Assembly (NCBI GenBank): GCA_963749395.1
Contig: CAVVMT010000019.1
Coordinates: forward strand, 5,934-69,933
Length of the DNA stretch: 64,000 nucleotides
Direction: 5' to 3'
DNA from: Vulcanimicrobiota bacterium
GTDB taxonomy: Bacteria > Vulcanimicrobiota > Vulcanimicrobiia > Vulcanimicrobiales > Vulcanimicrobiaceae
The position numbers and the translations under genes are program-made. Positions 1-64,000 of this stretch are shown here, one piece after another (position 1 is the first letter of the stretch; every line of letters starts with the position of its first letter). The notes below the pieces were generated by a model. That model did no database searches. It was not told the origin of the DNA and saw only the letters and a program-made list of their open reading frames with translations.

Positions 1-1493
1 ATGGAATGCCCGACGGCGGCACGCTCTGTCAAACGCCGCAGCAATATGCAACCTACAACTCGGGCTGGCAGGGCGCCGGTCCGGCGTGGCAGTCGTTCAA
101 CTTCAACGATGAGGACCTGACGTTCCAGACCTCGCCGCGCAATCAGCTCGTGCGCGTCGATGCGTTCACCAACCGCTATCTCGACACGGTCGACCGGCGT
201 TATGCACTGCCGTTCGTGACGGTCCCCGGAACGAGCACGCAAGCAGCGACGAAGAACACGAACGTCAGCGAAGCGGGCGTCACCCTGACCGACACGATCT
301 TCGGGCGCGACAACGAACTGCGCTTCGGTTACAGCTATCTCAACATCGCCTACAATCTCAAATCCGTCGGTGCCAACACCGCCAAGGTCACCGACGGGAC
401 GCCGGTGGTTTCGCAGCGCCAGTTCTTGTTCCACGACGCGTACCACGCGCAGAACTCGCCCCTGACCGCGTATCTCGACCTCAACGGAGGCACCTCGACC
501 GCCACCAACACGTCGTACGTCGATCCGCGCCTGTCGGTCGCCGACGCGGTGACCGCGCGCGACGTCGTCCGGATTGCGGCCGGTGCGACGACCACGCAGC
601 CCGCCGCCAACCAGCTGCAAAAGCAGTTCGTGGCGTCGGCCCTGGGAGGGGCCGGGGGCGGCAAGCCGATCACGTGCGGGGCACTCAACTCGATCGGCAG
701 CACGCCTTCCTCGATCCTCAAACCGGAGCAAGGCGTCGATCAAGAGCTGTCGTGGGGGCATCGCTTCAACGGCGATTCGCAAGCGCAGCTGACGCTGTAC
801 AACGTCAACGTTTACGACAAGCTGTATTCCGCGCTCGTGCCGATCTCGCAGACCGGCACGGGATTCATCGATCCTGCGACGCTGGCCACCGACGTGGCGC
901 TGGTGGCGAACACGTGTGGTCTGAGCGCGGCGCAAGCGGCGCAATTGCTCGGCGTCACCGGGACGCTCAACATCGGGCAACTGCGCGCGCAGGGCTTCAT
1001 GTTGGGCGGCCGGCAACGGATCAACGCGCGGGCGTTCATCGACTACGACTGGGCGCTCGACTCGACCGCGCTCATCTCGGTGCCGGCGACCTTTCTCCAG
1101 TCGAACCTCACCGACATCGTCGGCTCGCAGCTGCCGCGGTTACCGCTGCACACGATCCAAACGTCGTTCGATCAGACGGTCGGGCGAACCGTTGACTTGC
1201 GCTACACGTATCACTGGGTATCCGCCAACAACACGAAGACGAGTCCGCCGTACGACTACAGCGACTTGCGGATGAACGTGGCCGCGGGCCCGGGCATCTT
1301 CACCGCGATGGTGACGAACCTCTTCAACGAGGACGCGTTCATTCAAGGCTACCGGTACCAAGGCGTTCCGTTGGCGCTCAACCAATATGCGACCGCCGCG
1401 TCCTATACGCCGTACACCGGCGCGGCCGCGACGGAGCTGTTCGGCATTCCGTACCGCATGATCTACTTCAACTACACGTTCCGCACCAAATGA
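1..1493 (+). CDS. outer-membrane beta-barrel protein, TonB-dependent-receptor-like (5' end outside window)
   Basis: The frame is open from the window edge (track ORF 6..1493). It has an Asn/Thr/Tyr/Gly-rich alternating pattern typical of barrels and an aromatic C-terminal strand, MIYFNYTF. Its TGA overlaps the next start (ATGA). Confidence 0.5.
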   Translation, partial: GMPDGGTLCQTPQQYATYNSGWQGAGPAWQSFNFNDEDLTFQTSPRNQLVRVDAFTNRYLDTVDRRYALPFVTVPGTSTQAATKNTNVSEAGVTLTDTIFGRDNELRFGYSYLNIAYNLKSVGANTAKVTDGTPVVSQRQFLFHDAYHAQNSPLTAYLDLNGGTSTATNTSYVDPRLSVADAVTARDVVRIAAGATTTQPAANQLQKQFVASALGGAGGGKPITCGALNSIGSTPSSILKPEQGVDQELSWGHRFNGDSQAQLTLYNVNVYDKLYSALVPISQTGTGFIDPATLATDVALVANTCGLSAAQAAQLLGVTGTLNIGQLRAQGFMLGGRQRINARAFIDYDWALDSTALISVPATFLQSNLTDIVGSQLPRLPLHTIQTSFDQTVGRTVDLRYTYHWVSANNTKTSPPYDYSDLRMNVAAGPGIFTAMVTNLFNEDAFIQGYRYQGVPLALNQYATAASYTPYTGAAATELFGIPYRMIYFNYTFRTK

Positions 1494-2131
1494 GGACTCT
1501 CCCTATGCGCCGTCTCTTCGCTCATGCGTGCCTGCTCGTCGCCGTCGCCGCCGCGATCGTCGTCCCGCCGGCGAGCGCGGCTGGCTCGATCACTTGGAAC
1601 ACCGACCTCGTGCATTCGCGCGCGGAGTTCACCGTCTCGCACATGGTGGTCTCCAAGGTCTGGGGCCACATTCCGATCCTCTCGTTGGTCCTGGTCACGC
1701 CGGCGGGCAGCGTGATCCCCACGAAGATCGAGACGACGCTCAACGTCGCCCGCGAAGACACCGACAACCAGGTTCGAGACCAGGATCTCCGTTCGGCGAC
1801 CTACTTCGACGTCGCCCAGTATCCGACGATCTCGTTCAAGTCGACCAGCGTCAAGCCGATCGACAAGGAGAACTTTCAAGTGACCGGCGACCTGACGATC
1901 AAGAACGTCACCAAGCCGGTGACGTTTCCAGTTCACGTCGAGGGGCGTGTGCCGGACCCGTCCGGCGTGCGCGTCGGTTACAGCGGCCAGCTGCACGTCG
2001 ACCGGCGCGACTTCGGCATCACCGACCAGAAGTTGATGTCGGGGGTGCTGTTCGTCGGCTACGACGTGACGATCGGGCTGACGGCCGAGGCGACGACGTC
2101 GGATCCCTCGATCAAGCCGCAGACCCAATAG
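1490..2131 (+). CDS. YceI family periplasmic protein
   Basis: Signal peptide (LLVAVAAAIVVPPASA) followed by YceI-like motifs: HSRAEFTVSHMVVSKVWG, QVTGDLTIKNVTKPV, DRRDFGI. Confidence 0.85.
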   Translation: MRTLPMRRLFAHACLLVAVAAAIVVPPASAAGSITWNTDLVHSRAEFTVSHMVVSKVWGHIPILSLVLVTPAGSVIPTKIETTLNVAREDTDNQVRDQDLRSATYFDVAQYPTISFKSTSVKPIDKENFQVTGDLTIKNVTKPVTFPVHVEGRVPDPSGVRVGYSGQLHVDRRDFGITDQKLMSGVLFVGYDVTIGLTAEATTSDPSIKPQTQ

Positions 2132-2137
2132 CGCTCG

Positions 2138-3391
2138 CTATCGGCCGCGCCGGAACGAGCGCACACCGGCGACGATTCCGGCGACGGCCAGGGCGGCAAG
2201 TGCAACGTACGGCAGGAACACGAGCACCGTGAACGCCGCGGCGATCGCCGCCAAGGTGAACTGCCATAGCTGCGCGACCGCGCCGCGCCAGGCGTCGGCG
2301 ATCGTGATTCCGCCCGGCGCCACGGCGCTCGGGCGGTCGTCGGCGACGATGAGATTGATCACCGAGTAGCTCACCCGGTCGCCGAGCGCAGCGAGCGAAG
2401 CCTGCAGCTGCTCGATCTGCTCGCGCACGGTCGAGACTTGGTTCTCCGCCTCGAGCACGTCGGAGATCGAGCCCGAGCGGTGCATGATCCGCAGCAGGTC
2501 GCTCTCGGTCTGCCGCAGGTTGCGCAAGCGCGCGTTCGCATCGACGATCTGGTCGCCGACGTCTTCGGCTTTGACCGTGCGCGCGGCGATCGTGCCGATG
2601 CTCGCGAGCGCGGTCATGGCGGCGTCGAACTGCCGCGCGTCGACCCGCATCTGCAGCGACGCCGCGTGGTGGAGTTCGGGCCGCTCGGGGCTCGTGTATT
2701 CGAGGTTCAAGACGTCGCCGCCGTTCCCGGTCGCGACCGCTTCGAGGCGCGGCAAGGTCGCATCGACGTCGGCGACGGTCAGCGTGACGTCGGCGGTCCG
2801 GGCGATCGCGACGCTGCGCGGTGCCCGCGGGGCGATGCCGTGCGCCGCATTGGCAGCCGCCGAACCGGCCGCGAACGCGGGTTGCTTGATGAGCTGCTTC
2901 GGAGGATGGTCGACGGTCATTTGCGGCCCCTCCTCAGGTCCGCCGGGGACCCCGTTCGCGGGGCCGGCGGCCGGCGGGCGGTAGGCCCCATTTGCGGAGC
3001 GGTTGCCCTGCTCCGGCTCTTTGTCCACATCTACGGTGTGGGTGAACGGCCCCGCTACAATCGGGGGCCGTTTCGGCCCGTTGACGACTAGCGCGAGGAC
3101 GAGGATCGCGGCCCACGGCGCTGCGACCGCCGCCCACTTCCATGCCGCCCAGCGTTGTGGCGTCGGGGCGCGTTCGATCGTTGCGCTGATCCGGGCTCGA
3201 AGCAGCGGCGAGGGCTGCGGCGTGCGCTCGTGCAGCGTGCGGACGGCTTGGGCGACTGCGGCCAGGTCGTCGAGTTCCCGCGCGACCGCGGGGTCGGCGT
3301 CGCGCGCGGTTTCGACCCGGGCTGCTTCGGCGGCGTTGCACGTGCGATTGACGTACCAGGGCAGCAGCGTTTCGAGTTCTTCGTCGGTCAT
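2138..3391 (-). CDS. anti-sigma factor with C-terminal DUF4349-like domain
   Basis: N-terminal anti-sigma-like segment, a TM helix (WAAVAAPWAAILVLALVV), a coiled-coil DUF4349-like region (RLRNLRQTESDLLRIM..EQIEQLQASL) and terminal TM helices. Its start overlaps the sigma factor stop (ATGA at 3388-3391). Confidence 0.65.
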   Translation of the reverse strand: MTDEELETLLPWYVNRTCNAAEAARVETARDADPAVARELDDLAAVAQAVRTLHERTPQPSPLLRARISATIERAPTPQRWAAWKWAAVAAPWAAILVLALVVNGPKRPPIVAGPFTHTVDVDKEPEQGNRSANGAYRPPAAGPANGVPGGPEEGPQMTVDHPPKQLIKQPAFAAGSAAANAAHGIAPRAPRSVAIARTADVTLTVADVDATLPRLEAVATGNGGDVLNLEYTSPERPELHHAASLQMRVDARQFDAAMTALASIGTIAARTVKAEDVGDQIVDANARLRNLRQTESDLLRIMHRSGSISDVLEAENQVSTVREQIEQLQASLAALGDRVSYSVINLIVADDRPSAVAPGGITIADAWRGAVAQLWQFTLAAIAAAFTVLVFLPYVALAALAVAGIVAGVRSFRRGR

Positions 3392-3969
3392 CGTTCTTCA
3401 CTCCGCGCGCCGCGGCGCTCGAGGATCGTTTGCAAGGCGCGCCGCGCGTGAAAGACGCGCGTCTTGACGGTGTTGACGGGACACTGCACGATCTCGGCGA
3501 TGTCGCGATAGCCGTAGCCCATGCCGAACGCGAGCTCGACCACCGCGCGCTGTTCCGCCGGCAGCTCCTCGAGCGCGAGCGCGACGGCGCGTACGAACGC
3601 TTCGGCCGCCACGGCGTCGCCGGTCGCATCGGGCTCGCGCGACCGGGTGGCGATCGAGTCGAGCTCGACGGAGTCGGGCCTGCGCCGGCGCAGCCGGTCG
3701 ATCGTCTTGTGGTGGGCGATCCCGAAGATCCACGTCGAGACGCGGGAGCGGCCGGCGTAGCGGGCCGCGCCGCGCCACACCTCGAGCATCACGTCGTTGA
3801 GGATCTCTTCGGTGGAGTCGCTCGTGCGGGCAAGGGAGCGGATGTAGCGGTACAGCGGGCGCTCGTACCGGGCGTAGAGCGCGTCGAAAGCGGTGCGGCT
3901 GCCCCGCGCGACGGCCTTGACGAGCTCCTCGTCGGCAGGTTGGTCCGGCCCGTCCCGTGTTGGTCCCAT
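3388..3969 (-). CDS. ECF-type RNA polymerase sigma-70 family factor
   Basis: Region 2 (ILNDVMLEVWR, STWIFGIAHHKTID) and region 4 HTH (YGYRDIAEIVQCPVNTVKTRVFHAR). Confidence 0.9.
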   Translation of the reverse strand: MGPTRDGPDQPADEELVKAVARGSRTAFDALYARYERPLYRYIRSLARTSDSTEEILNDVMLEVWRGAARYAGRSRVSTWIFGIAHHKTIDRLRRRRPDSVELDSIATRSREPDATGDAVAAEAFVRAVALALEELPAEQRAVVELAFGMGYGYRDIAEIVQCPVNTVKTRVFHARRALQTILERRGARSEER

Positions 3970-3991
3970 GCGTTCCCCCCGTTTCCCGTCT

Positions 3992-4017
3992 GTCGGGCGG
4001 AGGGCCGAAAAGGTTCA
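3992..4017 (-). promoter_or_regulatory. possible ECF-type autoregulated promoter
   Basis: On the minus strand: TGAACC (4017..4012), 16 nt, CGAC (3995..3992), just upstream of the sigma start. It resembles GGAAC / CGT-type ECF promoters. Confidence 0.3.
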
Positions 4018-4030
4018 CCGCGGGACCCGA

Positions 4031-4059
4031 TTGACAGCGCCCGCAGTCGATGGTATGGT
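4031..4059 (+). promoter_or_regulatory. sigma-70-type promoter (TTGACA, 17 nt, TG-extended TATGGT)
   Basis: TTGACA at 4031-4036, a 17-nt spacer, TG at 4051-4052 and TATGGT at 4054-4059. The ATG at 4068 lies about 8 nt after the -10 box, which implies a leaderless transcript. Confidence 0.6.
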
Positions 4060-4067
4060 GCCATCAC

Positions 4068-4148
4068 ATGAACGCGCAGACGGTTTTCGGGTTTTGGTGG
4101 TATTTTACGCCGCAACACATTTTGCCGGTGAGAATATCGCGCGCCTGA
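4068..4148 (+). CDS. aromatic-amino-acid leader peptide (26 aa, MNAQTVFGFWWYFTPQHILPVRISRA)
   Basis: Hand translation of ATG 4068 to TGA 4146-4148. The run F-G-F-W-W-Y-F spans 4086-4106. The ORF sits between a consensus promoter and a terminator, upstream of DAHP synthase. Confidence 0.55.
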   Translation: MNAQTVFGFWWYFTPQHILPVRISRA

Positions 4149-4176
4149 ACGACTGACCGTTGCGTCACACATCCAG

Positions 4177-4210
4177 GAGCCGCCCTCACCGGGCGGCTCT
4201 TCTGTTTTTC
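4177..4210 (+). terminator. intrinsic terminator / attenuator hairpin
   Basis: GAGCCGCCC (4177-4185), loop TCACC, GGGCGGCTC (4191-4199), then TTCTGTTTTTC. An alternative pairing of CCGGTGAG (4125-4132) with CTCACCGG (4185-4192) would compete with this hairpin. Confidence 0.7.
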
Positions 4211-4223
4211 TAAGGAGCATCCG

Positions 4224-5037
4224 GTGTCGAAATCGTACCCTCTCGCGGAAGCCAACGGCTCCCGGACGCGCGTCCGGGTGGGCAACGCCGTTTTCGGCGA
4301 CGGATCCTTCGCGCTGATCGGCGGCCCGTGCGCCGTCGAAGGGGCGGCCCAGATCGGCGAAGCGGCGCAGGGCGTGCGCGATGCCGGCGCGGTGATGCTG
4401 CGCGGCGGGGCGTACAAGGTGCGGACGTCGCCCTACGACTTTCAGGGCCTAGGCGACCGCGGCGTCGATTTCATCTGCGAAGCGGGCGCGCGCGCGGGGT
4501 TGCCGACGGTGGTCGAAGCCCTGTGCGAAGCGCACGTCGAGGCGCTGGCGCCCCGGGTGTCGATGCTGCAGATCGGGGCGCGCAACATGCAGAACGTGCC
4601 GCTGCTGATCGCGGCCGCGCGCACCGGGATGCCGATCCTGCTCAAGCGCGACAACTCCGCGACCCTCGACGAGCTGTTGCTCTCCGCGGAATACATCCTT
4701 CACGAAGGGAACCCGCACGTCGTCTTGTGCGAGCGCGGCATTCGCGGCTTCGACAAGCACACGCGCAACGTGCTCGATCTCGGTGGCGCGCTGCGGCTGC
4801 GCGAACTGACGCACCTGCCGGTCATCGTCGACCCCAGCCACGCGAGCGGGCGCCGCAGCTTGATCGAACCGCTCGACCCTGGCGGCGGCCGCGGCCGGCC
4901 TCGACGGCGCGATCGTCGAGGTGCACCCGCAACCCGACGAAGCGCTGTCGGACGCAGCGCAGCAGATCGACGTGGCGGCGTTCGCCCGCATCGGGCGCCG
5001 CGTGCGCGCCCTCAGTGAGGCGTTCGCGCTCGCCTAG
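4224..5037 (+). pseudogene. 3-deoxy-7-phosphoheptulonate (DAHP) synthase, type I-beta, with apparent frameshift near 4871-4880
   Basis: AAGGAG, 6 nt, then GTG 4224. Motifs: GPCAVE, LRGGAYKVRTSPYDFQGLG, LQIGARNMQN, KRDNSAT, VDPSHASGRR. The conserved C-terminus LAAAAAGLDGAIVEVHPQPDEALSD... continues in the +1 frame to TAG 5035-5037. Confidence 0.85.
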
Positions 5038-5834
5038 CGGACGGCGGGCTCCGCGGGGGCCGGCACCTCGACGACCACTTCGGGGACGCCTTGCGTCGAG
5101 CGCCGCAGCGTGCGCGTTTCGCTCGGGTTGAAGGCCGTGCGCGCGTGCTGCAGCACGCGGTTGCTCCAGATGATGAGATCGCCCGGGCGCCACGCGTGCT
5201 TGTAGAGCAACTCCTCGCGATAGAGGTGGGCGAACAGGGTCGCGAGCAGCGCCTCGCCTTCCTCACCGGGCAATTCCTCGATGCCGTGCGCGCAGAATTG
5301 GCTCACGTACAACACCGGCGGGCCGCCGTCGGGCAAGAACCGCGCGAGCGGCTGGATCGCGGTCTCGGCTCGCGCCGTCGACGTGTGGCGCGCGTGCAGG
5401 CCGGCGATCCGCACCTTGAGTGCAGTGGGGAGATCTTCGTACGCCTTGACGGCATTGGCCCACAGCGTCTCGCCGCCGCTCGAAGGCACGTCGATCGCGT
5501 AGAGCACGAGCGCGCTCGTGTCGGGGAACTCGAAGAACGAGTGATCGGAGTGGAACGGCAGCGTCCCGTCGCCGACCGCCCCGCCCATCTCGCGGTTCGA
5601 GATGAACATCAGCCCGTCTTCGGGGCGGGTCGTGTGCGTCAGCACCGTCGGTCCGAAGTTCTCGGCGAACGCGCGCTGTTGCTCGGGCGTCACCTGTTGG
5701 TTGCGGAACAAGAGCAAGTGATGTTTGGAGAACGCTTCGAGCAATGCGGTGCGCTCGCCGGCCGTCAGTCCGCGCGCGAGGTCGACGCCCGTCACTTCGA
5801 CGCCGATCACCGGCGAAAGCTCTCTCAATTGCAT
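5034..5834 (-). CDS. TauD/TfdA family Fe(II)/2-oxoglutarate dioxygenase
   Basis: MQLRELSPVIGVEVTGVDL..., the HxD motif LPFHSDHSF, and WSNRVLQHAR. The start at 5834 was chosen for its GGAGG 5 nt upstream. The longer track ORF N-terminus is low-complexity. Confidence 0.8.
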   Translation of the reverse strand: MQLRELSPVIGVEVTGVDLARGLTAGERTALLEAFSKHHLLLFRNQQVTPEQQRAFAENFGPTVLTHTTRPEDGLMFISNREMGGAVGDGTLPFHSDHSFFEFPDTSALVLYAIDVPSSGGETLWANAVKAYEDLPTALKVRIAGLHARHTSTARAETAIQPLARFLPDGGPPVLYVSQFCAHGIEELPGEEGEALLATLFAHLYREELLYKHAWRPGDLIIWSNRVLQHARTAFNPSETRTLRRSTQGVPEVVVEVPAPAEPAVR

Positions 5835-5937
5835 GCTGGCCTCCATGTGCGAGTATACGGCCGGAGCCGGCGGCGCACCTACGCCCGACGCTCGAACGAG
5901 CGAGGGCATGGAACGCGTCGAACGCGAAGGGCGCGGC

Positions 5938-6336
5938 ATGGACCGTGAAGAGTTGCGCGAGCGCACGCGCAAGACCGCCGAACGGCTGTTCGGGCCGCCC
6001 AAAAAGGGCGAGGGCGTGTATGCGCTGTGGGCCTCGTTCGATCCTGAGCTCGCGCGCGAGTTCTCGATGTTCCTCACCGGCGGGCTCTACGCGCGTGAGG
6101 TGTTGTCGCAAAAGGAGCGCGAACTGTGCGCGGTCGCGGCGCTGACCGTGCGCAACTTTCAGGACGAGCTGAAGATCCACTGCGGGGCCGCCCTCAACGT
6201 GGGCGCGACCGCGAAGGAAGTGGCCGAGGTCATCTTCCAGATGGCGACCTACGGCGGGGCGCCGTGCATGATCGAGGGGCTCAAGACGTTGCGCAGCGTC
6301 TTGCGCGAACGCGGCGAGTGGAAGGACGGCGCCTAG
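5938..6336 (+). CDS. carboxymuconolactone decarboxylase (AhpD-like) family protein
   Basis: CMD-like core (KERELCAVAALTVRNFQDELKIHCGAALNVGATAKEVAEVIFQMATYGG). ATG 5938 has GAAGGG 7 nt upstream. ATG 5908 is an alternative start. Confidence 0.7.
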   Translation: MDREELRERTRKTAERLFGPPKKGEGVYALWASFDPELAREFSMFLTGGLYAREVLSQKERELCAVAALTVRNFQDELKIHCGAALNVGATAKEVAEVIFQMATYGGAPCMIEGLKTLRSVLRERGEWKDGA

Positions 6337-7529
6337 GGCTTCGCGTGCGCCTCGTTGTCGGCGCCTAAGGCGGGCGCCGGCTGCGCGTACGGCCCGGCGT
6401 AGACGCCGTCGACGACCACGGGGAACTTTGCGTTGAGGGCGTCGACCTCGCCGTAGACGGGATGTTGCACGCGGTAGAGGAGCGCCTCGCGAAAACGCTC
6501 GTCGGCGAGCATGTCGGCGATGCCGTACACCGGGGCGGCGGTCACTTCGCCCGCGGTCAGCCGCTCCATCACCTCCGTGCGCGACATGCTGCGCGTCCAC
6601 GCGCCGAGGAGGCCGTCGATCGCAGCGCGATCGCCGACGCGATGCGAGAGGACCGCCCAGTCGGTCCGCTGCGCGAATTCCGGAATGCCGGTGGCCGCGA
6701 CCAGGCGCTGCCATTCGGCCGGACTGACGGCGGCGATCGCGACGTACCGGTCGTCGCCGGTCGGGTAGGTGTTGAACGGCACGATGCGCAGCACGCCGTT
6801 GCCCGAGCGCTCGGCCGCGCCGCTGCGATGATACACGTCGTGATGGTCGTCCCACACCATCAGCGACAAAGCTCCGAGCATCGACACTTCGAGCGCCGGC
6901 GCAACGCCGCTGCTCCGGCCGCCGTCGCGCTGCAGCAAGCCCGCGAGCACGGCGATCGCGCCGAACGCACCCGCGGCTTGATCGCCGATCGGCGAGACGA
7001 ACTTCGTCGGCGGCCCGTCGGCAAAACCGGAAAACGCCATCGCGCCGCTCATCGCTTGCGCGATGATGTCGACGACGCCGCGCCGGTCGTCGGCGGTACC
7101 ATACGGTCCCATACCGTTGATCTCGCAGTAGACGAGGCGCGCGTTGACGGCCTTGAGATGAGCGGCATCGACGCGCAGCTTCTCGGCGACGCCCGGCCGA
7201 AAGTTTTGCACGCAAGCATCGGCCCCGCGCGCGAGCTCGAGAAAGACCGCGTAGTCGCGCTCGTCCTTGAGGTCGAGGGTCACGCTCTGCTTGCACGGAT
7301 TGCGCTTGAGGAACGCGAGCCCGACGTCGTCGGGCTGCGTGCGGTGCGGACGAATGCCGTCCCGGGTGACGAACGGCGGTTGCTCGCGGTTGCCGTCGCC
7401 GTGGCCCGGCGGTTCGATCTTGATGACCGTCGCGCCCAACGCCCCCAAAATGAACGTGCAGAACGGGCCCGAGAGGTACTGGGTGAGGTCGAGAACGACG
7501 TACCCTTCCAGGCATCGATGGGTGTTCAT
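6333..7529 (-). CDS. family III CoA-transferase (CaiB/BaiF type)
   Basis: N-terminus LEGYVVLDLTQYLSGPFCTFILGALGATVIKIEPP, about 400 aa, typical of CaiB/BaiF. Confidence 0.9.
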   Translation of the reverse strand: MNTHRCLEGYVVLDLTQYLSGPFCTFILGALGATVIKIEPPGHGDGNREQPPFVTRDGIRPHRTQPDDVGLAFLKRNPCKQSVTLDLKDERDYAVFLELARGADACVQNFRPGVAEKLRVDAAHLKAVNARLVYCEINGMGPYGTADDRRGVVDIIAQAMSGAMAFSGFADGPPTKFVSPIGDQAAGAFGAIAVLAGLLQRDGGRSSGVAPALEVSMLGALSLMVWDDHHDVYHRSGAAERSGNGVLRIVPFNTYPTGDDRYVAIAAVSPAEWQRLVAATGIPEFAQRTDWAVLSHRVGDRAAIDGLLGAWTRSMSRTEVMERLTAGEVTAAPVYGIADMLADERFREALLYRVQHPVYGEVDALNAKFPVVVDGVYAGPYAQPAPALGADNEAHAKP

Positions 7530-7644
7530 CTGTATAGCGTCGGCCTCTTACGGCCGATGTAAAGCGGCTCCTTCGGGCGGTCGCACAGGGCGGATCGTGA
7601 TGCGAGCGTAACCGAAGCGCAGCACGACCGGCAGGAGGACACCG

Positions 7645-7677
7645 ATGGACTTGCGCGCAGCGCACGCGATCTATTGA
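7645..7677 (+). CDS. 10-codon upstream ORF (MDLRAAHAIY) translationally coupled to the carboxyltransferase
   Basis: AGGAGG (7633-7638), 6 nt, then ATG 7645. Its TGA (7675-7677) overlaps the TTG start (7674-7676) of the next gene, which has no Shine-Dalgarno sequence of its own. Confidence 0.3.
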   Translation: MDLRAAHAIY

Positions 7678-9230
7678 CGACCGAACGTAAGGACGAGACG
7701 CCGCATTACGACGGCGCGACGGAGTTCGAGCGGCGGCAGACGCACGCGCTGGGCATGGGCGGCGAACAGCGGCTCGCGGCCCGCGCGCAGCGCGGCCTGC
7801 TCGACGCTCGGCGCCGGATCGACGTGCTGCTCGACGCGGGAAGCTTCGAGGAGTCGGGGCTCTTCGCGCAATCGGTGCTTCCCGAAGATCGCGAATCGAG
7901 TCCGGCCGACGGCAAGATCGCCGGCTATGGAAAGATCGACGGCCGCGACGTGGCGCTGGTCTCCAACGATTTCACCGTCAAAGGCGCTTCGAGCAGCTTG
8001 ACCAACATGCGCAAGATCGCGCAGATGCGCCGCACGGCGACCGCGCGCGGCCTGCCGCTGATTTTTCTGGGCGAGTCGTCGGGGGCGCGTCTGCCCGACA
8101 ATCAAGGCGCGCGCGGCATGGGGACGATGCTCGGCAACGACCCCACCCAATACCAGCGGCTGCGCGAGACGCCGTGGGTGTCGGCGGTGCTCGGCCTGGC
8201 GTACGGTTCGGCCTGCTTCTACAACAGCTGCGCCGATTTCAGCGTGATGCGCAAGGGCGCGATCATGGCCGTTTCGAGCCCCGAGCTCGTCGAGCTCGCG
8301 ACCAGCTCGAAGATCGATGCCGAAGAGCTCGGCGGGTGGCGGCTGCACGCCGAAGTGACCGGGATGGTCGACATGGTCGTCGACACCGACGAAGCGGCGC
8401 TCGCGGCGGTGCGCCGCTTTCTCAGCTATATGCCGGCGCACCACAACGAGCCGCCGCCGGTCGCGCCGGTGCCCGCCGGTTCCGGCGACGGGATGGCGAC
8501 GATCGCCGAACTGCTGCCGGCCCGGCGCGCGCAGACGTACGACATGCGCAAGATCATCGAACGGATCGCCGACGCCGGCAGCGTCTTCGAACTCAAAGCC
8601 CGTTTCGGGCGCTCGATCGTGACCGCGCTGACGCGGTTGAACGGCCACGTCGTCGGCTTCATCGGCAACAACCCGTCGGTGCGCGGCGGCGCGCTCGATC
8701 CCGACGGCTGCGATAAGATGATCGACTTCCTCGTGCTCTGCGATTCGTTCAACATCCCGCTCGTCTCGCTCGTCGATACGCCCGGCTTCGCGATCGGGCT
8801 CGAGGCCGAACGGAAACGGATCACCGGAAAGATTCTCAACCACATGAACGCGCTGCAGCTCGTGACGATGCCGAAGATCTCGATCGTCATCCGCAAGAGC
8901 TACGGCCAGGCGTATCTGAACATGGGCGGCGGCCGCAACTCCGACGAAGTCGCCGCGTGGCCCAGCGCGGAAGTCAGCTTCATGACGCCCGCGTTCGCGA
9001 CCACGATCGTGCACCGGCTGCGTCCAGGCGAAGCCGGCTTCGAGCAGAAGCTCGCCGAGATGGAGCGCGAGAACTCGGTGTGGGACATCGCATCGATGTA
9101 CGCCGTGCAACACGTCGTGGAGCCTGCGCGCACCCGCGATTATTTGATCCGGATGCTCGAGGTGCACCGCCTGCGGCCGACCCGCGGCATCGGTCAACAC
9201 CTGCTGCGCATGTGGCCGACAAGCAGTTGA
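7674..9230 (+). CDS. acyl-CoA carboxylase carboxyltransferase (beta) subunit
   Basis: MGGEQRLAARAQRGLLDARRRIDVLLDAGSFEE and NDFTVKGASS. A two-domain carboxyltransferase of about 518 aa. TTG is the only in-frame start. Confidence 0.9.
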   Translation: MTTERKDETPHYDGATEFERRQTHALGMGGEQRLAARAQRGLLDARRRIDVLLDAGSFEESGLFAQSVLPEDRESSPADGKIAGYGKIDGRDVALVSNDFTVKGASSSLTNMRKIAQMRRTATARGLPLIFLGESSGARLPDNQGARGMGTMLGNDPTQYQRLRETPWVSAVLGLAYGSACFYNSCADFSVMRKGAIMAVSSPELVELATSSKIDAEELGGWRLHAEVTGMVDMVVDTDEAALAAVRRFLSYMPAHHNEPPPVAPVPAGSGDGMATIAELLPARRAQTYDMRKIIERIADAGSVFELKARFGRSIVTALTRLNGHVVGFIGNNPSVRGGALDPDGCDKMIDFLVLCDSFNIPLVSLVDTPGFAIGLEAERKRITGKILNHMNALQLVTMPKISIVIRKSYGQAYLNMGGGRNSDEVAAWPSAEVSFMTPAFATTIVHRLRPGEAGFEQKLAEMERENSVWDIASMYAVQHVVEPARTRDYLIRMLEVHRLRPTRGIGQHLLRMWPTSS

Positions 9231-9251
9231 ACCAACCCGAGGAGCATCGCT

Positions 9252-9476
9252 GTGGCACGATTTGAAGTGAGATCCGATATCGCGGGGACGGTGTGGAAGA
9301 TCGTCGCCCGTCCCGGCGACGAGGTGGGCGAGGGCGCGCCGATCGTCATCCTCGAGTCGATGAAAATGGAGATCGAAATCGCAACGCTCGACGCCGGCAC
9401 GGTGCTCGAGATCCGCGTCACCGAGGGGGAGGCCGTCAGCGACAATCAGGTGATCGCCGTGCTCGAGGCGCGTTAG
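9252..9476 (+). CDS. biotin carboxyl carrier (biotinyl-domain) protein
   Basis: 74 aa containing the biotinylation motif ESMKME. GAGGAG lies upstream of GTG 9252. Confidence 0.85.
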   Translation: MARFEVRSDIAGTVWKIVARPGDEVGEGAPIVILESMKMEIEIATLDAGTVLEIRVTEGEAVSDNQVIAVLEAR

Positions 9477-9597
9477 CGAGAGGCGTCGTCGCCCCCGGGG
9501 CGCGGCGGTGCGCCGGGACGCACAGTCCGCGAGCACCTGCAGGCGCCCCCACAACGGGCTCCGTAGTGCCGAAGTGCACCCGGAGGAGGATCCCGTC

Positions 9598-11313
9598 ATG
9601 TGCCGTGCCTGCGTTCCGAACATCTTCGCACCCGTCGAGCATCTCGAACACGCCGGGAGCCTGCCGGATGCCGCGGGAGGCGCGGCCACCGCCACTTCCG
9701 GCGCCGACACGATCTTCCAAGGCGGCACGATCGTCCCGATGGCGGGGCCGCAACGCACGGTCGAAGCGCTCGCGATCGGCGGCGGCAAGATCCTGGCTGC
9801 CGGGAACGCGAGCGACCTCGCCGGCTTGAAGACGAGCGCGACGAAGACCGTCGATCTCGACGGCCGCACCCTCTTGCCCGGGTTCATCGATCCGCATCAG
9901 CACACGCTGACCGGCGCCCTGATGAACGCGGTCATGGTCGACGTCAGCTTCGTGAAATACAAGGCCCGGCAAGACGTGCTCGCGGCACTCAAAGCGGCGG
10001 TCGCCAAAAAGGCGCCCGGCGAATGGGTGTACGCGACCGGCTACGACAACCTGCTGCAGGGCGGCGGCCTGACGATGGACCTGCTCGACGGCATCTCGAA
10101 GACGACGCCGATCTGGGTGTGGTACATGAACATGCACACGGCCTGCGGGAACAGCGCGGCGTTCACCGCGGCCAAGATTCCCGACGACGTCGGCGTGATC
10201 AATCCCGGCGGCGGCCACTTTGCGCGCGACGCGAACGGCAAGCTGACCGGCGTCATGTACGAGGAGCCGGCGTTGCGGCTGTTCCTCGCCGGGGCGCCGA
10301 AGCTGACGCCGCAATTCGTCGGCAACGCCTTCATGGAATGGATGAAGGTCAATTCCGGCTTGGGCAACACGAGCATCCACGAAGCCGGTGTCTTGGTGCT
10401 CGGCAACGTGATGGACGGCTACGCGAAGCTCGCGGCGATCGCGCCGGTGCGCGCCAGCGTCAGTTTCTTCTACGACAATCTCGACCTGGCGGCGCAGTAC
10501 GTCAAGTACGGCGTCGGCGCGAAGGCGACCGAGATCCCGGATACGATGTTGACGATCTACGCGATCAAGATCATCGGCGACGGATCGAATCAAGAGAAGA
10601 CCGCGTTCCAGACGCAACCGTATTTGAACACGACCGACGTCGGACGTCCCAATTTCACCGCCGAAGAGATGAAGAAGATGGTGGCCGACGTGAAGAACGC
10701 CGGCTGGCCGGTGTCGATTCACGCCAACGGCGACGCGACGATCGAGATCGCGCTCGACGCGATCGAGGCCGCGTACGGTGCGGCGACGCCGCCGACCGGC
10801 ATCAATCGCATCGAGCACTGCACGATGGCGCGCCCCGATCAGCTGCAACGCATGAAGCGGTTGGGCGTGCAGCCGAGTTTCCTGATGAACCACGTGTCGT
10901 TCTGGGGCGCCGCCTATCGCGACGTACTGTTCGGGCCGCCGCGCTCCGAGCGCATGGATGCGGCCGGCGATTGCGTGCGCGAGGGGCTCCCGTTCACGCT
11001 GCACACCGACGCGCCGTGTTCGACGTTGGGCACGCTGCGCCTGATCCAGACCGCGGTGACGCGGCGTTGCCTCACGGATGGGTCGATCGTCGGCGCGGAC
11101 CAGGCGATCTCGGTCGACGAAGCGCTCAAGGCGATGACCGTCAATGCAGCCGCCCAGATCGGCATGGCGGAGAAACTCGGGACGCTCGAGCCCGGGAAGC
11201 TCGCCGACTTGGTCGCGCTCGATCACAATCCGTACGAGGTCGACCCGGAGACGATCATGTCGATCGAGGTGACGGACACGTGGGTCGGGGGGAAACCCGC
11301 CTTCACCGGCTGA
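9598..11313 (+). CDS. metal-dependent amidohydrolase (Amidohydro_3 / YtcJ-like)
   Basis: GGAGGAGGA, 7 nt, then ATG 9598. LPGFIDPHQHT metal motif, HANGD, and DTWVGGK at the C-terminus. It is a paralogue of the gene at 18066..19832. Confidence 0.85.
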   Translation: MCRACVPNIFAPVEHLEHAGSLPDAAGGAATATSGADTIFQGGTIVPMAGPQRTVEALAIGGGKILAAGNASDLAGLKTSATKTVDLDGRTLLPGFIDPHQHTLTGALMNAVMVDVSFVKYKARQDVLAALKAAVAKKAPGEWVYATGYDNLLQGGGLTMDLLDGISKTTPIWVWYMNMHTACGNSAAFTAAKIPDDVGVINPGGGHFARDANGKLTGVMYEEPALRLFLAGAPKLTPQFVGNAFMEWMKVNSGLGNTSIHEAGVLVLGNVMDGYAKLAAIAPVRASVSFFYDNLDLAAQYVKYGVGAKATEIPDTMLTIYAIKIIGDGSNQEKTAFQTQPYLNTTDVGRPNFTAEEMKKMVADVKNAGWPVSIHANGDATIEIALDAIEAAYGAATPPTGINRIEHCTMARPDQLQRMKRLGVQPSFLMNHVSFWGAAYRDVLFGPPRSERMDAAGDCVREGLPFTLHTDAPCSTLGTLRLIQTAVTRRCLTDGSIVGADQAISVDEALKAMTVNAAAQIGMAEKLGTLEPGKLADLVALDHNPYEVDPETIMSIEVTDTWVGGKPAFTG

Positions 11314-11358
11314 GCGCCACATGAGGCGTTCGCGCCGGCGAACGCGAATGGGCGCTAC

Positions 11359-13429
11359 GTGAACGACCTCGCCGTCGATCGTGCGGAGCTGATCGGGCGC
11401 GAACGCGATCTCGGAGCCGTTCTGATGATGCTCGAGACGGCGCGCGTCGTCACGCTCTGCGGTCCGGGCGGCGTGGGGAAGACGCGCTTGGCGCACGCCA
11501 TCGTCGAGCGCCTTTCGTCGGCGCGGGCGATGCCGGTGCAGTTCGTCGATCTCTCGAACGTGATCGATGCCGAGGATGCCGGTGACGCAGTTCTGCGCGC
11601 CATCGATGCGTGCTGCAATCATCCCGGCCGCAGCGTGATGGTGCTCGACAATTGCGAACACGTGCTCGAAGCCGTGCGCCACACCGTCGAGACGGCGGTG
11701 ACCGCGCATCCGTTCCTGCGCGTGCTCGCGACCAGCCGCGTTCCCATCGATTCGATCCTCGAAGCGACGTACGTGCTGCACCCTTTGGCCGCGGACGCCG
11801 CGCAGGCGCTCTTCGTGCGGCACGTGCGGGCCTTCGACCCGGAATACGACCCCCGCGCGGACGGGGCCGACATCGCCGCGATCTGCGCGCGCTTGGAAGG
11901 CTTGCCGCTGGCGATCGAGCTCGCGGCACCGCGGGCGCGGGTGCTGGGCGTACGCCGGCTGGCGCAGCGCCTGACGCTGCCGTCGCAATTGCTGAGCGGG
12001 AAACGCGAGGCAGCGCGCGCGCCGCGCCAGCAATCGTTACGCGCCTTGATCGCGTGGAGCTTCGATTTGCTCGACGAACCCGAGCGGCGCGCGATGGGCC
12101 AGCTCTCGGTGTTCGCCGGCTGGTTCTCACTCGAAGCGGCCCGCGAAGTGTGCGCCGACGCGTTGCGGGCCGGCATCGTGACGACCGTCCTCCGCCTGCG
12201 CGAGAAGTCGCTCTTGACCCACGACGGCGAGCGATACTACCGCATGCTCGAACCGATTCGAGAGTTTGCCGCCGAAGAATTGCGCGTCGCGGGCGGGGCC
12301 GGCGAATTCGCGCACCGGCACGCGCGCTTTTGCACCGCATTCGCGCAGCGCGGGTACGACCGTCTGAAGACGACCACGCCGGCCGAGCTGCTTCGCCGGC
12401 TGGACGCCTTCCACGACAACGTGCGGGCGGCGCTCGCGTGGGCGCTCGAATACGAGAACGACGTCGAGTTGGGCGTCGACCTCGTGCTCGCGTACACGCA
12501 GTTCTGGATCGTACGCGGATTTCTGACCGAAGGTCGGCGGTGGGTCGGGCGCGCGCTGGCCAAGCTGGGGGAAGTGCAGACGCGGCCACACGCGCGGCTT
12601 TCGCGGGCCGCGGGGAAACTGGCGCGCCAGCAAGGCGACACGTCCGCCGCGATCGTCGCCAACCGCGCCGCGGTCGCGTTCTATGCGTCGCTTCCGCAGC
12701 AATCGGAGGAACTCGCCGACGCGCTCAACGGGCTCGCGCTGGCGCTCCACGAATCCGGCGCGCTCGACGAAGCGGAGGCGACGTACGCGCGTGCCCTCGA
12801 AATCGAGCGCGCGGTGGGCGACGAGCGCGGCGTCGCGATGATGTCGAACAACTTGGCCGGCCTGTTGCTGGCGCGCGGAGCGTTCGCGGACGGCGCGCGT
12901 GCACTTCGAAACGTGCCTGAACTTTTTTCATGACGCAGGGGACGCGCGGATGCGCGGCCTCGTGCTGGCCAATCTTGCCGAATTGATGATCTGCAGCGAC
13001 GATCCGGCCACGGGTGCGGCGCTCGCCGAGGAAGCCTATGCGCTGCGGCGCGGACTCGGCGACCGCAGCGGCATGGCGCACGCGGCCTTGCGCGCCGCGG
13101 AGGCGGCGATTCTCGGGAAGCGATTCGCCGAAGGGCAGGCGTACCTGCGCGAGAGCCTGAGCTTGGCCGAGGAACTCGGGAACGCGGCGCTGACGTGCGA
13201 AGCGCTGCGGATCGCGGTCCTCCTGGCAACCGTCACGGGCGCGCCCGCCGTTGCGCGCCGGCTCGCGCGGGTGGAAGGCGGGCGCCGGTCCGCGTGCGGG
13301 GAGCAGATGACCCCGGTGCGCCGGGAGCGCTACGACGCGCTGCTCGCGCAGACCGGAGCGGCGGACAAGGGCGTCCCCGGCGACGCCGATCCGCATCCCG
13401 ATTTGGTCGCGCTCCTGGGGCCTTGGTAG
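11359..13429 (+). pseudogene. STAND (NB-ARC-like) P-loop NTPase with C-terminal TPR repeats, apparent frameshift near 12892-12902
   Basis: Walker A GPGGVGKTRLA and LEGLPLAIELAA. The TPR-like repeats continue seamlessly from track ORF 11359..12933 into track ORF 12899..13429 in the +1 frame, at a GGCGCGCGTG tract. Confidence 0.7.
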
Positions 13430-13462
13430 CCGAGCGGGTCAAGCAGCCCCGCCGCTCGTACC

Positions 13463-13492
13463 GCGACAGGTGGCGCCGTCGTCCGGTAGAAT
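13463..13492 (+). promoter_or_regulatory. possible tRNA promoter
   Basis: GCGACA (13463-13468), 18 nt, TAGAAT (13487-13492), about 20 nt upstream of the tRNA 5' end. Confidence 0.35.
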
Positions 13493-13513
13493 GGTAGTCG
13501 GTCGCCCACGCGC

Positions 13514-13589
13514 GCCGACGTAGCTCAGTTGGTAGAGCAGCTGTTTCGTAAATAGCAGGTCATCGGTTCGAGTCCGATCGTCGGCTCCA
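13514..13589 (+). tRNA. tRNA-Thr (anticodon CGT), CCA encoded
   Basis: Hand-folded cloverleaf. Acceptor stem GCCGACG/CGTCGGC, D arm GCTC-AGTTGGTA-GAGC, anticodon arm GCTGT-TTCGTAA-ATAGC, T arm ATCGG-TTCGAGT-CCGAT, then discriminator T and CCA. Confidence 0.9.
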
Positions 13590-13596
13590 GTCTCAA

Positions 13597-13628
13597 GCCC
13601 CGCCACGGCGGGGTTTTCTGTTTGTTTG
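13597..13628 (+). terminator. intrinsic terminator after tRNA-Thr
   Basis: GC hairpin CCCCGCC..GGCGGGG followed by TTTTCTGTTTGTTT. Confidence 0.6.
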
Positions 13629-13657
13629 CGGGCGAGGACCCCGCGATCGTTCGACGG

Positions 13658-13954
13658 CTAGGCCGGAACGAGCACTTCGCGTTCGATCTGGTCGCCGTGC
13701 GCGTCGCGCTCGACCTCTAGATCGTAGCGGGCCTGCAGCCGCATCCACGTTTCGGGGGCCAAACTGAAGTAGCGGCCCAGCCGCAGCGCGGTATCGGCAG
13801 TGATGCCGCGTTTGCCGGCAACGATTCCGGAAATGCGATTGGCCGGGATCCGAAGGCTGAGCGCGAGCTGGTTCGCGGAAAGGCCTGCTGGGGCCATGAA
13901 GTCTTCCGCGAGAATTTCGCCGGGGTGGACGGGAGCGAGACGGGTAGGTGGCAT
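13658..13954 (-). CDS. higA: HigA-type antitoxin (XRE-family HTH)
   Basis: MPPTRLAPVHPGEILAEDFM... and the HTH LSANQLALSLRIPANRISGIVAGKRGIT. GAGGA lies upstream of ATG 13954, 9 nt after the higB stop. Confidence 0.85.
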   Translation of the reverse strand: MPPTRLAPVHPGEILAEDFMAPAGLSANQLALSLRIPANRISGIVAGKRGITADTALRLGRYFSLAPETWMRLQARYDLEVERDAHGDQIEREVLVPA

Positions 13955-13965
13955 GGTGGTCCTCA

Positions 13966-14241
13966 TCAGTGATAGTCGACGATTTCGACTTCGTGCGCCT
14001 CGCCGTTCACCCAGCGGAAGCAGACGCGCCATTTATCGTTGATCCGAATCGATTGCTGGCCGGCGCGGTTACCGGTTAGCGCTTCAAGGTTCAGCCCCGG
14101 GCTCTTCAGTTCGCGCAGCGAGGTGATCTCGTCGAGCAAGAGCAACCGGCGCAGCGCCACGCGCTCGAACGACCGGTATTTGCGAACGCTACGGCGTTTG
14201 AACAGCTCCTGCGTGAGCTTGTCCTCGGACGACCGGACCAT
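13966..14241 (-). CDS. higB: HigB-type toxin (RelE/ParE superfamily, plasmid maintenance system killer)
   Basis: 91 aa with ...LKSPGLNLEALTGNRAGQQSIRINDKWRVCFRWVNGEAHEVEIVDYH. The toxin-first order is typical of higBA. Confidence 0.85.
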   Translation of the reverse strand: MVRSSEDKLTQELFKRRSVRKYRSFERVALRRLLLLDEITSLRELKSPGLNLEALTGNRAGQQSIRINDKWRVCFRWVNGEAHEVEIVDYH

Positions 14242-14286
14242 ACATAAAGCATAGTACGACTTGCGTACAATGTAAAGCGTCTAATG

Positions 14287-14310
14287 GCCCGCAGCGGCGG
14301 GGTTTTTTGC
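14287..14310 (+). terminator. second, plus-oriented terminator-like hairpin resembling the tRNA terminator
   Basis: CCCGC-AGCG-GCGGG followed by GTTTTTTGC. It shares the 12-nt core CGGCGGGGTTTT with 13606-13617. No plus-strand gene lies upstream except the tRNA. Confidence 0.4.
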
Positions 14311-14675
14311 ATTTGGGCGTGGCGCGGGCGTCGACGGCTCACCCGCGACACGGGTGACCGGCCCGAGCCGGCTCCGGATGTACTTCGGTGGCGAACGCGA
14401 TGTCGTCGGCGAACTCCGCGCACTTCCCCTTCGCGTCCGCCGCTGGAAGTGCCGCCGCCGAGCCGCGGATGATACCACCGGCCGAACATCGGCGCGGAGA
14501 CCGCGATACTCTCGTAAACCGTTCGGATCCAAGCCGCGCCCCGCGGATCGGCGTCGAGAAGCGCTTTCACGCCCGCGTACTTCGTATGGAAGTCGAAGAG
14601 ACTCGGCACGCCGCGGCGGACGAATTCGTGCAGCGATGCATCGGCCGGCATCAGCCCGAAGCGCGGTGGCGCATA

Positions 14676-14690
14676 CGAAAATGAATATCA
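14676..14690. promoter_or_regulatory. Fur-family (Zur-like) box candidate
   Basis: CGAAAATGAATATCA matches the actinobacterial-type Zur box TGAAAATGATTTTCA at 12/15 positions (as recalled). It lies upstream of the amidohydrolase-COG0523 operon. The palindrome is weak. Confidence 0.3.
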
Positions 14691-14818
14691 TAGCGACCTT
14701 GCCACCATCTGGGACAGCGATAACGAAAAGTTTCACGCTGTCCACGATCCTCTACTGCAAAACCTGGTATGATCTTTCTGATACGATCGGCGTTGCTACA
14801 GAAGGACGGTTTCGCACC

Positions 14819-16321
14819 ATGGCAACTCTCAGCGACCATTTCGATATCGTGATCGAAAACGGCCGGGTCATGGATCCGCAAACAGGATTCGATGGCGTCC
14901 GCAACGTGGGTGTGAAGGATGGGAAGATCGTCGCGATCACCGACAAGGCGATCGCAGGCGCCCAAACCTTCGATGCGACCGGACATGTGGTTGCACCAGG
15001 TTTTATCGACGGGCACTGCCACGCCGCCAACGATGCCTTTGGCGTGAAGTGTGGGATTCGCGACGGAAAGACGACGCACTTAGATCTGGAATTGGGCGCA
15101 TGGCCTGTCGCTGGATGGTACGACCGCTTAGAGGGTCGCTCGCAGGCAAACTACGGTACGACGGTCGGACATCTTGCCATCCGCGATGATGTGTTCAGTA
15201 ACGTTCACTACAATACGGGCAACGCGTTTCTCGAAAACTGGAAATCGAAAGATCAGTGGTCGGTTCATGAAGCTTCGCCGCAAGAGATGGAAGAGATTCT
15301 CGAAAAGGTCGAGCAAGGGCTGAAGCAAGGAGCTTTGGGTGTCGGGTCTCCGGTCGGCTACGCGACGACCGGATTGTCGGCGTACGAACTCAACCAGGTT
15401 TGGAAGCTCGCCGGCGAGCACGGCCTCTTCGCGACCGTTCACGGGCGCTTTTCGAGTTTCGCACTTCCCACTGAAGGCATTCTCGGTACGTTGGAGGCGA
15501 TCGCGAGCGCATCGATGCACGGGGCCGGGATCCTGGTTCACCACTGGCACGCCCAAGTCTTGAGTGCGGTCGAGGATGTGGCCAAGATGGCAGATCAGGC
15601 GCGCGAAAAGGGCGTCAAGATTCTCTTGGAGGTGTATCCCTACACGTACGGCTCCTCCATTTTAACGGCCGACTATTTGCGTCCCGAAAATTATGGTCGC
15701 CAGATGGGTCACTCCTACGGCGACATCACCTTGGTTCAGACCATGGCACCCCTAACGCAACAAACGTACGAGCAAGGGCTGAAAGAAAATCCGAACGCGA
15801 CGATCTACTTCGAACACTGCACCGAGCAGGACATGGTCAAGGCGTTGGCTTGGCCCACCGCCGCATTGGGCAGCGACGGAATGCCCTACATCGACGAGAA
15901 GGCAAGCCGGGACGCGGAAGGGGCCACGACCGTTCCCTACGACTTCCCCGACGACAAGGCACTCGGCCATCCGCGCGGAGCGGGGACTTTTGCGAAAACC
16001 TTTCGCTACACCCGCGAACAGAAAATCATGCCGCTGATGACCGCTGTGGCGAAGAGCAGCTACTTGTTGGCCAAGTTCATGGAGGACTGCGGCGTTCCGC
16101 AGATGGCTCTCAAGGGCCGAATTCAGGTGGGCGCCGATGCCGACATCACGATCTTCGATCCAGACACGATTGCCGACAACTCCACGCCACTTCACGGTGC
16201 CTTGCCGGCGTCGGGAATTCCGTTCGTGATCGTGAACGGCGTCCCCGTGGTGAAGAACTCGGAGATCGTGGAGGGTGTGTACCCGGGTAAGCCCATACGT
16301 CTTCCGTCGACGGAGATCTAG
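14819..16321 (+). CDS. D-aminoacylase-like metal-dependent amidohydrolase
   Basis: MATLSDHFDIVIENGRVMDP..GVKDGKIVAI..ATGHVVAPGFIDGHCH. About 500 aa. The upstream part of track ORF 14354.. is Arg-rich junk. Confidence 0.8.
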   Translation: MATLSDHFDIVIENGRVMDPQTGFDGVRNVGVKDGKIVAITDKAIAGAQTFDATGHVVAPGFIDGHCHAANDAFGVKCGIRDGKTTHLDLELGAWPVAGWYDRLEGRSQANYGTTVGHLAIRDDVFSNVHYNTGNAFLENWKSKDQWSVHEASPQEMEEILEKVEQGLKQGALGVGSPVGYATTGLSAYELNQVWKLAGEHGLFATVHGRFSSFALPTEGILGTLEAIASASMHGAGILVHHWHAQVLSAVEDVAKMADQAREKGVKILLEVYPYTYGSSILTADYLRPENYGRQMGHSYGDITLVQTMAPLTQQTYEQGLKENPNATIYFEHCTEQDMVKALAWPTAALGSDGMPYIDEKASRDAEGATTVPYDFPDDKALGHPRGAGTFAKTFRYTREQKIMPLMTAVAKSSYLLAKFMEDCGVPQMALKGRIQVGADADITIFDPDTIADNSTPLHGALPASGIPFVIVNGVPVVKNSEIVEGVYPGKPIRLPSTEI

Positions 16322-16340
16322 CCCGGCGCGGCATCTCGTC

Positions 16341-17366
16341 GTGAACGTGGGAGAAACGCCGAAATCCATACCCGTGACGATCATCGGCGGGTTCCTCGGC
16401 GCCGGTAAAACGACGCTGCTGAACTATATCCTGAGCGAGAATCACGGCCGTCGGGCCGCGGTGCTGGTCAACGACTTCGGTGCGATCAACATCGATGCGA
16501 AGTTGGTGGTCGGCGTCGAAGGTGAGACGATCAACCTGGCCAACGGGTGCATCTGTTGTACGATCCGCGACGATTTAGTGGGAGCTTGCCTGCGATTGTT
16601 GCAACGGCCCGAGCAGCTCGATTATCTCATCGTCGAAACCAGCGGCGTATCGAACCCCGTCCTGATTGCCAACACGTTTCTCTTGCCTGAACTTCAGAGG
16701 ATGTTGTCGCTCGACAGCATCCTCTGTGTCGTCGATAGCGAGCAATTCTCGAAGCTCTCGGGCGAGTCGGCCGCCTTAGCAGAGTTACAGGTGGAGGCGG
16801 CCGATATTGTCGTTCTCAATAAGACCGATTTGGTCGATGGCGAAAGCCTGGCCGCGATACGATCCTCGATTCGCGCAATATCCGCCCGATCGCAGATGCT
16901 CGAAGCGCATCACGGCAGGGTTCCGCTCTCGTTGATCCTGGGGGGGCGTCCCGCAGGCAGTCGCGACCGTCAGCGAACGAGTTCGCCGAGCCGTGCAGTG
17001 CACGGGCAGGATGGCGAGTTTTCGCGTTGGCACTGGACGTGCGATCGGCCACTTTCTCTTCCCAAGCTGCGTTCGCTGTTCGAGCGCTTGCCCGAGACGA
17101 TTTATCGTGCTAAGGGCGTCGTCTATCTGGAGGAACTTCCCCAGTATCGGGTCGTCCTCCAGAAAGTCGGCCGGCGCTCGAATCTCCGAGACGTCGGAAA
17201 ATGGGGGCAGGAGACGCCGCGAACCGAGATCGTGATGATCGGGATTGCGGATGGCATCACGGGAGAAGCCATGCGCGTCCAGATGGAGGGCTGTTGCCGC
17301 GGAGAGAACGAGGAGATGACGCCCATGATGCGCCGGATGCGTGAGATTTCACCATGGTTGGAGTGA
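16341..17366 (+). CDS. COG0523 / CobW-family G3E GTPase (putative metallochaperone)
   Basis: P-loop GGFLGAGKTTLLN, metal-binding CxCC motif (GCICCT), ETSG, NKTD and a CobW_C-like tail. The start is uncertain (GTG 16341 or 16347). Confidence 0.85.
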   Translation: MNVGETPKSIPVTIIGGFLGAGKTTLLNYILSENHGRRAAVLVNDFGAINIDAKLVVGVEGETINLANGCICCTIRDDLVGACLRLLQRPEQLDYLIVETSGVSNPVLIANTFLLPELQRMLSLDSILCVVDSEQFSKLSGESAALAELQVEAADIVVLNKTDLVDGESLAAIRSSIRAISARSQMLEAHHGRVPLSLILGGRPAGSRDRQRTSSPSRAVHGQDGEFSRWHWTCDRPLSLPKLRSLFERLPETIYRAKGVVYLEELPQYRVVLQKVGRRSNLRDVGKWGQETPRTEIVMIGIADGITGEAMRVQMEGCCRGENEEMTPMMRRMREISPWLE

Positions 17367-17372
17367 GAGATT

Positions 17373-18029
17373 TTGGATAACCTCAACGAGCCGCTCTCCT
17401 CGACGATCTTGTGGATGAATTACTTGGGCGACGTCGTCTTTGCGATCAGCGGTGCCCTGACCGCCGGTCGCAACAAGATGGACATCGTCGGGTACGTGAT
17501 GATCGGCACGATGACCGGCATCGGAGGCGGCACCCTGCGCGATCTGCTGCTGGGCCGCAAGGTGTGGTGGACCAGTAACCCGCAGGAGTTGCTGCTGTGC
17601 GTTCTCGCTTCGCTCGTCGCTTTTTTCTTCATCCGGAACGTCAATCAAGATCATAAGAGCATCGTCTGGCTCGATGCGGTCGGACTGGGTGCTTTCGCAG
17701 TGGTGGGCTGCCACATTGCGCTCACGACCGGGGCGTCGTTCGTCGTCGCCGTTTTCATGGGTATGCTGACGGCGACCGGCGGCGGCGTCCTTCGAGATGT
17801 CCTGACGAACACGAAACCGATGATCTTGTCTGCCGGGCAGCTCTACGCGACGGCGGCTTTGGGCGGTGCGATGGTGTACGCGCTCACGATCGACCTCGGA
17901 GCATCTGCCGTCGTCGCTCAGGTACTCGGCTTTCTCACGGTATTGATGCTGCGAGCCGCGTCGATTCTGTTTGGTGTGCGAACCGGTCCGCCGGGTGAAC
18001 TGCTGAGTTGGGGGCGACAGGGTCGATGA
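17373..18029 (+). CDS. TRIC / UPF0126 family cation channel
   Basis: Two internal repeats, each ending GGGTLRDLL or GGGVLRDVL, and seven predicted hydrophobic helices. Confidence 0.8.
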   Translation: MDNLNEPLSSTILWMNYLGDVVFAISGALTAGRNKMDIVGYVMIGTMTGIGGGTLRDLLLGRKVWWTSNPQELLLCVLASLVAFFFIRNVNQDHKSIVWLDAVGLGAFAVVGCHIALTTGASFVVAVFMGMLTATGGGVLRDVLTNTKPMILSAGQLYATAALGGAMVYALTIDLGASAVVAQVLGFLTVLMLRAASILFGVRTGPPGELLSWGRQGR

Positions 18030-18065
18030 ATCCGTTTGCTAATCTGTTCGACGAAGGAGCCGCCG

Positions 18066-19832
18066 ATGTGCCGAGCCTGCGTGACTTCCCTCATCACCGA
18101 TCACCTGACCGCGGGCCTCTGGCGAGCCGCGCCGAGCCGGCGCCGCTTCTTAGCCTACGGCGCTGCGGCGAGCGTCGCGGCGGCTGACATTGCGACGGGC
18201 CGCGAGGCCCGTGCGGCCGACGGCGCGGAGGCGATCTTTCGGAACGGGACGATCTATCCCATGACTGCCGGCGAGCGTCCGGTCGAGGCGCTCGCGATCG
18301 GCGGCGGAAAGGTTCTCGCCGCCGGATCGGCCTCCGACGTGTCGCCTCTCATGCGCCCCCAGACCCAGATCATCGACCTTGCGGGCCGCGTCGCGTTTCC
18401 GGGGTTCATCGACCCGCACCATCATACCGTTCTCTCCGCGCTGTTCGCCGATCTGCTGCTCAACGTCGGCTACCCGAAATACGCGGATCGCGCCGCTGCG
18501 CTCGCTGCCGTGAAAGCGGCGGTCGCGAAGACGCCGCCGGGCCAATGGATCCGCGCCGGTTATTACGACAATCTCTTGCAAGGCGGCGATCTGTCGATGG
18601 CGGCGCTCGACGCGATCTCGACCCAGCATCCGATTTTCGTCTTCTACGTGAACGGACACGTCGGCGCTGCGAACGCCTTGGCGTTCACGCTCGCGAAAAT
18701 TCCGCAGAATGTCGGCGAACTGCCCGGCGGCGGCCATTTCGGCCGCGCGCCTGACGGCAAATTGAACGGCCTGATCTACGAAGAACCAGCGTTGCTGCGC
18801 TTCGTCGCCGTCGCGGCTCCGCCCGTCACGCCTGCGCTGATCGCAAAAGCGCTGGCAACCTATACGAAACAGGCGGCCGCCACCGGCAACACGACGCTGC
18901 ACGAGCCCGGCACCATCAAGCCCGAGTGGGTCGATCAGCTGGCGAAACTGTCCAACACGCTCGCCGTGCGGATGAGCGCGAGCCTGAGCACGGCATCGGT
19001 CGAGGAAAGCAAGGCGTTCGCGTCGCTCGGGCCCGGTGCCAAAGCAAGGCACATCCCGAATAGCCGGTTTTCGTTGTATGGCATGAAATTCTGGGCCGAC
19101 GGCTCGAACCAAACCGAGAGCGCGGCGCAGACGAAGCCGTACCTGCACACCACCAACAAAGGCAACGCGAACTACTCCGCATCCGGGATGGCTGCGCTGT
19201 GCGTGTCGGCCAAGAACGCCGGGTGGCCGATCTTGATCCACTGTCAAGGCGATGCGGCAATCGACGACGCACTCGACGCGATCGAGCAGGCTTATGGCGC
19301 GCATCCGGCCACTGGGCTCAACCTGGTGGAACATGCGACGATGGCGCGTCAGGACCAGCTCGACCGCATGAAGCGGCTCGGCGTAGAGCCGAGTTTCCTG
19401 CCGGACCTCTTGTACTTGTACGGCGCGGCCTTTCGCGACCAAATCTTTGGGCCGGAGCGAGCCGAATTCATGGAGCCCATGGCCGCGTGCGTGAAGGCCG
19501 GCATTCCGTTCTCCGTGCACACCGACTCGCCGGTCTCACCGGCCGGTCCGCTGCGCCTGGCGCAGATTGCCGTTACCCGCCGGTGTTTCGTCGACAAATC
19601 GGTCATCGGCGGCGACCAGGCGATCTCGATCTCACAAGCGTTGAAGGCGATCACGATCCACGCCGCACGGCAGATCGGTCTCGAGGATTCGATCGGCACG
19701 CTCGAGCCGGGCAAGGAAGCCGATCTGACGATCCTCGAGAGCGATCCCAACAAGGTGAGCCCGGACGCGATCTCCACCGTCAAGGTCAGCGAAACGTGGG
19801 TCGCCGGCGAGCGGAAATTCAGCGCTGGATGA
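18066..19832 (+). CDS. metal-dependent amidohydrolase (Amidohydro_3), Tat-signal-bearing paralogue
   Basis: AAGGAG upstream of ATG 18066. Twin-arginine motif SRRRFLAYGAAAS, FPGFIDPHHHT, ETWVAGE. About half of residues are identical to the gene at 9598..11313, by eye. Confidence 0.85.
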   Translation: MCRACVTSLITDHLTAGLWRAAPSRRRFLAYGAAASVAAADIATGREARAADGAEAIFRNGTIYPMTAGERPVEALAIGGGKVLAAGSASDVSPLMRPQTQIIDLAGRVAFPGFIDPHHHTVLSALFADLLLNVGYPKYADRAAALAAVKAAVAKTPPGQWIRAGYYDNLLQGGDLSMAALDAISTQHPIFVFYVNGHVGAANALAFTLAKIPQNVGELPGGGHFGRAPDGKLNGLIYEEPALLRFVAVAAPPVTPALIAKALATYTKQAAATGNTTLHEPGTIKPEWVDQLAKLSNTLAVRMSASLSTASVEESKAFASLGPGAKARHIPNSRFSLYGMKFWADGSNQTESAAQTKPYLHTTNKGNANYSASGMAALCVSAKNAGWPILIHCQGDAAIDDALDAIEQAYGAHPATGLNLVEHATMARQDQLDRMKRLGVEPSFLPDLLYLYGAAFRDQIFGPERAEFMEPMAACVKAGIPFSVHTDSPVSPAGPLRLAQIAVTRRCFVDKSVIGGDQAISISQALKAITIHAARQIGLEDSIGTLEPGKEADLTILESDPNKVSPDAISTVKVSETWVAGERKFSAG

Positions 19833-20563
19833 ACATCGAAGGTTGCGTGGCGCTCGTGACCGGAGCGAACCGGGGCATCGGAAAGGCTTTCGCCGACGCG
19901 CTGATCGGCGCGGGCGCGGCCAAGGTGTACGCCGGCGCTCGCGATCCATCGGCGATCGCCGACCAGCGGCTCGTTCCCGTCAAGCTCGACGTTACCGTGC
20001 CCGCCGACGTCGAGGCGGCTGCCTCGCGCTGCACCGACGTCGATCTCCTGATCAACAACGCGGGCGTCATCTTTTGGAGTTCGATGCTCGCGCCCGACGC
20101 GGAGGCGGCGATGCGGCGCGAGATGGAGGTCAACGTCTTCGGCACGCTCGCGATGGTGCGCGCGTTTGCTCCGATTCTGAAGGCCAACGGGGGCGGCGCC
20201 GTCGTCAACATGCTCTCCGTCGTGAGCTGGTTCACCTCGGCCTTCAACGCGACGTACTGCGCGTCGAAGCACGCCGCGCTGGCGGTTTCGGACGCATTGC
20301 GCATCGAGCTGAAGGCGCAGGGAACGCAGGTCGTCGGCGTCTATGCGGGATTCGTCGACACCGATATGGCCGCCGCGATCAAGCAGCCCAAGATTACGCC
20401 CCAGCAAGTCGCCGAACGCACGTTGGCCGGAGTTCGTGACGGTGTCGACCACGTTTTGGCCGACGCGCGCGCCGAATCGGTGTGGGCTGCGTGCCGCACC
20501 GACCCGGCCGAACTCGAGCGCTCGATGCAGTCGATGTGGGATCGGCGTCCGCGCTCGGCATGA
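19829..20563 (+). CDS. SDR family oxidoreductase
   Basis: ALVTGANRGIGKA, NNAG, YCASKHA. The start overlaps the upstream stop (ATGA). Confidence 0.85.
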   Translation: MNIEGCVALVTGANRGIGKAFADALIGAGAAKVYAGARDPSAIADQRLVPVKLDVTVPADVEAAASRCTDVDLLINNAGVIFWSSMLAPDAEAAMRREMEVNVFGTLAMVRAFAPILKANGGGAVVNMLSVVSWFTSAFNATYCASKHAALAVSDALRIELKAQGTQVVGVYAGFVDTDMAAAIKQPKITPQQVAERTLAGVRDGVDHVLADARAESVWAACRTDPAELERSMQSMWDRRPRSA

Positions 20564-20626
20564 TCGCTCTCCGGCCTTCCCTTGGAGGCGGCTGACGAGC
20601 AGAGATTATCGGGGATCGCGCGAGCC

Positions 20627-20663
20627 TTGACATCGCAAACGATTAACTTTATAGTTATATAAC
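20627..20663 (+). promoter_or_regulatory. consensus promoter with overlapping palindromic operator
   Basis: TTGACA (20627-20632), 17 nt, TATAGT (20650-20655). A perfect 10-bp palindrome, GTTATATAAC, spans 20654-20663. ATG 20667 is only 12 nt after the -10 box. Confidence 0.6.
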
Positions 20664-20666
20664 CTG

Positions 20667-21002
20667 ATGGTTACAAATATCGACTCCCTGTTCGCCGCCC
20701 TTGCGGATCCCACGCGCCGCCGAATCGTGGAGCGTCTGGTCCGCGGACCGCTCACCATCGGGGATATCGCCTCGGAGTTTCCGATCTCTGGGCCCGCGAT
20801 CTCCAAGCACATCCGGGTGCTCGAAGAGGCGGGTTTGCTTCAGCGCACGATCAAGGGACGCGCGCATTACTGCACCGTCTCACCGCAAGCCATGCAAGCA
20901 GTTTCGACGTGGGTCGAGCGGCAGCGCCGCTACTGGAACGGCACCCTCGACCGCCTCGAGCGGCTTCTTTCTCAACAATCGACCGAAAAGAGGAAACCGT
21001 GA
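20667..21002 (+). CDS. ArsR/SmtB family transcriptional regulator
   Basis: LADPTRRRIVERL... and LTIGDIASEFPISGPAISKHIRVLEEAGLL. Confidence 0.9.
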   Translation: MVTNIDSLFAALADPTRRRIVERLVRGPLTIGDIASEFPISGPAISKHIRVLEEAGLLQRTIKGRAHYCTVSPQAMQAVSTWVERQRRYWNGTLDRLERLLSQQSTEKRKP

Positions 21003-21445
21003 ACCAAACCACGCTTCCGGCGGTGCAGATCAGCCGCCGTTTCGACGCCCCGCCGGCCCGCGTCTACGACGCCTTTGCCAACATCACCGCGCTCGCCGAA
21101 CTCATTCGACCCGACGACGTCGAACTCGTCGAAGTTGAGGCGGACGTTCGTGAAGGCGGGGCGTACAAGATCGTCTTGCGCATGGCTGACGACGACCTGT
21201 GGACGCTGCAGGGCGTGTATCGCGAAGCATCGCCCCCTAGCCGGCTGGCGTTGACATGGATTTGGATCGAGGACGATCCCAAAGACGAGCAGCACACCCT
21301 CTTGACGCTCGAGTTCGCGCCCGACGGGGACGGCACGCAACTCACGCTACGGCACGAACTCTTTGCGCGCGAAGAGTCTCGGACGTCGCACGAGGGCGGC
21401 TGGGCCAAATGCCTGGACAAACTCGCCGTCCAGCTTTCGCGCTAA
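20999..21445 (+). CDS. SRPBCC / AHSA1-domain protein
   Basis: ISRRFDAPPARVYDAF... and GGWAKCLDKLA. GTG 20999 overlaps the ArsR stop (GTGA). This is the usual ArsR-AHSA1 gene pair. Confidence 0.85.
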   Translation: MNQTTLPAVQISRRFDAPPARVYDAFANITALAELIRPDDVELVEVEADVREGGAYKIVLRMADDDLWTLQGVYREASPPSRLALTWIWIEDDPKDEQHTLLTLEFAPDGDGTQLTLRHELFAREESRTSHEGGWAKCLDKLAVQLSR

Positions 21446-21462
21446 CCGTTGCCGGCCGCCGG

Positions 21463-22899
21463 TCACTCAGCGTCTTCGACGTCTTCGTGCCGGCGGCTGA
21501 CCGCTTCCCCGTCCTCGGCTCGCAGGCGCCAGAAGACAGCACTGGATAATGCGGTCCACCCGCCCAGGACCAGAAACGCTTCGTGGACCCCGTGCATGAA
21601 TTGCTCCGGGTTTCCGCGCAGGCTCGGCGGGATGAAGAATGCGGTCGTGAGTCCGGCGACGGCGACGCCGAAACTGATCGACAGCTGCTGCAGCGTGCTG
21701 GCGAGCGAGCTGGCACTGCTGGTGCGTTGCGGCGGGACATCCGCATACACGAGCGTGTTCATGCTCGTCATCTGCAACGACTGAAAGGCGCCGTAGCAAG
21801 CCGCCTGCACGACGATCAGCCACGCGGGCGTGCCGCGTCCGACGGTCGCAAATAGCATCAGGATCAGTCCGATGACGACGGTGTTGGAGATCAGCACCAT
21901 GCGGTAGCCGAGCCGGCTCAAGATGCGCGGCAGCACGAACTTGGTGCACAGCGCGGCCATCGCCTGCGGCACGATCAGCAGGCCGGATTGAATCGGCGTG
22001 TATCCAAGCCCGATTTGATAGAGCAGCGGCAACAGAAACGGCATCCCGCCGACCCCGAGGCGCGTCAAGAATCCGCCGCTCACCGCCGAGCTGAACGTAC
22101 GAATGCGGAAGAGCGTCAATGCGAGGAGCGGGTGGGCGGATCGCGCGGCGTAGAGGCAGTAGCCGACGATCAGCAGCACCGATAGCGCCGTGAGCCCCAG
22201 AATCTCGACGGCGCTCAACGTGTGGTCGCCGAAAACTTCGAGCACGTACGACAGCAACGCGACGCCGGAACCGAACAGAATCAACCCGACGACGTCGAGC
22301 GGCTTGGTGTTCCGATCGCGGTAGTCCGGCAAGTTCAGATAGACGAGGATCAACCCGGCGATCCCGATCGGCAGATTGACGAAGAAGATGAAGCGCCAAT
22401 TCAAATAGGCGACGATCAGGCCGCCCGCAAGCGGCCCCAGCATCGGGCCGACCAACGCCGGGATCGCGACGAAACTCATCGCGCCGATCAGTTCGGATTT
22501 ATCGAACGTGCGCACCAGCGTCAGGCGCCCCACCGGCACCATCATCGCGCCGCCGAGGCCCTGGAGCACGCGGCACGCGACCAGCAGGTGGATGTCGCTG
22601 CAAAGCCCGCACAGGACGGAGCCGAGCGTGAACGTCCCGATCGCCCACGCGAACACGTTGCGCGTTCCGAAGCGGTCGGCCATCCAACCGCTGATCGGAA
22701 TGAACACCCCGAGACTCAGCGCGTAGCTGGCGAGCACGGCCCGCATGGCCAGCGGCGCCACGTGGAGCGCGGCGGAAACGACCGGCACCGCAGTGTTGAG
22801 GATCGTCTGATCCAGCTGCTGCATGAAGAACGCAACCGCGACCAGCCACGGGAGAAACGCCTTGCTTGCGAGGGCCGGCCTTGAAGGCAACGCGGTCAC
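21463..22899 (-). CDS. MFS transporter (DHA2 / EmrB-QacA type, about 14 TM)
   Basis: LDQTILNTAVP, GWMADRFGTRNVF, LQGLGGAMMVPVGR. 478 aa. Confidence 0.9.
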   Translation of the reverse strand: MTALPSRPALASKAFLPWLVAVAFFMQQLDQTILNTAVPVVSAALHVAPLAMRAVLASYALSLGVFIPISGWMADRFGTRNVFAWAIGTFTLGSVLCGLCSDIHLLVACRVLQGLGGAMMVPVGRLTLVRTFDKSELIGAMSFVAIPALVGPMLGPLAGGLIVAYLNWRFIFFVNLPIGIAGLILVYLNLPDYRDRNTKPLDVVGLILFGSGVALLSYVLEVFGDHTLSAVEILGLTALSVLLIVGYCLYAARSAHPLLALTLFRIRTFSSAVSGGFLTRLGVGGMPFLLPLLYQIGLGYTPIQSGLLIVPQAMAALCTKFVLPRILSRLGYRMVLISNTVVIGLILMLFATVGRGTPAWLIVVQAACYGAFQSLQMTSMNTLVYADVPPQRTSSASSLASTLQQLSISFGVAVAGLTTAFFIPPSLRGNPEQFMHGVHEAFLVLGGWTALSSAVFWRLRAEDGEAVSRRHEDVEDAE

Positions 22900-23121
22900 G
22901 GTGATTTCTTCCCACGCCGGATCGTTGGGCCCGCCGGATCGCGTGGCTGCTTCACGAAAGACACTGCCGTTCTAAAGCCGTGCGCTCATATCGGTTCGGT
23001 TGGGTCAAAGGACGGTACGCCCCCGGCAAAGGCGATCTTCGAAGCGACGTTTGGATCGGATGCGAGACCGTCAAAATCCATCTATTCGTATTGTGCCGCT
23101 AGGGTGAGGAGGCTATCCTTT

Positions 23122-23153
23122 GTATACTTCTTTCGTATACGGCGATGGTATAC
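23122..23153. promoter_or_regulatory. three phased GTATAC boxes (candidate GntR-type operator array)
   Basis: GTATAC at 23122, 23135 and 23148, exactly 13 bp apart, in the MFS | TcuA-like divergent intergenic region of a high-GC genome. Confidence 0.45.
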
Positions 23154-23190
23154 ACGCCCGCAATCGCGTCCCTTGCACGAGGTCCCTTGA

Positions 23191-24717
23191 GTGATGATTG
23201 TCCGACTTTCCGAGCGTGCCGACGTCGTCGTCGTCGGGGCTGGGAATGCCGCGTTGGCTGCGGCCGCGGCGGCGCGGCAAGCGGGGGCGCGTGTCGTCGT
23301 GCTCGAGAAGGCCAGTCGCGCCGAACGCGGCGGGAACACGAAGTTCTCGGGAGGGCTCTTTCGCGTGCCGTTCGACACCATCGATGAGCTCGCGCCGCTG
23401 GTGCGCGGCAACGCCGATCCGAACGCGGTCGTGGTCGAGCCGTACCGCAAGAGCGACTACCTCGCCGACTTCGAGCGCATCTGCCAAGGGCGCTTCGATC
23501 GCGACCTGGTCGCCGTGCTGATCGACCGTGCTTACGACGCGATGCTCTGGATGGCCGGTCTCGGCGTGCGCTTCAACTTCAACGTCCTCGGATCGCTCGT
23601 GCGCGACGACGCGGGGCGGCGCAAGATCCCGTTCGGTGCCGCGATCCGCGCTCTCGACGACGGCCATAGCCTATCGGACGACTGGTTTCGCATCGTCGAA
23701 GGCTTGGGCGTCGATGTCCGCTACGAGCACGCGGTCGTCGCCCTGACGCCGGCCTCGGGCGATTCGCCGGCCCGGGTCGACGTGGAGACGCCCGCGGGCC
23801 GGCGTTCGCTCGAGGCCGGCGCGATCGTCTTGGGGAGCGGCGGGTTCGGCTCGAACCCGGCGCTGCGCGCGCAGCACATGGGCCCGCAGTGGGAGCACGT
23901 CAAGGTGCGCGGCACCCGCCACAACACGGGCGAAATGCTCGAAGCAGCGATCGGGGCCGGCGGCGAGCCGTACGGCGAATGGCCGGGCGCCCACGCGACG
24001 CCGATCGATGCCGAAGCGCCGCCGTACGGCGATCTCGTCATGACCGACAAGACGAACCGGCTCTCGTATCCCTTCAGCGTGATGGTCAACGTCGCGGGCG
24101 AACGGTTCGTCGACGAGGGCGAGAACGTCAAGCTCTTCACCTACGCGAAGACCGGGCGCGCGGTGCTCGCGCAGCCGCAGGGAATCGCGTTCCAAATCTT
24201 CGATGCGAAAGTGACGCACTTGCTCGAGCCACGGTACAAGACCGCCGCCCCGATCGTCGCGCAAACGCTCGAGGAGCTCGCCGACGGCATCGTCGCACGC
24301 TGGCCCGAAGCCGGCTTCGACCGAACGCGCTTCCTCGAAACGATGCGCACGTACAACGCCGCGGTCGGCGACGGTACGTTCTACCCCGACGCGAAGGACG
24401 GCAAAGCGACGCGCGGCCTCGTGCCGGAGAAGACGAATTGGGCCCAGCGCATCGATACGCCGCCGTACGCGGCGTACTCGGCGTCGTGCGGCCTGACGTT
24501 CACCTTCGGCGGCGTGCGCACCGACACCGAGGCACGAGTCGTCGACGCGTCGGGCACTCCGATCGCCGGCGTGTTCGGGACGGGCGAAATCCAAGGCGGA
24601 TTTTTCTTCTTCAACTATCCGGGCGGCGCCGGACTCGTGCGCGGGGCCGTGTTCGGCCGGATCGCGGGCGTAAACGCCGCCCGGTATGCGAGCGCGAGCG
24701 TGGGGGCCGCGGTATGA
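23191..24717 (+). CDS. FAD-dependent tricarballylate-dehydrogenase-like flavoprotein (TcuA-like), copy 1
   Basis: DVVVVGAGNAALAAAAAARQAGARVVVLEKA..RGGNTKFSGG. About 508 aa, fumarate-reductase-type FAD fold. Confidence 0.8.
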   Translation: MMIVRLSERADVVVVGAGNAALAAAAAARQAGARVVVLEKASRAERGGNTKFSGGLFRVPFDTIDELAPLVRGNADPNAVVVEPYRKSDYLADFERICQGRFDRDLVAVLIDRAYDAMLWMAGLGVRFNFNVLGSLVRDDAGRRKIPFGAAIRALDDGHSLSDDWFRIVEGLGVDVRYEHAVVALTPASGDSPARVDVETPAGRRSLEAGAIVLGSGGFGSNPALRAQHMGPQWEHVKVRGTRHNTGEMLEAAIGAGGEPYGEWPGAHATPIDAEAPPYGDLVMTDKTNRLSYPFSVMVNVAGERFVDEGENVKLFTYAKTGRAVLAQPQGIAFQIFDAKVTHLLEPRYKTAAPIVAQTLEELADGIVARWPEAGFDRTRFLETMRTYNAAVGDGTFYPDAKDGKATRGLVPEKTNWAQRIDTPPYAAYSASCGLTFTFGGVRTDTEARVVDASGTPIAGVFGTGEIQGGFFFFNYPGGAGLVRGAVFGRIAGVNAARYASASVGAAV

Positions 24718-26114
24718 GCGCCCCCGCGGTTGAGGCGCCGACCAATCCGTACACCAAGCGCATGGCCCGATTCGTCTCCGGCCTGCGCTATGAAAACATT
24801 CCCGCGAACGTGCGCCACCGGATCAAGCTGCTGATCCTCGACTCGTTCGGGTGCGGGCTTTACGGCGCGCAGTTACCGTGGAGCAAGATCCTCGCCCAGA
24901 CGCTGGCGTCGGTCGACGACACGCGCACGTGCTCGGTGTGGGGCACGGGGCTCAAGCTGAGCTCGCCCCACGCGGCGCTCGCGAACGGCTCGCAGGTGCA
25001 AGGCTTCGAGCTCGACGACGCTCACCCGTACGGCGTCCTGCACGTCGGGGCGGTGACGCTGTCGCCGATCGTCGCGCTCGTCGATTCGGGCACGAAGCTT
25101 ACCGGCAAGGACTTCCTCACCGCGGCGGTCGCGGGCTACGAAGTCGGTCCGCGCGTCGGGCTGTGCATGAATCCCGAACACATCGCGCAGGGATGGCACT
25201 CGGCCGGCACGGTCGGCGTGTTCGCCGCCGCTGCCGGTGCGGCGCGGGCCCTGGAACTCGATGAAGAGCAAACCGTGCACGCGCTCGGGATCGCCGGGAC
25301 GCAAGCCGCCGGGTTGATGGCGGCGCAGTTCGGCGCGATGGTCAAGCGGATGCATTCGGGCCGCTCGGCGCAGAGCGGACTCTACGGCGCACTGCTCGCC
25401 AAGAACGGCTTCACCGGGATCCAAAACGTCTTCGAGAGCGAGTACGGCGGCTTCTGCACGACGTTCTCGCGTTCGACCGACCGCTTCGACATGGAGCGGT
25501 TGATCGCGGGCTTCGACCAGACGTGGGAGACGCTGCGGATCGGGCTCAAGTTCTACTCGTGCGTGATGAGCAATCACACCGCGCTCGACGGCGTGCGCGA
25601 GCTGCGCGCGCAGCATCCGTTCGGCCCTGATGACGTCGCCCGGATCGTCGTCGAGGGCTCGTACGTCACGGTCGAACACGCCGGCTGGCGTTACGTCCCC
25701 AACGGGATGACGGCCGCCCAGTTGAACCTGCCGTTCTGCATCGCGACCTTGCTCTACGAGAACGACGTCTTCGTCGATCAGTTCACGCCCGAAACGATCG
25801 TCGATCCCCAAAAGATCGCGCTCGCGCATCGGGTCGAGGTCGTGGAGGATCCAGAGATCACGGCAGCGGGCCGCGAACGGCGGCACGCGGTCAAGCTCGC
25901 GATCGAGCTGAAGGACGGCACGTTGCTGCGCACTGCGGTCGAAACGCAGCGCGGCAGCGACCGCCGTTTCGCGAGCGACGCCGACATCGTCGAGAAGTTC
26001 GAGAAGCTCGCGCGTCACGGGGTCGCGGCGGAGCGCGTCGGGACGATTCGCGACCTGGTCCTCAACCTCGAGGAGCTCGGCGACGCCTCCGAGTTGACCC
26101 GTCTCTTGGCCTGA
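24714..26114 (+). CDS. MmgE/PrpD family protein, copy 1
   Basis: MARFVSGLRYENIPANVRHRIKLLILDSFGCG. 466 aa. ATG overlaps the upstream stop (ATGA). Confidence 0.85.
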   Translation: MSAPAVEAPTNPYTKRMARFVSGLRYENIPANVRHRIKLLILDSFGCGLYGAQLPWSKILAQTLASVDDTRTCSVWGTGLKLSSPHAALANGSQVQGFELDDAHPYGVLHVGAVTLSPIVALVDSGTKLTGKDFLTAAVAGYEVGPRVGLCMNPEHIAQGWHSAGTVGVFAAAAGAARALELDEEQTVHALGIAGTQAAGLMAAQFGAMVKRMHSGRSAQSGLYGALLAKNGFTGIQNVFESEYGGFCTTFSRSTDRFDMERLIAGFDQTWETLRIGLKFYSCVMSNHTALDGVRELRAQHPFGPDDVARIVVEGSYVTVEHAGWRYVPNGMTAAQLNLPFCIATLLYENDVFVDQFTPETIVDPQKIALAHRVEVVEDPEITAAGRERRHAVKLAIELKDGTLLRTAVETQRGSDRRFASDADIVEKFEKLARHGVAAERVGTIRDLVLNLEELGDASELTRLLA

Positions 26115-26151
26115 AAGGCACAAACACCGGTAGCGCGTGGAGGGATATCGG

Positions 26152-27675
26152 ATGAATGCGAAACGGACCTATGACGTGATCGTGATCGGTGCCGGCAACG
26201 CGGCCTTTGCCGCCGCGGTCGCCGCACGCGAGCGCGGGTGCGACGTTCTCGTCTTGGAAAAGGCCGACGAGAAAACGCGCGGCGGCAACACGCGCTTCAC
26301 GGGCGGCATCTTCCGCTGCGTGTATCGCGGGCTGGACGATCTGATGCCGCTGATCGGCAAGCACGGCGATCCGGCGAAGGTGATCGTCGATCCATATCCG
26401 CGCGAAGCCTTTCTCGCCGATCTCGAACGCGTGACCGGCGGCCGCAACGATCCGGAACTGAGCGCGATCTTGGTCGACCGCTCGTACGAAACGGTCCGGT
26501 GGATGGCCGGTCTGGGCATCGAGTGGGAGTTCGGCAAAGTCGTCGGCGCGGCGATGATCCCCGGCACCGACAAGATGCAGCTCTCGTTCGGGGCCGCTCT
26601 GCGCTCGTATCACGAAGGCGTCGGCTTGTCGGCCGGATGGTTCGCGGTGGCCGGCGAGCGGGGCATCGAAGTCCGCTATCAGGCGCAAGCGATGCGGTTG
26701 CTCACCGACAACGGGCGCGTTAACGGCGTCATGGTGCGCACGAACGACGGCATTGAAGAATTGCACGCCAGCGCCGTCGTGCTCGGCAACGGCGGATTCC
26801 AAGCCAGCCCCGAGATGCGCACCGCGTACTTGGGCCCGGCGTGGAGCACGGTGAAGGTGCGCGGCACGCGTTACGATACCGGCGAACTGACGCGTGCGGC
26901 GTTCGAGTTAGGCGCGGCGTCGGCCGGCCAGTGGTCGGGCTGTCATGCGACCCCGATCGACGCGGACGCGCCGGAGTACGGGGAGTTGCGCCTGACCGAC
27001 AAGACGAACCGCCTCTCGTATCCCTACTGCGTGATGATCAATCTCGACGGCGAGCGATTTCTCGACGAAGGGGTCGACTTCAACACGTACACGTACGCGA
27101 AGTACGGTGGTGAAATTCTGAAGGAACGCGGCGGGATCGCATTCGAGATCTTCGATCAGCAGACGATCGGGAATCTCGAACCACGATATAGCACCGGCGT
27201 CCCGGTAGTGGCCGACACGTTCGCCGGCCTGGTCGACGGGATCGAACGGCGCTTCGGCAAGCATGGGTTCAACAAGGCCGCGGCGCTGGCGACGCTCGCG
27301 CAATACAACGAGGCGGCCAACGACCCGACGCCGTTCAATCCGACGGTGCTCGACGGAAAACGCACGACCGGTCTAGGGATCGAGAAGACGAACTGGGCGA
27401 CCCGCCTCGAGAAGCCGCCGTACGTCGCCTATGCGGTGACCGGCGGCATCACGTTTACCTTCGGCGGCCTGCGGATCGACACCGAAGCGCGCGTGATCGA
27501 TCTGGCAGGGCGGCCGATCCGCGGGCTGTTCGCGAGCGGCGAGAACACCGGCGGGTTCTTCTACGTGAATTATCCGGCCGGCGCAGGGCTCACCCGCGGC
27601 GCCGTGTTCGGGCGCATCGCCGGCAACGGGGCGGCGTCGCTCGTAGAGGAGCGAACGGCCGCCCCCGCGCGCTGA
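26152..27675 (+). CDS. TcuA-like FAD flavoprotein, copy 2
   Basis: GGAGGG upstream of ATG 26152. YDVIVIGAGNAAFAAAVAARERGCDVLVLEKA..RGGNTRFTGG. About 50 percent identical to copy 1, by eye. Confidence 0.8.
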   Translation: MNAKRTYDVIVIGAGNAAFAAAVAARERGCDVLVLEKADEKTRGGNTRFTGGIFRCVYRGLDDLMPLIGKHGDPAKVIVDPYPREAFLADLERVTGGRNDPELSAILVDRSYETVRWMAGLGIEWEFGKVVGAAMIPGTDKMQLSFGAALRSYHEGVGLSAGWFAVAGERGIEVRYQAQAMRLLTDNGRVNGVMVRTNDGIEELHASAVVLGNGGFQASPEMRTAYLGPAWSTVKVRGTRYDTGELTRAAFELGAASAGQWSGCHATPIDADAPEYGELRLTDKTNRLSYPYCVMINLDGERFLDEGVDFNTYTYAKYGGEILKERGGIAFEIFDQQTIGNLEPRYSTGVPVVADTFAGLVDGIERRFGKHGFNKAAALATLAQYNEAANDPTPFNPTVLDGKRTTGLGIEKTNWATRLEKPPYVAYAVTGGITFTFGGLRIDTEARVIDLAGRPIRGLFASGENTGGFFYVNYPAGAGLTRGAVFGRIAGNGAASLVEERTAAPAR

Positions 27676-27697
27676 CCACCCGGAGTTTGGAGCAACG

Positions 27698-29056
27698 ATG
27701 GTTTCGACGTTAACCGAGCGTTTTGTCGATTGCGCGCGCGGCGTTCGTTACGACGATCTGCCGCGCGCGGCGATCGACATGGCCAAGGCAGTCGCCCTCG
27801 ATGGGCTCGGCGTGACCGTCGCGGGCTCCGACGAGCCGCTCGGTTTGGGGCGCATCGTCAAGCAGTACGTTCGTGAGAATGCCGGCAGCGGAGTTGCGAC
27901 CGTCGTCACCGGCGGCTTCAAGGCGTCGCCGGCCGAAGCCGCCTTCGCCAACGGGACGATGGCGCACGCGCTCGACTTCGACAACACGTGGTACCCGCTC
28001 AACCATCCGACCTCGCCGACGCTGCCGGCGATCTTGGCGGTCGCGGAGCATCGCGGGCTGGCGGGGAAGGCGGTCGTCGAGGCGATCGTCGTTGCGTTCG
28101 AAGTGCAGGGGCGCCTGCGGCTCGCGGCCCACGGCCTCGAGACGGGGAAGCGGTTCCATAAGCCGGGGACCACGGGGCTCTTCGGCGCGACTGCGGGCGT
28201 CGCAAAGCTGCTGAACCTCGACCGCAATCAGTGGCTCATGGCGTTCGGGCTCGCGGGCTCGCGGGCCGGCAGTCTCTCGATCAACACCGGCACGATGACG
28301 AAGTCGTCGCATTCGGGCCACGGCGCGCGCATGGGGGTCGAGTGCGCGGTGCTGGCCTCGATGGGCTGGACGGCGGCGTCCGACGTCTTCGGACCCAATG
28401 GCTTCTTCGACGCATTCTCCCCTGGGAACGCCGAGCCGGCGCTGATCGTCGAGGGCTTCGGTGCCCCGTTCCGGATGGTCGAACCCGGCGTGGGGTTCAA
28501 GAAGCATCCCAGCAACTATTTCACCCACCGGCCGATCGACGCCGCGCTCGCATTGCGTCGCGAGCACAACATCGACCCGGCCGACGTCGAGCGGGTCGAG
28601 GTCCGATTTCCACGCTTTCCGTACGTCGACCGGCCGCAGCCGCAGACCGGGCTGGACGGCAAGTTCAGCGTGCAGTACACGACCAGCGTGGCGCTGCTCG
28701 ACGGCGGGGTCGAAGTCGATTCGTTCACGAACGAGCGCCGCTTCGCGGCCGACGCCGTCGCGATGCTGCCGCGCGTGCACGTGATCTTCGACGACACGAT
28801 CCCAGCGGACTTCGACCGCATGCACGTCGACCTGAAGGTGGTGCTGCGCGACGGGACGATATTCGAGAAACGCGTGCAGGAGCTGACGGGGTGGGTCGGC
28901 TTTCCGCTGACGCGCGAACAGAGGCTCGACAAGTTCTACCGCTGCACCCGCCGCCTCATCGGCGAAGATCGCGCGCGAGCTGCGGTCGGGCTCGTGGAAA
29001 CGCTCGAAGAGCAGCCGGACGTGCGCGCGCTCATGGACCTGTTGCGCGACGGTTGA
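27698..29056 (+). CDS. MmgE/PrpD family protein, copy 2
   Basis: LTERFVDCARGVRYDDLPRAAIDMAKAVALDGLGVTVAG. 452 aa. Confidence 0.85.
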   Translation: MVSTLTERFVDCARGVRYDDLPRAAIDMAKAVALDGLGVTVAGSDEPLGLGRIVKQYVRENAGSGVATVVTGGFKASPAEAAFANGTMAHALDFDNTWYPLNHPTSPTLPAILAVAEHRGLAGKAVVEAIVVAFEVQGRLRLAAHGLETGKRFHKPGTTGLFGATAGVAKLLNLDRNQWLMAFGLAGSRAGSLSINTGTMTKSSHSGHGARMGVECAVLASMGWTAASDVFGPNGFFDAFSPGNAEPALIVEGFGAPFRMVEPGVGFKKHPSNYFTHRPIDAALALRREHNIDPADVERVEVRFPRFPYVDRPQPQTGLDGKFSVQYTTSVALLDGGVEVDSFTNERRFAADAVAMLPRVHVIFDDTIPADFDRMHVDLKVVLRDGTIFEKRVQELTGWVGFPLTREQRLDKFYRCTRRLIGEDRARAAVGLVETLEEQPDVRALMDLLRDG

Positions 29057-29086
29057 GCTGCCCCGGGTCCGCGTGCGCCGCGGAGC

Positions 29087-30511
29087 TTAGCACATGAGGG
29101 CTTGCTGCAACGACGCGACCTCGACGCGATTGCATCCCGCCGCTTTGGCACGATACATCGCCGCGTCGGCGCGCGAGACGGCCGCCGACCAATCCCGGTC
29201 GCCGGAGAGCATCGGCGCCACGCCGATGCTGACGCTGAAGTTGAAGGCGCCGAGCGGAGATGCGATCGGCAGGCCGGCGATCGTCGACCGGATCCGCTCC
29301 GCCATGAGCTGCGCCCCGGGCACGCGTGTGTGCGTGAGCAGCACGACGAACTCCTCACCGCCGAACCGGGCCGGCAAATCGGTGGCGCGCGCGATCGACT
29401 TGAGAACCGACGCCAGCGCCGTCAGCGCACGGTCGCCGGCTTCGTGCCCGTGCGTGTCGTTCACGTGCTTGAAGCGATCGATGTCGATCATCAGTAACGC
29501 GCTCGCCGTGCCGTGCCTCTTGATCCGCGCCAGTTCGTTCTGCATGGCCTCCGTGAGGGCACGCCTGTTCGCCAACGCCGTGAGCGGATCGGTGCGCGCC
29601 AGCTCTTGGAATCGCTCGTTCAGCGTTTCCAACTCGGTGACCGTCAGCCGGAGCTGATCCTCGAGCGCGTGGCGATAGGTGACGTCGCGCGCGACCCCCA
29701 GGATGCCGATCGGGGCACCGGCTGCGTCGCGCAACGGCGTTCTGATCGTCTCCACCCACGCTCGACGGCCGTCGCCCGCGTAGGTCAGGGTTTCTTCCAC
29801 GACGTCCAAGTTGGAATGCAGTGCCGCCAGATCGCGCTCGCGAAACGCATCCGCGAGCTCGAAGTCGATGAAGTCGCGGTCCGTTTTGCCGACGATCTGC
29901 ATCCGGGTCGCGCCGAAGAAACGTTCGAAGGCCGGGTTGCACTCCCGATAGACTCCGTTGAGGTCTTTGAGCCAGAGCAAGTCGGGGATCATCGTGATGA
30001 TCGTCCGGAGTTGCTTCTCGACCTGGCGCATCGAGTCGTTCGACGTTCGCAACTGCTCCAACGTTTCGCGCAGCCGTCTGGTCGCCTCGATGCGCGCCGT
30101 GATGTCGGTGAACACGGCAAAAACGTGCTGAACCGTACCGTCGCCGCCGGCCAGTCGAGCCGTGTTGACGCTGATCCAGCGCGGGCGATGCGCCCCATGC
30201 CGGATGCCCATGACCACGCCGTGGCAGGGCTCTCCACTGCGAAGCGTGACGGCCGCGGGATGGTCGTGTGCGGGGAACGGCGATCCGTCTTCGTGGACCG
30301 TCACGCAATCGACGTCGTACGACGTACGCCCTATGAGGTGCTCCTCCGAAAGCCCGAGCATCGCCGTCGCGGAGGCATTGCACAGGACGATCCGCCCGTC
30401 AGCGCCGTGGACGACGATCCCCTCCGCTGCGACGCGCAGCAGGCTTTCGAGAAATGTCCGTTCGACTTTTTGCAAGATGATGTCCGAACCCCAATCGAGC
30501 CGCACCCGCAC
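29087..30511 (-). CDS. PAS-PAS-GGDEF diguanylate cyclase
   Basis: Two PAS-like segments, then [12 protein letters not shown] and the active-site motif [11 protein letters not shown]. Confidence 0.9.
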
Positions 30512-30867
30512 TAGTAGGTTATCGACAAGGTTCTCGCGGTGAAACGAAACTCCAAGGAACTTGGAGCAAAGATTGCGTCATGATTCTCTGTTGGGGGTGG
30601 CAATCATTTTTATGATCGTCGAAATGAGGAACGCCCACAAGCGTTCTTAGGACGATCGCATCGAATGCGGAATGTGCGATGCCGTACCAATCTTCGCGTT
30701 AGCGTTCACATCGTCGCGACCGGGCGCGCGCCTTGACAAACACGCGCGCTCTGCGTACGTTTTCTATACCGATGAGAGCGACGCACGTTAGGTGCGCGCG
30801 CTCGTTTCGCGTCGTCTCGGCACCGGCGTCCAGCGTCAAGCCCAGTCCGTCGCTTGGAGGAACGGCA

Positions 30868-32265
30868 GTGATAGTCAGCCTGTCCGCGCAGCTTGCGGAA
30901 TTTTGCACGACGGTTGCGAGCGGCGACATACCTACGGAGGTTCGTGCTCGGGCGCGGGAGCTCGCGCTCGACTTTCTCGCGGTCGTTGCCCGCGCGAGCC
31001 TCGCTCCTTCGAGCGCGATGATCCGCAACGCCGCGCGCGCGTTGTCCACCCAAGGCCCGTGCGCCGTCATCGGCGCGGGCTACACGCTCGCACCGCAGGC
31101 TGCGGCACTGGCGAACGGCGGCACCGCGCACGCGATCGAGATGGACGACGTCACCGAGCTGTCGTCGCTCCATCCCGGCGTCGTCGTCTTCCCCGCCGCT
31201 TTGGCCATGGCGCAGGCCACGGAGGCGAGCGGCGCGGCGTTCTTGACCAGCGCGATCCTGGGATACGAGGTCATCGGCCGCTTGGGCAACGCGATCAACG
31301 TCAAATCGCACTATGCCCAAGGCTTTCATCCGACCGCCACCTGCGGCACTTTTGCGGCGGCCGCCATCGCCGCGCGCCTGCTGCGCTTGAGCGCGGAGCG
31401 AGCGACGCACGCGCTCGCGATCGCCGGGAGCATGGCCGCCGGCTCGATGCAGTACATGGATAACGGTTCGCTGGTCAAGCGCATGCATCCGGGCATGGCC
31501 GCGCACGCCGGGATCGTCGCGGCCCTGATGGCGGCCGAAGGGATCACCGGCCCGCGTGAGATTTTCGAGGGGGCGCACGGGTTCTTGCACGCGTACTCGG
31601 ACACAACGCATCCCGAGCGGATCCTCGCCGGTCTGGGCGCGGTTTGGGAAGTGAGCGAGACCGCCATCAAGCCGCACTCGTGCTGCCGTCACAATCACGC
31701 TGCCATCGACGCGCTACTCGACGTCGTGAACGCGCACGACCTCGTTGCCGACCAGATCGCGGCGATTCGGGTGGAGATTCCCGCGAGCAGCATCCCGATC
31801 GTCGCCGAGCCGCACGCGATCAAACACGATCCGCGGAGCGTCGTCGACGCGCAATTCAGCTTGCCGTATGCGCTGGCGGTCGCCGCCCGCTTCCGGCGTG
31901 CGTTGCTGCCCGAGTACCGCGAGGAGGCCATCTTCGACCCGGGCGTGCGGCGGCTCTTGGGGGTCGTCGAGTGCCGGCCGGCGGCGGACCTCGATGCCGT
32001 GTTCCCGGCAACGTGGCCCGCGCGGGTCGCGGTGGAACTGCACGACGGGCGCTGCTTCGCCGCGGCAGCGGCGAACGCCAAGGGAAGTCCCCGCAATCCA
32101 CTCGGCGCCGCCGAGTTGCGGGCGAAGGTTCACGGGCTTCTGGACGGTATCGTTTCGTCTGCGGCCGCGGCGTCGCTGATCGATGCGGCGGAGCGGATCG
32201 ACGATCTGCCCCGCGTCGACGCGCTCGTCGCGCCCCTGCTCGGACGGCCGGCGGTGCCGGCATGA
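30868..32265 (+). CDS. MmgE/PrpD family protein, copy 3
   Basis: GGAGGA, 6 nt, then GTG 30868. LSAQLAEFCTTVASGDIPTEVRARARELALDFLAV and HAIEMDDV. Confidence 0.8.
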   Translation: MIVSLSAQLAEFCTTVASGDIPTEVRARARELALDFLAVVARASLAPSSAMIRNAARALSTQGPCAVIGAGYTLAPQAAALANGGTAHAIEMDDVTELSSLHPGVVVFPAALAMAQATEASGAAFLTSAILGYEVIGRLGNAINVKSHYAQGFHPTATCGTFAAAAIAARLLRLSAERATHALAIAGSMAAGSMQYMDNGSLVKRMHPGMAAHAGIVAALMAAEGITGPREIFEGAHGFLHAYSDTTHPERILAGLGAVWEVSETAIKPHSCCRHNHAAIDALLDVVNAHDLVADQIAAIRVEIPASSIPIVAEPHAIKHDPRSVVDAQFSLPYALAVAARFRRALLPEYREEAIFDPGVRRLLGVVECRPAADLDAVFPATWPARVAVELHDGRCFAAAAANAKGSPRNPLGAAELRAKVHGLLDGIVSSAAAASLIDAAERIDDLPRVDALVAPLLGRPAVPA

Positions 32266-33527
32266 CGGCGATGACGATGACGGAGAAAATCTTGGCGAGC
32301 CACGCCGATCGCGACGTGGTTCGTCCCGGCGATCTGGTGCAGGTCCGCGTCGATCAGACGTACAGCGACGATCTCGGAGCGCCGATTTCGATCGGGATAT
32401 TGCGCGAGTACGGTATCACCAAGGTGTTCGATCCCGAGCGCGTGTTCTTGACGCCGATGGTCAACACGCCGAGCAAGAGCGCGACCGTCGCCAACACGGT
32501 GAAGCTGATGCGCGATTTCTGCCGGGAGATGGGCATCGAGCGGTTCTTCGCCGACGGCGCGCAAGCGATCCACAACGTCGCGGCGATCGAGCGCGGTCTG
32601 GTGCTCCCCGGCGAGCTGCTCGCCGGCGGTAACTCACACGCGTGCACCGGGGGCGGCGTCGGCGCGTTTGCGACCGGCATCGGTTCGACCGACGTCGCCG
32701 CGGTACTGGCCACCGGGCGAACGTGGTTCCGCGTTCCGGCGACGATCCGCTTCAATTATCACGGGCAGCTTGCGCCGTGGGTGACGGGCAAGGACCTGAT
32801 GCTGGCGACGATCGGCAAGATCGGGGTCGCCGGCGCGCTCGGATGCGCGATGGAGTTCGGCGGTGAAGCGATCGGGGCGCTCTCGGTCGAGGAACGGTTC
32901 GCGTTGCCGAACATGGCGGTGGAAGCCGGGGCGCTCAACGGGATCATCGAGCCCGACGACGCGATGCTCGCATACGTTTCCGACCGCGCGCAACGGCCGT
33001 TCACGCCCGTCTATGCGGATGCAGGTGCCGAGTACGTGGCGGTGCACGACATCGACGCGGGGGCAGTTACGCCGGTCGTGGCGCTGCCGAGCAAGCCGAG
33101 CAATGCGAGGCCGGTCGCCGAGATCGGCCGTATCGCGATCGATCAAGTCTACATCGGTTCGTGCACGAACGGCTGGCTGACCGACATGCGCGCGGCTGCG
33201 GAGATCCTGCGCGGGCGCAAGGTGGCCGAGACCGTGCGGCTGATCGTCATTCCGAGCACGAGCGACATCTACAAACAATGCCTCCGCGAGGGCATCGCCG
33301 AGATCGTGACCGACGCCGGTGGCGTGTTCAGCCCCACGACCTGCGGCCCGTGCATCGGGGCGCACATGGGCGTGCTCGGCGACGGCGAGCGCTGCGTCTC
33401 GACCTCGAACCGCAACTTCGTCGGGCGTCAGGGTTCGCCCACGGCGGAGACCTACTTGACGAACCCGTGGGTTGCCGCTGCCTCGGCCGTCCTCGGGTAC
33501 ATCGGTTCACCCGACGAGTTGAGGTAA
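32262..33527 (+). CDS. aconitase-family dehydratase large subunit (LeuC / homoaconitase-like)
   Basis: MTEKILASHA..., GNSHACTGGGVGAFATGIGSTD, IGSCTNG, CGPCIG. ATG overlaps the upstream stop (ATGA). Confidence 0.85.
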   Translation: MTAMTMTEKILASHADRDVVRPGDLVQVRVDQTYSDDLGAPISIGILREYGITKVFDPERVFLTPMVNTPSKSATVANTVKLMRDFCREMGIERFFADGAQAIHNVAAIERGLVLPGELLAGGNSHACTGGGVGAFATGIGSTDVAAVLATGRTWFRVPATIRFNYHGQLAPWVTGKDLMLATIGKIGVAGALGCAMEFGGEAIGALSVEERFALPNMAVEAGALNGIIEPDDAMLAYVSDRAQRPFTPVYADAGAEYVAVHDIDAGAVTPVVALPSKPSNARPVAEIGRIAIDQVYIGSCTNGWLTDMRAAAEILRGRKVAETVRLIVIPSTSDIYKQCLREGIAEIVTDAGGVFSPTTCGPCIGAHMGVLGDGERCVSTSNRNFVGRQGSPTAETYLTNPWVAAASAVLGYIGSPDELR

Positions 33528-33533
33528 GCGCGC

Positions 33534-34046
33534 ATGTTCGAGGGGAACGCCTGGGTGTTCGGCGACGACGTCGACACCGACGTCATCATCCCGGCGAAGT
33601 ATCTGGTCACGTGGGACCCGGCGACGCTGGCCGCACGCTGCTTCGAGGGTGTGGATCCAAGCCTGGCCGCGCGGATCGCCCCAGGCGATATCGTGATCGC
33701 CGGCAAGAACTTCGGCTGCGGAAGTTCGCGCGAGCACGCGGCGATCGCGATGAAAGGGCTGGGCATCAGCTGCGCGATCGCCGTGAGTTACGGCCAGATC
33801 TTCTACCGCAACAGCTTCAACCTCGGCATCCCGCTGCTCGAAGCCGACATCCCGGCCGGCGCGATCCGGACCGGCGATCGCCTCACGGTCGACCTGTCGA
33901 GCGGCGCCGTTTGCAACCTGAGCGGTGACGCTGCCTTCACGGCCGCGCCGATTCCCGGCTTCATGCGCGAATTGATCGCAGCCGGCGGGCTCATGCCCTA
34001 CGTCGTGCGGTCGCTCGAACGCGAAGCGCCCGGAGGTGTTTCATGA
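33534..34046 (+). CDS. aconitase-family dehydratase small subunit (LeuD-like)
   Basis: GDDVDTDVIIPAKYL and GKNFGCGSSREHA. 170 aa. Confidence 0.85.
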   Translation: MFEGNAWVFGDDVDTDVIIPAKYLVTWDPATLAARCFEGVDPSLAARIAPGDIVIAGKNFGCGSSREHAAIAMKGLGISCAIAVSYGQIFYRNSFNLGIPLLEADIPAGAIRTGDRLTVDLSSGAVCNLSGDAAFTAAPIPGFMRELIAAGGLMPYVVRSLEREAPGGVS

Positions 34047-35047
34047 CGACCGTCTCGCGCAAAACCGCCATGGCCTCCGCGGCCGTGTTCGCGACGATCA
34101 ACGTCGTGCGCGCGCCCGCGCAGGCAGCGCAGTTCCAGTACAAGATGGGGTCCAACGTCCCGATCGACGATCCGCGCAACACCGGCGCGGTGACGATGTG
34201 GAAGAACGTGTACGCGCAGTCGGGTGGCCGGCTCGACGTCAAGCTCTATCCCAATGCGATCCTCGGCGGCGACACGGCGATGCTCTCGCAGGTGCGCTCG
34301 GGCGCGCTCGAGTTCATGTCGATCTCCGCCGGCATCCTCGGGGTCGTGGTGCCCGTCAGCCAGATCGCCGACGTGCCGTTCGCGTGGAAGTCGGAGGCGG
34401 TGGCCCTGGGAGCGTTCGACGGCGCGCTCGGCGAGTACGTCCGCGGCGAAATCGCCGCCCGGGGTTTGGTCCCGATGCCGCGCATGCTCGACAGCGGGTT
34501 CCGCCAGGTGACGACCTCGACCAAAGCGATTCGCACCGCCGACGACCTGGCGGGGATCAAGATCCGGGTCCCCAATTCGAAGCTGTGGGTCGATCTGTTC
34601 CGCTCGCTCGGAGCCGTGCCGGCCGCGTTCGACGTGAACGAACTGTACACTGCGATGCAGACGAAAGCCGTCGACGGCGAAGAGAACACGTACCACGCGA
34701 TCGAGTCGCTCCACTTCTTCGAGGTGCAAAAGTACCTGAGCATCACGAACCACATCTGGGACGGGGTGTGGGTCGTCGCCAATCCGGAGGCTTGGAAAGC
34801 GCTCGACCCCGATCTGCAGAAGATCGTGCAGATCAACATGAACGCCTTTGCGCTCGCGCAGCGGCGCGAGAACCTGCTCTTCAACAACGCGGTGGCCGAC
34901 AAGCTCCAGCGGCAGGGTCTGCTCGTCAACACCGCCGACGCCGCCACGTTCCGAGCCAAGCTAGGCGGCTTCTATCCGCACTGGAAGTCGGAGTTCGGCT
35001 CGCAGGCGTGGGACCTCTTGGAGCGCTACGCCGGGCGTCTCGGTTAG
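34043..35047 (+). CDS. TRAP transporter substrate-binding protein (DctP family), no DctQM partner nearby
   Basis: Signal peptide, then DctP-like motifs: LGGDTAMLSQVRSGALEF, GIKIRVPNS, NELYTAMQTKAVDGEEN. ATGA overlap with the LeuD-like gene. Confidence 0.85.
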   Translation: MTTVSRKTAMASAAVFATINVVRAPAQAAQFQYKMGSNVPIDDPRNTGAVTMWKNVYAQSGGRLDVKLYPNAILGGDTAMLSQVRSGALEFMSISAGILGVVVPVSQIADVPFAWKSEAVALGAFDGALGEYVRGEIAARGLVPMPRMLDSGFRQVTTSTKAIRTADDLAGIKIRVPNSKLWVDLFRSLGAVPAAFDVNELYTAMQTKAVDGEENTYHAIESLHFFEVQKYLSITNHIWDGVWVVANPEAWKALDPDLQKIVQINMNAFALAQRRENLLFNNAVADKLQRQGLLVNTADAATFRAKLGGFYPHWKSEFGSQAWDLLERYAGRLG

Positions 35048-35051
35048 CTCT

Positions 35052-36095
35052 TCACACGGCGACGCCGGAAAGCTCGGCGCGCACGAGCTTCGTTCCGGCG
35101 ACGAGTGCCTGCAGCTTGCCGAACGCGACGTCGCGCGAGAGGTACTTCATGCCGCAATCGGTCGAAACGACCAGCCGCTCCGGCGGAACGGTCGTCAGCG
35201 CCGCGCGGATACGCTGCGCGACGAGGTCGGGGGTTTCGACCGCCGGATCGCCGAGGTCGATCACGCCGAGCATGACGGTCTTCGATCCCAACGCCGTCAA
35301 CACCGATGGATCGAGCCGCGGTTGGGCCGCTTCGATCGAGATCTGCGCCGCGGCGCAGCCCTGGAGCTCTTCGAGGAACGGGTAGCCGGGGAGGCGATGG
35401 TGCACGATGTGGGCGTAGCCGAAACACGTGTGCAAGACGGTCGGCCCCGCGACGTTCCGCAGCGCGCGATCGATCGCAGCCACGGCGAAGGCGCGTGCCT
35501 TTTCGCTGCGCGCTTGGAGGTACGGTTCGTCGATCTGCACGACGTCGCAGCCGGCGGCCTTGCAGTCCAGCAGTTCCTCGTTGATCGCGGCCGCGACGTC
35601 CATCGCAAATTCCGCTTCATCGGCGTAGTAGTCGTTCTGCGCCTGCTGCGTGACGGTGAACGGGCCGGGTACGGTGATCTTGATGCGGCGGTCCGTACTC
35701 TTGCGCAAGAACTCGACGTCGCGGACCTGCACGGCGTGCATGCGGCGAATCGGGCCGACGATGCGCGGGACCGGATTCGGATGGCCGGTGCGATCGATCG
35801 CCGTGCCCGGGTTGTCGAGATCGACCCCGGAGAGCGCGTTGGCGAAACGGTTGGAGTAGCTCTCGCGCCGGATCTCACCGTCGCTGACGATGTCGAGGCC
35901 GGCCCGTTCCATGTCGCGCAACGCGATCAGCGTCGCGTCGTCCTGAGCCTGTTCCAGGAACGGCTCGGCGACGCGCCAGATGTCGCGCACGCGGACGCGC
36001 GGCGGCAAACGTGATTTGAGGTTGTCGCGGTCGATGAGCCACTCCGGTTGCGGATAGCTTCCGACCAGCGTCGTCAGTAGGATTTCCTCCGGCAT
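35052..36095 (-). CDS. cobalamin-independent methionine synthase catalytic-domain family protein (MetE C-terminal-like)
   Basis: LLTTLVGSYPQPEWL and SDGEIRRESY, plus candidate zinc-ligand contexts VLHTCFGY and VSTDCGMK. 347 aa. Confidence 0.8.
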   Translation of the reverse strand: MPEEILLTTLVGSYPQPEWLIDRDNLKSRLPPRVRVRDIWRVAEPFLEQAQDDATLIALRDMERAGLDIVSDGEIRRESYSNRFANALSGVDLDNPGTAIDRTGHPNPVPRIVGPIRRMHAVQVRDVEFLRKSTDRRIKITVPGPFTVTQQAQNDYYADEAEFAMDVAAAINEELLDCKAAGCDVVQIDEPYLQARSEKARAFAVAAIDRALRNVAGPTVLHTCFGYAHIVHHRLPGYPFLEELQGCAAAQISIEAAQPRLDPSVLTALGSKTVMLGVIDLGDPAVETPDLVAQRIRAALTTVPPERLVVSTDCGMKYLSRDVAFGKLQALVAGTKLVRAELSGVAV

Positions 36096-36468
36096 GCGCG
36101 TCCCTCCGTCGTGCTCGCTTGCTCATCTTTTTAAGCACGTAGCACGCGCTTCCTCGCCGCCGGGGAGACGAGGGAGCAAACTTCCGCGACTCCCCCGACT
36201 GTGACGCGAGACACCATAATGCGCAATTTGGACAGTCGTATGACCGGCAGAATACCCAGCGCCGTAGCGCGGGTCCCTTGCGACATCAGGGATTCTTACT
36301 TCAATGGCAAAAAGTTCGGGTGCGCCGTAAATTGATGGGGGTGGCAATGGGCGTCGCACCGCTTGTAAGGGTTTACAGTCGTCGCTGCTCGAGGGGACCG
36401 AGCGCCCGCGACAACCGGGTTTGCTCGTGCCGGCGTGCGGATCGCAACGCAGCGGATCGGTTACCGTC

Positions 36469-38781
36469 ATGAGACCGAACGATTCTCCGAAGCCGCGTGG
36501 CTCGACGTTCTCGCCGGATGCGTTTCCCGACGGATTGCTCGTCGTCGACTCGCGGCTGGATCCCGTGTGCTGCAACGCGGCGTTCGCCGAAATGTGGAAC
36601 GTCGCGCAGGCCGACGTCACGACTGCGCCGGGGGACGCGCTCATCGACCGCCTCGCGGGCGCGGTCGTCGATTCGGCTGACTTTTCGGCGCGCGCGAAAT
36701 CGCTCCGGGAGCGGCCCGCGGGCCGCAGTCACGAGTCGCTGATCCTCAACGATGGCCGGGTCTTCGCATGGTTCTCCGAGCCGTTGACGACGAACCCGCA
36801 CGCGAAGGAAGCGCTTGCGGCATGGATCTTTCGCGACGTCACGACCGGCACCGGAGGGTTGCGCCACGTCATCGATGACGCCGAGGAGTTCCGCGCGATC
36901 GTCGATCAGAACGTCGCAGGCGTCTACGTGCTCGAACTCGACGGCACGATTGCGTACATCAACCCGACCTTTGCGCGGATGGCCGGTTACGAGCAAGCGG
37001 ATCTCATCGGCCGTTCCTTCGGAGAATTCGTTGCCGACGGCGATCGTCGCGAGGCGATGGCAAACTTTTCACGGTTGATCGCCGGCGAAATCCAGGCCGT
37101 GCCGCATACCGTCGCCTGCGTGGGCAAGGATGGGCGAACGATCACCGTGCTTTCGCAGGCAACGGTTGCGCGCCACCGCGGAAGGCCCGCCATCATCGGG
37201 GTCACCGTCGACGTGACGCAGTTGCAGCGGGCCGAGGAAGCCGTGCGCGCCAGTGAGGAGCGGCTGCGCGTGTTGCTCGAGAGCGCTCCCGACGCGATCC
37301 TGCTCTACGACGACCGCAAAGATCGATTCGTTGAAGCCAATCGGGCCGCCGAAGCGTTGTTCGAGTGCGGCCGCGACGAACTGCTCGAGCGCGGCGCGCG
37401 CGCCTTCTATTCCGCCATACAGCCGGGCGGAACCGACCTGGTGGCCAGCTTCCGGGAGCATACGGCTCGAGCCCTGGCTGGTGAACCGGTCAAGTTCGAG
37501 CGCCGCATCACCACGGCCAAGGGCAACGAACGGCTCATCGAAGTGCAACTGGCGCTGTTGCCGACCGCTGACGGGTTCGTCATCCGCAGTAGTTTCCTCG
37601 ATGTCACGAAGTCGAGACAAACCGAAGTCGCGCTACGACGCTTCAATCGCGCGCTCGCAACCCTCAGTGCATCGAATGCGGCTCTGGTGCGAGCGACGAG
37701 CGAACGCGACCTGCTGCAAGCGATGTGCGAAGTCGCGGTCGGCGTCGGGGGGTATCGCATGGCGTGGATCGGGTTTGCGGAACACGACGCCGCTAAGACG
37801 GTGCGGCCGGCGGCGATGGCCGGCCACGGTACCGACTTCCTGAAAAACGCCGACATTCGCTGGGCGGACACGGGGCGCGGGCAAGGGCCGGCCGGGCGCG
37901 CGATCCGCACCCGCACGCTGATCGTCAACCGGAATTACGAGGACAATCCAGCCGTCGCTCCGTGGCGGGACGAAGCGACGAAACGCGGCTTCCGATCGAG
38001 CGTTGCGGTGCCGCTATTGGACGACGGCGCCGCGTTCGGGGCGTTCGCGCTCTATTCGGGCGAGGCCGATGCGTTCGACGACGACGAGGTGACCTTGCTG
38101 GCCGAACTCGGCGCCGACATCTCGTACGGGATCGTCGCACTGCGCGACCGCGCGGCCCGCGACGCCGCGCAGATCCGGTTGCGCGACAGCATGCGCGAGA
38201 CGGTCGCGTCGCTGGCGGGAATGATCGAGTTGCGCGATCCGTATACGGCCGGCCACCAGCGCAACGTTTCGAGCCTCGCGGTCGCGATCGCTCGGCAAAT
38301 GGCGCTGCCCGAAACCGAAATCGGCGGCGTCGCCGTCGCCGGGCTCGTGCTCGACATCGGGAAGATCCAGACTCCGGCAGAGTTTCTGAGCAAGCCGGGA
38401 CGATTGACCCCGACAGAATTCGCCACGATCCAAATGCATCCGCAAGCCGGCTACGACATCCTCAAGCGCATCCGCTTTCCGTGGCCCGTCGCCGAGATGG
38501 TGCTGCAGCATCACGAACGGCTCGACGGTTCGGGATATCCCAACGAATTGCATGCGCCCGACATTTTGCTCGGGGCGAAGATCCTGGCGGTCGCCGACGT
38601 CGTCGAAGCGATGACGTTCCATCGCCCGTACCGGCCGGCTTACGGCATCGAGAGCGCGCTGGCGGAAATCGCGGCGGGGAAAGGCCGGCTCTACGAGCGC
38701 AGCGCGGTCGAGGCGTGCGAGAAGGTGTTCGAAGACGGCTTCGCGTTTCCGCCGCCCGAGGGTGACCGGCCGCGCACCTGA
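36469..38781 (+). CDS. PAS x3 - GAF - HD-GYP signalling protein (putative c-di-GMP phosphodiesterase)
   Basis: PAS-like repeats, a GAF-like region, then [12 protein letters not shown] and [11 protein letters not shown]. The start is uncertain (TTG 36421 or ATG 36469). Confidence 0.85.
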
Positions 38782-38808
38782 AGACGGTCGCAGCGGTTCG
38801 GGCGCCGT

Positions 38809-39584
38809 TCAGCCGCGACCGACGAACGGCATCTTCGTAGCCATGATCGTGATGAACTGAACGTTTGCCCCGGAGGCAGCGTCGCCATGAAGACGACCGC
38901 GCGCGCAGCCTCGTTGACGTCCATCACCGGTTCGACCGCGAGCACGCCGGACGGCTGCGGGACGCCTTGGCGCATCCTCTCGGTCATCGTCGTCGCGGCG
39001 TTGCCGATGTCGATCTGGCCGCACGCGATGTCGTACGGCCGGCCGTCGAGCGCGATCGACTTCGTGAGCCCGGTGATCGCATGTTTCGTCGCCGTGTACG
39101 GCGCCGAGCCGGGCCGCGGCACGTGGGCCGAGATGGAACCGTTGTTGATGATCCGTCCGCCTTGCGGAGTTTGCCGCCGCATGATGCCGAACGCGGCCCG
39201 GGCGCAGTGGAAGGCTCCGGTCAGGTTGACGCTGACCGCCGCGGCCCACTCCTCCGGCGCGATCTCGTCGATCGGGGCGCTCCGCGACGAGATGCCGGCA
39301 TTGTTGAAAAGGACGTCGACGCGGCCGAACGCCTCCGTTGCGCGCGCGAAGAGTTCGTCCACGGCGAGCGCGTTGCCGACGTCGGCCGGCACCGCGAGGC
39401 CCGGGCCCGCCAGCGCGGCGGCAGTCTCTTGAAGCGGTTCGAGGCGTCTGCCGGCCAGCACGAGGGAGAAGCCCGCTTCAGAGAGGGCGACCGCCGATGC
39501 GCGGCCGATGCCGCTTCCTGCGCCGGTCACCACCGCGACCCGGCGGGGAGCGTTTTCCTTGCAGTCGTTCGTGTTCAATGGCAA
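38809..39584 (-). pseudogene. SDR family oxidoreductase with apparent 1-nt deletion in a G4 run (plus-strand CCCC 38868-38871)
   Basis: [24 protein letters not shown]. After MATLPPG the conserved tail [20 protein letters not shown] sits in another frame and ends at 38809. The TTG start (39584 or 39578) is uncertain. Confidence 0.75.
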
Positions 39585-39615
39585 GACCTGCGGGCGTGAG
39601 GTATGCGCGAGCGCG

Positions 39616-40287
39616 TCAGTAGATGAGCTTGGCTTCGGCGACGACCGTTCCATCCCGGGTCAACTCGACCGATTGCGGCCGTCCGGGAGGCCGCACGAAG
39701 AGGCTGGCCGTCTCACGGTTGACGACCGCGCTTCCCGCCTCCCACGGTTTGCCGTCGATCGTCGCGCTCACGGCGAGTTCTCCGCTCGCGCCGTCGACCA
39801 CGACGTAGATCCAGCTCCCGTCGCGAGCGTAGAGCACCTTGGCGGCGAGCGTTCCCCCCGCGGCGGTCGTCGTCATCGGGACGTGGCTGAAGTGGCTGTG
39901 CACCAGCATCGCGACCGCCACGTCGTTCGCCTGCAACTTCCCGTGCATGACGCTGCTCTGATACCACCCCGCGCCGAGCGCGAGCACGAGTGCGGCGGCC
40001 ACGGCGAGCCCGGCAAACCATCGTGGACTGCGCGCGGAGGGCCGGCGCAGCGGCGTGACCGGCGAGTTCGCCGGCGTCGTGGCCGCTCGCAACCGTTCGC
40101 CGAGCGCGCGCGACGGCGTCAGCTCGGGTAATGCGGCGGCGAGCAGTGCTGCGGTCTCTTCCGCTTCGCCCAGCGCGCGCAAGCAATCGTCGCAGGCGGC
40201 GGCGTGCGCGTCGACCTCAGCGCGCCGCTCGGCATCGAGCAGGCCGAGCGCGTACAGTTCGGCATCCTCGCCGACGTGCGCGCTCAT
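39616..40287 (-). CDS. anti-sigma factor (zf-HC2 / RskA-like)
   Basis: [12 protein letters not shown], a TM helix ([19 protein letters not shown]) and an extracytoplasmic C-domain. The start overlaps the sigma stop. Confidence 0.75.
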
Positions 40288-40823
40288 GCGCCCGCTCCCG
40301 CGAGCTCGGCGTGGAGCTTGCGCATGCCGAGCGCGACGCGGCTCTTCACCGTCCCGAGCGGCAACCCGAAGCGTTCGGCGATTTGCGCGTGCGACAGATT
40401 TTCAAAATAGGCGTGTACGATCGCCTCGCGTTGTTCGTGCGGCAAGCGCGCGAGGGCGGCGCGCACGCGGCGCGCGTCGATCGGATCGGCCGCCTCGATC
40501 GTTTCGACCGCCGCCGGTTCGAGCAGGTAGGCGCGCCGCTCGCGCTCGACGCGACGGCCGCTGCTGCGCAGGCGGTTCATCGCTTCGTTACGGACGCAGG
40601 AGACCAAGAACGCGCGCAGCGATCCGCGTTCGGGCCGGTATGAATCGGGCGTCTGCCAAACGCGCAGCAGCGCGTCGTGCACGCAGTCCTCGGCGGCGGC
40701 TTCGCCCAGGACGTGACCGGCGACGCTCACGAGGATCCGCGCGTTCCGTTCGTACGCGCGGGCCAGTGCGTCGGGCCGGCGGGCGACGAAGTCCGCGGCG
40801 AGCGCGTCATCGTCCGCGGGCAT
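40284..40823 (-). CDS. ECF-type sigma-70 family factor
   Basis: Start at MPADDD (ATG 40823). Region 2 (VHDALLRVWQ, LRAFLVSCVRNEAMNRLR) and region 4 (LSHAQIAERFGLPLGTVKSRVALGMRKL). Confidence 0.85.
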   Translation of the reverse strand: MPADDDALAADFVARRPDALARAYERNARILVSVAGHVLGEAAAEDCVHDALLRVWQTPDSYRPERGSLRAFLVSCVRNEAMNRLRSSGRRVERERRAYLLEPAAVETIEAADPIDARRVRAALARLPHEQREAIVHAYFENLSHAQIAERFGLPLGTVKSRVALGMRKLHAELAGAGA

Positions 40824-40876
40824 CGACGGATCGTTCCATGTTCGCACTCCTCTCGACTCCAGCGCATGGTCCTCCT

Positions 40877-41242
40877 CTAGTTCTTGGGGATGGCCGGCAG
40901 GACGACGACGACCGCCTTCATCCACGGATGTAAGGCGCAGAAGTATGCGTAGGTGCCGGGCTTGGTGAACGTGCGGGTGAACGTGGCGCCGGTGTCCATG
41001 CCGCCCGAGTCGTAGCTCTTGTCGGCGGCGGTCACGGTGTGCGCGTCGTCGTCGTCGTTGACGAACAGGACGGTGTCGCCGGTGTGAACGGTGACCTTGT
41101 TCTCGTGATAGGCGAAATTCTTGATGTGGACGGTCGCGACCGGTTTGGCGGTCGCGGGCGAAGGGGCCGGCTCGGCGGCCCCGGCCGGGCCGCTCCACGC
41201 GAGAGCGGCCCAGAGGGCGAGGGAGAGATGGGTGATCTTCAT
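40877..41242 (-). CDS. secreted cupredoxin (amicyanin/pseudoazurin-like type 1 copper protein)
   Basis: Signal peptide MKITHLSLALWAALAWSGPAGA. Copper ligand pattern H (DDAHTV) and C-x2-H-x2-M (FCALHPWM). Confidence 0.8.
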   Translation of the reverse strand: MKITHLSLALWAALAWSGPAGAAEPAPSPATAKPVATVHIKNFAYHENKVTVHTGDTVLFVNDDDDAHTVTAADKSYDSGGMDTGATFTRTFTKPGTYAYFCALHPWMKAVVVVLPAIPKN

Positions 41243-41280
41243 GCTCTCACTACGCCGCCGCAGAGCCGGCCGGATCACTC

Positions 41281-41607
41281 CTACGGCGTAGCATCCGGGA
41301 TGTGGAACTGCGCGCGGTAAGCGGCCTCGCGGGCTTGCTCCTGCTGCCCGACCGTCAGCGGCATGGGAGCGGCGGTTGCACCGGGTTGCGCGAGCGCGAC
41401 AGGCGGCGCCGCGACGTTGCCGATCAAGCGGAATTCGTGCGCTTTTCCGTCGACCGGGAGCAACGTGGCGAGCGTGCGTCCCGTGGTCTGATCGACGATC
41501 AGGAAGTGATTGGCTACGGGAGCGGTGTCGGTTTGCGTCATGGCCGATGCACGCAGCGGCGCCGCGAGGGCTGCGCCGAGACCGAGTGCGAGAACGAGGG
41601 TTTTCAT
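41281..41607 (-). CDS. small secreted hypothetical protein
   Basis: Signal peptide MKTLVLALGLGAALAAPLRASA. 108 aa with no recognisable domain. First gene of the cupredoxin-sigma operon. Confidence 0.5.
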   Translation of the reverse strand: MKTLVLALGLGAALAAPLRASAMTQTDTAPVANHFLIVDQTTGRTLATLLPVDGKAHEFRLIGNVAAPPVALAQPGATAAPMPLTVGQQEQAREAAYRAQFHIPDATP

Positions 41608-41867
41608 GATGTCCTTTCGTGATGCGAGCGATGTGCTCTGCCTTGTCTATGCCGCCGCCCCCGGGGCCGGATGACCGCCCCGACAGGTATACGGGAAAGT
41701 CTACCGCGGCGGCGGCACCCGCTGTCGCCGCCGCGACCCCGGAGTTGCGCGAAGGGACCGCGGCCTTTCTCGAAAAGCGTTCCGTGCGCCGACGTGCGCC
41801 GGAGTTCGCGCGCCGAGTAGCCATCGAACGACAGGGAATCCATGCGCGCGTTTGCAATGCCGCAACG

Positions 41868-42611
41868 GTGCAGATTAGCGCCGCGCCGCGGCTCGACGGA
41901 CAGATAGCACTCATCACCGGCGCGTGCGGCGCGATCGGCGGCGCCACCGCCGCACTGTTCGCTGATGCTGGGGCGACCGTCGTGGCCACCGACATCGTCG
42001 GCCCGTCGCGCCCGTTCGCCGATCCGGGCACGATGTACCGGCGTTACGACGTACGCTCGCGGAGCGAGACCGACGCGTTGGTCGGCGAACTGATCGCAGC
42101 GCACGGGCGCATCGACGTGCTCGTGCTGTGCGCCGGCGTCGTTTCCGGGACGCCGCTCGAGACGGTGACCGACGAAGAGTGGGACGCGATCGACAGCGCC
42201 AACGTGCGCGGCGTGCTCAATCCGCTGCGCGCGATCTATCCGCACATGGTCGCGCAAAAGTACGGCAAGATCGTCGCGCTCGGTTCGATCGCGGCCAAGA
42301 TCGGCGGGTTCACCGCCGGGCCGGCGTACGTGGCCGCAAAGTCGGCGGTGCACGGGATCGTCAAGTGGGTCGCCAAGAACGGCGCCCGGCACGGCGTCTA
42401 TGCGAACGTCGTCGCACCGGGTCCGGTCGAAACGCCGATGTTCGAATCGGTGGCCGCCGGCAACAAGCCCAGCGCCGCGGCGACGATTCCGCTCGGGCGC
42501 TACGGCGTGCCCGCCGACATCGCGCAAGCGATTCTGTTTCTCGCATCGCCGCAATCACATTGGATCACGGGCGCCGTGCTCGATGTGAACGGCGGCATGT
42601 TGATGGACTGA
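41868..42611 (+). CDS. SDR family oxidoreductase (FabG-like)
   Basis: ALITGACGAIGGA, YVAAKSA, VVAPGPVETPM. The start is uncertain (in-frame GTG 41784 or 41868). The upstream in-frame stretch holds a crotonase C-terminal relic. Confidence 0.75.
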   Translation: MQISAAPRLDGQIALITGACGAIGGATAALFADAGATVVATDIVGPSRPFADPGTMYRRYDVRSRSETDALVGELIAAHGRIDVLVLCAGVVSGTPLETVTDEEWDAIDSANVRGVLNPLRAIYPHMVAQKYGKIVALGSIAAKIGGFTAGPAYVAAKSAVHGIVKWVAKNGARHGVYANVVAPGPVETPMFESVAAGNKPSAAATIPLGRYGVPADIAQAILFLASPQSHWITGAVLDVNGGMLMD

Positions 42612-42624
42612 GGAGGGCACCCCG

Positions 42625-43518
42625 ATGGCTGGAAAAGTAGGATTCATCGGCTTGGGCGTGATGGGCGGGCCGATGTGCCGCAATCTCGCCACGAAGTCGG
42701 GCCGGACGGTCGTCGGCTTCGATCTGCGGCCCGAAGCGATCGCCGCGCTCGCCGATGCGGGCGTCGAGGCGGCGACCTCGATCGCCGACGTCATGCGGCA
42801 GTGCGACATCGTCTTTCTCTCGTTGCCCGGCGAACGCGAGGTGCGGGCGGTGTGCACCGGTCCCGACGGCGCGTTCGCCCACGCGCGCCCCGGCACGACG
42901 GTCGTCGACACGAGCACGACGCTCGTCTCGACGACCCGTCAAGTCGGCGCCCGGGCGCTCGAACTCGGGATCGATTACCTCGACTCGCCGGTCACCCGCA
43001 CGCGTGAAGCCGCTGTCGCCGGAACGCTCAGCATCATGGTCGGCGGCTCGCAGGCCGGCTTCGAACGCATCGAGCCGCTGCTGCGCTGCATGGGGACCGA
43101 CGTGACGCATTGCGGCGCGATCGGCAGCGGCGAAGTGTGTAAGATCCTCAACAACATGCTCAACATCATGAACAATTTGGCCGTGGCCGAGGCGCTGACG
43201 ATCGGCCGCAGCGCCGGCGTCGACGACAAGCTGCTGCTCGAAACGATTTCGAAAGGCTCGGGCGACAGCTTCGTGCTGCGTCAGCACGGCATGAAGTTCA
43301 TGCTGCCGCGCCACTTCCCGGAGAAAGCCTTTCCCACGACGTACGCCCTCAAAGACCTCGGTTACGCGCTCGCGCTCGCCGAGGACAACGGCATCGACGT
43401 GCAGGCCCTCAAGCTCGCGATCCGCCGCTACGAAGAGAGCAAAGCCGCCGGCAACGCCGACACGTATTTCCCCGCCGTCATCCGCCTCATCGACGGCACG
43501 CAGCCGGTCAAGGCCTAA
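42625..43518 (+). CDS. NAD(P)-dependent 3-hydroxyisobutyrate-dehydrogenase-family oxidoreductase
   Basis: VGFIGLGVMGGPMCRNL, DSPVTRT, KILNNM. Confidence 0.85.
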   Translation: MAGKVGFIGLGVMGGPMCRNLATKSGRTVVGFDLRPEAIAALADAGVEAATSIADVMRQCDIVFLSLPGEREVRAVCTGPDGAFAHARPGTTVVDTSTTLVSTTRQVGARALELGIDYLDSPVTRTREAAVAGTLSIMVGGSQAGFERIEPLLRCMGTDVTHCGAIGSGEVCKILNNMLNIMNNLAVAEALTIGRSAGVDDKLLLETISKGSGDSFVLRQHGMKFMLPRHFPEKAFPTTYALKDLGYALALAEDNGIDVQALKLAIRRYEESKAAGNADTYFPAVIRLIDGTQPVKA

Positions 43519-44438
43519 ACGCGGGAGAAGCCCTGGCCCTTTTGGCCGAGCAGACCGTACGGCCGCACGAGCAGCACGGCGAGCATCACGACGAACACGA
43601 GCACCTGTTCGAAGCTCGAGGAGATATACGCCGCGATCAAATTGTTCGCGATCCCGAAGAAGCAGCCGCCGATCACGGCGCCGCGGAAACTCGCCAGGCC
43701 GCCCAACACGACCGCCGCGAACGCCGAGAACATGAACACGACGAGGCTCGTGTTCGTCAGGTAGGTGACCGGCGTCGCGAACAGGGCGGCGATCGCGAAC
43801 AGGACGCCGCTGATCGTCCAGCTCGCGGTGTAGATGCGGTGCAAGTCGAGGCCGACGAGTTCGGTCGCGAGCGGGTTGTCGTAGGCAGCCTGCATCGCGA
43901 TGCCGAGCGACGTGCGGTCGAAGAACCACGACAGGATCCCGAAGAGCAAGAGGCTGACGACGATGATCGCGGCGTTGTCGTACCCGATCGCGATCCCGCC
44001 GTAGCGGAACGTCGCGTTGCCGAAGAGGCTCGGCAGCGTTCCGATCTCGCTGCCCGCGATGATCTGTTCGAGCCCCTGCGCGAGCATCGCGAACGCGAAG
44101 GTCCCGATCACGATGTTGAGCACCGTGTGCTCTTCGTACATCCCGCGGATCCGCAGCCAGCGGCCGGCGCGCCGGCCCAGCGGGTCGATGATGCCGCGGC
44201 TGAAGAGGTATCCCAGCGCGGCCCCGGCGATCAGCGTCGCCGGGGCGCTCACGTAATAGGGAAAGTGCAGCACGACGAGCAGCACGTAGGTGAAGTACGC
44301 GAGGACCGTCGCGATGTCGCCCCCGGCGAAGTTGAGGATGCGGGTCGTGCGGTACACGACGACGAGCCCCAAGCCCGTCAGCGCGTAGAGCAGCCCGGTC
44401 GCCAATCCCGAAACGAGGAGGTTGATCGCGAAGGCCAT
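43515..44438 (-). CDS. branched-chain-amino-acid-type ABC transporter permease (LivH-like)
   Basis: MAFAINLLVSGLATGLLYALTGLGLVVVYRTTRILNFAGGD. Confidence 0.85.
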   Translation of the reverse strand: MAFAINLLVSGLATGLLYALTGLGLVVVYRTTRILNFAGGDIATVLAYFTYVLLVVLHFPYYVSAPATLIAGAALGYLFSRGIIDPLGRRAGRWLRIRGMYEEHTVLNIVIGTFAFAMLAQGLEQIIAGSEIGTLPSLFGNATFRYGGIAIGYDNAAIIVVSLLLFGILSWFFDRTSLGIAMQAAYDNPLATELVGLDLHRIYTASWTISGVLFAIAALFATPVTYLTNTSLVVFMFSAFAAVVLGGLASFRGAVIGGCFFGIANNLIAAYISSSFEQVLVFVVMLAVLLVRPYGLLGQKGQGFSRV

Positions 44439-44450
44439 CGGTGCGTGGCC

Positions 44451-45686
44451 TTACTTGTCGTCCCGGGTCGCGGCCAGCGCCGCTTCGGGGAACGGCATCA
44501 GCTTGGTGACGCGGTAGAAATTGCCGCCGCGCGCCTGCACGAAGGCTTCCTTGGTGATGCCCGAGTCATGGTTCTGCTCGGTGAACGTGATCGCGTTGAC
44601 GATCGTGAAGCTGACGTTGCGGAACCCGTAGAGCACTTTCATCAGGTTCGCCCGGGTGACGTCCATATGCGCGTCGGTCAGGCGTTTGAACGCTTCCGCG
44701 AAGCAGCCCGCACTGAGCCAGCCGTTGGATGAGAGGCCGCCGATCGGAATCTTCGCCGCCTCCATCGCCGACACGTACTCGTGCACGCCGGGCGTGTTGA
44801 GGGTCGCCGGGTCGAACCAGCTCGTCGAGTACACGCCTTCGTTGAGCGTCCCCACCAGTTTGGAGACCGACGGATCGGCCAGGAAGAACGGCGTGAACCA
44901 CTTGGGATGGAAGTTGATGGCGTTGGCGGCTTTGAGGGTCGCGGCGAAGGCGCCGGTCGTGCCCCAATAGAGCACCGTATCGGCGCCCGACTGCGCGATC
45001 TTCGAGACGTTGGCGGTCATGTCGACGGTGCTCGCCTCGAACGTCGCGTCGGCGACGAGCTTCATGTTGAGGGCGGCCGCTTCGGCGTTGGCGCCCTTGA
45101 GCGCCGGGATGCCGACGTCGTCCTGTTCGTACATCACCGCGATCTTCTGGGCGTGCAGGCTCTGCACGGCGTACTGCACGGCGAGCCCGGCTTCCCACGC
45201 GTAGTTCGGCATGACGACGAAGAACGTCGGCAGCTTCGAGAGGCCGGGAACGCCCTCGGGCGGCGCGACGTTGGGCACGTCGGTCCCCTTGAGGTAGTTC
45301 GCCGCCGCCGCGTTGGTGGGCGAGCCCTCGTTGACCGAGAGCGCGAACACCTTGTCTTGTTCGACGAGCTGTTTGATGTTGGCCACGGCGCGCGCCGGCT
45401 GGTACGCGTCGTCGAGCACGATGTACTTGATCTTCCAGCCGTTGATGCCGCCGCGCGCGTTGACCATGTCGAAGTACGCCTTGGCGGCGTTGTTGATGTT
45501 GGCGTAGAACGCGACCGGCCCGGTGTACTGACTCGAGGCGCCGAGCGTGATCGTCTTGGTCGCGGGGTCGACGCCGGGGGTCGGTTCGGCGGCGATGCCG
45601 GCGCCGGCATTGACCGCCCACAAGCCGGCGAGCGCCGTCGTGGCGAGCGCGACCCGAGCCGCACGAGCGATGCGAGATGAGAGCAT
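44451..45686 (-). CDS. ABC transporter substrate-binding protein (LivK / Peripla_BP_6 type)
   Basis: AGGAG upstream of ATG 45686. Signal peptide, then ITLGASSQYTGPVAFY..INGWKIKYIVLDDAYQP. Confidence 0.85.
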   Translation of the reverse strand: MLSSRIARAARVALATTALAGLWAVNAGAGIAAEPTPGVDPATKTITLGASSQYTGPVAFYANINNAAKAYFDMVNARGGINGWKIKYIVLDDAYQPARAVANIKQLVEQDKVFALSVNEGSPTNAAAANYLKGTDVPNVAPPEGVPGLSKLPTFFVVMPNYAWEAGLAVQYAVQSLHAQKIAVMYEQDDVGIPALKGANAEAAALNMKLVADATFEASTVDMTANVSKIAQSGADTVLYWGTTGAFAATLKAANAINFHPKWFTPFFLADPSVSKLVGTLNEGVYSTSWFDPATLNTPGVHEYVSAMEAAKIPIGGLSSNGWLSAGCFAEAFKRLTDAHMDVTRANLMKVLYGFRNVSFTIVNAITFTEQNHDSGITKEAFVQARGGNFYRVTKLMPFPEAALAATRDDK

Positions 45687-45705
45687 GATGACGACTCCTG
45701 TTGCT

Positions 45706-46416
45706 TTAGGTTCCAAGGAAAAGGGTGGCGGGGTTGCGGTTCTTTCGAAACTCGTCGGGCGTTCCGCGGGCGACGATGGTCCCGAGGTTGAGCGCGAAGA
45801 CGGCGTCTGCGATGCGCAGCGCCATGTTCGTGTTCTGCTCGGCAAGCACGATCGTGAGCCCGAGTTCGCGGCGCAGCGTCGCGAGCAGGGCGAACAGGGC
45901 TTGGGTGGCGATCGGCGAGAGGCCGAGCGACGGTTCGTCGAGCAGGAAGATGCGCGGCCGCGTCATCAACGCGCGCGCCACGGCCAGCATCTGCTGCTCG
46001 CCGCCACTCATCGAACCGGCGCGTTGCTCCATCCGCTCGCGCAAGCGCGGAAAGTAGCCGAGCACGTTCTCGAGGTCGCGTCCGGCCGCGGCGGCATCGC
46101 CGCGCGCCAGCGCGCCGAGCATCAAGTTCTTGCGCACCGACATGCCCCAGAAGAGTTCGCGCGTCTCCGGGAGCAGCACGATCCCGCGTCGCACGCGATC
46201 GTGCACGAGCGCGTGCGTCACGTCGTCGCCGTCGAAGCGGATCGTCCCGCTCGCGGGCCACAGCAGTCCCGCGATCGCGCGCAGCAGCGTCGTTTTGCCG
46301 GCGCCGTTGGAGCCGACGACCGCGACGATCGAGCCCGCTTCGACGTCGAGATCGCAACCGCGCAACGCGACGCTGTCGCCGTACCCTGCGGTGACCCCGC
46401 GCAGCTCGAGCATCAT
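45706..46416 (-). CDS. ABC transporter ATP-binding protein (LivF-like)
   Basis: GSNGAGKTTLL, MSGGEQQML, LLDEPSLGL. ATGA overlap with the LivG-like gene. Confidence 0.85.
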   Translation of the reverse strand: MMLELRGVTAGYGDSVALRGCDLDVEAGSIVAVVGSNGAGKTTLLRAIAGLLWPASGTIRFDGDDVTHALVHDRVRRGIVLLPETRELFWGMSVRKNLMLGALARGDAAAAGRDLENVLGYFPRLRERMEQRAGSMSGGEQQMLAVARALMTRPRIFLLDEPSLGLSPIATQALFALLATLRRELGLTIVLAEQNTNMALRIADAVFALNLGTIVARGTPDEFRKNRNPATLFLGT

Positions 46417-47216
46417 GCCGGTTCCGAACCTTCCGGTTCGGGCGGTCCCAGGTACGCGTCGATCACGCGCTGATCCTCGAACACCGCCGCCGGCGCGCCC
46501 GAGGCGATCAACTCGCCGAAATCCATTACGTAGACGCGATCGCACAAGCCGTGGATGAACGACATGTCGTGGTCGACGACGAGCAGCCCGCAGCCCAGGC
46601 TGCCGCGAATCGACTGCAGCAGGGCGATGATGTCGCGCTTCTCCTCGACCGTGATCCCGGCGACCGGCTCGTCGAGCAGCAGCAGTTTGGGACCCGACAC
46701 GAGCGCGCGCGCGATCTCCACCGCTTTGCGCGCGCCGTACGGAATCTCCCCGACGCGCCGCTGTGCCCACGACTCGAGGCCGCAGAACGCGAGCAGTTCC
46801 CGCGTGCGCTCGATGCCGGCCGCCTCGCTGCGCCGCAGCGCCGGCGTGCGCAGGAGCGCGGCGACGAAATCGGAGAGCCCCGGATGGTGCCCCAGCAGCA
46901 CGTTGGCGAACACGCTGCGGTCGGGGATCAACTGCGGGCTCTGGAACGTGCGCGCGCAGCCGAGCGCGAGCAGACGGTGCGCGGGCAGATGCTGCACGTC
47001 GTGCCCGGCGACCGACAACGTCGCGGCGGTCGCCGGCACGAAGCGGCTGATCGCATTGAGCACCGTCGATTTGCCGGCTCCGTTCGGCCCGATCAAGCCC
47101 ACGATCTCGCCCGGCTCGACGTGCATCGTCAGCCGGTCGACCGCGACCAAACCGCCGAAGCGGACGGTCAAGTCGACGATGTCGAGTCCGCGGCTACGCG
47201 CCGGCGCGGCGATCAC
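46413..47216 (-). CDS. ABC transporter ATP-binding protein (LivG-like)
   Basis: GPNGAGKSTVLN, IPYGARKAVEIARAL, LLLDEPVAG. GTG 47216 overlaps the LivM-like stop (GTGA). Confidence 0.85.
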   Translation of the reverse strand: MIAAPARSRGLDIVDLTVRFGGLVAVDRLTMHVEPGEIVGLIGPNGAGKSTVLNAISRFVPATAATLSVAGHDVQHLPAHRLLALGCARTFQSPQLIPDRSVFANVLLGHHPGLSDFVAALLRTPALRRSEAAGIERTRELLAFCGLESWAQRRVGEIPYGARKAVEIARALVSGPKLLLLDEPVAGITVEEKRDIIALLQSIRGSLGCGLLVVDHDMSFIHGLCDRVYVMDFGELIASGAPAAVFEDQRVIDAYLGPPEPEGSEPA

Positions 47217-48163
47217 GGTTTGGCCTCGTCGACCAAAATGGGCGCGGGTCCGCGGCGCTTCATGCGCGACTCGGGGCGGACCAGCGAGACGATGCCGTTG
47301 GGGCGCAAAATCAGCATGCCGAGCAGCAGCGCTCCGAGCATGACCCCGCCCCAGGCCGCCGAGCCGGCGAGCAACTGGGGCGCGAGCACGACGACCGCCG
47401 CGCCGAGCAGCGCGCCGGCCGGCGACGAGACGCCGCCGATGATCGACCCCGCGAGGAACAGCGCCGACTGCGTGAACGAGAACGTCGCGGGTGAAATCTG
47501 GCTGACGAGATAGAGCACGAGCGCGCCGCTCAAGCCCGCCAGCCCGTTGCCGAAGCTGACCGCGAGCACTTTGGCCGCGGTCGTGTCGATGCCGAGCGAG
47601 CGCGCCGCGTGGACGCTCGTCTTCTGCAGCATCAGCGCGGCGCCGAAGTGCGAGCGGTCGAGATTGCTCTGCATCCAAATCGCGAGCGCGACCAATAGCA
47701 GCGCGAGCCAGTACATCGTCGCCGTCGAGGTGCCGGCGATGCGCAGCGAGTCGACGTAGACGCCGCCGTAGCCGCCGGTCAGCGGCGCGGCCACGGTGAG
47801 AAACTGCGGCACGGCCCAGCCGAGCGCGAGGGTCACGACCGCGAAGTACGGCCCGGTCAACCGCACCGACGGGATCGCGACGATCAATCCCACCAACGCC
47901 GCGGCCGCTACCGCCGCGACGAGCGCGAGCGGCCACGGCGCGTGCAAGCGCGTCGCGCAGATGGCGGCCGCGTACGCACCGATGCCTTGAATCGCCGCAT
48001 GGCCGACCGAGACGAGCCCGCTGTTGGCGATGATGTAGCTCAAGCCCAAGAGCGCGAGCGCCGTCACGAGCATCAACGCGAGGGTGAAGAGATACGAGTC
48101 GGGCACGTACAGTGGGGCGGTAGCCGCGACGGCCGCGGCCACGAGCCACCAGCGCGCGTTCAC
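47213..48163 (-). CDS. ABC transporter permease (LivM-like)
   Basis: GLVSVGHAAIQGIGAYAAA. A multi-TM protein of 316 aa. Confidence 0.85.
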   Translation of the reverse strand: MNARWWLVAAAVAATAPLYVPDSYLFTLALMLVTALALLGLSYIIANSGLVSVGHAAIQGIGAYAAAICATRLHAPWPLALVAAVAAAALVGLIVAIPSVRLTGPYFAVVTLALGWAVPQFLTVAAPLTGGYGGVYVDSLRIAGTSTATMYWLALLLVALAIWMQSNLDRSHFGAALMLQKTSVHAARSLGIDTTAAKVLAVSFGNGLAGLSGALVLYLVSQISPATFSFTQSALFLAGSIIGGVSSPAGALLGAAVVVLAPQLLAGSAAWGGVMLGALLLGMLILRPNGIVSLVRPESRMKRRGPAPILVDEAKP

Positions 48164-48172
48164 CGAAGCCTG

Positions 48173-48955
48173 CTATTTGACGGCAACATCGACGCCCGGG
48201 ATGGCGCCTCCGATGCAGTAGCCGCCGTCGGCGCGCAGCACCTCACCGGTGATGAAGCTCGACGCCGGCGAAGCGAGAAACATCACGGCCTGCGCGATGT
48301 CGTTCGCGGTGCCGATGCGTCCGAGCGGGGTGCGCTTGCGGCGCCCTTCCCACGCGGATTCATCGAGGATGCGCATCGACATCGGGCTGGGGATCGCGCT
48401 CGGCGCAACCGAGTTGACGCGGATCGACTGCGCCCCGAGGTCGACCGCGAGCGCGCGGGTAAACCCGTCGATGCCGGCCTTGATCGCTGCGTACACGGGC
48501 GAGTAGGCCATCCCCGTCAGCGCCGAGATCGACGACATGTTGACGATCGAGCCGCCGCCCTTGCGGATCATGCTCGGCACCACCGCCTGGGTCATCCAGA
48601 AGACTTGCTTGAGCCCGGCCGCGAGCATCCGGTCGACGGTCTCTTCGTCGATCTGGTCGATCTTCTGATACGTCGCCCAGGTCGCGTTGTTGACCAAGAC
48701 GTCGACGTCGCCGAATTTCGCCTGCACCTCGGCGACGATCTCGGCGGCGCGCGCGCGCTGCGTGAGATCGGCCTCGATCGGCAGCACGTGTCCGCCGACG
48801 TCGGCGAGCTGATCGGCCAGGGCCCGGATGCCGTCGCCGTTGATGTCGACCATCGCGACCGAGGCCCCGGCGCCGGCGAAGACCCGCGACATCACGCTCC
48901 CGATCCCGCCCGAAGCGCCAGTCAGGACGATCGTCAGGCCGTCGAGCTGTCTCAT
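48173..48955 (-). CDS. SDR family oxidoreductase
   Basis: VLTGASGGIGS, NNAT, YAAIKAG. ATG 48955 overlaps the HyuB stop (ATGA). Confidence 0.85.
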   Translation of the reverse strand: MRQLDGLTIVLTGASGGIGSVMSRVFAGAGASVAMVDINGDGIRALADQLADVGGHVLPIEADLTQRARAAEIVAEVQAKFGDVDVLVNNATWATYQKIDQIDEETVDRMLAAGLKQVFWMTQAVVPSMIRKGGGSIVNMSSISALTGMAYSPVYAAIKAGIDGFTRALAVDLGAQSIRVNSVAPSAIPSPMSMRILDESAWEGRRKRTPLGRIGTANDIAQAVMFLASPASSFITGEVLRADGGYCIGGAIPGVDVAVK

Positions 48956-50718
48956 GATGCGCTCTCCGCCAGCACCGGTTTGGGGGCCCGCAGGTCGCCG
49001 GTCGCCGCCGCGTCGACCGACCACGAAGTGCCGTCCGGCACGACCGCGACCCGGTAGTCGTCGCGCGCGCTCTGGGGAGTGATGAACCCGCGGACGACGT
49101 CGCGCAGGACGGCGTGCGGTTCGCGCGCGAGCGGGTCGCCCCAGCCCCCGCCGCCGGGGGTGGCGACGCGGGTCGAATCGCCCGGCACCATTCGCACGCC
49201 CTCGTCTTTGGTCAGATGTTCGGGGACGTACGATTTGCCGGCGAGGGTGTACTCGATCTCGCACTTCTCGCCTTCGGCGCCGCCGTGCAAACCGAATGGC
49301 CCGAAGCGGCCGCGGTCGCCCAGGCAGCTCGAGACGGCTTCTCCGCGCAGCAGTTGCACGTCGAACTCCATCCCGAATCCGCCCCGGTGTTCGCCCGCGC
49401 CGCCCGATCCCTCGCGGATGCTGTAGTGGTTGAAGCGCAACGGGTAGAGTTGCTCGAGGATCTCGATCGGCGACGTCAGCGCCGCCGAGATCGGGGCGTT
49501 GCCGTTCGTCAGCCCGTCGCACGTCGGGTGGCCGCCGTACCCGCCGCCGCTGAAGCGGAACATGATGTAACGCCGCGCCCGCTCGGGATCGTAGCCGCTG
49601 AGCGTATAGTTCGCGACCGAACCGAAGCACGCGGCGGGGACGCGGTCGGGCACCGCTTGCGCGAGCGCGCCGAACACCGCGTCGACGACCCGGATCGATA
49701 CCTCGGCCGACGAGCCGGAGACCGCGCGCGGGAACTTCGCGTTGAGGAAGGTCGCCTCGGGGATGATGACGTTGACCGGCTTGAAGATCCCGGCGTTGAT
49801 CGGCACTTCGGGGAAGACGTGCTTGAGGCCGACGAAGACGGCCGAGAACGCCGCCGAGTACGACGCGTTGAGCGGGCCGGCGACCGGCGGGCTCGAGCCG
49901 GTGAAGTCGAACGTCAGCGTGTCGCCGGCGATCGTCACTTCGAGCGCCACCCGGATCGGCTCGAACACGATTCCGTCGGAGTCGAGGAACGTCTCGAAGC
50001 GGTAGACGCCGTCGGGCATCGCCTTGATGTAGGCGCGCATCTGCTGCTCGGAGCGCACCGTCAACTCGTTCGTGTAGCGGGTGACGTTGTCGACGCCGTA
50101 CTTGTCGAGCAGCGCGCGCAGCCGGGCGTCGCCGATGTTGAGCGCGGCGATCTGCGCTTGGAAGTCGCCGCGGCGCTCTTCCGCCACCCGCATGTTGGCG
50201 AGCAGCAGGGTCAGCATGTCTTCTTGCAATTCGCCGTTGCGGCAGATCAGGACGGGCGGGATCCGCACGCCTTCCTGAATGATCTCGGTCGCGCGCACCC
50301 CGAACCCGCCGGGCACGTTCCCGCCGATGTCGGTCCAGTGTCCGCAGTTGGCCAGGAACGCGAACCGCTTGCCCTGATAGTAGAACGGGCGCACGAGCTT
50401 GGTGTCCATCAAGTGCGTGCCGCCGCAGTACGGGTCGTTGAGGATCACGACGTCACCTTCGCCCAGATTGGGATGCGCCGCGATCGCCGCTTGCACCGCG
50501 AACTGCATGACGCCGATGAAGATCGGCAAACCGGTATCGCCCTGCGCGACGACGACCCCGGTCTCGCCGTCGTAGATGCCGTTGGCGCGATCGCGCCCTT
50601 CGGACATCACCGGATTGAAGGCCGCGCGTTCGAGGCCCAAGTCCATTTCGTCGACGATCTGGCGCAGCGAGTTCTGCATGACCGCCAGGGTCGCCGGATC
50701 GATCTTGTCCGTATTCAC
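48952..50718 (-). CDS. hyuB: hydantoinase B / oxoprolinase family protein
   Basis: Only the C-terminal 588 aa of the 1614-aa track ORF look real (DPATLAVMQNSLRQIVDEM..., NDPYCGGTHLMD). GTG 50718 overlaps the HyuA stop (GTGA). Confidence 0.85.
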   Translation of the reverse strand: MNTDKIDPATLAVMQNSLRQIVDEMDLGLERAAFNPVMSEGRDRANGIYDGETGVVVAQGDTGLPIFIGVMQFAVQAAIAAHPNLGEGDVVILNDPYCGGTHLMDTKLVRPFYYQGKRFAFLANCGHWTDIGGNVPGGFGVRATEIIQEGVRIPPVLICRNGELQEDMLTLLLANMRVAEERRGDFQAQIAALNIGDARLRALLDKYGVDNVTRYTNELTVRSEQQMRAYIKAMPDGVYRFETFLDSDGIVFEPIRVALEVTIAGDTLTFDFTGSSPPVAGPLNASYSAAFSAVFVGLKHVFPEVPINAGIFKPVNVIIPEATFLNAKFPRAVSGSSAEVSIRVVDAVFGALAQAVPDRVPAACFGSVANYTLSGYDPERARRYIMFRFSGGGYGGHPTCDGLTNGNAPISAALTSPIEILEQLYPLRFNHYSIREGSGGAGEHRGGFGMEFDVQLLRGEAVSSCLGDRGRFGPFGLHGGAEGEKCEIEYTLAGKSYVPEHLTKDEGVRMVPGDSTRVATPGGGGWGDPLAREPHAVLRDVVRGFITPQSARDDYRVAVVPDGTSWSVDAAATGDLRAPKPVLAESAS

Positions 50719-52757
50719 GACTCCACCTCGATGATCAGATTGCCGTACTCGTCGACGGTCACGGTGCTGTCGGGCTCGACGACCGTCGTCGAGTCCATCT
50801 GGTTGAAGATCGCCGGGCCGCGGATGACGCCGCCGAGCGGCAGCGCATCGCGCTCGTACACCGGCGTGTCGACCCATCCGCCGTCGAACCAGACGGGACG
50901 CGTCTCGCGCACGGCTTCGGCGACCGATCCGGTCTTGTGGCCGGCGGCGACGATGCGCCGCAAGTCGAGCTGCGGACGGATCCCGATCACCGACGTGCGC
51001 AGGTTGATCAGCTTGGCGCGAAACGCGCCGAGGTCGATGTTGAAGCGGTCGAGGTAGGTTTGGCGCAGCGCATCGCTGAGCGCCTTGACGTCGAGATGGC
51101 CGGCGTCGAGGGTGACCCGCATCGTGAACGTCTGGCCTTCGTACTGCATGTCGGCTTCGTGGACGACGTCGATCCGTTCGATCGGCACCTTCTCGGCCGC
51201 GAGCAGCGCTTCGCCGGCGGCGCGTTGTTCGCGCAGCACGCCGGCGACTTCGCTCTCGGTCAGCGTGTCGGTCGGCCGGGCGATCGTCTGCACGAAGTCG
51301 TGACGCACGTCGGCGACGATGCAGCCCAGCGCGCAGGTGATGCCGGGGACGTAGGGCACGATGACGCGCGGCACGCCGAGCTCGCGCGCGAGCGCCGCGC
51401 CGTGCAGCGGGCCCGCGCCGCCGAAGGCGAACAGCGCGAACTCGCGCGGGTCGTGGCCGCGCTGCAGGCTGACCAGCCGCATCGCGCCGGCCATCGCGTC
51501 GTTGATGATGCGAATGACGGAGACCGCGGCTTCGTCGGGGCCGATGCCCAGCGGGTCGCCGACGCGCTCCTTGAACGCGGCGCGCAGCTTGTCGCGGTCG
51601 ACCGCGCCGTCGACCGAGAGCAACGCTTGCGACGAGAGCCGCCCGAGCATGACGTTGGCGTCGGTGACGGTCGGTTCCACGCCGCCGCGCCCGTAGGCGA
51701 TCGGCCCCGGGACCGCGCCGGCGCTGCGCGGGCCGACGCGCAACATGCCCGACGCATCGACCGACGCGATGCTGCCGCCGCCGGCGCCGATCGTGTGGAT
51801 GTCGATGATCGGGATGCGCAGCGGCACCCTGAAGCTCAGGTCGCGGTCGCTGGTGACGATCGGTTCGCCGTCGACGATCATGCCGACGTCGAAGCTCGTC
51901 CCGCCCATGTCGCAGGTGATGACGTTCTCGAAGCCCGCGAGGCGCGAGATGAACGCCGCCGCGATCACGCCGGCCGCCGGGCCCGAGAGCACCGTGCTGA
52001 CCGAGCGTTCGCAGGCGGTGTCGGCGGCCATGATCCCGCCGTTGGCTTGCATGATGACGAGATCGCGCGGGACGCCGCGCGCGCGCAGCTCGTCGCGCAG
52101 GCGCGTGACGTAGCGGTGGATCAGCGGCTGGATGTATGCGTTGACCGCGGCCGTGCCGAAGCGCTCGGTCTCGCGAAATTCGCCGAGGATCTCGGCGCTC
52201 TGGGTGATGTACGGGTTGCCCCACACGCGCTCCGCCGCCCGCGCGGCCGCGGCTTCGTGGCTGCGGTTCGCGTACGAGTGCATGAACCCGATGACGAGCG
52301 ACTCGCAGCCCTGCGCGCGCAGCTGCGCCGCGGCGCGTTCGACCTGGCCCTCGTCGAGCGCGACGACGACGTTGCCCTCGGCATCGGTCCGCTCGTCGAC
52401 TTCGAGCCGGTTCTCGCGCGAGATCAGCGGCTCGAACTGGCCGTAGAGCCCGTAGAGCTGCGGGCGGTCGCGGCGTCCGAGTTCCACGATGTCGCGGAAC
52501 CCTTTGGTCGCGATCATCCCGCACTTCGCGCCGTTGCGCTCGAGGGTCGCGTTCGTGCCGACGGTCGTGCCGTGCACGAGCCACGAGATCCCCGCGTACT
52601 CGACGCCGGCGGTTGTCAGGCCGTTGAGAAACCCCGTCGCTTGATTGGCCGGCGTCGACGGCACCTTGCTCAGGCTGACCGCGCCGCTCTGTTCGTCGAT
52701 CGCGATCGTATCGGTGAACGTCCCGCCGATATCGACCCCGACTTGCTGCGTGCTCAC
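50715..52757 (-). CDS. hyuA: hydantoinase A / oxoprolinase family protein (ATP-dependent)
   Basis: VGVDIGGTFTDTIA and CDMGGTSFDV. 680 aa. Confidence 0.9.
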   Translation of the reverse strand: MSTQQVGVDIGGTFTDTIAIDEQSGAVSLSKVPSTPANQATGFLNGLTTAGVEYAGISWLVHGTTVGTNATLERNGAKCGMIATKGFRDIVELGRRDRPQLYGLYGQFEPLISRENRLEVDERTDAEGNVVVALDEGQVERAAAQLRAQGCESLVIGFMHSYANRSHEAAAARAAERVWGNPYITQSAEILGEFRETERFGTAAVNAYIQPLIHRYVTRLRDELRARGVPRDLVIMQANGGIMAADTACERSVSTVLSGPAAGVIAAAFISRLAGFENVITCDMGGTSFDVGMIVDGEPIVTSDRDLSFRVPLRIPIIDIHTIGAGGGSIASVDASGMLRVGPRSAGAVPGPIAYGRGGVEPTVTDANVMLGRLSSQALLSVDGAVDRDKLRAAFKERVGDPLGIGPDEAAVSVIRIINDAMAGAMRLVSLQRGHDPREFALFAFGGAGPLHGAALARELGVPRVIVPYVPGITCALGCIVADVRHDFVQTIARPTDTLTESEVAGVLREQRAAGEALLAAEKVPIERIDVVHEADMQYEGQTFTMRVTLDAGHLDVKALSDALRQTYLDRFNIDLGAFRAKLINLRTSVIGIRPQLDLRRIVAAGHKTGSVAEAVRETRPVWFDGGWVDTPVYERDALPLGGVIRGPAIFNQMDSTTVVEPDSTVTVDEYGNLIIEVES

Positions 52758-52766
52758 GTTTCGCTC

Positions 52767-53753
52767 CTACGTCGCGACGAGCTCGCGCTCGCGCCAGGCG
52801 ATGATGCGGCGGATGCCTTCCTCCACCGAGACTTGCGGCTCCCAGCCCAAGAGCTGCTTGGCCTTCTCGCGGCTGTAGTGCAGCTCGGTCGTGGTCGTGA
52901 AGCGGACCTTCGAGGGGTCGTCCTTGTACACGGGCTCGAGGTTCGAGTTGCACAGCCGCAAGAGGATGCGGGTGATGTCGTTGAGGGTCGTCTCGACGCC
53001 GGTGACGACGCTGAAGCTCTCGCCGGTGACGTCGCTCGCCATCGCCAGGACGTTCGCGCGCGCGACGTCGCCGGCGTAGACATAGTCGTGCACTTCGCTG
53101 CCGTCGCCGGGCAGTTCGGGCGGCAAGCCGCGCTTGATGCGGTCGTAGGCCTCGATGATGTAGAGCGCGTTGACCCCGCGGTAGTGCTGCCGTTCGCCAT
53201 AAACCGACGAGTAGCGCATGCAGTTGAACTGCAAGCCGTAGCGCTGGCCGTAGAGCCGGCACAGATTCTCGCCGATGATCTTGGTCGCGCCGTAGATCGC
53301 GCCGGCGGGTTGCAGCGGCGCCCAGTTGAAGGGCACCGTCTCGACGACGTCGCCGCTCGGGCTGCCGTACACGGCGGCCGACGAGGAGAATACGACTTTC
53401 TCCACGCCGCGCCAGCGGCACGCCTCGAGGACGGTCTGGTGGCCGCGGACGTTGACGTCGATCCCGGTCCAAGGATTTTGACTGAGCACGAGCGTCAGGA
53501 AACCGGCGACGTGGAAGACGCCGCTGACGCCGTCGAGCGCCTCGAGCACTTCGTTGATGCGCAAGATGTCGCCGCGGACCAGCTGCACGCGCGGGTCGCT
53601 CAAAAGATGCTCGACGGCTTGCGGGCTCCCGAGCGAGTAGTTGTCGAACAGCACGACGCCGGCGACGTCGCGTGCCAGCAGTTCCTCGGCGATGTGCGAG
53701 CCGATGAGGCTCGCTCCGCCGGTGATCAGCAGTTTGCGGCCGGAAAGGTTCAT
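52767..53753 (-). CDS. NAD-dependent epimerase/dehydratase family protein
   Basis: LITGGASLIGSH and YGATKIIGE (YxxxK). 328 aa. Confidence 0.85.
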   Translation of the reverse strand: MNLSGRKLLITGGASLIGSHIAEELLARDVAGVVLFDNYSLGSPQAVEHLLSDPRVQLVRGDILRINEVLEALDGVSGVFHVAGFLTLVLSQNPWTGIDVNVRGHQTVLEACRWRGVEKVVFSSSAAVYGSPSGDVVETVPFNWAPLQPAGAIYGATKIIGENLCRLYGQRYGLQFNCMRYSSVYGERQHYRGVNALYIIEAYDRIKRGLPPELPGDGSEVHDYVYAGDVARANVLAMASDVTGESFSVVTGVETTLNDITRILLRLCNSNLEPVYKDDPSKVRFTTTTELHYSREKAKQLLGWEPQVSVEEGIRRIIAWRERELVAT

Positions 53754-54466
53754 CGCTTTTTCTTGCCTCCTTGGCGCGGGCGCGCTGCGGGCGCACGCGG
53801 CGGCTCTTGTGCGGCGGATTTGCGTTCGGTGATGCGCACCGACAGCGCTTGGCGGATGTGCTCGCGCACGAGCGTTTCGCTGCGGTCGGCGTCGCGTGCG
53901 GTCAGCGCTTCGAGGATTTCTCGATGCTTGGAATGGACTTCGCGATGCCGGACGGTATAGCGTCCGCTCCGCGGCCGGTAGCGGACGAGGAGCCCGCGAA
54001 TGTACTTCAAAACGTCGCGCAGATACGGATTGCCGCTGGCTTCGGCGATCGTTTCATGGAACGACGAAGCCAAGCGTTCGAGCTCGTTGTCGGCGGCTTC
54101 GTCGCCGACGAGCAGCGCGGAATCGATCGCGTCGATCGTATCGGCGAGCTTTCCCAGTTGCGCGAAAGTGCGATTGGTCGCCGCGAGGCGCGCGGCGTAG
54201 CCCTCATTGATTTCGCGGACTTCATATATTTGCGCAAGCTCTTCGAGGCTGATCGCCCCTATGGAGTAACTGCCGGTAGGGTCGCGGTGGATGACGCCCT
54301 CCGCTTGCAGCCGGCGCAGCGCTTCGCGCACCGGCGTGCGGCTCGTGTGCAAGCGTTGCGCGAGTTCTTGCTCGCGAAACCGCGTCCCGGGCGAGATGAC
54401 GCCTTCGGCGATCCACGTGCGAACTTGATCGTACGCGGCGTCGCCGAGCGAGCCTTGAGCCCTCAC
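53750..54466 (-). CDS. GntR family transcriptional regulator (FadR/FCD subfamily)
   Basis: wHTH ELAQRLHTSRTPVREALRRLQAEGVI plus an FCD-like helical domain and a basic tail. The start (GTG 54466 or TTG 54469) is uncertain. The stop overlaps the epimerase start. Confidence 0.8.
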   Translation of the reverse strand: MRAQGSLGDAAYDQVRTWIAEGVISPGTRFREQELAQRLHTSRTPVREALRRLQAEGVIHRDPTGSYSIGAISLEELAQIYEVREINEGYAARLAATNRTFAQLGKLADTIDAIDSALLVGDEAADNELERLASSFHETIAEASGNPYLRDVLKYIRGLLVRYRPRSGRYTVRHREVHSKHREILEALTARDADRSETLVREHIRQALSVRITERKSAAQEPPRAPAARPRQGGKKKR

Positions 54467-54519
54467 CAAACCGGTTCGCGCATGACCGAAGCTCCCCGCG
54501 GCAGGCCTGGACCGGTTAC

Positions 54520-54536
54520 GGTGTACCGTGTACACC
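54520..54536. promoter_or_regulatory. perfect inverted repeat GGTGTAC-CGT-GTACACC (candidate GntR operator)
   Basis: 7-bp arms with a 3-nt spacer, about 55 nt upstream of the GntR start, in the divergent control region. Confidence 0.45.
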
Positions 54537-54623
54537 AATGCCGGCTTTGCGATGATAGCGCCGGCTCGGCGAGAAAACAAGTGCTGCGGGAAAATTCGCC
54601 GGGAAAAGAGTTCCTGGCCGATA

Positions 54624-54652
54624 TTGCGCCGGCGAAAGTCTCGGTATACAAT
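54624..54652 (+). promoter_or_regulatory. candidate promoter of the racemase-like operon overlapping a GTATAC box
   Basis: TTGCGC (54624-54629), 17 nt, TACAAT (54647-54652). GTATAC at 54644-54649 overlaps the -10 box. Confidence 0.4.
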
Positions 54653-54765
54653 AGCTCGCAGGCCGGCGGGCTGCCGTCCCTTTCGAGCTGACGCAACTGC
54701 GACGTCGCGGCGTTTACACGCCGTGCGTCCTCGCGTGTCCGCGCGAGTTCAGCGAGGCCATCATC

Positions 54766-55617
54766 GTGCGACTAGCCTGGCATACCGGACTGACGGAAGA
54801 CACGCGCGGGCGGGTGCCCGACCCGGCGCTCTTGTGGCACGTCTGCAGCACCTATGCCGCCGCGGTCGTCGCACCGGGGACGACCGTCGACGTGCGGTTT
54901 TCGCCACGCCCGACGCTCAGCACGCAGCCGGTGATGTCGGCGGTGCACAACTTGAGCGTGACGATCGATGCGCTCGCGTGCGAAGCGCGCGGCTACGACG
55001 GCTTCATGGTCGCCGGCTCGATCGATCCCGGGCTCGACGAAGCGCGCAGCGCCGCGCGGTTCCCGGTCGTCGGCGTGCTCGAGGCGGGTCTGGCTTTCAG
55101 CTCGTTCGTCGGGCGGCGGGTCGGCATCGTGACCGTTCCCGGCGTGCCCGACCCGCTCGGCATTCCGCGCACGATCGAACTGAATGCGATCCGCTACGGG
55201 TACGGCGAGCGGCTGATCCGCAACCGTCCGGTGCGGGCGATCTTTTCGTCGCACGCCGATTTCTATCGCGCGTACGGCGACGCGGTCGGCGGGAACGGCG
55301 CCGAGTTCCTGGCCGCGTTCGACGAGGCGTGCGTCGCGCTCGCGGCCGACGGGGCCGAAGCGATCGTGTGCGGTAACCAGTTGTTCGGGCCGGTCCTCTA
55401 TCAGCACGGGCTGCGCTCCAAGACCGCGAGCGGCATTCCGTACCTCTGCAACACCGCGGCGGGGCTCAAAGCGCTCGAGGCGCTCGCCGCGCTGCGCGGT
55501 TCGATCGGGCTGGGCAAGAGCGAACTCGGCATCTTCCGTCCGCTCGGGTCGCCGTCGCTCGCGGACGCGTTCTCATGGCTCACCGAGGCGCTGGCCTCTC
55601 ACGGAGAACAACGATGA
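54766..55617 (+). CDS. Asp/Glu/hydantoin racemase superfamily protein
   Basis: GYDGFMVAGSIDPGLDEARSAARFPVVGVLEAG and DGAEAIVCGNQ resemble the two pseudo-symmetric halves of hydantoin racemases. Confidence 0.7.
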   Translation: MRLAWHTGLTEDTRGRVPDPALLWHVCSTYAAAVVAPGTTVDVRFSPRPTLSTQPVMSAVHNLSVTIDALACEARGYDGFMVAGSIDPGLDEARSAARFPVVGVLEAGLAFSSFVGRRVGIVTVPGVPDPLGIPRTIELNAIRYGYGERLIRNRPVRAIFSSHADFYRAYGDAVGGNGAEFLAAFDEACVALAADGAEAIVCGNQLFGPVLYQHGLRSKTASGIPYLCNTAAGLKALEALAALRGSIGLGKSELGIFRPLGSPSLADAFSWLTEALASHGEQR

Positions 55618-56790
55618 CTTCGAAGGTTTACCGCTTGCGTTTCGGCGCGCTGGCCGCGCTCGCGGCGCTCGGATATGCAGGCCTTTCTACGGTTCCCGGG
55701 GCGAGCCAGACGCCGGCGCCGATCGTCATCCCGGTCCTCTCGGCGGTCACCGGTCCGGGCTCGTCGTTCGGCGAGGCCAACGTCGTCTCGGTGAAGCTCG
55801 CGGTCGCCTCGGTCAACGCCGAAGGCGGCATCCTGGGCCATCAAGTGCAACTCGACATCCAGGACACGCAGACGCAGCCCACGCAGGCAGCGGCGCTCGT
55901 TCACCGCGACGCCGCGACGTATCTGGCGGCGATCGGTCCCAACCTCTCGAACGATGCGAAGGCGGCCTTTCCGGTCGCCGTGCAGGAGAAGTTTCCGATG
56001 GTCTCCGGCGGCGTCGCCGACGGCAAGGTCGTCGCGGCCAACCGCCCGTGGACGTTCTCGACGCTGATTCCGGCGCAATTGCTCGGCGAAGACGCGACCA
56101 AGACGTGGCTGAAGCGGACGAGCGTCAAGACCGTCGTGTTCATCGTCAACAATCAGGACGACGCCTCGACGAGCCAAGCGACGCTGATCCAGGCGACGCT
56201 CGAGAAAGCGGGCGTCAAGGTGCTCAAGAACATCACCGTTGCGAGCAATCAACCCGACTTCTCGGCCGAGGTCGCGGTCGTGAAATCCCTCGCTCCCGAC
56301 GGGGTCGTCGTCGGCAACCTCCCGCTCGGAGCCGCGTCGGTCGTCAAAGCGCTGACCGCGAACGGCGTGAACGCGCCGGTGATGATGACGCTCAGCTCGT
56401 TCGCGCCCGACTTCCTGACGGTCGCGGGCAAAGACGCGAAGAACGTCTTCACGTTCACCGAGTTCTGGTCGGGTTTGCCCGACCCGGCCGTCCAGAAGTT
56501 CTACGCCGCGTACGAGAAGGAGAGCCAAGGGAAGATCCAGCCGAGCTTGAGCGCGGCGAGCGCGTACGAAGCGGTGCGTCTGCTCGCGCAGGCGATGACG
56601 AAGGCGAAGGTGACCGGGCTCGACAGCAACGATTTCCCCGCACAGCGTCAAGCGCTGCTCGCGGTGCTGTCGAACACCAAAGACTTCCACGGCGTGCTCG
56701 GCAACTACAGCATCGGCCCGGACGGTTACCGCACCGGCGCGCGGCGTGTACCTGCAGATCACGGACGGCCGCGTCGCGCAGGTCAAGTAG
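55614..56790 (+). pseudogene. ABC substrate-binding protein (LivK type) with apparent frameshift near 56736-56746
   Basis: ATG 55614 overlaps the upstream stop (ATGA). Signal peptide. The body ends ...SIGPDGYRTGA, then the native-looking tail GVYLQITDGRVAQVK* is in the +1 frame (TAG 56788-56790). The track frame runs on into Arg-rich junk. Confidence 0.75.
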
Positions 56791-56794
56791 CGGC

Positions 56795-58144
56795 GTGCCG
56801 GAGCCCCTCGCCCGCACGCTCGCGCGGTTCGCGCTGGAAACGCGGTACGACGATCTGCCGGTGCCGGTGCTCGTCGAAGCCCGGCGTTCGTTCGCGAACT
56901 GGATGGGCTGCGCGCTCGGCGGGAGCAGCGCGGCGCTGATCGACAAGATCCTCGCCGTCGTCGGGCCGCTGAGCGGCCCGGCGACCACGACCGTCCTCGG
57001 ACGCGCGCTGCGCCTCGATATCCTCAGTGCCGCGTACGTCAACTGCGTCGCGTCGGCGCTGTACGCATTCGACGACACCCATCTGGTCAGCGTCGCGCAT
57101 CCGTCGGGCCCGGTCGCATCGGCGCTGGTCGCGCTGGCCGAAGAGCGTGCGCTCGCGGGCCGCGACTTCCTGCTCGCGTTCACCCTCGGGGTCGACATCG
57201 AATGCCGCTTGGGCACGATGCTCGTCACCAGCCCCGGCCAGTGCCCGGTGTCGTTCACGATGAACGGACTCGTGGGCGGGATCGGCGCGGCGGCCGCGGT
57301 CGCCCGGCTGATGGGCTTGGGCATCGACGAGACGACGTCGGCGCTCGGCATCGCCGCATCGCAAGCCGGCGGCTTTCGCGAAGGCGTGGGGACGATGACG
57401 CGCGATCTGCCGATGGGGCAAGCGGCGCGCGCCGGTTTGTTCGCCGCGCGACTCGCGGCCCAGGGCTTCACCGCCGCCGACTCGAGCCTCGACGGGCCCA
57501 AGGGATTCGCCGCCGTCTTCGCGCGCACGCCGGATCTGTCGATCGCGACCGCGGAACTCGGCACGCGCTTCGAGATCGTGAACAACGCCTACAAACCGTT
57601 CCCGGCCGGGATCGTCGCGCATCCGGTCATCGACGTCTGCATCGAAGCCGCCGAGAGGTACGACATCGACGCTGCCGCGATCGAGCGCATCGCATTGCGG
57701 GTGAATCCCGACGCGATCGCGGTCACCGGCATCGCCGAGCCGCACGACGGGCTGGCGGCGCAGGTCAGCATCTATCATTGGGCCGCAGCCGCCTTCGCGC
57801 GCCGTCGCGCCGGGCCGGCCGAGATCACCGATGACGCCGCCCGCGATCCCGCGATCGTCGCCTTGCGCGGCAAGATCGCAGTGACGCCCGACGCCGCCTG
57901 GGGGCGCGACGGCGCCGCGGTCGCGGTGACGATGCGCGACGGACGGATCCTCGAGCACGCGGTCGCGCACTGTTTGGGCAGCGTCGCGCACCCGATGAGC
58001 GACGCCCAACTCGACGCCAAGTTCCGGCTGCAGGCGCAAACCGTCGTCTCATCGGCGCAGGCGGAGGCGCTGCTCGACCTGTGCCGGCACGTCGACGAAG
58101 CCGACGATGTCGGTGCGCGGCTGCGCGCGCTGCTTGCGTCGTAA
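56795..58144 (+). CDS. MmgE/PrpD family protein, copy 4
   Basis: GTG 56795. LARTLARFALETRYDDLPVPVLVEARRSFANWMGCALGG. 449 aa. Confidence 0.8.
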   Translation: MPEPLARTLARFALETRYDDLPVPVLVEARRSFANWMGCALGGSSAALIDKILAVVGPLSGPATTTVLGRALRLDILSAAYVNCVASALYAFDDTHLVSVAHPSGPVASALVALAEERALAGRDFLLAFTLGVDIECRLGTMLVTSPGQCPVSFTMNGLVGGIGAAAAVARLMGLGIDETTSALGIAASQAGGFREGVGTMTRDLPMGQAARAGLFAARLAAQGFTAADSSLDGPKGFAAVFARTPDLSIATAELGTRFEIVNNAYKPFPAGIVAHPVIDVCIEAAERYDIDAAAIERIALRVNPDAIAVTGIAEPHDGLAAQVSIYHWAAAAFARRRAGPAEITDDAARDPAIVALRGKIAVTPDAAWGRDGAAVAVTMRDGRILEHAVAHCLGSVAHPMSDAQLDAKFRLQAQTVVSSAQAEALLDLCRHVDEADDVGARLRALLAS

Positions 58145-58159
58145 GGGCCGGCGCCCGGC

Positions 58160-58879
58160 GTGAGCCTGCTCGCCGTCGAGGATCTGCGCATGCGCTACGG
58201 CTCCGTCGAGGTGCTGCACGGCATCGCGTTTCACATCGACGAGGGCGAGGTCGTCGCGATGCTCGGCCCCAACGGGGCCGGAAAAACCTCGACCCTGCGG
58301 GCTTTGATCGGGATGCGCCCGTTCACCGGCAGCGTGCGCTTCGGCGGCCGGCCGATCGGAGCGACGAATCGCGAGCGGGTGCGCGACGGCCTGAGCCTGG
58401 TGCCGGAAGGCCGCGAGATCTTCATCCGGCTGACGGTGCGCGAAAACATCCGCATCGGCGCGTACCTGCGCTCCGACCGGGCCGAGATCGAGCGTGACGA
58501 ACGGCGCGTGCTCGAGTTGTTCCCGTCGCTCGCGCGCCGCCTCGATCATCGCGCCGTCGTGCTGAGCGGCGGCGAACAGCAGATGCTCGCGATCGCCCGC
58601 GCGCTGCTGGCGCGACCGCGCTTGCTGATGCTCGACGAACCGTCGATGGGACTCGCGCCGCTCGTCGTCAACGGCGTCTTCGACGTGCTGCGGGAACTGG
58701 CCGCGCAGGGGATGACGATCCTGCTCGTCGAGCAGAACGCGAACCTCGCGCTGCGCTTGGCCGGTCGCGGCTACTTGCTCGAGCGCGGGCACGTCGTGAT
58801 GGCCGGGCCGGCCGCCGAACTCGAGTCGGCCGATGCCGTGCGTGGTGCGTATCTGGGGATCGGCGAGACCGCGCGATGA
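58160..58879 (+). CDS. ABC transporter ATP-binding protein (LivF-like)
   Basis: GPNGAGKTSTL, LSGGEQQML, MLDEPSMGL. Confidence 0.85.
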   Translation: MSLLAVEDLRMRYGSVEVLHGIAFHIDEGEVVAMLGPNGAGKTSTLRALIGMRPFTGSVRFGGRPIGATNRERVRDGLSLVPEGREIFIRLTVRENIRIGAYLRSDRAEIERDERRVLELFPSLARRLDHRAVVLSGGEQQMLAIARALLARPRLLMLDEPSMGLAPLVVNGVFDVLRELAAQGMTILLVEQNANLALRLAGRGYLLERGHVVMAGPAAELESADAVRGAYLGIGETAR

Positions 58880-59760
58880 TGCTCGTCGTCGCGGTCGTGA
58901 TCGGGACGATCGTCGTCGGATCGATCTACGCGCTGATGGCGCTGGGGCTCAACCTGATCTACGCGGTCGCCGAAGTCGTGCAGTTGGCGCAGGGCAACGT
59001 GCTCGTCGTCGGGGCGTACGTCGGCTTTCTGGTCACGCTGTTCGTGCCGAACCTCTTCGTTGCCGAACTGTGCGCGATCGTCGTGTGCGGCGTGCTCGGG
59101 ATCGTGCTGCAGGTGGTCGTGTTCCGGCCGCTCGAACCGCGCGGACATTTGCCTCCGCTGGTCGCCGGCTTGATGATCGGGACCGCGATCACCGAAGGCT
59201 TGCGCGCGCTCTTTCTCGGCGGCAATCCGGTGCGGTATCCGGCCGAAGCGACGATGGCCGGCACGTTGGTCGACTTCGGCGGAGTGCGCGTCTCCCAAGC
59301 GCAAGCGGTGATCGTGCTGATCGTCATCGTGCTCGCGGTCGGCTTGAACCTGCTGCTCAACCGCACCAAGCTCGGGCTCTCGATTCGCGCCGTCGCCGAG
59401 CGGCCCGCGGCGGCAGCGATGCTCGGCATTCCCGTGCGCCGCGTCATCGCGCTGGGATTCGGTTTCGGAAGCGCGCTCGCGGGTGCCGGCGGGGTGTTGA
59501 TCGCGGTCGTGTTCAGTTACGTGACGCCGTTCATCGGCGACGATCTTGGATTCGTCGCGCTCGCCATTTGCCTGTTCGGTGGCCTCGGCAGCTTGACCGG
59601 CGCGGTCGCCGGCGCGTTCCTCGTCGCGTTCACCGAACAAGTCTCGACGATCTATCTCGCGTCGTCGTACAAAGACGCGCTCGTGTTCGCCCTGATCGTC
59701 GTCGTCATGGTGTTCCGGCCGCAGGGGCTCTTCGGCCGGATCGTCGGAGAACGCCCGTGA
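58876..59760 (+). CDS. ABC transporter permease (LivH-like)
   Basis: GSIYALMALGLNLIYAVAEVVQLAQG. 294 aa. ATGA overlap upstream. Confidence 0.85.
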   Translation: MMLVVAVVIGTIVVGSIYALMALGLNLIYAVAEVVQLAQGNVLVVGAYVGFLVTLFVPNLFVAELCAIVVCGVLGIVLQVVVFRPLEPRGHLPPLVAGLMIGTAITEGLRALFLGGNPVRYPAEATMAGTLVDFGGVRVSQAQAVIVLIVIVLAVGLNLLLNRTKLGLSIRAVAERPAAAAMLGIPVRRVIALGFGFGSALAGAGGVLIAVVFSYVTPFIGDDLGFVALAICLFGGLGSLTGAVAGAFLVAFTEQVSTIYLASSYKDALVFALIVVVMVFRPQGLFGRIVGERP

Positions 59761-61331
59761 GCCTCGCATATCTCGGGTCGCTTGCGGCGCTGGGCGCGAT
59801 CGGGCTCGTCATGACGCTCGCGGTCTACTTTCCGCTCTCGGCCGGACTGCTGAGCGTCGCTCCGATCGGCATCATGGCGTTGGGCAGCTACGCCTACGCG
59901 ATCCTGCTCGTCGACGCGGGCTTCCCCGCGCCGGCGGCGTTCGCGCTCGCGGTGGCGCTGGGTACGGTCGCGGGCCTCATCGTCGGCTTGGTGACGGTGC
60001 GCTTGAGCGGGTTCTCGGTCGCGATCACGACCCTCGGCATCGCCGAAGTCATCTACATCATCGTCAACAACGTTTCGATCACCGGCGGGAGCGGGGGCTT
60101 CTCCGCGATCCCGAACACCTCGACGCCGCCGGTGCTCGCCGCCTGCGCGCTGTTCGCGGTGGCGGGGATCGGTCTGCTCGAATCATCGGTGCTCGGACGG
60201 CAGATCCGCGCGATGCAGGCCGACGAGATTGCCGCGCGCAGCATCGGCATCTCGTCGCGGTTCATCCGTCTCGTGACGATGACCGTCTCGGGGCTGCTCG
60301 CCGCGATGGGCGGCTGCATGTACGCGGGCTACCTCTCGTACCTCGATCCGCATTCGTTTTCGCTCTCGGCGTTCAACACGTACCTGATGGCGACGATCGT
60401 GGGCGGGATGGGCTCGTTGTTGGGTCCGCTCGTCGGCACCGTGTTCTTCACGGCGTTGCCGGAGCTGACGCGCTTCCTGGGCAGCTGGCGGCTCTTCACG
60501 TTCGCGATCCTCGTCTTGATCGTGCTCGTCGTGCAGCCGCGCGGCCTGATGGATTGGATTCGCTGGCCGCAGCTTCCGCGGCGGGCGACGCGCGCACCGG
60601 CCCACGCGCTCGAAGAGACGCCGGCGTTACGGTTCGAGGGCGTGCGCAAATCGTTCGGCCACGTCGACGTGCTGCGCGACGTCACGTTCGCGGTGGCGCC
60701 GGGGACGATCCACGCGCTGATCGGCCCCAACGGCGCCGGCAAGACGACCTTGCTGAACATCGCGTCGGGATACGTGAAGAACGACGGCGGTTCGGTGCGC
60801 CTGGGGACGTTGCGCCTGGACGGCCGCAGCTCGAGCGCGATCGCGCGCGCCGGCCTCGTGCGCACGTTTCAAAACCCGCGCTTGTTCAAGACGATGACGG
60901 TCGCCGAGAATCTCGACGCGGCGGTCCCCAGGCACGGCGACGCGCCGGGAGTCGACCAGTTGTTGCGGCGGCTCGATCTCGAACGCGAGGCGCACGCCGC
61001 GTGCGGTTCGCTCGCGTACGGACAGCAGCGGCGCACCGAGATCGCGCGCGCGCTGCGTACCGGCCCCGCGTGCCTGGTGCTCGACGAACCGACGGCGGGC
61101 ATGGCGCGCAACGAAAGCCGGGCGCTGCTGGAACTGCTCGCCGACCTCAAGCGTCGCGGAATTTCGGTGCTGCTGGTCGATCACGACATGCGGTTCGTCA
61201 TGGGCGTCGCCGACCGGGTGACCGTGCTCAACGCCGGCGGCGTCATCGCCGACGGCACGCCCGAAGAAGTGCAGCGCGACCGTGCGGTGCTCGAAGCGTA
61301 TCTCGGAGCGCCGGCCCAGCTCGCCGGCTGA
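59757..61331 (+). CDS. fused ABC permease (LivM-like) / ATP-binding (LivG-like) protein
   Basis: GTG 59757 overlaps the upstream stop (GTGA). The N-terminal roughly 290 aa are multi-TM. The C-terminal half has GPNGAGKTTLLN, LAYGQQRR and LVLDEPTAG. Confidence 0.8.
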   Translation: MSLAYLGSLAALGAIGLVMTLAVYFPLSAGLLSVAPIGIMALGSYAYAILLVDAGFPAPAAFALAVALGTVAGLIVGLVTVRLSGFSVAITTLGIAEVIYIIVNNVSITGGSGGFSAIPNTSTPPVLAACALFAVAGIGLLESSVLGRQIRAMQADEIAARSIGISSRFIRLVTMTVSGLLAAMGGCMYAGYLSYLDPHSFSLSAFNTYLMATIVGGMGSLLGPLVGTVFFTALPELTRFLGSWRLFTFAILVLIVLVVQPRGLMDWIRWPQLPRRATRAPAHALEETPALRFEGVRKSFGHVDVLRDVTFAVAPGTIHALIGPNGAGKTTLLNIASGYVKNDGGSVRLGTLRLDGRSSSAIARAGLVRTFQNPRLFKTMTVAENLDAAVPRHGDAPGVDQLLRRLDLEREAHAACGSLAYGQQRRTEIARALRTGPACLVLDEPTAGMARNESRALLELLADLKRRGISVLLVDHDMRFVMGVADRVTVLNAGGVIADGTPEEVQRDRAVLEAYLGAPAQLAG

Positions 61332-61450
61332 GGTTCGGTAGGGCTGCCCCCAGTGGGTGCAACCGGTGGCACATTCGCATGCAAAAGGGGAAAGCGTGCG
61401 CGTTGAACGCCGGGTTGCTTGGGTACACGGCAGCTGACTGGAGGGATGCG

Positions 61451-61813
61451 ATGAATCAGTTTGGAGCCTTTGCGCGCGCGGTCAATCGCTTCGCCGCGAG
61501 CCCGGCGGCGACGTTCGCGGCGTTCGTCATCGTGTTGGCTTGGGCGCTCTGCGGGCCGGCATTCCGCTACTCCGACGGCTGGCAGCTCGTGATCAACACC
61601 GGCACGACGATCGTGACGTTCCTGATGGTCTTCGTGCTCAACAACGCGCAGTCGCGCGATACGTCGGCGATGAACGCCAAGCTCGACGCCCTCATCATCG
61701 CCGTCGAACGGGCCGACAACCGGCTCGTGGGTTTGGAGTATAAGACCGAGAGCGACGCCAAGGCGCTGTGCGACGAGATTGCGGCCGTCGCCTCCGAAGG
61801 AGCGACCGCATAA
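61451..61813 (+). CDS. low-affinity iron permease family (Fet4-like small) membrane protein
   Basis: GGAGGG upstream of ATG 61451. WQLVINTGTTIVTFLMVFVLNNAQSRDT is the family signature. Confidence 0.75.
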   Translation: MNQFGAFARAVNRFAASPAATFAAFVIVLAWALCGPAFRYSDGWQLVINTGTTIVTFLMVFVLNNAQSRDTSAMNAKLDALIIAVERADNRLVGLEYKTESDAKALCDEIAAVASEGATA

Positions 61814-62813
61814 CCCCGCCCGTCGACGTCGCCGCCGAGCTGGCTTCGGGACTCGCGGACGCGCGCGGCGTCCCGCGCCTGGGCCGCCGCGAGGAACACG
61901 TTCGGCTGCGCGCGGCCGGCGCGCGCGACCTCGCCTGGGGCCGGCTCTACGAGGGGCACGTCAACGCGCTGCAACTGATCGCGCGGCTCGGCGACGGCGC
62001 GCAACGCGCGCGCGCCGAAGCGGACGTCGCAGCGGGCCGCCTCTTCGGCGTGTGGAACACGCAGGCCGCCGACGGCGTGCGCATCGCCGTTGCCGATGCC
62101 GGCGGGGTGACGCTCGCGGGGCGCAAGACGTTCGGCTCGGGGCGGGCCGCGTCGCACGGGCGGTCGTGACCGCCGCGTGGCCCGACGGTTCGTCGCAGCT
62201 CGCCGTCGTGCCGATGGACCGGGTCGCCGTCACGATCGATCGTTCGTTCTGGCGCCCGTTCGGCATGGAAGATTCGGACAGTTTCGCAGTCGACTTCAGC
62301 GGAGTGCGGCTGCGGCCCGCGGACCTCTTCGGCGCGCCGGACGACTACGAACGCCAACCGTGGTTCACGGCCGGCGCGTCGCGCTTCGTCGCGGTCCAGA
62401 CGGGTGCGCTGGAGGCGCTCGTCGCCGACTTCGCGGCGTTCTTGCAGCGGCGCGGGCAGCACGAGGCGCCGCTGCAGCTCGAGCGGCTCGGCGAATGTGC
62501 GGTCGACGCGCGCACGGCGGTGTTGTGGACCGACGCGTGCGTCGCGGCCTGGGAGTCGTACGATGCCGCACCCGAGCCGGCCGACGAAGCGCGTCTGCAC
62601 GCGACCGTCGATGCGGCCCGCCATGCGGTCGAGCGTGCCGCGCTCGCGATCGCCGAACGCGTCGAACGCGGCGTCGGTGCACGCGGCCTGCTCGAACCGG
62701 AACCGTTCGCGCGACGCGTGCGCGACCTGCGGATGTACTTGCGTCAGCCGGCGATCGACGCGACGTTGTTGCGGGTCGCGCGCGCCGCCTTGCCGCCGTC
62801 GGCGATCACCTGA
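61768..62813 (+). pseudogene. acyl-CoA-dehydrogenase-like protein with apparent 1-nt deletion in a G4 run (62139-62142)
   Basis: ...GVTLAGRKTFGSG in the frame of 61768..62169 continues as AGRVARAVVTAAWPDG... in the frame of 61779..62813. Adding one G restores GSGAGRV. The GTG 61768 start overlaps the previous gene by 46 nt and is uncertain. Confidence 0.6.
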
Positions 62814-63765
62814 CGTAGCGCCGCGGTTGCCTCCGGAGCCGGGACCCGCGGCCGCTCGTCCCACGCGCGCACGTCGGCGCCGCGCAGGCGCGCGACGGTG
62901 AGGGCCGGATCCTCCACCAAGAGCGGCGCGCCGGCATCGTGCACCATGCTCCAGCGGCGAATGCGCGTTCCGAAGCCGCCGGGAGCGCGCGGGCGCAGGC
63001 GAGCCGACGTCCAGACGCGCACCCGCAGGCTGTGACGATGCGCGCGCCGTTCCGTTCGAGCGCTTCGTACAGCGCGATATCTTCGAGTGCCCGCACCGGC
63101 GGCACGCCGCCTGCGGCCTCGTACGCATCGACGCGAACCGCGAAGCTCGGCCCGGAACGCTGCCAATGGCGCGGCCACGGATCGTAGGGCTTGGGGTCGA
63201 GCTGCGCTTCGAGTTGCGCGACCGCGTACAGGTACGCGTTCTCTTCGAGCAGCATGCGCCGCGTGTGCGCGGGCAGGGCGGCCCATTCGACCGGATCGAT
63301 CAAGATGCGGCCGGTCACCGCGTCGGCGCGTTCCATCTCGCGCAGCGTCCATGCGATCCAGCCCGGCGCGGGCACCGTGTCGGCATCGGTCGCGGCGAGG
63401 ATCGCGTCCGGCACGTTCGCATTCCGTAGGCGGGCGGCGGCCGCTTCCATCGCGGTGCGCCGCGCCGTGCCGATGTGCGCGACGTTCGCGGGGAGATGCT
63501 CTTCGGCCACGTGGATCGCCGGGGCTGCGTGCATCCCGGCCGCGGCCCGCGCCACCTCTGCCGTCGCATCGTCGCAGTTGTTCGCGTAGACGAGCACGTC
63601 GAAGACGTCGCGGGGAAGCGGGCCGCCGTCGACGTCGCGCTGGGCGGCGAGCGCGCCCAGGGTGCGCGCGATGCGCTCCGCTTCGTTGCGCGCGGGGATC
63701 ACGACGGTCGCGCGGCATCCCGGCCGTGGCGGCGGGATGCGCACGAACGGATCGTTCGCGGTCAC
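62744..63765 (-). pseudogene. family 2 glycosyltransferase with apparent 1-nt deletion near 63036-63038
   Basis: VVIPARNEAERI and ATDADTV. After ...YEALERNGARI the conserved continuation HSLRVRVWTSARLRPRAPGGFG... is in another frame (track ORF 62744..63718). Confidence 0.65.
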
Positions 63766-64000
63766 GTCCGGCGCCGCAGCAGATCCAAGCGATACCGCTC
63801 GGTTCGCTCCCAGGCGACGCGTTCGAAGCGCGCGTCGCCGAGAAAGGCCGCGTGCACCGCGTCGCCGTCGCGCACGTACTCTTCGACCCGCGGCAGAAAA
63901 TGCACGAGCAATAGGTCGCCGCCTGCGAGCAGCGCCGACGCGATGCGTTCGCGCGCGGCCGCCAGGTCGGCGTCGGACCAGTAGTAGCCGACTTCGCAGC
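63762..64000 (-). CDS. SAM-dependent methyltransferase-like protein, C-terminal fragment (5' end outside window)
   Basis: Hand translation: ...CEVGYYWSDADLAAARERIASALLAGGDLLLVHFLPRVEEYVRDGDAVHAAFLGDARFERVAWERTERYRLDLLRRRT*. The TGA at 63762-63764 overlaps the GT2 GTG start (GTGA). Confidence 0.5.
   Translation of the reverse strand, partial: CEVGYYWSDADLAAARERIASALLAGGDLLLVHFLPRVEEYVRDGDAVHAAFLGDARFERVAWERTERYRLDLLRRRT

Follow-up and report, generated by a model that had tools for sequence, protein, structure and literature searches.

A leaderless, ribosome-mediated transcription attenuator very probably controls the monocistronic gene for a type I-beta DAHP synthase in an Eremiobacterota genome. 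The element lies in a 64-kb stretch of DNA (the window, meaning the whole stretch that was analysed) from an uncultured member of the phylum, an organism known only from metagenome assemblies. Between its promoter and the DAHP synthase gene it comprises a short ORF with a dense run of aromatic codons, an intrinsic terminator and an alternative pairing that would pre-empt the terminator (Table 1). An earlier reading of the same DNA made from the letters alone (the sequence-only reading) had likened this architecture to that of trpL and pheL. Such an architecture is present in the window and is conserved as a unit, whatever the flanking genes, in all the relatives that we compared, namely 14 distinct Eremiobacterota with DAHP synthases about 70% identical (15 sequences with the window).

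Table 1. Features of the probable attenuator and of the gene behind it, in window coordinates
Feature	Position	Strand	Remarks
-35 hexamer TTGACA	4031..4036	+	kept in all 14 relatives at the same distance (TTGACT in L004)
Extended -10 element TGg-TATGGT	4051..4059	+	17-nt spacer from -35; TAnnnT and 17-18 nt in relatives
Putative transcription start	4066..4068	+	5' UTR of 0-2 nt, deduced from the 8-nt distance between -10 and ATG
Leader ORF, 26 codons plus TGA, MNAQTVFGFWWYFTPQHILPVRISRA	4068..4148	+	homologous ORFs, of 20-22 codons, in all relatives
Regulatory codon run TTC GGG TTT TGG TGG TAT TTT (F G F W W Y F)	4086..4106	+	
Region 1, 5' strand of anti-antiterminator	4094..4112	+	overlaps the Trp/Tyr/Phe codons
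Region 2, UUG-CCGGUGAG	4122..4132	+	partner is region 1 or the terminator loop region
CGCGCGC box	4138..4144	+	hardly varies in alignment A2; adjoins the leader stop on its 3' side in relatives; role inferred
Small spacer hairpin AACG-ACUGAC-CGUU	4148..4161	+	between region 2 and terminator; nested inside the antiterminator
Intrinsic terminator	4175..4211	+	stem 4175-4201, loop 4186-4190, U-rich tail 4200-4211
Region 3, CUCACCGG	4185..4192	+	top of terminator 5' arm, loop and first two G of 3' arm
Shine-Dalgarno AAGGAG (4212-4217), 6-nt spacer, GTG start	4212..4226	+	
Type I-beta DAHP synthase without N-terminal regulatory domain	4224..5037	+	PRK08673 match from profile position 75 of 338

Results

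An aromatic leader ORF with a probable leaderless start

The promoter at 4031-4059 is the sole sigma-70-like match in positions 3300-5300, where shuffled sequences predict 0.1. A wider pattern, TTGAC-N16-18-TAnnnT followed within 4-12 nt by ATG or GTG, has a single instance in the 64-kb window, which is this promoter. The leader ATG (4068) stands 8 nt past the -10 box; in 15/15 sequences this distance amounts to 6-9 nt, and all of them start the ORF with ATG and lack a Shine-Dalgarno sequence before it. The distance from -10 box to transcription start in Streptomyces lividans is 4-9 nt (PMC8079986). Together, the fixed spacing, the invariable ATG and the lack of a Shine-Dalgarno sequence support a leaderless start. 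An in-frame ATG at 4050, which would open a 32-codon ORF, was discarded, as it is embedded in the promoter and the relatives have nothing equivalent. Also discarded was a second promoter-plus-terminator pair at 13463-13616, which is an ordinary tRNA-Thr gene.

The stretch of seven codons at 4086-4106, six of them aromatic, is unique among the 115,842 stop-free 7-codon windows present in all six frames of the 64 kb, and it uses TTT and TAT, rare codons that account for 15% of Phe and 23% of Tyr codons. At least one Trp, at least one Tyr and at least one Phe occur in each of the 15 leader peptides. A core, (F/Y)xYWYWF, is conserved in the relatives and the N-termini vary freely; ORF length ranges from 20 to 26 codons across the relatives and the window. 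These data uphold the sequence-only reading where it placed a near-consensus promoter at 4031-4059, deemed the transcript probably leaderless from an ATG about 8 nt after the -10 box and drew attention to a 26-codon ORF with six Phe, Trp or Tyr codons in seven: the coordinates and the 8-nt distance are correct.

Alternative pairings of the leader RNA

The core stem of the terminator is GC-rich (4177-4185/4191-4199), with 11 pairs counted by the scan over 4175-4201; the loop, UCACC, is followed by CUGUUUUUCU, and the structure has a predicted energy of -21.6 kcal/mol. The U-tract of the window is interrupted (UUCUGUUUUU) and weaker than that of the relatives. Within the leader ORF, CCGGUGAG (4125-4132) is the perfect complement of CUCACCGG (4185-4192), which provides an antiterminator of 8 bp and -13.7 kcal/mol as a duplex. 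Both the 9-bp GC hairpin (4177-4199) and the 8-bp alternative pairing had been spotted by the sequence-only reading. Its placement of the antiterminator strand near the 3' end of the leader ORF is correct, but in the relatives the stop codon directly follows the strand, and the window has lost that stop. More precisely, UAA or UAG comes directly after CCGGUGAGG in 13 relatives, and in the window and one relative (L183) the stop is 15 nt farther downstream (4146-4148 in the window, with 5 extra codons).

The antiterminator pairs chiefly with the terminator loop, plus just the top one or two pairs of the stem. It is probably mutually exclusive with the lower stem, as judged by steric reasoning and by nested-structure folding, a method that cannot represent a pseudoknot. 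Region 2 can alternatively be captured by region 1: the conserved register of this 1:2 helix is 4094-4100:4122-4128, and the window's own minimum free energy (MFE) fold pairs 4097-4112 with 4126-4140.

Two further elements accompany these helices. In free folds the CGCGCGC box pairs with the CGCGC box found in leader codons 3-5; in the stalled fold it pairs with part of the terminator 5' arm. Some pairing to the 5' arm is predicted in all 15 sequences; the clearest conserved partner is the CGCGC of codons 3-5, in the untranslated fold. We rejected the box as an extension of the antiterminator: the pairs predicted for the window (4138-4147:4174-4182) lack sequence conservation in relatives with a GCCACCC arm. 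The other element, a spacer hairpin of 3-7 bp, is predicted in every relative with a readable stalled fold, its stem sequence differing in several. Its coordinates in the window derive from homology to the GAACG...CGUUC stem of the relatives; in the window's own predictions the same bases pair otherwise, being absorbed in the long hairpin of the free fold or engaged as 4154-4157:4164-4167 in the stalled fold.

An Rfam cmscan of positions 3500-4700 at E<=10 gave four chance-level matches to unrelated families and no leader, T-box or riboswitch family. The scan of the whole window at gathering scores returned tRNA only, and that of 20 related loci again no leader, T-box or riboswitch family.

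Conservation within the phylum

The same promoter, 5'-terminal ATG, aromatic ORF, CCGGUGAGG, CGCGCGC box and terminator precede the DAHP synthase gene in 14/14 relatives. Thus, the search of orthologous upstream regions for an aromatic-rich mini-ORF, which had been proposed as a check, was positive throughout. The relatives' terminator loop is complementary to the invariant CCGGUGAGG segment. The genes that neighbour the unit differ, including those for an ECF sigma factor, a PQQ protein, an MFS transporter, SCO1/SenC and PALP-ACT.

Helix conservation was scored on the 15 sequences, in an alignment not fitted to structure, with slid registers as control. In the terminator helix 97.1% of cells are paired, versus 28-66% in slid registers; the values are 93.3% versus 29-53% for the antiterminator helix and 97.1% versus 28-48% for the 1:2 helix over the aromatic codons. 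The terminator shows compensation between GC and AU in 6 sequences (columns 123:137 of alignment A2), and the antiterminator does so at one pair (A2 columns 68:130), with changes of GC to CG and GC to UG (L003 and L182). The high conservation of the element leaves covariation modest, and in the case of the antiterminator and the 1:2 helix the observed covariation score and percentage paired are reached by 17-27 of 500 shuffles. In region 2, no variation affects the third positions of the codons GUG CCG GUG AGG, and the rare AGG (2.8% of Arg codons) persists, which points to selection on the RNA rather than on the peptide.

Effect of a stalled ribosome on the predicted fold

The RNA from 4066 to 4215 has a folding energy of -64 kcal/mol, versus -44.1 +/- 3.8 for shuffled sequences (z = -5.2), and when free it folds into the 1:2 helix and the terminator. 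The stalled state was modelled by masking the footprint of a ribosome halted at the W/Y/F codons, with the RNA cut off at the decision point in the manner of co-transcriptional snapshots. With the ribosome masked in this way and the RNA extending to 4192-4195, the MFE structure of the window is the 2:3 helix. Masking plus truncation changes the fold from terminator to antiterminator in 15/15 sequences, with 4-8 nt of the terminator 5' arm sequestered as well. In the equilibrium fold of the window's full-length leader the terminator still wins with the ribosome masked, and there is no switch; hence the switch depends on kinetics. In the energy comparison suggested by the sequence-only reading, the terminator (-21.6 kcal/mol) is more stable than the antiterminator (-13.7 kcal/mol as a duplex).

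The DAHP synthase gene

The ribosome-binding site AAGGAG and the GTG start (4224) of the DAHP synthase gene were correctly recognized in the initial reading as lying directly downstream. The gap between terminator and gene is 11-36 nt in 14/15 sequences, the 66 nt computed for L183 being due to a truncated gene call. As the Shine-Dalgarno sequence is not sequestered by the terminator, control would seem to be exerted on transcription rather than on translation. In this assembly, the gene contains a 1-nt insertion (an extra C at 4874) that is absent in L183 and P0001, and the C-terminus carries on in the +1 frame to a TAG at 5035-5037. Should the frameshift be genuine, the gene under the attenuator's control here would be a pseudogene.

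Similar units elsewhere

A protein-pattern scan of genome contigs yielded 4 Eremiobacterota loci among the 80 matches listed. Units made of an aromatic mini-ORF and a terminator were seen before type I-beta DAHP synthase genes in 46/75 genomes of other phyla among the matches listed, and in 0/75 for each of the two controls; in Cyanobacteria, two such putative attenuators occur in tandem. In a scan of metagenome contigs, the closest DAHP synthase among the matches listed shared 57% identity; the close relatives were drawn instead from a separate search for encoding contigs.

Discussion

Proposed mechanism

With transcription starting 0-2 nt ahead of the AUG at 4068, this codon would be 5'-terminal and the ribosome would initiate on it. 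A shortage of charged tRNA-Phe, -Trp or -Tyr would stall the ribosome at 4086-4106, where it would cover region 1 (4094-4112). The region 2 segment left free (CCGGUGAG, 4125-4132) could then pair with CUCACCGG (4185-4192) as the latter emerges, gaining some extra pairs with the terminator 5' arm; the terminator hairpin (4175-4201) would be unable to close and RNA polymerase would proceed into the DAHP synthase gene. When aromatic aminoacyl-tRNAs are plentiful, the ribosome is expected to reach the stop codon, where in the relatives it would sit on region 2. The displaced stop of the window would leave region 2 uncovered by a terminating ribosome; in the window, as in L183, termination must rely on region 1, which would recapture region 2 behind the ribosome. 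Either way the terminator would form, and transcription would stop near 4205-4211. Absent any translation, formation of the long 1:2 hairpin would make termination the default. The composition of the codon run suggests that the leader may sense all three aromatic amino acids.

Alternative explanations

One could envision that the same terminator/antiterminator switch is set in trans, by a protein of the TRAP or PyrR type, an uncharged tRNA or a ligand, and that the ORF is incidental. Binding sites for such a factor might be seen in the conserved CGCGCGC box and in the invariant GUGCCGGUGAGGUA segment, and the classical model assigns no role to the spacer hairpin. However, the locus has no T-box or riboswitch match in Rfam even at E<=10, and 15/15 sequences preserve the ORF, its ATG, its frame and its aromatic codons, the flanking codons being variable. 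The aromatic codons, in a six-of-seven run that is unique in the window, fall exactly in region 1. Furthermore, the analogous aromatic mini-ORFs of other phyla are associated with unrelated RNA, which fits the reading of codons and not a conserved aptamer. We thus regard control by a trans-acting factor as very unlikely. We give slightly less credence still to the idea of a TnaC-like arrest peptide, in which the aromatic core and the terminal VPVR-stop would be functional and would sense a free aromatic amino acid in the exit tunnel. The conservation of YWYWF...VPVR-stop at the amino-acid level, with the relatives' stop codon directly after the conserved Pro-Val-Arg, is what recommends it; yet the synonymous positions and the rare codon are conserved too, and RNA pairing explains both. 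The window's peptide, which no longer stops after VR, runs on as ISRA with all of the pairings kept. Besides, arrest at the stop codon would mask region 2 and lead to termination, a result already achieved by ordinary termination. The leader peptide is not known to resemble any established arrest peptide.

That promoter, ORF and terminator amount to a complete small transcription unit, and that small hydrophobic proteins are common, might also suggest that the ORF encodes a stand-alone aromatic-rich protein, the DAHP synthase gene being transcribed separately or by unregulated read-through. This possibility appears just as slight as that of an arrest peptide: the stretch from the terminator to the DAHP synthase start contains no second promoter, this gene follows the unit directly in every neighbourhood, the peptide's N-termini vary freely, and a conserved pairing that pre-empts the terminator would be purposeless in a simple gene. 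As for a chance ORF beside an ordinary 5'-UTR hairpin, it has in its favour the general frequency of short ORFs and nothing more; the folding z-score of -5.2, the unique aromatic run and the recurrence in 14/14 relatives at about 70% protein identity effectively refute it.

Distribution and significance

We lean, if only a little, towards the view that the window element is one representative of a very widespread, uncatalogued class, in which a mostly leaderless F/Y/W mini-ORF and a terminator gate type I-beta DAHP synthase genes or operons. Such a class would span at least the Eremiobacterota, Gemmatimonadota, Acidobacteriota, Cyanobacteria, Clostridia and Spirochaetia. Were this true, aromatic-codon attenuation of shikimate entry would rank among the most broadly distributed amino-acid attenuators and would be the main feedback route for DAHP synthases devoid of an allosteric domain. 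The 46/75 units point to an under-described, easily annotatable signal, of use in genome annotation and in the metabolic engineering of aromatic compounds.

The Eremiobacterota (WPS-2) are known almost solely through metagenomes, with Vulcanimicrobium alpinum as a cultured member. For this phylum the element offers a testable regulatory mechanism, and it suggests that leaderless translation and transcription-translation coupling operate there. The N-terminal domain of other type I-beta enzymes confers feedback inhibition. If that is the function missing here, attenuation may be the main aromatic feedback on the entry of carbon into the shikimate pathway. A mixed W/Y/F leader would integrate three end products at their common first step, in a way comparable to multivalent ilv attenuation.

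Comparison with known systems

The control mechanism is not new: aromatic-leader attenuators of DAHP synthase genes and leaderless leader peptides have both been described. The aroR-aroF system of Corynebacterium glutamicum belongs to a different phylum. The leader peptide genes of this bacterium are transcribed leaderless; its AroF is a type I-alpha enzyme with further genes after it, whereas the present gene is monocistronic and encodes a type I-beta enzyme without regulatory domain. As in the window, an ORF with tandem aromatic codons lies directly upstream of the DAHP synthase gene, in a high-GC host, and ribosome stalling enhances read-through (Neshat et al. 2014, as cited by PMC11802643 and PMC4046766). 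In this experimentally tested precedent, Phe limitation is reported to enhance transcription through aroR and Tyr availability to have no effect (PMC11802643). Compared by peptide description, AroR has Phe-Tyr-Phe without Trp (PMC4046766), in contrast to the W, Y and F of the Eremiobacterota leaders with their YWYWF core.

In Acholeplasma, the predicted uORFC-13-1 likewise combines a uORF and an intrinsic terminator before a gene for 3-deoxy-7-phosphoheptulonate synthase (aroF), and ribosome-mediated attenuation was proposed for it by prediction, not experiment (Brewer et al. 2021, PMC8632094). Unlike the element described here, it has a ribosome-binding site, its U-run codes for Phe only, and it is limited to Acholeplasma and some environmental sequences (PMC8632094). 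Precedents for the leaderless arrangement are trpL, leuL and ilvL of S. lividans (PMC8079986) and the mycobacterial polycysteine uORFs, whose attenuator function was demonstrated experimentally (bioRxiv 10.1101/834739). In these actinobacterial leaders, as probably in ours, the ORF opens no more than 3 nt from the transcription start and puts AUG or GUG at the 5' end, behind a TAnnnT -10 box. They differ in that they control Trp, Leu, Ile/Val and Cys pathways, none of them a DAHP synthase, and in that several are without a canonical U-tract terminator.

In E. coli, trpL and pheL are preceded by a 5' UTR that includes a Shine-Dalgarno sequence, absent here, and each responds to one amino acid and governs a terminal branch, whereas the present leader would respond to three at the common entry step. 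In addition, region 3 is here centred on the terminator loop and does not take up the whole 5' arm, and the element is without match to the Rfam leader families. In other respects the parallel is close: the regulatory codons lie in region 1, the 1:2, 2:3 and 3:4 pairings are alternatives, an intrinsic terminator ends the leader and, the terminator being more stable than the antiterminator, the outcome is kinetic.

Organization of the leader region

The region upstream of the gene for 3-deoxy-7-phosphoheptulonate (DAHP) synthase contains the elements that a sequence-only reading had claimed for it: a promoter of the form TTGACA-17-TGgTATGGT (4031-4059), recovered both by inspection and by a consensus scan, an ATG about 8 nt past the -10 box, a leader ORF with aromatic residues at six of seven consecutive codons, a hairpin with its tail and, finally, AAGGAG six nucleotides before a GTG start. 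In the consensus scan of positions 3300-5300, the only promoter and the only terminator were those of the leader, shuffled sequences being expected to yield 0.1 promoters. Within the 64-kb window, the leader promoter is the sole case of TTGAC-N16-18-TAnnnT with a start codon 4-12 nt later, and the leader run is the only one of 115,842 stop-free windows (six frames) with six aromatic residues in seven codons. The RNA from 4066 to 4215 folds at -64 kcal/mol, compared to -44.1 +/- 3.8 in dinucleotide shuffles (z = -5.2). The uniqueness of promoter and aromatic run, together with this z-score, argues that the leader element is real and not due to chance. Its minor codons include TTT (15%), TAT (23%), AGA and ATA (1.9% each).

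Features of the leader region and its upstream neighbours (window coordinates; pairing in the alignment of 15 leaders)
Feature	Position	Remarks
Anti-sigma-like gene, 417 aa	2138-3391	minus strand, upstream of leader
ECF sigma factor gene	3388-3969	minus strand, upstream of leader
-35 hexamer, TTGACA	4031-4036	followed by 17-nt spacer
Extended -10, TGg-TATGGT	4051-4059	
Leader ATG	4068	8 nt past -10 box
Leader ORF	4068-4148	MNAQTVFGFWWYFTPQHILPVRISRA, then stop
Aromatic codon run	4086-4106	TTC GGG TTT TGG TGG TAT TTT
Anti-antiterminator (1:2)	4094-4100:4122-4128	97.1% of cells paired; slid registers 28-48%
Antiterminator (2:3)	4125-4132:4185-4192	93.3% of cells paired; slid registers 29-53%
Terminator stem (3:4)	4175-4201	loop UCACC; 97.1% of cells paired; slid registers 28-66%
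Terminator tail	3' of stem	CUGUUUUUCU
AAGGAG	4212-4217	before downstream gene
GTG start of downstream gene	4224	

The downstream gene encodes a type I-beta DAHP synthase whose match to the 338-position PRK08673 profile begins at position 75, so the enzyme lacks the N-terminal extension of longer members. It is monocistronic, since the next gene downstream, TauD-like, is convergent. In the window assembly its frame breaks near 4874 at a 1-nt insertion (an extra C), and the conserved C-terminus resumes in the +1 frame to the TAG at 5035-5037 (gene 4224-5037); due to this insertion, the annotated 264-aa product, P0002, is missing the conserved C-terminal ~50 residues. In L183, a metagenome contig with 98.7% identity, this C is absent and the DAHP synthase is intact. 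Either the assembly is wrong at this base or the gene is a pseudogene.

The ECF sigma and anti-sigma-like genes are divergent from the leader promoter, and relatives have a different upstream neighbour; the intergenic region (3970-4030) must also carry the promoter of these genes. Elsewhere in the window, the segment 13463-13616 has a promoter-like GCGACA-18-TAGAAT, a tRNA-Thr(CGU) gene (13514-13589) and a clean terminator (13595-13616). Despite its promoter and terminator, it was set aside as an ordinary stand-alone tRNA transcription unit.

Conservation among Eremiobacterota

The names of homologues assign the window to Eremiobacterota, to the family Baltobacteraceae or Vulcanimicrobiaceae. 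At least 14 distinct Eremiobacterota loci were collected, three (L002-L004) from two collection scans and eleven more through exact-protein look-ups. The leader unit lies immediately upstream of DAHP synthase in 14/14, so the aromatic mini-ORF proposed for a search before relatives' aro genes is indeed conserved. These DAHP synthases are ~70% identical to that of the window, except in the near-identical strain L183. The flanking genes vary by locus (PQQ protein, MFS transporter, SCO1/SenC, PALP-ACT enzyme), indicating that the unit travels with DAHP synthase. All 14 promoters combine TTGACA (TTGACT once), a 17-18 nt spacer and TAnnnT; the leader ATG follows 6-9 nt past the -10 box, without a Shine-Dalgarno sequence, and opens an ORF of 20-22 codons. 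The peptides (for example MTHRAFSYWYWFAPHESMPVR, MVRFSFGYWYWFTARSVPVR, MSTRAFAFWYWFFAARSVPVR and MSRISYVFTAWYFKPHHLSVR) have variable N-termini and keep the aromatic core, with W, Y and F in each.

The relatives share an invariant GUGCCGGUGAGGUA(A/G), with the stop codon right behind Pro-Val-Arg, followed by a CGCGCGC box, a short hairpin and a terminator that is rich in GC and whose U-tract is clean. The window and L183 deviate: the stop after CCGGUGAGG has been lost (ancestral AGG-UAA/UAG to AGA-AUA; region 4131-4148) so that translation would end five codons later, at UGA 4146-4148. The nearly invariant CGCGCGC box (4138-4144), just past the leader stop in relatives, pairs in the untranslated fold with the CGCGC of leader codons 3-5 (4074-4078), and this pairing may stabilise the default hairpin.

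RNA helices and the predicted switch

For the helix statistics, the 15 distinct leaders (window plus 14 relatives) were aligned with MAFFT alone, structure playing no part in the fit. The alternative 8-bp pairing that had been claimed on inspection, the antiterminator, is kept across the 15 leaders at rates well above slid registers (see table). It is one pair longer in most relatives than in the window and shows compensation in L182 (GC to CG) and L003 (GC to UG), two of the relatives. In the terminator, GC and AU replace each other in six sequences, with a covariation score reached by 0/500 shuffles. The anti-antiterminator, found unprompted by RNAalifold (CUGGUAY with RUGCCGG), has one compensated pair. 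Covariation is limited because the helix segments are highly conserved. The third positions of GUG CCG GUG AGG are invariant and AGG, only 2.8% of Arg codons in the genome, is retained, which points to selection on nucleotides.

In the predicted fold of the free window RNA, the aromatic and following codons (4094-4115) pair with 4122-4140 in a long hairpin, and the terminator forms too. The energy comparison suggested earlier gave -21.6 kcal/mol for the isolated terminator against -13.7 for the 2:3 duplex (1:2, -17.6); masking a ribosome footprint at any W, Y or F codon did not change the preference of the full-length RNA for the terminator. In the E. coli trp attenuator, the terminator is likewise more stable than the antiterminator. 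If the RNA ends at 4192-4195, with the terminator 3' arm still to emerge, the masked form is predicted to adopt the 2:3 helix around a small spacer hairpin, and 4138-4147 pairs additionally with 4174-4182 in the terminator 5' arm; the unmasked RNA retains the 1:2 hairpin. The folds of 15/15 leaders show this mask-dependent switch: the 2:3 helix comprises 6-9 bp and, of the 7-11 nt that make up the terminator 5' arm, 4-8 are engaged.

Discussion

The conserved 1:2, 2:3 and 3:4 helices and the predicted fold switch in all 15 leaders support the trpL/pheL-type architecture initially proposed, and the element is very probably a ribosome-mediated attenuator of the classical type. Stalling on Phe, Trp or Tyr codons would cover region 1 (the aromatic-codon strand) and free region 2 (4125-4132) to pre-empt the terminator, allowing DAHP synthase to be transcribed; fast translation, or none, would lead to termination. 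A ribosome at the stop of the leader ORF would occupy region 2 in relatives. The window's stop lies 15 nt further downstream, and the 1:2 helix is correspondingly longer (4097-4106:4131-4140), using the changed bases, probably a lineage-specific rearrangement that keeps termination the default. We infer the transcription start, the stalling and real termination at the window's interrupted U-tract, and also that an antiterminator centred on the loop sterically excludes the lower terminator stem. Given a -10-to-TSS distance of 4-9 nt, mostly 5-7 nt, in Streptomyces lividans (PMC8079986) and a leader ATG 6-9 nt past the -10 box, the leader mRNA should have a 5' UTR of 0-3 nt. The start codon is ATG in 15/15 leaders, the window's own DAHP synthase starting with GTG, which fits leaderless initiation.

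Aromatic leaders are also found in other phyla. Among the matches listed in two collection scans (loci L005-L160), a hairpin and T-run follow 49 of 52 sense-strand aromatic mini-ORFs (at least five aromatic residues in seven) at other DAHP synthase loci. A mini-ORF with terminator lies within 1.5 kb upstream of DAHP synthase in 46/75 non-Eremiobacterota species genomes with matches listed; in either control, the antisense strand or the downstream side, the count is 0/75. Still among the matches listed, the unit is present in Acidobacteriota (24/35 genomes), Clostridia (8/9), Cyanobacteria (5/5), Gemmatimonadales (5/10) and Spirochaetia (2/2); examples before type I-beta genes are L042 (2146-2273), L009, L056 and L057. 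Several Gemmatimonadales and Acidobacteriota units also have the ATG 7-8 nt past the -10 box. In a scan covering 20 related loci, none of the other-phylum units matched Rfam, and a covariance model from the Eremiobacterota alignment gives only weak full-length matches in other phyla (E 1e-4 to 0.3). The units there may be distantly related to the Eremiobacterota element or have arisen independently.

Two layouts deserve mention. Nostoc has two aromatic units in tandem, and cyanobacterial loci (L059, 2148-2269 and 2285-2420; also L062, L080, L156, L031) carry two successive aromatic leader ORFs, for example MRTLKMFNSKSYFYFWFKAVHRR then ...SWFYGFYFWPR, with one terminator each; judged by their sequence, they look like tandem attenuators. 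In Gemmatimonadales (L016 1411-1556, L011 414-558, L019 1143-1287, L006, L007, L021, L022), the leader lies ~1.1 kb upstream of DAHP synthase, before another gene (product starting MRVAIQG...); one example reads TTGACA-17-TAGGTT-8-ATG, with peptide MTSGYSYWFFFTNAGAARCASGAGRVR and then a terminator. This layout suggests an attenuated operon.

Scans of the locus and of the whole window returned no Rfam family matching the leader, and an earlier comparative study of Actinobacteria did not find an RNA element for Phe or Tyr genes (PMC1262725). We found no publication on such a breadth of aromatic leaders, in a literature search that is incomplete. The mechanism is nonetheless classical and already known, and even the target is known from Corynebacterium glutamicum: according to the passages of PMC11802643 and PMC4046766 that relay Neshat et al. 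2014, the leader gene aroR precedes the DAHP synthase gene aroF and encodes Phe-Tyr-Phe, and Phe limitation raises read-through. A Phe-coding uORF-terminator motif has been predicted before aroF in Acholeplasma (Brewer et al. 2021, PMC8632094), leaderless leader peptides are known in Streptomyces (PMC8079986), and mycobacteria have leaderless attenuators that read Cys codons (bioRxiv 10.1101/834739). What sets the Eremiobacterota element apart from known attenuators is its phylum, the occurrence of all three kinds of aromatic codon in every leader, antiterminator pairing centred on the loop of the terminator, and the lack of a regulatory domain in its target enzyme. The element is of interest chiefly because its phylum is uncultured and because aromatic leaders appear to be ubiquitous before type I-beta DAHP synthases.

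Follow-up and report, generated by a model that had tools for sequence, protein, structure and literature searches.

In the Salmonella tcuRABC system, TcuA is an FAD dehydrogenase that converts tricarballylate to cis-aconitate, TcuB is an Fe-S/haem FADH2:quinone oxidoreductase and TcuC is an importer of the MFS type. Other desaturases, such as 3-ketosteroid delta1-dehydrogenase (KstD) and cyclohexanone dehydrogenase, are soluble enzymes acting on C-C bonds without an Fe-S partner subunit. The characterised substrates of the MmgE/PrpD family all have a C4 1,4-dicarboxylate backbone, with the chemistry taking place at C2 (PMC12290011). It is the same backbone as the one desaturated by a TcuA-type enzyme. 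One member of the family, methylsuccinate isomerase (Msi), forms with (RS)-methylsuccinyl-CoA dehydrogenase part of the itaconate cluster of Pseudomonas and Cupriavidus (PMC12290011).

Gene order and junctions

Here, we analysed a 64-kb stretch of DNA (hereafter, the window) in which four genes follow one another head to tail on the same strand, in the order flavoprotein 1 (FP1), PrpD1, FP2, PrpD2 (Table 1). This order, proposed in an earlier note made from the sequence, agrees with the open reading frames and with the domain matches. The TGA codon of FP1 and the ATG codon of PrpD1 overlap as ATGA, as the note had described, and PrpD1 is predicted to be translationally coupled to FP1 through this overlap. 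The other gaps within the operon measure 22-37 nt. A GGAGGG Shine-Dalgarno sequence lies 5′ of the FP2 start codon and a GGAG motif lies inside the 22-nt gap between FP2 and PrpD2, consistent with the gap of about 20 nt and the separate Shine-Dalgarno sequences noted before. No terminator-like site was found on the + strand between the four genes.

FP1 and FP2 share 51% identity over 489 aa, as compared to 29% for PrpD1 and PrpD2. The view that the flavoproteins are about half identical, that the PrpDs are much more diverged and that the tandem is no simple recent duplication was thus upheld. Indeed, the FP1-PrpD1 pair stands alone in L090, another contig, where the 4-nt overlap is kept and the orthologues are 80% (FP1) and 85% (PrpD1) identical. 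Because of this, and because PrpD1 and PrpD2 are members of different conserved subfamilies, a recent duplication does not explain the tandem. We give an even chance to the reading that the four genes form one catabolic operon, that this operon arose from two modules acquired independently of each other (each with a TcuB-independent TcuA-like FAD dehydrogenase and a different MmgE/PrpD enzyme), and that the genes work in the pathway proposed below.

Table 1. Features of the window discussed in the text
Feature	Position	Strand	Description
MFS transporter, DHA2/MdtD type	21463-22899	-	divergent to the operon; pathway role uncertain
Three GTATAC palindromes	23122-23153		13 nt spacing; 40-70 nt upstream of FP1
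FP1	23191-24717	+	start GTG 23191 or ATG 23194; 507-508 aa; TcuA-like FAD-dependent dehydrogenase of the TcuB-independent clade; Pfam FAD_binding_2
PrpD1	24714-26114	+	ATG 24714; MmgE/PrpD-family enzyme; MmgE_PrpD_N and MmgE_PrpD_C
FP2	26152-27675	+	ATG 26152; TcuA-like FAD dehydrogenase, paralogue of FP1; Pfam FAD_binding_2
PrpD2	27698-29056	+	ATG 27698; MmgE/PrpD-family enzyme; MmgE_PrpD_N and MmgE_PrpD_C
Neighbouring operon	30868-35047	+	PrpD3 30868-32265; LeuC-like 32262-33527; LeuD-like 33534-34046; orphan TRAP DctP binding protein 34043-35047
GntR/FCD-family regulator	53750-54466	-	45% identical to the GntR inside the L101 FP/PrpD cluster (tblastn E=2e-54)
Putative co-regulated uptake operon	54766-61331	+	Asp/Glu-racemase-family protein; Liv-type binding protein; PrpD4 (56795-58144); ABC ATPase and permease

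TcuA-like flavoproteins without TcuB or TcuC

Both flavoproteins passed the NF006130 profile (479 bits for FP1, cut-off 369). In contrast, FP1 failed the strict TcuA equivalog TIGR02485, with 239 bits as compared to a cut-off of 372.55. The two TcuB-linked TcuAs tested reached 575-687 bits with this second profile, whereas the TcuB-less proteins (FP1, FP2 and four plasmid-borne homologues) scored 231-285, below the cut-off. These flavoproteins carry the name TcuA in PGAP and JGI annotation. Residues H365, R402, H504 and R544 of fumarate reductase align to H265, Y315, T434 and Y474 of FP2, and the resulting His/Tyr/Thr/Tyr signature is common to the window flavoproteins and to the canonical TcuAs of Salmonella and Martelella. 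The profile match and these substitutions agree with the TcuA-like character assigned beforehand. Identity to TcuA is 32-36%; FP1 and FP2 carry one insertion of about 17 aa and another of about 10 aa, exceed TcuA in total length by about 40 aa, and have GGNTRFTGG where TcuA has GGNSQHTRN. Overall, the comparisons indicate that FP1 and FP2 are TcuA-like but belong to a very large clade apart from canonical TcuA.

In line with the earlier note, tblastn searches of the 64 kb with TcuB of Salmonella and Martelella and with Salmonella TcuC gave no match at E<=1e-3. No TcuB or TcuC match was obtained either in 82 related loci, comprising 88 FP genes with 10 kb on each side where the contig allows. 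The window ORFs contain no ferredoxin-type CxxCxxCxxxC[PGA] motif. The divergent MFS gene was considered as a candidate TcuC and rejected, its family being that of DHA2/MdtD-type efflux transporters; distant relatives of it adjoin FP genes in 5 of the 82 loci. The annotation name, the NF006130 match and the active-site signature common to TcuA would suit an ordinary tricarballylate locus, with FP1 and FP2 as genuine tricarballylate dehydrogenases and the genes for TcuB and TcuC at another place in the genome. The TIGR02485 scores, the replaced HTRN motif and the lack of TcuB and TcuC across the loci make this very improbable; moreover, cis-aconitate enters the TCA cycle without any PrpD, PrpF or ICL.

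An AF2 model of FP2 (pLDDT 82, pTM 0.85) matched flavocytochrome c3, urocanate reductase and KstD best among PDB entries, and the partner-less relatives KstD and cyclohexanone dehydrogenase superimpose with a TM of about 0.7. That the nearest structures include reductases (flavocytochrome c3 fumarate reductase and urocanate reductase) raises the question of a reductive direction, in which hydroxy-acids would lose water on the PrpDs and the flavoproteins, as soluble enoate reductases resembling fumarate reductase, would reduce the resulting enoates, for detoxification or as an electron sink. Related gut-bacterial flavoproteins reportedly turn itaconate into methylsuccinate (work cited in PMC12290011; bioRxiv 10.1101/2022.12.26.521950). 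However, no haem, FMN-binding or Tat-signal domain was found in the flavoproteins, nor any conserved donor gene nearby. Where fumarate reductase has its catalytic Arg and the His and Arg that bind the substrate, the flavoproteins have Tyr, Thr and Tyr, like the oxidative enzyme TcuA. Among the neighbouring genes are those of importers and C-C lyases, as is typical of catabolism. We therefore regard the reductive direction as improbable.

Relationships and active sites of PrpD1 and PrpD2

Four PrpD paralogues were counted in the window by tblastn, the number given in the earlier note. None of them reached the equivalog cut-offs for 2-methylcitrate dehydratase (31-56 bits as compared to 458-950). 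PrpD1 and PrpD2 were placed in the branch containing cis-aconitate decarboxylase (CAD), IDS epimerase and Msi, far from bona fide 2-methylcitrate dehydratase. Among solved structures, PrpD1 is nearest to the IRG1 homologue of B. subtilis, to IDS epimerase and to CAD. Its active-site pattern is Q-E-H..H-I..H-K-K, where Gln replaces the first carboxylate-binding His. For PrpD2, the best solved structure is that of mammalian CAD, matched over the full length (PDB phmmer, E=6e-59, as compared to 1e-46 for epimerases), and this enzyme is its closest characterised relative. Residues H103, H159, K207, K272 and Y318 of CAD, taken as reference from PMC13495696, are all kept in PrpD2. The catalytic Tyr of the epimerases (Tyr145 in IDS epimerase, Tyr148 in Msi) corresponds to Ile157 in PrpD1 and to Thr in PrpD2.

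These residues bear on the idea that the PrpDs work ahead of the flavoproteins, interconverting the isomers of a chiral substituted succinate (by racemisation or isomerisation) and thereby allowing a stereospecific flavoprotein to oxidise both, as a CoA-free counterpart of Msi and methylsuccinyl-CoA dehydrogenase. The gene of Msi, itself of the PrpD family, reportedly always lies beside that of a flavin dehydrogenase desaturating the same backbone (PMC12290011). Both PrpD1 and PrpD2 have IDS epimerase among their nearest solved relatives, and 9 of the 23 FP-adjacent PrpDs elsewhere, including that of Paraburkholderia xenovorans LB400 (L066), share a His-Tyr motif with IDS epimerase and Msi. 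For the window enzymes, however, the replaced second catalytic base, the Gln of PrpD1 and the closer match of PrpD2 to CAD render this idea rather unlikely. In loci with a His-Tyr PrpD, the logic may instead be epimerase plus dehydrogenase.

The closest homologues elsewhere (65-70% identity for PrpD1, 67-70% for PrpD2) lie mostly beside transporters or lyases and have no FP neighbour. Therefore, the PrpD enzymes are not dependent on a flavoprotein.

Neighbourhoods of related flavoprotein genes

A PrpD gene lies within 400 bp of 23 of the 88 FP genes (26%) and within 10 kb of 39. The adjacent cases span several bacterial phyla, so that the adjacency is conserved beyond the source genome; one haloarchaeon shows the two genes with one gene in between. 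In 19 of the 23 cases PrpD directly follows the FP gene in the same orientation, at a distance that in most of them does not exceed 25 nt, and the nearest in-frame start is at most 25 nt from the FP stop in 13 of 18 FP-to-PrpD pairs other than those of the window. FP-PrpD adjacency is far above chance in this survey. A coincidental arrangement of functionally unrelated genes, in a genome rich in PrpD paralogues, would fit the four PrpD genes per 64 kb and the PrpD1-like and PrpD2-like genes that usually lack an FP neighbour. In view of the counts above, of a chance estimate well below 1% even at 10-30 PrpD copies per genome, and of the FP1-PrpD1 pair conserved with its overlap in L090, it is exceedingly unlikely.

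PrpF adjoins 14 of the 88 FP genes and ICL/PrpB-like genes adjoin 15; at least one of PrpD, PrpF or ICL/PrpB-like is adjacent to 47. Fuller clusters have the order ABC-FP-PrpD-PrpF with a convergent ICL, or FP-ICL-PrpD-ECH, and a Hydrogenophaga plasmid carries FP-LeuC-LeuD-Bug-PrpF (L085). The recurrent partners all come from families of aconitate or methylcitrate-type chemistry, and the FP-adjacent PrpDs show at least four different active-site types. Because other flavoproteins adjoin PrpF, ICL/PrpB-like or LeuCD genes, and because PrpD1 and PrpD2 homologues are mostly FP-less, the pairing is recurrent yet modular and does not constitute an obligate two-enzyme unit. Thus, of the recurring dehydrogenase/PrpD cassette previously suggested, the recurrence across phyla stands but the fixed composition does not, PrpD being beside only about a quarter of FP genes. 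As for an uncharacterised pathway unit, our literature search found no paper describing the FP/PrpD pairing, but the same clade pairs as tightly with the other partners.

Regulation and neighbouring operons

The palindromes upstream of FP1 are a probable operator for the GntR/FCD regulator. Seven GTATAC sites occur in the window as compared to 1.4 expected, a number reached in none of 100 shuffles, and one of them, at 54644, is in the divergent promoter region of the regulator gene. The motif is also found in GntR-linked promoters of L002, L090, L101 and L066, and upstream of 9 of 86 FP genes (2.3 expected). In L002 and L101, the same Liv-type ABC genes are directly upstream of the FP gene; the Liv-type binding protein gene of the window is apparently frameshifted. 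The regulator and its sites, a motif of 6 bp, probably link the FP/PrpD operon to the ABC-transporter/PrpD4 operon 30 kb away. In the neighbouring operon, PrpD3 and the LeuC-like gene again overlap as ATGA, and the hydratase steps that follow the FP/PrpD reactions could come from this operon. No PrpF, ICL, HpcH lyase, PrpC or PrpB gene was found in the window.

Proposed pathway

Gene order, family membership, the lack of TcuB throughout the clade, the recurring neighbourhoods and the residues of the active sites are direct observations, beside which we propose a substrate class, reaction order, electron acceptor and regulon. Most likely, the flavoprotein has as its substrate a substituted succinate or an analogue of tricarballylate, which it desaturates, and its PrpD partner works on this same C4-dicarboxylate backbone. 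A saturated substituted succinate (tricarballylate analogue or alkyl-/carboxyalkyl-succinate) would be imported, probably by the Liv-type ABC transporter encoded at 55-61 kb, whose operon seemingly shares the GntR/FCD regulator and GTATAC operators with the FP/PrpD genes. The flavoprotein would take two hydrogens across C2-C3, yielding a substituted maleate, fumarate or aconitate. The PrpD partner would then perform enolate chemistry at C2, most likely a one-base reaction in the case of PrpD1 and PrpD2 (hydration, decarboxylation or double-bond shift, as with CAD or 2-methylcitrate dehydratase) and less likely an epimerisation. To our knowledge, no hydratase has been characterised in the CAD/IDS-epimerase branch, which counts against this scheme, as does the lack of PrpF, ICL and HpcH lyase genes in the window. 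The product would reach central metabolism through the aconitase-family hydratases of the PrpD3-LeuCD operon. FADH2 would be reoxidised without TcuB, either with quinone or O2 as the direct acceptor or through an unlinked carrier; 3-ketosteroid dehydrogenase is a partner-less precedent.

Comparison with known systems

FP1 and FP2 are homologous to Salmonella TcuA, with the same fold and active-site residues. Unlike tcuRABC, neither the operon nor the 82 related loci contain TcuB, TcuC or TcuR; the strict TcuA profile is failed, the proteins are longer, with an altered N-terminal HTRN, and PrpD, PrpF, ICL or LeuCD genes take the place of TcuB. KstD and cyclohexanone dehydrogenase are FAD_binding_2 relatives of the FP2 model, but they act on ketones rather than carboxylates and are about 20% identical to FP2.

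As in the Msi system, a PrpD-family gene adjoins that of a flavin dehydrogenase predicted to desaturate a substituted-succinate backbone. Of the residues that bind the carboxylates in this branch (His, Asp/Glu, His, Lys and Lys), PrpD2 retains all and PrpD1 all but the first His. In contrast, the window dehydrogenase is of the TcuA type, expected to act on free acids, and not an acyl-CoA dehydrogenase; the operon is devoid of CoA-transferase, hydratase and lyase genes, and the catalytic Tyr is absent from both PrpDs. With mammalian CAD (ACOD1/IRG1), the likeness lies in the full-length match of PrpD2 and in cis-aconitate being both the CAD substrate and the TcuA product. However, PrpD2 has Asn at CAD position 277, a His in CAD that presumably matters for activity. 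The PrpD2 gene is prokaryotic and inside a catabolic operon, and its CAD-like activity is a prediction from sequence.

The methylcitrate cycle does not include an FP, the window PrpDs score far below the cut-offs for its dehydratase and its PrpC, PrpB and PrpF were not found in the window. Nevertheless, the recurrent FP neighbours (PrpD, PrpF, ICL/PEP-mutase of the PrpB-like kind, and aconitase/LeuCD) belong to the very families of the cycle enzymes PrpD, PrpF/AcnD and PrpB. Overall, the recurring FP/PrpD pairings point to an uncharacterised yet chemically unsurprising module for organic-acid breakdown, better described as a TcuB-independent TcuA-like desaturase repeatedly recruited into methylcitrate-cycle-like enzyme sets.

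Organization of the FP-PrpD operon

Genes coding for two TcuA-like FAD flavoproteins, FP1 and FP2, alternate on one strand with genes coding for the MmgE/PrpD-family enzymes PrpD1 and PrpD2; PrpD3 and PrpD4 are further paralogues encoded in the same 64 kb. The ORFs, domains and identities bore out all factual statements of the earlier note, namely the gene order and positions, the ATGA overlap, the paralogy of the flavoproteins (51% identity between FP1 and FP2), the divergence of PrpD1 and PrpD2 (29% identity) and the number of PrpD paralogues. The source contig has a GC content of about 67%.

Coordinates of the features discussed in the text (window positions)
Feature	Position	Strand	Remarks
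Amidohydro_3 (several), CobW GTPase, hydantoinase A/B-like and Asp/Glu-racemase-family genes	9454-11313, 14285-16321, 18036-19832, 48952-52757, 54766-55617		
MFS gene	21463-22899	-	divergent from FP1
Three GTATAC palindromes	23122-23153		13-nt spacing; 40-70 nt upstream of FP1
FP1	GTG 23191 or ATG 23194 to 24717	+	Pfam FAD_binding_2
PrpD1	24714-26114	+	MmgE_PrpD_N + MmgE_PrpD_C; ATG/FP1 stop overlap ATGA; translationally coupled to FP1
FP2	26152-27675	+	Pfam FAD_binding_2; GGAGGG upstream
PrpD2	27698-29056	+	MmgE_PrpD_N + MmgE_PrpD_C; preceded by a 22-nt gap with GGAG
PAS-GGDEF gene	29087-30511	-	between the two PrpD operons
PrpD3-LeuC-LeuD-DctP operon	30868-35047		1.8 kb downstream of PrpD2; PrpD3/LeuC-like overlap ATGA
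PrpD3	30868-32265	+	MmgE_PrpD_N + MmgE_PrpD_C
PAS-GAF-HD-GYP-type gene	36331-38781	+	further downstream
GntR/FCD gene	53750-54466	-	30 kb from the FP operon
GTATAC site	54644-54649		divergent promoter between the GntR/FCD gene and the ABC/PrpD4 operon
Liv-type binding-protein gene	55575-56790		reading frame changes near 56730-56745
PrpD4	56795-58144	+	MmgE_PrpD_N + MmgE_PrpD_C; start GTG 56795

The tandem had been described as something other than a simple recent duplication. Indeed, recent duplication of a cassette could be rejected: besides the low identity of PrpD1 to PrpD2, each of these has homologues of 65-70% identity elsewhere, and FP1-PrpD1 stands alone in locus L090, where an 85% PrpD1 orthologue follows an 80% FP1 orthologue with the 4-nt overlap kept. 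Because the FP1-PrpD1 orthologues form a single pair there, the window tandem corresponds to two juxtaposed modules and not to a duplicated cassette. No other instance of the FP-PrpD-FP-PrpD order was found among the loci examined, and a megablast search of the 12-kb region against plasmids gave no relative. Paired FP genes are however recurrent in themselves, since six of the 82 surveyed loci carry two (L013, L016, L017, L033, L054 and L062). In these six loci the FP paralogues lie close together, in tandem or divergently, often with ICL and PrpF genes.

Relationship of the flavoproteins to TcuA

FP1 and FP2 match PF00890 (FAD_binding_2) with E-values of 6e-32 and 1e-34, and both carry an N-terminal GAGNAA dinucleotide-binding motif. 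They passed NF006130 (PRK08274), NCBI's looser TcuA model (479 and 495 bits; cut-off 369), and failed the strict equivalog TIGR02485 (239 and 231 bits; cut-off 372.55). With TIGR02485, the TcuB-linked TcuA proteins of Salmonella and Martelella, used as controls, easily passed (687 and 575 bits), and four TcuB-less homologues from Hydrogenophaga, Haladaptatus, Shinella and Variovorax scored 268-285 bits. Therefore, the separation of the scores (575-687 versus 231-285 bits) shows that the model tells two clades apart, one linked to TcuB and one lacking it. The identity of FP1 and FP2 to canonical TcuA is 32-36%.

In an alignment of FP2 with flavocytochrome c3, H265, Y315, T434 and Y474 face the fumarate-reductase residues His365, Arg402, His504 and Arg544. 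Only His365 (His265 in FP2) of the soluble fumarate reductases is thus kept, Arg402, His504 and Arg544/545 being replaced by Tyr315, Thr434 and Tyr474. This His/Tyr/Thr/Tyr pattern is invariant in 54 clade members and identical in Salmonella and Martelella TcuA. Because the pattern is common to canonical TcuA, the flavoproteins are genuinely TcuA-like, as the earlier note had proposed, and not generic fumarate reductases. Relative to TcuA, they are extended by two insertions (about 17 and about 10 residues), and the TcuA motif GGNSQHTRN is changed to GGNTRFTGG; the altered motif may point to another substrate. FP2 was modelled with AF2 (pLDDT 82, pTM 0.85); the best PDB matches of the model were flavocytochrome c3, urocanate reductase, 3-ketosteroid dehydrogenases and cyclohexanone dehydrogenase, all relatives to be expected from the fold. 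Neither by sequence nor by fold did the PDB matches include a TcuA structure. The FP clade comprises at least 6,358 clusters at 90% identity (E<=1e-20) and 543 clusters at 50% identity (E<=1e-30), and its members are usually named 'tricarballylate dehydrogenase' in databases.

Genomic neighbourhood of the FP genes

The survey covered 80 loci from a genome-collection scan and two metagenome loci, from phyla and classes including Binatia, Dehalococcoidia, Methylomirabilota/Rokubacteria, Nitrospinota, Armatimonadota, Actinomycetota, Alphaproteobacteria and Betaproteobacteria; Paraburkholderia xenovorans LB400 was among the FP carriers. Culturable carriers of the FP-PrpD pair are P. xenovorans LB400 (chromosome 2, L066), P. 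diazotrophica (L070) and Zwartia vadi (L040). All ORFs were clustered without prior labels, and the neighbours of the 88 FP genes were then counted.

Partner families found near the 88 surveyed FP genes
Family	Within 400 bp	Within 10 kb
PrpD	23/88 (19 immediately downstream, same strand)	39/88
PrpF	14/88	20/88
ICL/PEP-mutase (PrpB-like)	15/88	22/88
At least one of PrpD, PrpF, ICL	47/88	56/88

The adjacency anticipated by the earlier note is thus conserved beyond the source genome, in several phyla. The spacing is usually tight, the nearest in-frame start lying at most 25 nt from the FP stop in 13 of 18 FP-to-PrpD pairs examined. Larger clusters were also seen: in L101 and L102, Liv-type ABC transporter genes are followed by FP-PrpD-PrpF, accompanied by an ICL gene in convergent and a PrpD-GntR-PrpD unit in divergent orientation; the order is FP-ICL-PrpD-ECH-SDR in Binatia, Bug-FP-LeuC-LeuD-Bug-PrpF on a Hydrogenophaga plasmid and PrpD-cupin-FP in the archaeon Haladaptatus. 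All recurrent partner families handle aconitate, citrate or methylcitrate-type acids. Literature searches with TcuA and PrpD/MmgE found no paper describing the FP-PrpD pairing.

The pairing is modular, not obligate. PrpD1 homologues of 65-70% identity lie among other PrpDs and transport genes of the NMT1 type or TctC; the 6-8 kb inspected on either side contained no FP. Similarly, PrpD2 homologues of 67-70% identity lie near TctC, HpcH/HpaI, HMGL-like and ICL genes, with no FP nearby. Among the FP-adjacent PrpDs, at least four active-site types could be distinguished: an IDS-epimerase-like His-Tyr type (Proteobacteria, including LB400), a Gly/Ala-Glu-His...Val-Glu type (Dehalococcoidia), a His-Glu-His...Ala-Ala type (Betaproteobacteria) and an HDH...xP type tentatively likened to cis-aconitate decarboxylase (CAD; Binatia and others). 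The FP-PrpD association evidently arose many times between members of both families. Overall, the cassette postulated in the earlier note is real as a recurring arrangement; it is not a fixed unit, being one of several alternative partnerships of the FP clade.

Redox partners and TcuC

With Salmonella and Martelella TcuB and Salmonella TcuC as queries, tblastn gave no match in the window, in agreement with the earlier note, or in any of the 82 FP loci. A ferredoxin-motif regex for TcuB was also negative in the window; elsewhere it returned one unrelated-looking Fe-S/CCG ORF, in locus L015, with no tblastn match to TcuB. No conserved redox partner (ETF, cytochrome or ferredoxin) appeared among the neighbour clusters of the FP loci; the recurrent clusters were SDR, ECH, CoA-transferase III, aldehyde dehydrogenase, acyl-CoA dehydrogenase, amidohydrolases and Bug/TctC. 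Transcribed divergently from FP1, the MFS gene belongs to the DHA2/MdtD-type efflux family and is not of the TcuC type. Distant relatives of it (25-30% identity) were seen near FP genes in five of the 82 loci, and in two loci, L036 and L040, a DHA2-type MFS gene stands directly upstream of FP-PrpD in the same direction.

Possible chemistry of the PrpD partners

Assignment of PrpD1 and PrpD2 as 2-methylcitrate dehydratases was rejected, the best scores being 31-56 bits against cut-offs of 458 (TIGR02330), 575 (NF006943) and 950 (NF042438). The active sites were compared with the carboxylate-binding and catalytic residues of IDS epimerase (H85, D88, H99, H150, K198 and K266). At these positions the residues read H, D, H, H, K and K in PrpD2 and Q, E, H, H, K and K in PrpD1, where Gln takes the place of the first carboxylate-binding His. 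The second catalytic base of the epimerases is a tyrosine, Tyr145 in IDS epimerase and Tyr148 in Msi (Gonner et al., PMC12290011). It is absent from both proteins, which have Ile157 (PrpD1) and Thr (PrpD2) instead; one-base chemistry is therefore more likely than epimerisation. Hydration/dehydration, decarboxylation or a double-bond shift would thus be the more likely reactions of PrpD1 and PrpD2. Gonner et al. (PMC12290011) describe a PrpD-family protein as an (S)-(R)-methylsuccinate isomerase whose gene always adjoins one for a flavin dehydrogenase. They also report that every known substrate of the PrpD family has a C4 1,4-dicarboxylate backbone and that the proton chemistry takes place at its C2.

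The nearest characterised relative of PrpD2 is mammalian CAD (E=6e-59). In the phmmer alignment with the mouse and human enzymes, H103, H159, K207, K272 and Y318 are all kept in PrpD2, whereas His277, which is important for CAD activity, is replaced by Asn. The five retained residues bind citraconate in human ACOD1 (PMC13495696). For PrpD1, the solved structures that come closest are those of the IRG1 homologue from B. subtilis, of IDS epimerase and of CAD.

In loci L093 and L094, from two genomes, the operon of an NMT1-type ABC transporter contains a PrpD1-like gene (68-69% identity) as its sole enzyme gene and diverges from a gene for a large, AcnA-like aconitase. This context hints that the PrpD1 subfamily makes a substrate for aconitase directly from an acid that is taken up.

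A candidate operator and the neighbouring operons

The window contains seven GTATAC sites versus 1.4 expected, including the three palindromes upstream of FP1. Upstream of FP genes in general, the motif was found in 9 of 86 cases versus 2.3 expected (binomial P about 5e-4), and it also occurs in GntR-linked promoters of other loci (L002:3154, L090:14999/15010, L101:3379/3465 and, in P. xenovorans LB400, L066:9832). The product of the window GntR/FCD gene is 45% identical to the GntR within the FP/PrpD/PrpF cluster of L101. GTATAC is probably a common operator defining a regulon. The operon past site 54644 codes for an Asp/Glu-racemase-family protein, a Liv-type binding protein, PrpD4 and ABC transporter components, and Liv-type ABC genes directly precede the FP gene in L002 and L101. 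We infer that one regulon joins the FP/PrpD operon to the Liv-type uptake operon 30 kb away. A scan of the FP operon region revealed no sigma-70-like promoter, and terminator predictions in the region were no better than in shuffled sequences.

The typical C-terminus of the Liv-type binding protein, GVYLQITDGRVAQVK*, is encoded in another frame than its first ~380 codons, and this second frame ends 4 nt before the PrpD4 start. The frame change reflects a frameshift or else a mistake in the assembly.

By analogy with the Hydrogenophaga cluster, the PrpD3-LeuC-LeuD operon may supply aconitase-family hydratase steps; such a pair of PrpD and aconitase-family hydratase is itself uncharacterised. 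Its TRAP binding protein DctP has no DctQM partner nearby. Two cyclic-di-GMP signalling genes (PAS-GGDEF and PAS-GAF-HD-GYP type) are interleaved with the catabolic genes. The amidohydrolase, CobW, hydantoinase-like and racemase-family genes were also noted; the region may serve the metabolism of N-substituted carboxylates as well.

Proposed function and comparison with canonical tcu loci

The best-supported reading is that the window operon is catabolic, with saturated substituted succinates or tricarballylate analogues as the presumed substrates. A TcuB-independent TcuA-like flavoprotein would insert a double bond, passing electrons to a putative acceptor other than TcuB, and the PrpD partner would then process the same backbone; this order of steps is the one we infer. 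We also put forward, as possible rather than probable, that the TcuB-less 'TcuA' proteins (more than 6,000 sequence clusters) form a distinct family of partner-less desaturases. Their substrates would be substituted succinates in free form, for example alkylsuccinates, methyl- or carboxyalkyl-tricarballylates, or fragments of aminopolycarboxylates. In Binatia, Chloroflexota, Methylomirabilota, Proteobacteria and haloarchaea, they might combine with PrpF, PrpB-like lyases, LeuCD and PrpD enzymes of the CAD-like or epimerase-like kind into 'reverse methylcitrate-like' pathways that do not depend on CoA, with new specificities in both families and TcuB-free flavin reoxidation.

In databases, the name tricarballylate dehydrogenase TcuA is attached to thousands of proteins, many of which belong, like FP1 and FP2, to the TcuB-less clade that fails the strict model and has other neighbours. 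Defining the substrates would correct this widespread over-annotation and assign further functions within the MmgE/PrpD family, which is poorly characterised, with only four or five known activities. It could also show how soil and subsurface bacteria process saturated branched di- and tricarboxylates independently of CoA. The results point to new enzyme specificities, which would be useful without changing the paradigm, the chemistry being as both families predict.

Canonical tcuA is accompanied by an adjacent tcuB, coding for an FADH2:quinone oxidoreductase, and by tcuC, coding for an MFS importer (PMC10468695). The Salmonella plasmid locus L083 has the canonical order tcuR-tcuA-tcuB-MFS, unlike the window with its TcuB- and TcuC-free FP-PrpD modules, and the Martelella plasmid locus L089 carries a canonical tcuA-tcuB pair, unlike the TcuB-less FP loci.

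Follow-up and report, generated by a model that had tools for sequence, protein, structure and literature searches.

The window (the whole 64,000-nucleotide stretch of DNA that was analysed) comes from an uncultured bacterium of peat/moss soil. Positions 43515–54466 of its minus strand hold a single operon of ten genes (coordinates here and below include the stop codon), encoding in order a GntR/FCD regulator, a GalE-like dehydrogenase (Epi), HyuA, HyuB, a classical SDR oxidoreductase, LivM-, LivG- and LivF-like transport proteins, a binding protein and a LivH-like permease. The sequence and Pfam (E ≤ 1e-17 for every family) located all of the genes listed in a preliminary description of this DNA, in the same order and on the same strand. 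The title of that description spoke of eleven genes, but its own list had ten, and there is no space for another. GC3 in the called frames of the operon is 0.83–0.94.

The genes are tightly packed, as had been reported (ATGA/GTGA overlaps or gaps of at most 20 nt). Five junctions are 4-nt overlaps, reading ATGA at GntR/Epi, HyuB/SDR and LivG/LivF and GTGA at HyuA/HyuB and LivM/LivG, and the remainder are gaps of 9 nt (Epi/HyuA and SDR/LivM), 12 nt (binding protein/LivH) and 19 nt (LivF/binding protein). By eye, a purine-rich, Shine-Dalgarno-like stretch precedes the start codon at every junction except SDR/LivM. A scan of the region showed no terminator-like site within the operon junctions. 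A weak terminator-like hairpin lies about 50 nt past the LivH stop (43446–43462, minus strand), and can only be called suggestive because such sites are no more common in this region than in shuffled sequence (7 observed, 7.0 expected). A search of RNA runs found none that contains the sequence.

Locus L047, the closest relative, comes from an independent assembly in which the same ten genes were called, in unchanged order, and its binding protein is 94% identical to that of the window; this shows that the arrangement did not arise through misassembly. The ten-gene unit of L047 is intact in a changed upstream neighbourhood. On the downstream side, the window has a convergent pair of genes on the plus strand (41619–43518), for an SDR (41619–42611) and a HIBADH-like dehydrogenase (42625–43518), both assigned by Pfam, and the stop codon of the latter overlaps that of LivH. 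This pair, which still adjoins the operon in L047, lies outside the operon but may be functionally associated with it.

The control region

The first gene (53750–54466, minus strand) encodes a GntR-family regulator of the FadR/FCD subfamily with 238 aa and a GTG start (Pfam GntR, 1.5e-17; FCD, 2.3e-25), which reached no NCBIfam equivalog. The gene caller placed a GTG start at the equivalent position in L047. Upstream of this gene, the window and L047 share promoter and operator blocks, while the sequence around them has diverged. A putative sigma-70-type promoter (54552–54580, minus strand) was recognised by this phylogenetic footprint only, and scores below the threshold of a generic promoter scan. 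It consists of a –35 element, TTGTTT (54580–54575), a 17-nt spacer, and a –10 element, TATCAT (54557–54552). The L047 counterpart is TTGTTT-17-TATGAT, with the hexamers and spacing kept and a different spacer sequence.

Directly downstream of the –10 element, the inverted-repeat listing contained a perfect palindrome, GGTGTAC-N3-GTACACC (54520–54536, no strand assigned), with 7-nt arms that are 100% complementary and a 3-nt spacer. It has no other exact match in the window. Both arms are kept in L047, with a different spacer; when up to two mismatches were allowed, L047 had the exact operator match plus one two-mismatch site within the Epi gene, compared to 0.02 expected by chance. The palindrome is thus likely to be the GntR/FCD operator, for which it is our candidate. 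Further upstream, the window/L047 comparison revealed a conserved box, TTGTATACC (54643–54651, minus strand), which includes the palindrome GTATAC and is one of few blocks that are identical where the rest of the intergenic region has diverged; a possible role is that of an auxiliary operator half-site.

Encoded enzymes and transporter

HyuA (680 aa; 50715–52757, minus strand) is the ATP-binding (ASKHA) subunit of a hydantoinase/oxoprolinase-type enzyme, with the Pfam domains Hydant_A_N, Hydantoinase_A (full length) and Hydant_A_C, and HyuB (588 aa; 48952–50718, minus strand) is the metal-site subunit, covered by a full-length Hydantoinase_B domain (1e-168). HyuA carries the sequences DIGGTFTD, DMGGT and GAVPGP. 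By the motif definitions of PMC8453981, the ATP motifs of HyuA and the D-H-D-H metal tetrad of HyuB are intact, and the equivalents of caprolactamase residues D11/D295 in CapA and of the D41/H99/D102/H124 tetrad in CapB are conserved. The proposed membership of the ATP-dependent hydantoinase/oxoprolinase superfamily thus stands. Searches against the PDB gave 477 bits for HyuA with N-methylhydantoinase (7hk5), 386 with CapA and 258–291 with carboxylase subunits; the corresponding values for HyuB were 289 (7hk5), 281 (CapB), and 145 and 77 (carboxylases). Judged by sequence, both proteins are far nearer to lactamases and hydantoinases than to ketone carboxylases. The best NCBIfam models were those of CapA (500 bits) and CapB (332 bits), about half of the cut-off of 1000 or lower, so the proteins are not caprolactamase equivalogs, and the acetophenone carboxylase subunit models scored 148–290 bits against cut-offs of 1250–1500. 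HyuA and HyuB thus reach no curated cut-off of a characterised equivalog.

The best solved relative of both proteins (over the whole length of HyuA) is the ATP-hydrolysing N-methylhydantoinase of the creatinine pathway (PDB 7hk5/9h03), which has its domains in the same order and shares the ATP motifs and metal ligands. Inspected by eye, the alignments indicate an identity of roughly 40–45% for HyuA and about 35–40% for HyuB; however, this enzyme is a fused protein of 1288 aa, whereas the window encodes two separate subunits. Caprolactamase CapAB and valerolactam lactamase OplAB (Pseudomonas jessenii, P. putida; PDB 6yra) are two-subunit enzymes of the (alpha-beta)2 type with a similar logic, in which ATP is paid to open a thermodynamically stable lactam. 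Unlike the CapAB system, the operon encodes neither an aminotransferase nor a semialdehyde dehydrogenase to process an omega-amino acid, and the partners of HyuAB are NAD-dependent dehydrogenases.

Of these partners, Epi (328 aa; 52767–53753, minus strand; Pfam Epimerase, 1.8e-43) is a GalE-like extended NAD-dependent SDR whose best NCBIfam/PDB matches, GalE and RmlB, are both far under the cut-off. The classical SDR (260 aa; 48173–48955, minus strand; adh_short_C2, 1.1e-59) passes a single NCBIfam model, that of a generic subfamily (216 bits, cut-off 215). As read from the translations, Epi has GxxGxxG and the SDR TGxxxGxG, and both have YxxxK and an Asp after beta-2, which indicates a preference for NAD.

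The transporter genes, all on the minus strand, encode a LivM-like permease (47213–48163; BPD_transp_2, 3.4e-25), a LivG-like ATPase (46413–47216; ABC_tran and BCA_ABC_TP_C), a LivF-like ATPase (45706–46416; ABC_tran, 7.7e-33), a periplasmic binding protein of 411 aa (44451–45686; Peripla_BP_6, 4.1e-52) with a signal-peptide-like N-terminus and, as the last gene of the operon, a LivH-like permease (43515–44438; BPD_transp_2, 5e-25). The order LivM-G-F-binding protein-LivH is unusual. The ATPases scored 221 bits (LivG model, cut-off 362) and 200 bits (LivF model, cut-off 441), and the binding protein scored 67 bits with the LivJ/K model (cut-off 477). A search of 5.8 billion protein clusters found one close homologue of the binding protein (94% identical), the next being 38% identical.

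Conservation in other genomes

A core of dehydrogenase-HyuA-HyuB-Epi recurs in more distant bacteria, as far as Microbacterium, and the proposed pairing of HyuAB with two types of oxidoreductase is thereby upheld by the neighbourhood comparison. Among loci in which HyuB is at least 68% identical to that of the window, Epi and HyuAB are neighbours in 11 of 15, and at 70% or more in all ten (in one of these, L005, the sole copy of Epi is 46% identical and lies on the opposite strand). Epi in HyuAB-linked clusters is 60–70% identical to that of the window. Some HyuAB loci at 67–68% identity lack Epi, such as the Rubrivivax locus L045. The second dehydrogenase varies between a classical SDR and a HIBADH-like protein. 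An SDR precedes HyuA in several of the loci with HyuB at least 68% identical, and the SDRs that adjoin HyuA in L001, L002, L007, L013 and L032 are 43–60% identical to the classical SDR of the window. In Microbacterium sp. 1.5R the set is minimal, a GntR/FCD gene beside HIBADH-like-HyuA-HyuB-Epi-MFS; at only 25% identity, its HIBADH-like gene is not orthologous to that of the window.

Regulators in the related clusters are GntR proteins of the FCD type, and the carriers are swapped around the enzyme core (Liv-ABC, TRAP (DctPQM), TTT (TctC) or MFS). Binding proteins of orthologous clusters are only ~20% identical to that of the window, and LivG/F 30–49%; since the binding proteins and permeases are not orthologous, the transported compound may differ between genomes. 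Together with the low LivJ/K score and the single close homologue, this makes the earlier term "dedicated amino-acid-type importer" too strong. A racemase-like/PrpD operon opposite the present one had also been offered as context, but it does not belong to the conserved context: it is absent beside the L047 operon, and a check of 38 related loci found none of its proteins.

Among the neighbours in the related clusters are PrpB-like lyases, PrpD, aldehyde dehydrogenases and a hydratase of the LeuCD/DmdAB type. Epi orthologues that have no HyuAB beside them (61% identical) adjoin PrpD/TctC or PrpF-FAD_binding_2-GntR/FCD. Three related clusters carry an isochorismatase-family cysteine hydrolase, whose closest solved structures are triuret, biuret and ureidoacrylate amidohydrolases.

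Proposed function and alternatives

We consider it moderately probable that this is a substrate-inducible, GntR-repressed operon whose products take up a cyclic amide, open its ring at the expense of ATP and carry out NAD-linked oxidation. The GntR/FCD repressor would bind GGTGTAC-N3-GTACACC downstream of TTGTTT-17-TATCAT and be released by the substrate or an intermediate, and the transporter, by family an ABC system of the Liv/HAAT type whose binding protein is lineage-specific, would import the substrate. HyuA/HyuB would then open a stable cyclic amide (a lactam, hydantoin or substituted imide), HyuA spending ATP and HyuB providing the metal site, in the manner of N-methylhydantoinase, 5-oxoprolinase and caprolactamase. 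Epi and the classical SDR would oxidise hydroxyl groups, either on the intact ring (for example, converting a hydroxylactam to an imide) or once the ring has been opened, and the carbon skeleton would pass into branched di- or tricarboxylic acid metabolism.

The preliminary description had left ring opening and carboxylation side by side; the similarity to lactamases and hydantoinases and the lack of a gamma-subunit gene in the operon (by Pfam) favour the former over the latter. The full-length Hydantoinase_A/B domains and the intact motifs also fit the proposed enzyme type. The isochorismatase-family hydrolases of the three related clusters point to amide chemistry. The substrate probably carries a carboxylate, and an organic-acid fate is suggested, because of the TRAP/TTT/MFS/Liv carriers, FCD regulators and PrpB/LeuCD/PrpD-type neighbours in other genomes; for the carboxylate this argument is indirect, since neutral amides and urea are also among the substrates of Liv-type systems. 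Pfam identified no second amidase, aminotransferase or lyase in the operon, so no local gene accounts for the fate of the ring-opened product.

Acetone and acetophenone carboxylases, of the same superfamily, phosphorylate an enol and then carboxylate it, and their genes usually lie near an alcohol dehydrogenase that supplies the ketone. A comparable role here, in which the SDRs would make a ketone by oxidising a secondary alcohol or a hydroxy acid, for HyuAB to phosphorylate as the enol and carboxylate, with no amide hydrolysis, appears unlikely. The two NAD-type dehydrogenases, as fixed partners of HyuAB, would suit it, as would the lack of an amidase or aminotransferase in the operon, and the superfamily, ASKHA ATP site and metal tetrad are common to both enzyme types. 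Caprolactamase, moreover, requires bicarbonate (PMC8453981), a mechanistic kinship that makes the boundary between hydrolases and carboxylases in the superfamily not a sharp one. However, the bit scores of HyuA, HyuB and the acetophenone carboxylase models given above all argue against it, the carboxylase subunits are longer (684–776 aa, compared to 588 aa for HyuB), the operon lacks the gamma or epsilon subunits that these carboxylases require as well as any extra alpha' subunit, and amidases occur in three related clusters. Salvage of L- or D-5-oxoproline (pyroglutamate), with HyuAB as a two-subunit 5-oxoprolinase yielding glutamate, is quite improbable, although pyroglutamate is a carboxylated lactam abundant in plant litter that would fit carboxylate-type carriers and an FCD regulator, an amino-acid-like compound would suit a Liv-type importer, and eukaryotic 5-oxoprolinases are fused HyuA-HyuB proteins of the same superfamily (PMC8453981). 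Having no hydroxyl to oxidise, pyroglutamate fails to explain the two conserved dehydrogenases, and it leaves the amidase, PrpB-like, LeuCD-like and PrpD neighbours unexplained. The bacterial housekeeping oxoprolinase is usually PxpABC (PMC8453981), and a repressor-controlled operon with its own importer is not a housekeeping arrangement.

A different objection is that one transcript may serve two functions, the five Liv-type genes forming an ordinary amino-acid or amide importer beside an unrelated Epi-HyuAB-SDR module. We give this little credence. The transporter is not co-conserved as orthologues, TRAP, TTT or MFS carriers accompany orthologous enzyme modules instead, and the transporter gene order would fit such a patchwork; but catabolic modules commonly exchange transporters around a conserved core of enzymes, the SDR/LivM gap is 9 nt, with overlaps on either side and no terminator, L047 keeps all ten genes, and a Liv-type system adjoins HyuAB in many related loci.

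Returning to ring opening of a cyclic amide, no described pathway with this gene set was found in the searchable literature, and the preliminary description could not match it to one either; what the operon offers is a starting point for enzyme discovery rather than a surprise. In the creatinine pathway, N-methylhydantoinase is followed by an isochorismatase-family N-carbamoylsarcosine amidase, and hydrolases of that family occur in the related clusters; these are nearer to triuret/biuret/RutB-type hydrolases than to carbamoylsarcosine amidase (84 vs. 44 bits). Creatinine deaminase, carbamoylsarcosine amidase and sarcosine oxidase are all missing from the operon by Pfam, and the creatinine pathway has no counterpart of the two dehydrogenases. 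The fungal nicotinate pathway, reportedly set out by Bokor et al. in 2022, is said to combine a polyol-type dehydrogenase (HxnW), a cyclic imide hydrolase (HxnM) and an amidase (HxnN), and the lower part of nicotinate fermentation in Eubacterium barkeri comprises Hgd, DmdAB, Dml and Mii. In nicotinate routes, an NAD dehydrogenase turns a hydroxylated lactam into an imide, followed by ring opening and deamidation; the ring is opened by an ATP-independent imidase or enamidase, not by HyuAB, and neither a nicotinate hydroxylase nor a nicotinate reductase is encoded near the operon. The resemblance to these routes is an analogy, a likeness of logic only. Their branched dicarboxylates are processed by HIBADH-, LeuCD-, PrpB- and PrpF-type enzymes, and all four families occur around HyuAB or Epi orthologues.

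Organization and control region of the operon

The window has a GC content of ≈0.67, and because it is so GC-rich, long shadow ORFs fill the six-frame list, from which the operon genes were picked by third-position GC and translation. The operon consists of ten genes on the minus strand, all assigned with Pfam. It starts with a GntR/FCD regulator with a GTG start (53750–54466), followed by an extended GalE-like SDR (52767–53753; denoted Epi), HyuA (50715–52757), HyuB (48952–50718), a classical SDR (48173–48955), a LivM-like permease (47213–48163), LivG- and LivF-like ATPases (46413–47216 and 45706–46416), a Peripla_BP_6 binding protein (44451–45686) and a LivH-like permease (43515–44438). Genes overlap by 4 nt (ATGA or GTGA) at five of the junctions, while at the remaining four they are separated by 9, 9, 19 and 12 nt. 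Every junction except SDR/LivM has a Shine-Dalgarno-like stretch. No terminator-like hairpin was found in any junction, and the frequency of such hairpins did not exceed that in shuffled sequence. The gene order, packing and coordinates given in the preliminary description thus stand, but its count of eleven genes is corrected to ten. A 1614-codon open frame (48952–53796, minus strand), which continues the frame of HyuB through HyuA and Epi, themselves in other frames, is a shadow ORF of the GC-rich DNA and not a gene.

The binding protein has four homologues in the protein collection, of which only one is close (94% identity). This homologue is found on a 167-kb contig (L047) from a different assembly of a close relative, on which all ten genes are arranged as in the window and the convergent SDR/HIBADH-like pair again comes next. 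In the window, this pair occupies 41619–43518 on the plus strand, its stop overlapping that of LivH at 43515–43518; in L047, it is retained beside the operon at 12176–13831. Upstream of GntR, L047 has an Iron_permease gene, whereas the window has a divergent racemase-like/PrpD/Liv operon, placing a synteny break exactly at the operon boundary.

Alignment of the upstream regions of the window and L047 revealed conserved blocks within otherwise diverged DNA. These include TTGTATACC at 54651–54643; a TTGTTT hexamer (54580–54575) separated by a 17-nt spacer of differing sequence from TATCAT (54557–54552; TATGAT in L047); and a perfect palindrome, GGTGTAC-N3-GTACACC (54536–54520), with arms that are identical in both and a spacer that differs. 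The regulator has the N-terminal winged-helix GntR domain and the C-terminal FCD domain of the GntR/FadR-FCD family. From the alignment, we infer that the conserved blocks represent the operon promoter, with a putative GntR operator lying shortly after the −10 element. The longest "GntR" ORF starts at a TTG (54580) that is in fact part of the putative −35 hexamer. The palindrome was absent from the more distant loci, which have other regulators. None of the RNA runs searched contained the operon sequence. The DNA runs with matching sequence were all moss, peat, permafrost or soil metagenomes, indicating that the organism is uncultured.

The divergent operon opposite GntR (54766–61331, plus strand) encodes a second Liv-type importer and a PrpD-family enzyme. 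It comprises an Asp/Glu/hydantoin-racemase-like gene (54766–55617), a second Peripla_BP_6 binding protein (55575–56939), MmgE/PrpD (about 56.8–58.1 kb), an ABC ATPase (58160–58879), a permease (58876–59760) and a fused permease-ATPase (59760–61331). The preliminary description had cited this operon as context for the suggested uptake and ring opening or carboxylation. We rejected it as a conserved pathway context, since it is missing beside the L047 operon and from the 38 related loci described below: neither the racemase, nor this PrpD, nor either binding protein was found in any of them. Enzymes of the PrpD type do appear repeatedly in the vicinity of related modules.

Family placement of the enzymes and the importer

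HyuA matched the Pfam domains Hydant_A_N, Hydantoinase_A and Hydant_A_C with E-values of 2.4e-51, 6.4e-94 and 7.2e-10, and HyuB matched Hydantoinase_B over profile positions 1–519 of 519 (E = 1e-168). The ATP-site (ASKHA) motifs of the A subunit, defined as DxGGTxTD, DxGGT and GxxPGP (PMC8453981), are present in the HyuA translation, and in its alignment to 7hk5, as DIGGTFTD, DMGGT and GAVPGP. In HyuB, a D (in RDRANG), an H and a D (in GTHLMD) and an H (in CGHWTD) align with D41, H99, D102 and H124 of CapB (6yra_B), the Asp-His-Asp-His metal positions found by mutagenesis to be essential in caprolactamase (PMC8453981). With domains, ATP motifs and metal tetrad all present, the earlier assignment to the HyuA/HyuB family is secure, and catalysis by the window HyuAB is predicted to be ATP-dependent, as in the superfamily, whose hallmarks also include an (alpha-beta)2 assembly.

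The solved structure with the highest similarity to the window HyuAB was the fused N-methylhydantoinase 7hk5 (477 bits for HyuA and 289 for HyuB), although the similarity was moderate, followed by the caprolactamase 6yra (386 and 281 bits) and the acetophenone and acetone carboxylases (258–291 and 77–145 bits). The best NCBIfam models were those for the caprolactamase alpha and beta subunits (NF050156/NF050157), at 500.4 and 332.3 bits, under the equivalog cut-off of 1000 each. The acetophenone carboxylase models reached 290, 189 and 148 bits, against cut-offs of 1500, 1250 and 1500. No small Zn/gamma/epsilon subunit is encoded among the ten genes, which fill the operon. The scores against structures and models therefore place HyuAB on the lactamase/hydantoinase side of the superfamily, with no curated equivalog, a placement by HMM cut-offs and bit scores to solved structures that is coarser than a tree. 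Among known systems, the window enzyme comes closest to the N-methylhydantoinase step of creatinine degradation and to caprolactamase/OplAB, and would work in the same way. However, the other genes of the creatinine pathway (creatinine deaminase, N-carbamoylsarcosine amidase and sarcosine oxidase) are all missing from the window operon and its flanks. Since both the curated cut-offs and the companion genes speak against N-methylhydantoinase and caprolactamase, the operon is an orphan of a known kind of system.

Epi scored far below the NCBIfam equivalog cut-offs for GalE (108 bits; cut-off 262) and RmlB (119 bits; cut-off 365). There is no glycosyltransferase or nucleotidyltransferase gene near Epi, and its genomic context is catabolic; "UDP-glucose 4-epimerase", found on its homologues in JGI, is an automatic name. 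The family is large (1685 proteins at E ≤ 1e-60), and includes orthologues (61% identity) without HyuAB, one of them located beside PrpD/TctC (L050, 8001–10436). In a Sphingomonadales MAG (L051, 8001–12355), Epi is found in a row with PrpF, FAD_binding_2 and GntR/FCD genes, again with HyuAB missing. These rows may represent a separate, equally uncharacterised organic-acid module, and Epi probably acts on an organic-acid intermediate rather than on the heterocycle itself. The translations of both Epi and the classical SDR have an Asp after the second β-strand, which by the usual SDR rule denotes NAD and the oxidative direction. Both enzymes are thus likely to be NAD-dependent and oxidative.

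The importer has the components of the HAAT family: two BPD_transp_2 permeases, two ATPases (one with a BCA_ABC_TP_C tail) and the Peripla_BP_6 protein. It falls outside LivJ/K-HMGF proper, with scores of 67 bits for the binding protein (cut-off 477), 67 for LivH (379), 109 for LivM (366), 221 for LivG (362) and 200 for LivF (441).

Conservation of the enzyme core

Homologues of HyuB at 60–74% identity formed at least about 90 protein clusters, mostly metagenomic, from soil, peat and freshwater bacteria, with the GalE-like partner fixed; the named ones are from Rhizobiales, Rubrivivax, Acetobacteraceae and Microbacterium. HyuAB homologues carry the automatic label "N-methylhydantoinase". The window proteins were mapped onto 38 fetched genomic loci. 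An Epi homologue was found beside HyuAB in all ten loci with HyuB at ≥70% identity (60–70% identical to Epi in nine, and 46% identical, on the opposite strand, in L005), and in several of these an SDR (43–60% identity) just precedes HyuA. Neighbourhood conservation, which the preliminary description had named as a check, thus holds for the enzymes. A HyuB clade at 50–56% identity (Reyranella, Stella, Bryobacterales) lacks both Epi and SDR. HyuB homologues on annotated plasmids, all below 53% identity, belong to paralogous clades and were left out.

Eight neighbourhoods of HyuB homologues and of the near-identical binding protein were annotated with Pfam. One from an uncultured alphaproteobacterium (L040) contains TRAP, HyuAB, SBP, LivHMGF, a PrpB-like lyase, isochorismatase, ECH, SDR, Epi and GntR/FCD, while a JGI metagenome contig (L041) has LysR, SDR, HyuAB, an alpha/beta hydrolase, Epi, three SBPs, LivHMGF and isochorismatase. 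In Xanthobacter autotrophicus DSM 431 (L042), there is a LeuC/LeuD-type hydratase, a PrpB-like lyase, SDR, HyuAB, Epi, SBP and isochorismatase. Two ENA metagenome contigs carry TctC carriers, aldehyde dehydrogenases, Epi, SDR, HyuAB and further SDRs (L043), and TetR, HyuAB, SBPs, LivHMGF and Epi (L044), respectively. The Rubrivivax locus (L045) has HyuAB, PrpD, MR_MLE, Aldedh, IclR, HIBADH and TctC, and no Epi. Microbacterium sp. 1.5R (L046) has GntR/FCD and, divergently, a HIBADH-like gene, HyuAB, Epi and MFS. The conserved unit is therefore (dehydrogenase)–HyuA–HyuB–Epi, with a variable type of transporter. Between clusters, the binding proteins share just 20–23% identity, and the HIBADH-like proteins of the window and Microbacterium share 25%.

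In three loci (L016, L018 and L031; Reyranella, Rhodospirillales and Stella sp. ATCC 35155) with HyuB of the clade ≈55% identical to the window, HyuAB and a Liv-type ABC system are followed by a second, divergent HyuAB (35–38% identity). These represent tandem paralogous ring-opening enzymes around one importer.

Proposed function and surrounding genes

From the observed gene content, packing, intact motifs, co-conserved enzyme core and promoter/operator footprint, we propose that the GntR/FCD protein represses the operon at the palindrome until the substrate or an intermediate releases it. The Liv-type system would import the substrate, HyuAB would spend ATP to open a stable cyclic amide, and the two NAD-dependent dehydrogenases would oxidise hydroxyl groups, either while the ring is still closed or once it has been opened, yielding a product that would feed into organic-acid metabolism encoded elsewhere. 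The uptake and ring-opening interpretation offered previously is supported in part, by the co-conserved enzyme core, but loses its racemase/PrpD context. Since the window operon contains no second amidase, aminotransferase or lyase, the pathway is incomplete locally, which weakens this account. A search of the window found no isochorismatase or other amidase near the operon; three Amidohydro_3 genes are 24–35 kb away.

The neighbourhoods give some hints of what the substrate may be. Carboxylates are what TRAP and TTT carriers, and regulators of the FCD type, usually handle, and finding these genes repeatedly suggests that the substrate is carboxylated. Three clusters encode isochorismatase-family proteins, closest to triuret, biuret and ureidoacrylate amidohydrolases, which would suit ring opening that yields a carbamoyl or amide product. 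A branched di- or tricarboxylic skeleton is indicated by the PrpB-like lyases (283–305 bits; methylisocitrate lyase cut-off 354), the LeuC/LeuD-DmdB-type hydratase, PrpD and the aldehyde dehydrogenases. It is conceivable, if improbable, that dehydrogenase–HyuA–HyuB–Epi forms the core of an undescribed pathway that opens a stable carboxylated N-heterocycle, of a kind common in plant litter and peat, and leads to methylcitrate-like chemistry, which may involve PrpB-, PrpD-, PrpF- and LeuCD-type enzymes. Candidate substrates of such a pathway that fit the neighbourhoods include dialkylmaleimides and hydroxypyrrolinones formed when chlorophyll or haem is broken down, for example hematinic acid imide, which upon opening and deamidation would give a methyl-homo-aconitate. 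Other candidates are reduced pyridone carboxylates of the tetrahydro-6-oxonicotinate type and substituted 5-oxoprolines. In the literature searched on hematinic acid and maleimide catabolism, the compounds are described from leaves and sediments, with no known bacterial catabolism.

We considered the possibility that HyuAB is a ketone carboxylase, given that bicarbonate is also used by the hydrolases of this family (PMC8453981); such a role is less likely in view of the sequence similarity, the length of the subunits and the lack of a gamma subunit. A plain 5-oxoprolinase would leave the fixed dehydrogenases and the amidase and lyase neighbours unaccounted for. The importer could be unrelated to the enzymes and merely share their transcript, but this is less likely given that L047 keeps the ten-gene unit intact and that Liv-type systems are found again and again beside HyuAB.

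As the evidence stands, this is an ordinary-looking orphan catabolic operon, conserved enough for an enzymology project, yet unsurprising in itself. The literature searched contained no report of HyuAB coupled to a GalE-like SDR and, in agreement with the preliminary description, no described pathway for the gene set. ATP-dependent HyuAB enzymes open rings beyond the reach of ordinary hydrolases, such as 5-oxoproline, N-methylhydantoin and capro- or valerolactam, and to our knowledge only a handful have a known substrate. The HyuB clade with a fixed GalE-like partner is now defined, and three cultured carriers, Xanthobacter autotrophicus DSM 431, Agaricicola taiwanensis CCM 7684 and Microbacterium sp. 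1.5R, allow its function to be tested. If solved, the substrate would extend the carbon and nitrogen cycles of soil by a catabolic route for a stable N-heterocycle, yield a new lactamase for use in biocatalysis (e.g., of nylon-type monomers or chiral amino acids), and correct the automatic labels on HyuAB and Epi homologues.

Elsewhere, the window contains three PrpD paralogues, two FAD_binding_2 proteins, a LeuCD-like pair and DctP. The stretch 23191–35047 is dense in organic-acid catabolism genes: the two FAD_binding_2 flavoproteins (23191–24717 and 26134–27675), two further MmgE/PrpD paralogues (27647–29056 and 30703–32265), the LeuC/LeuD-like hydratase pair (about 32.27–33.53 kb and 33534–34046) and a TRAP DctP protein (34043–35047), interrupted by a PAS-GGDEF gene on the minus strand (29087–30577). 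The LeuC-like protein shares just 41% identity with its Xanthobacter counterpart.

After a tRNA-Thr(CGT) gene (13514–13589), the GC content drops to 0.595–0.60 (compared to ≈0.67) in a block that extends to 19832 and encodes an Amidohydro_3-like ORF (14354–16321), a CobW-type metallochaperone (16275–17366), a Gly_transporter-family protein (17367–18029) and another Amidohydro_3 (18030–19832). The stretch 13514–19832 may represent an island that was acquired horizontally at a tRNA gene. Signalling genes are found around the catabolic genes of the window, among them a PAS-GAF-HD(-GYP-like) protein (36421–38781, plus strand), an ECF sigma factor (40287–41198) with a downstream 223-aa partner and SDR (38691–41198 in all, minus strand), and a second ECF sigma factor (3391–4014) with a DUF4349 protein (2141–3397; together 2141–4014, minus strand).
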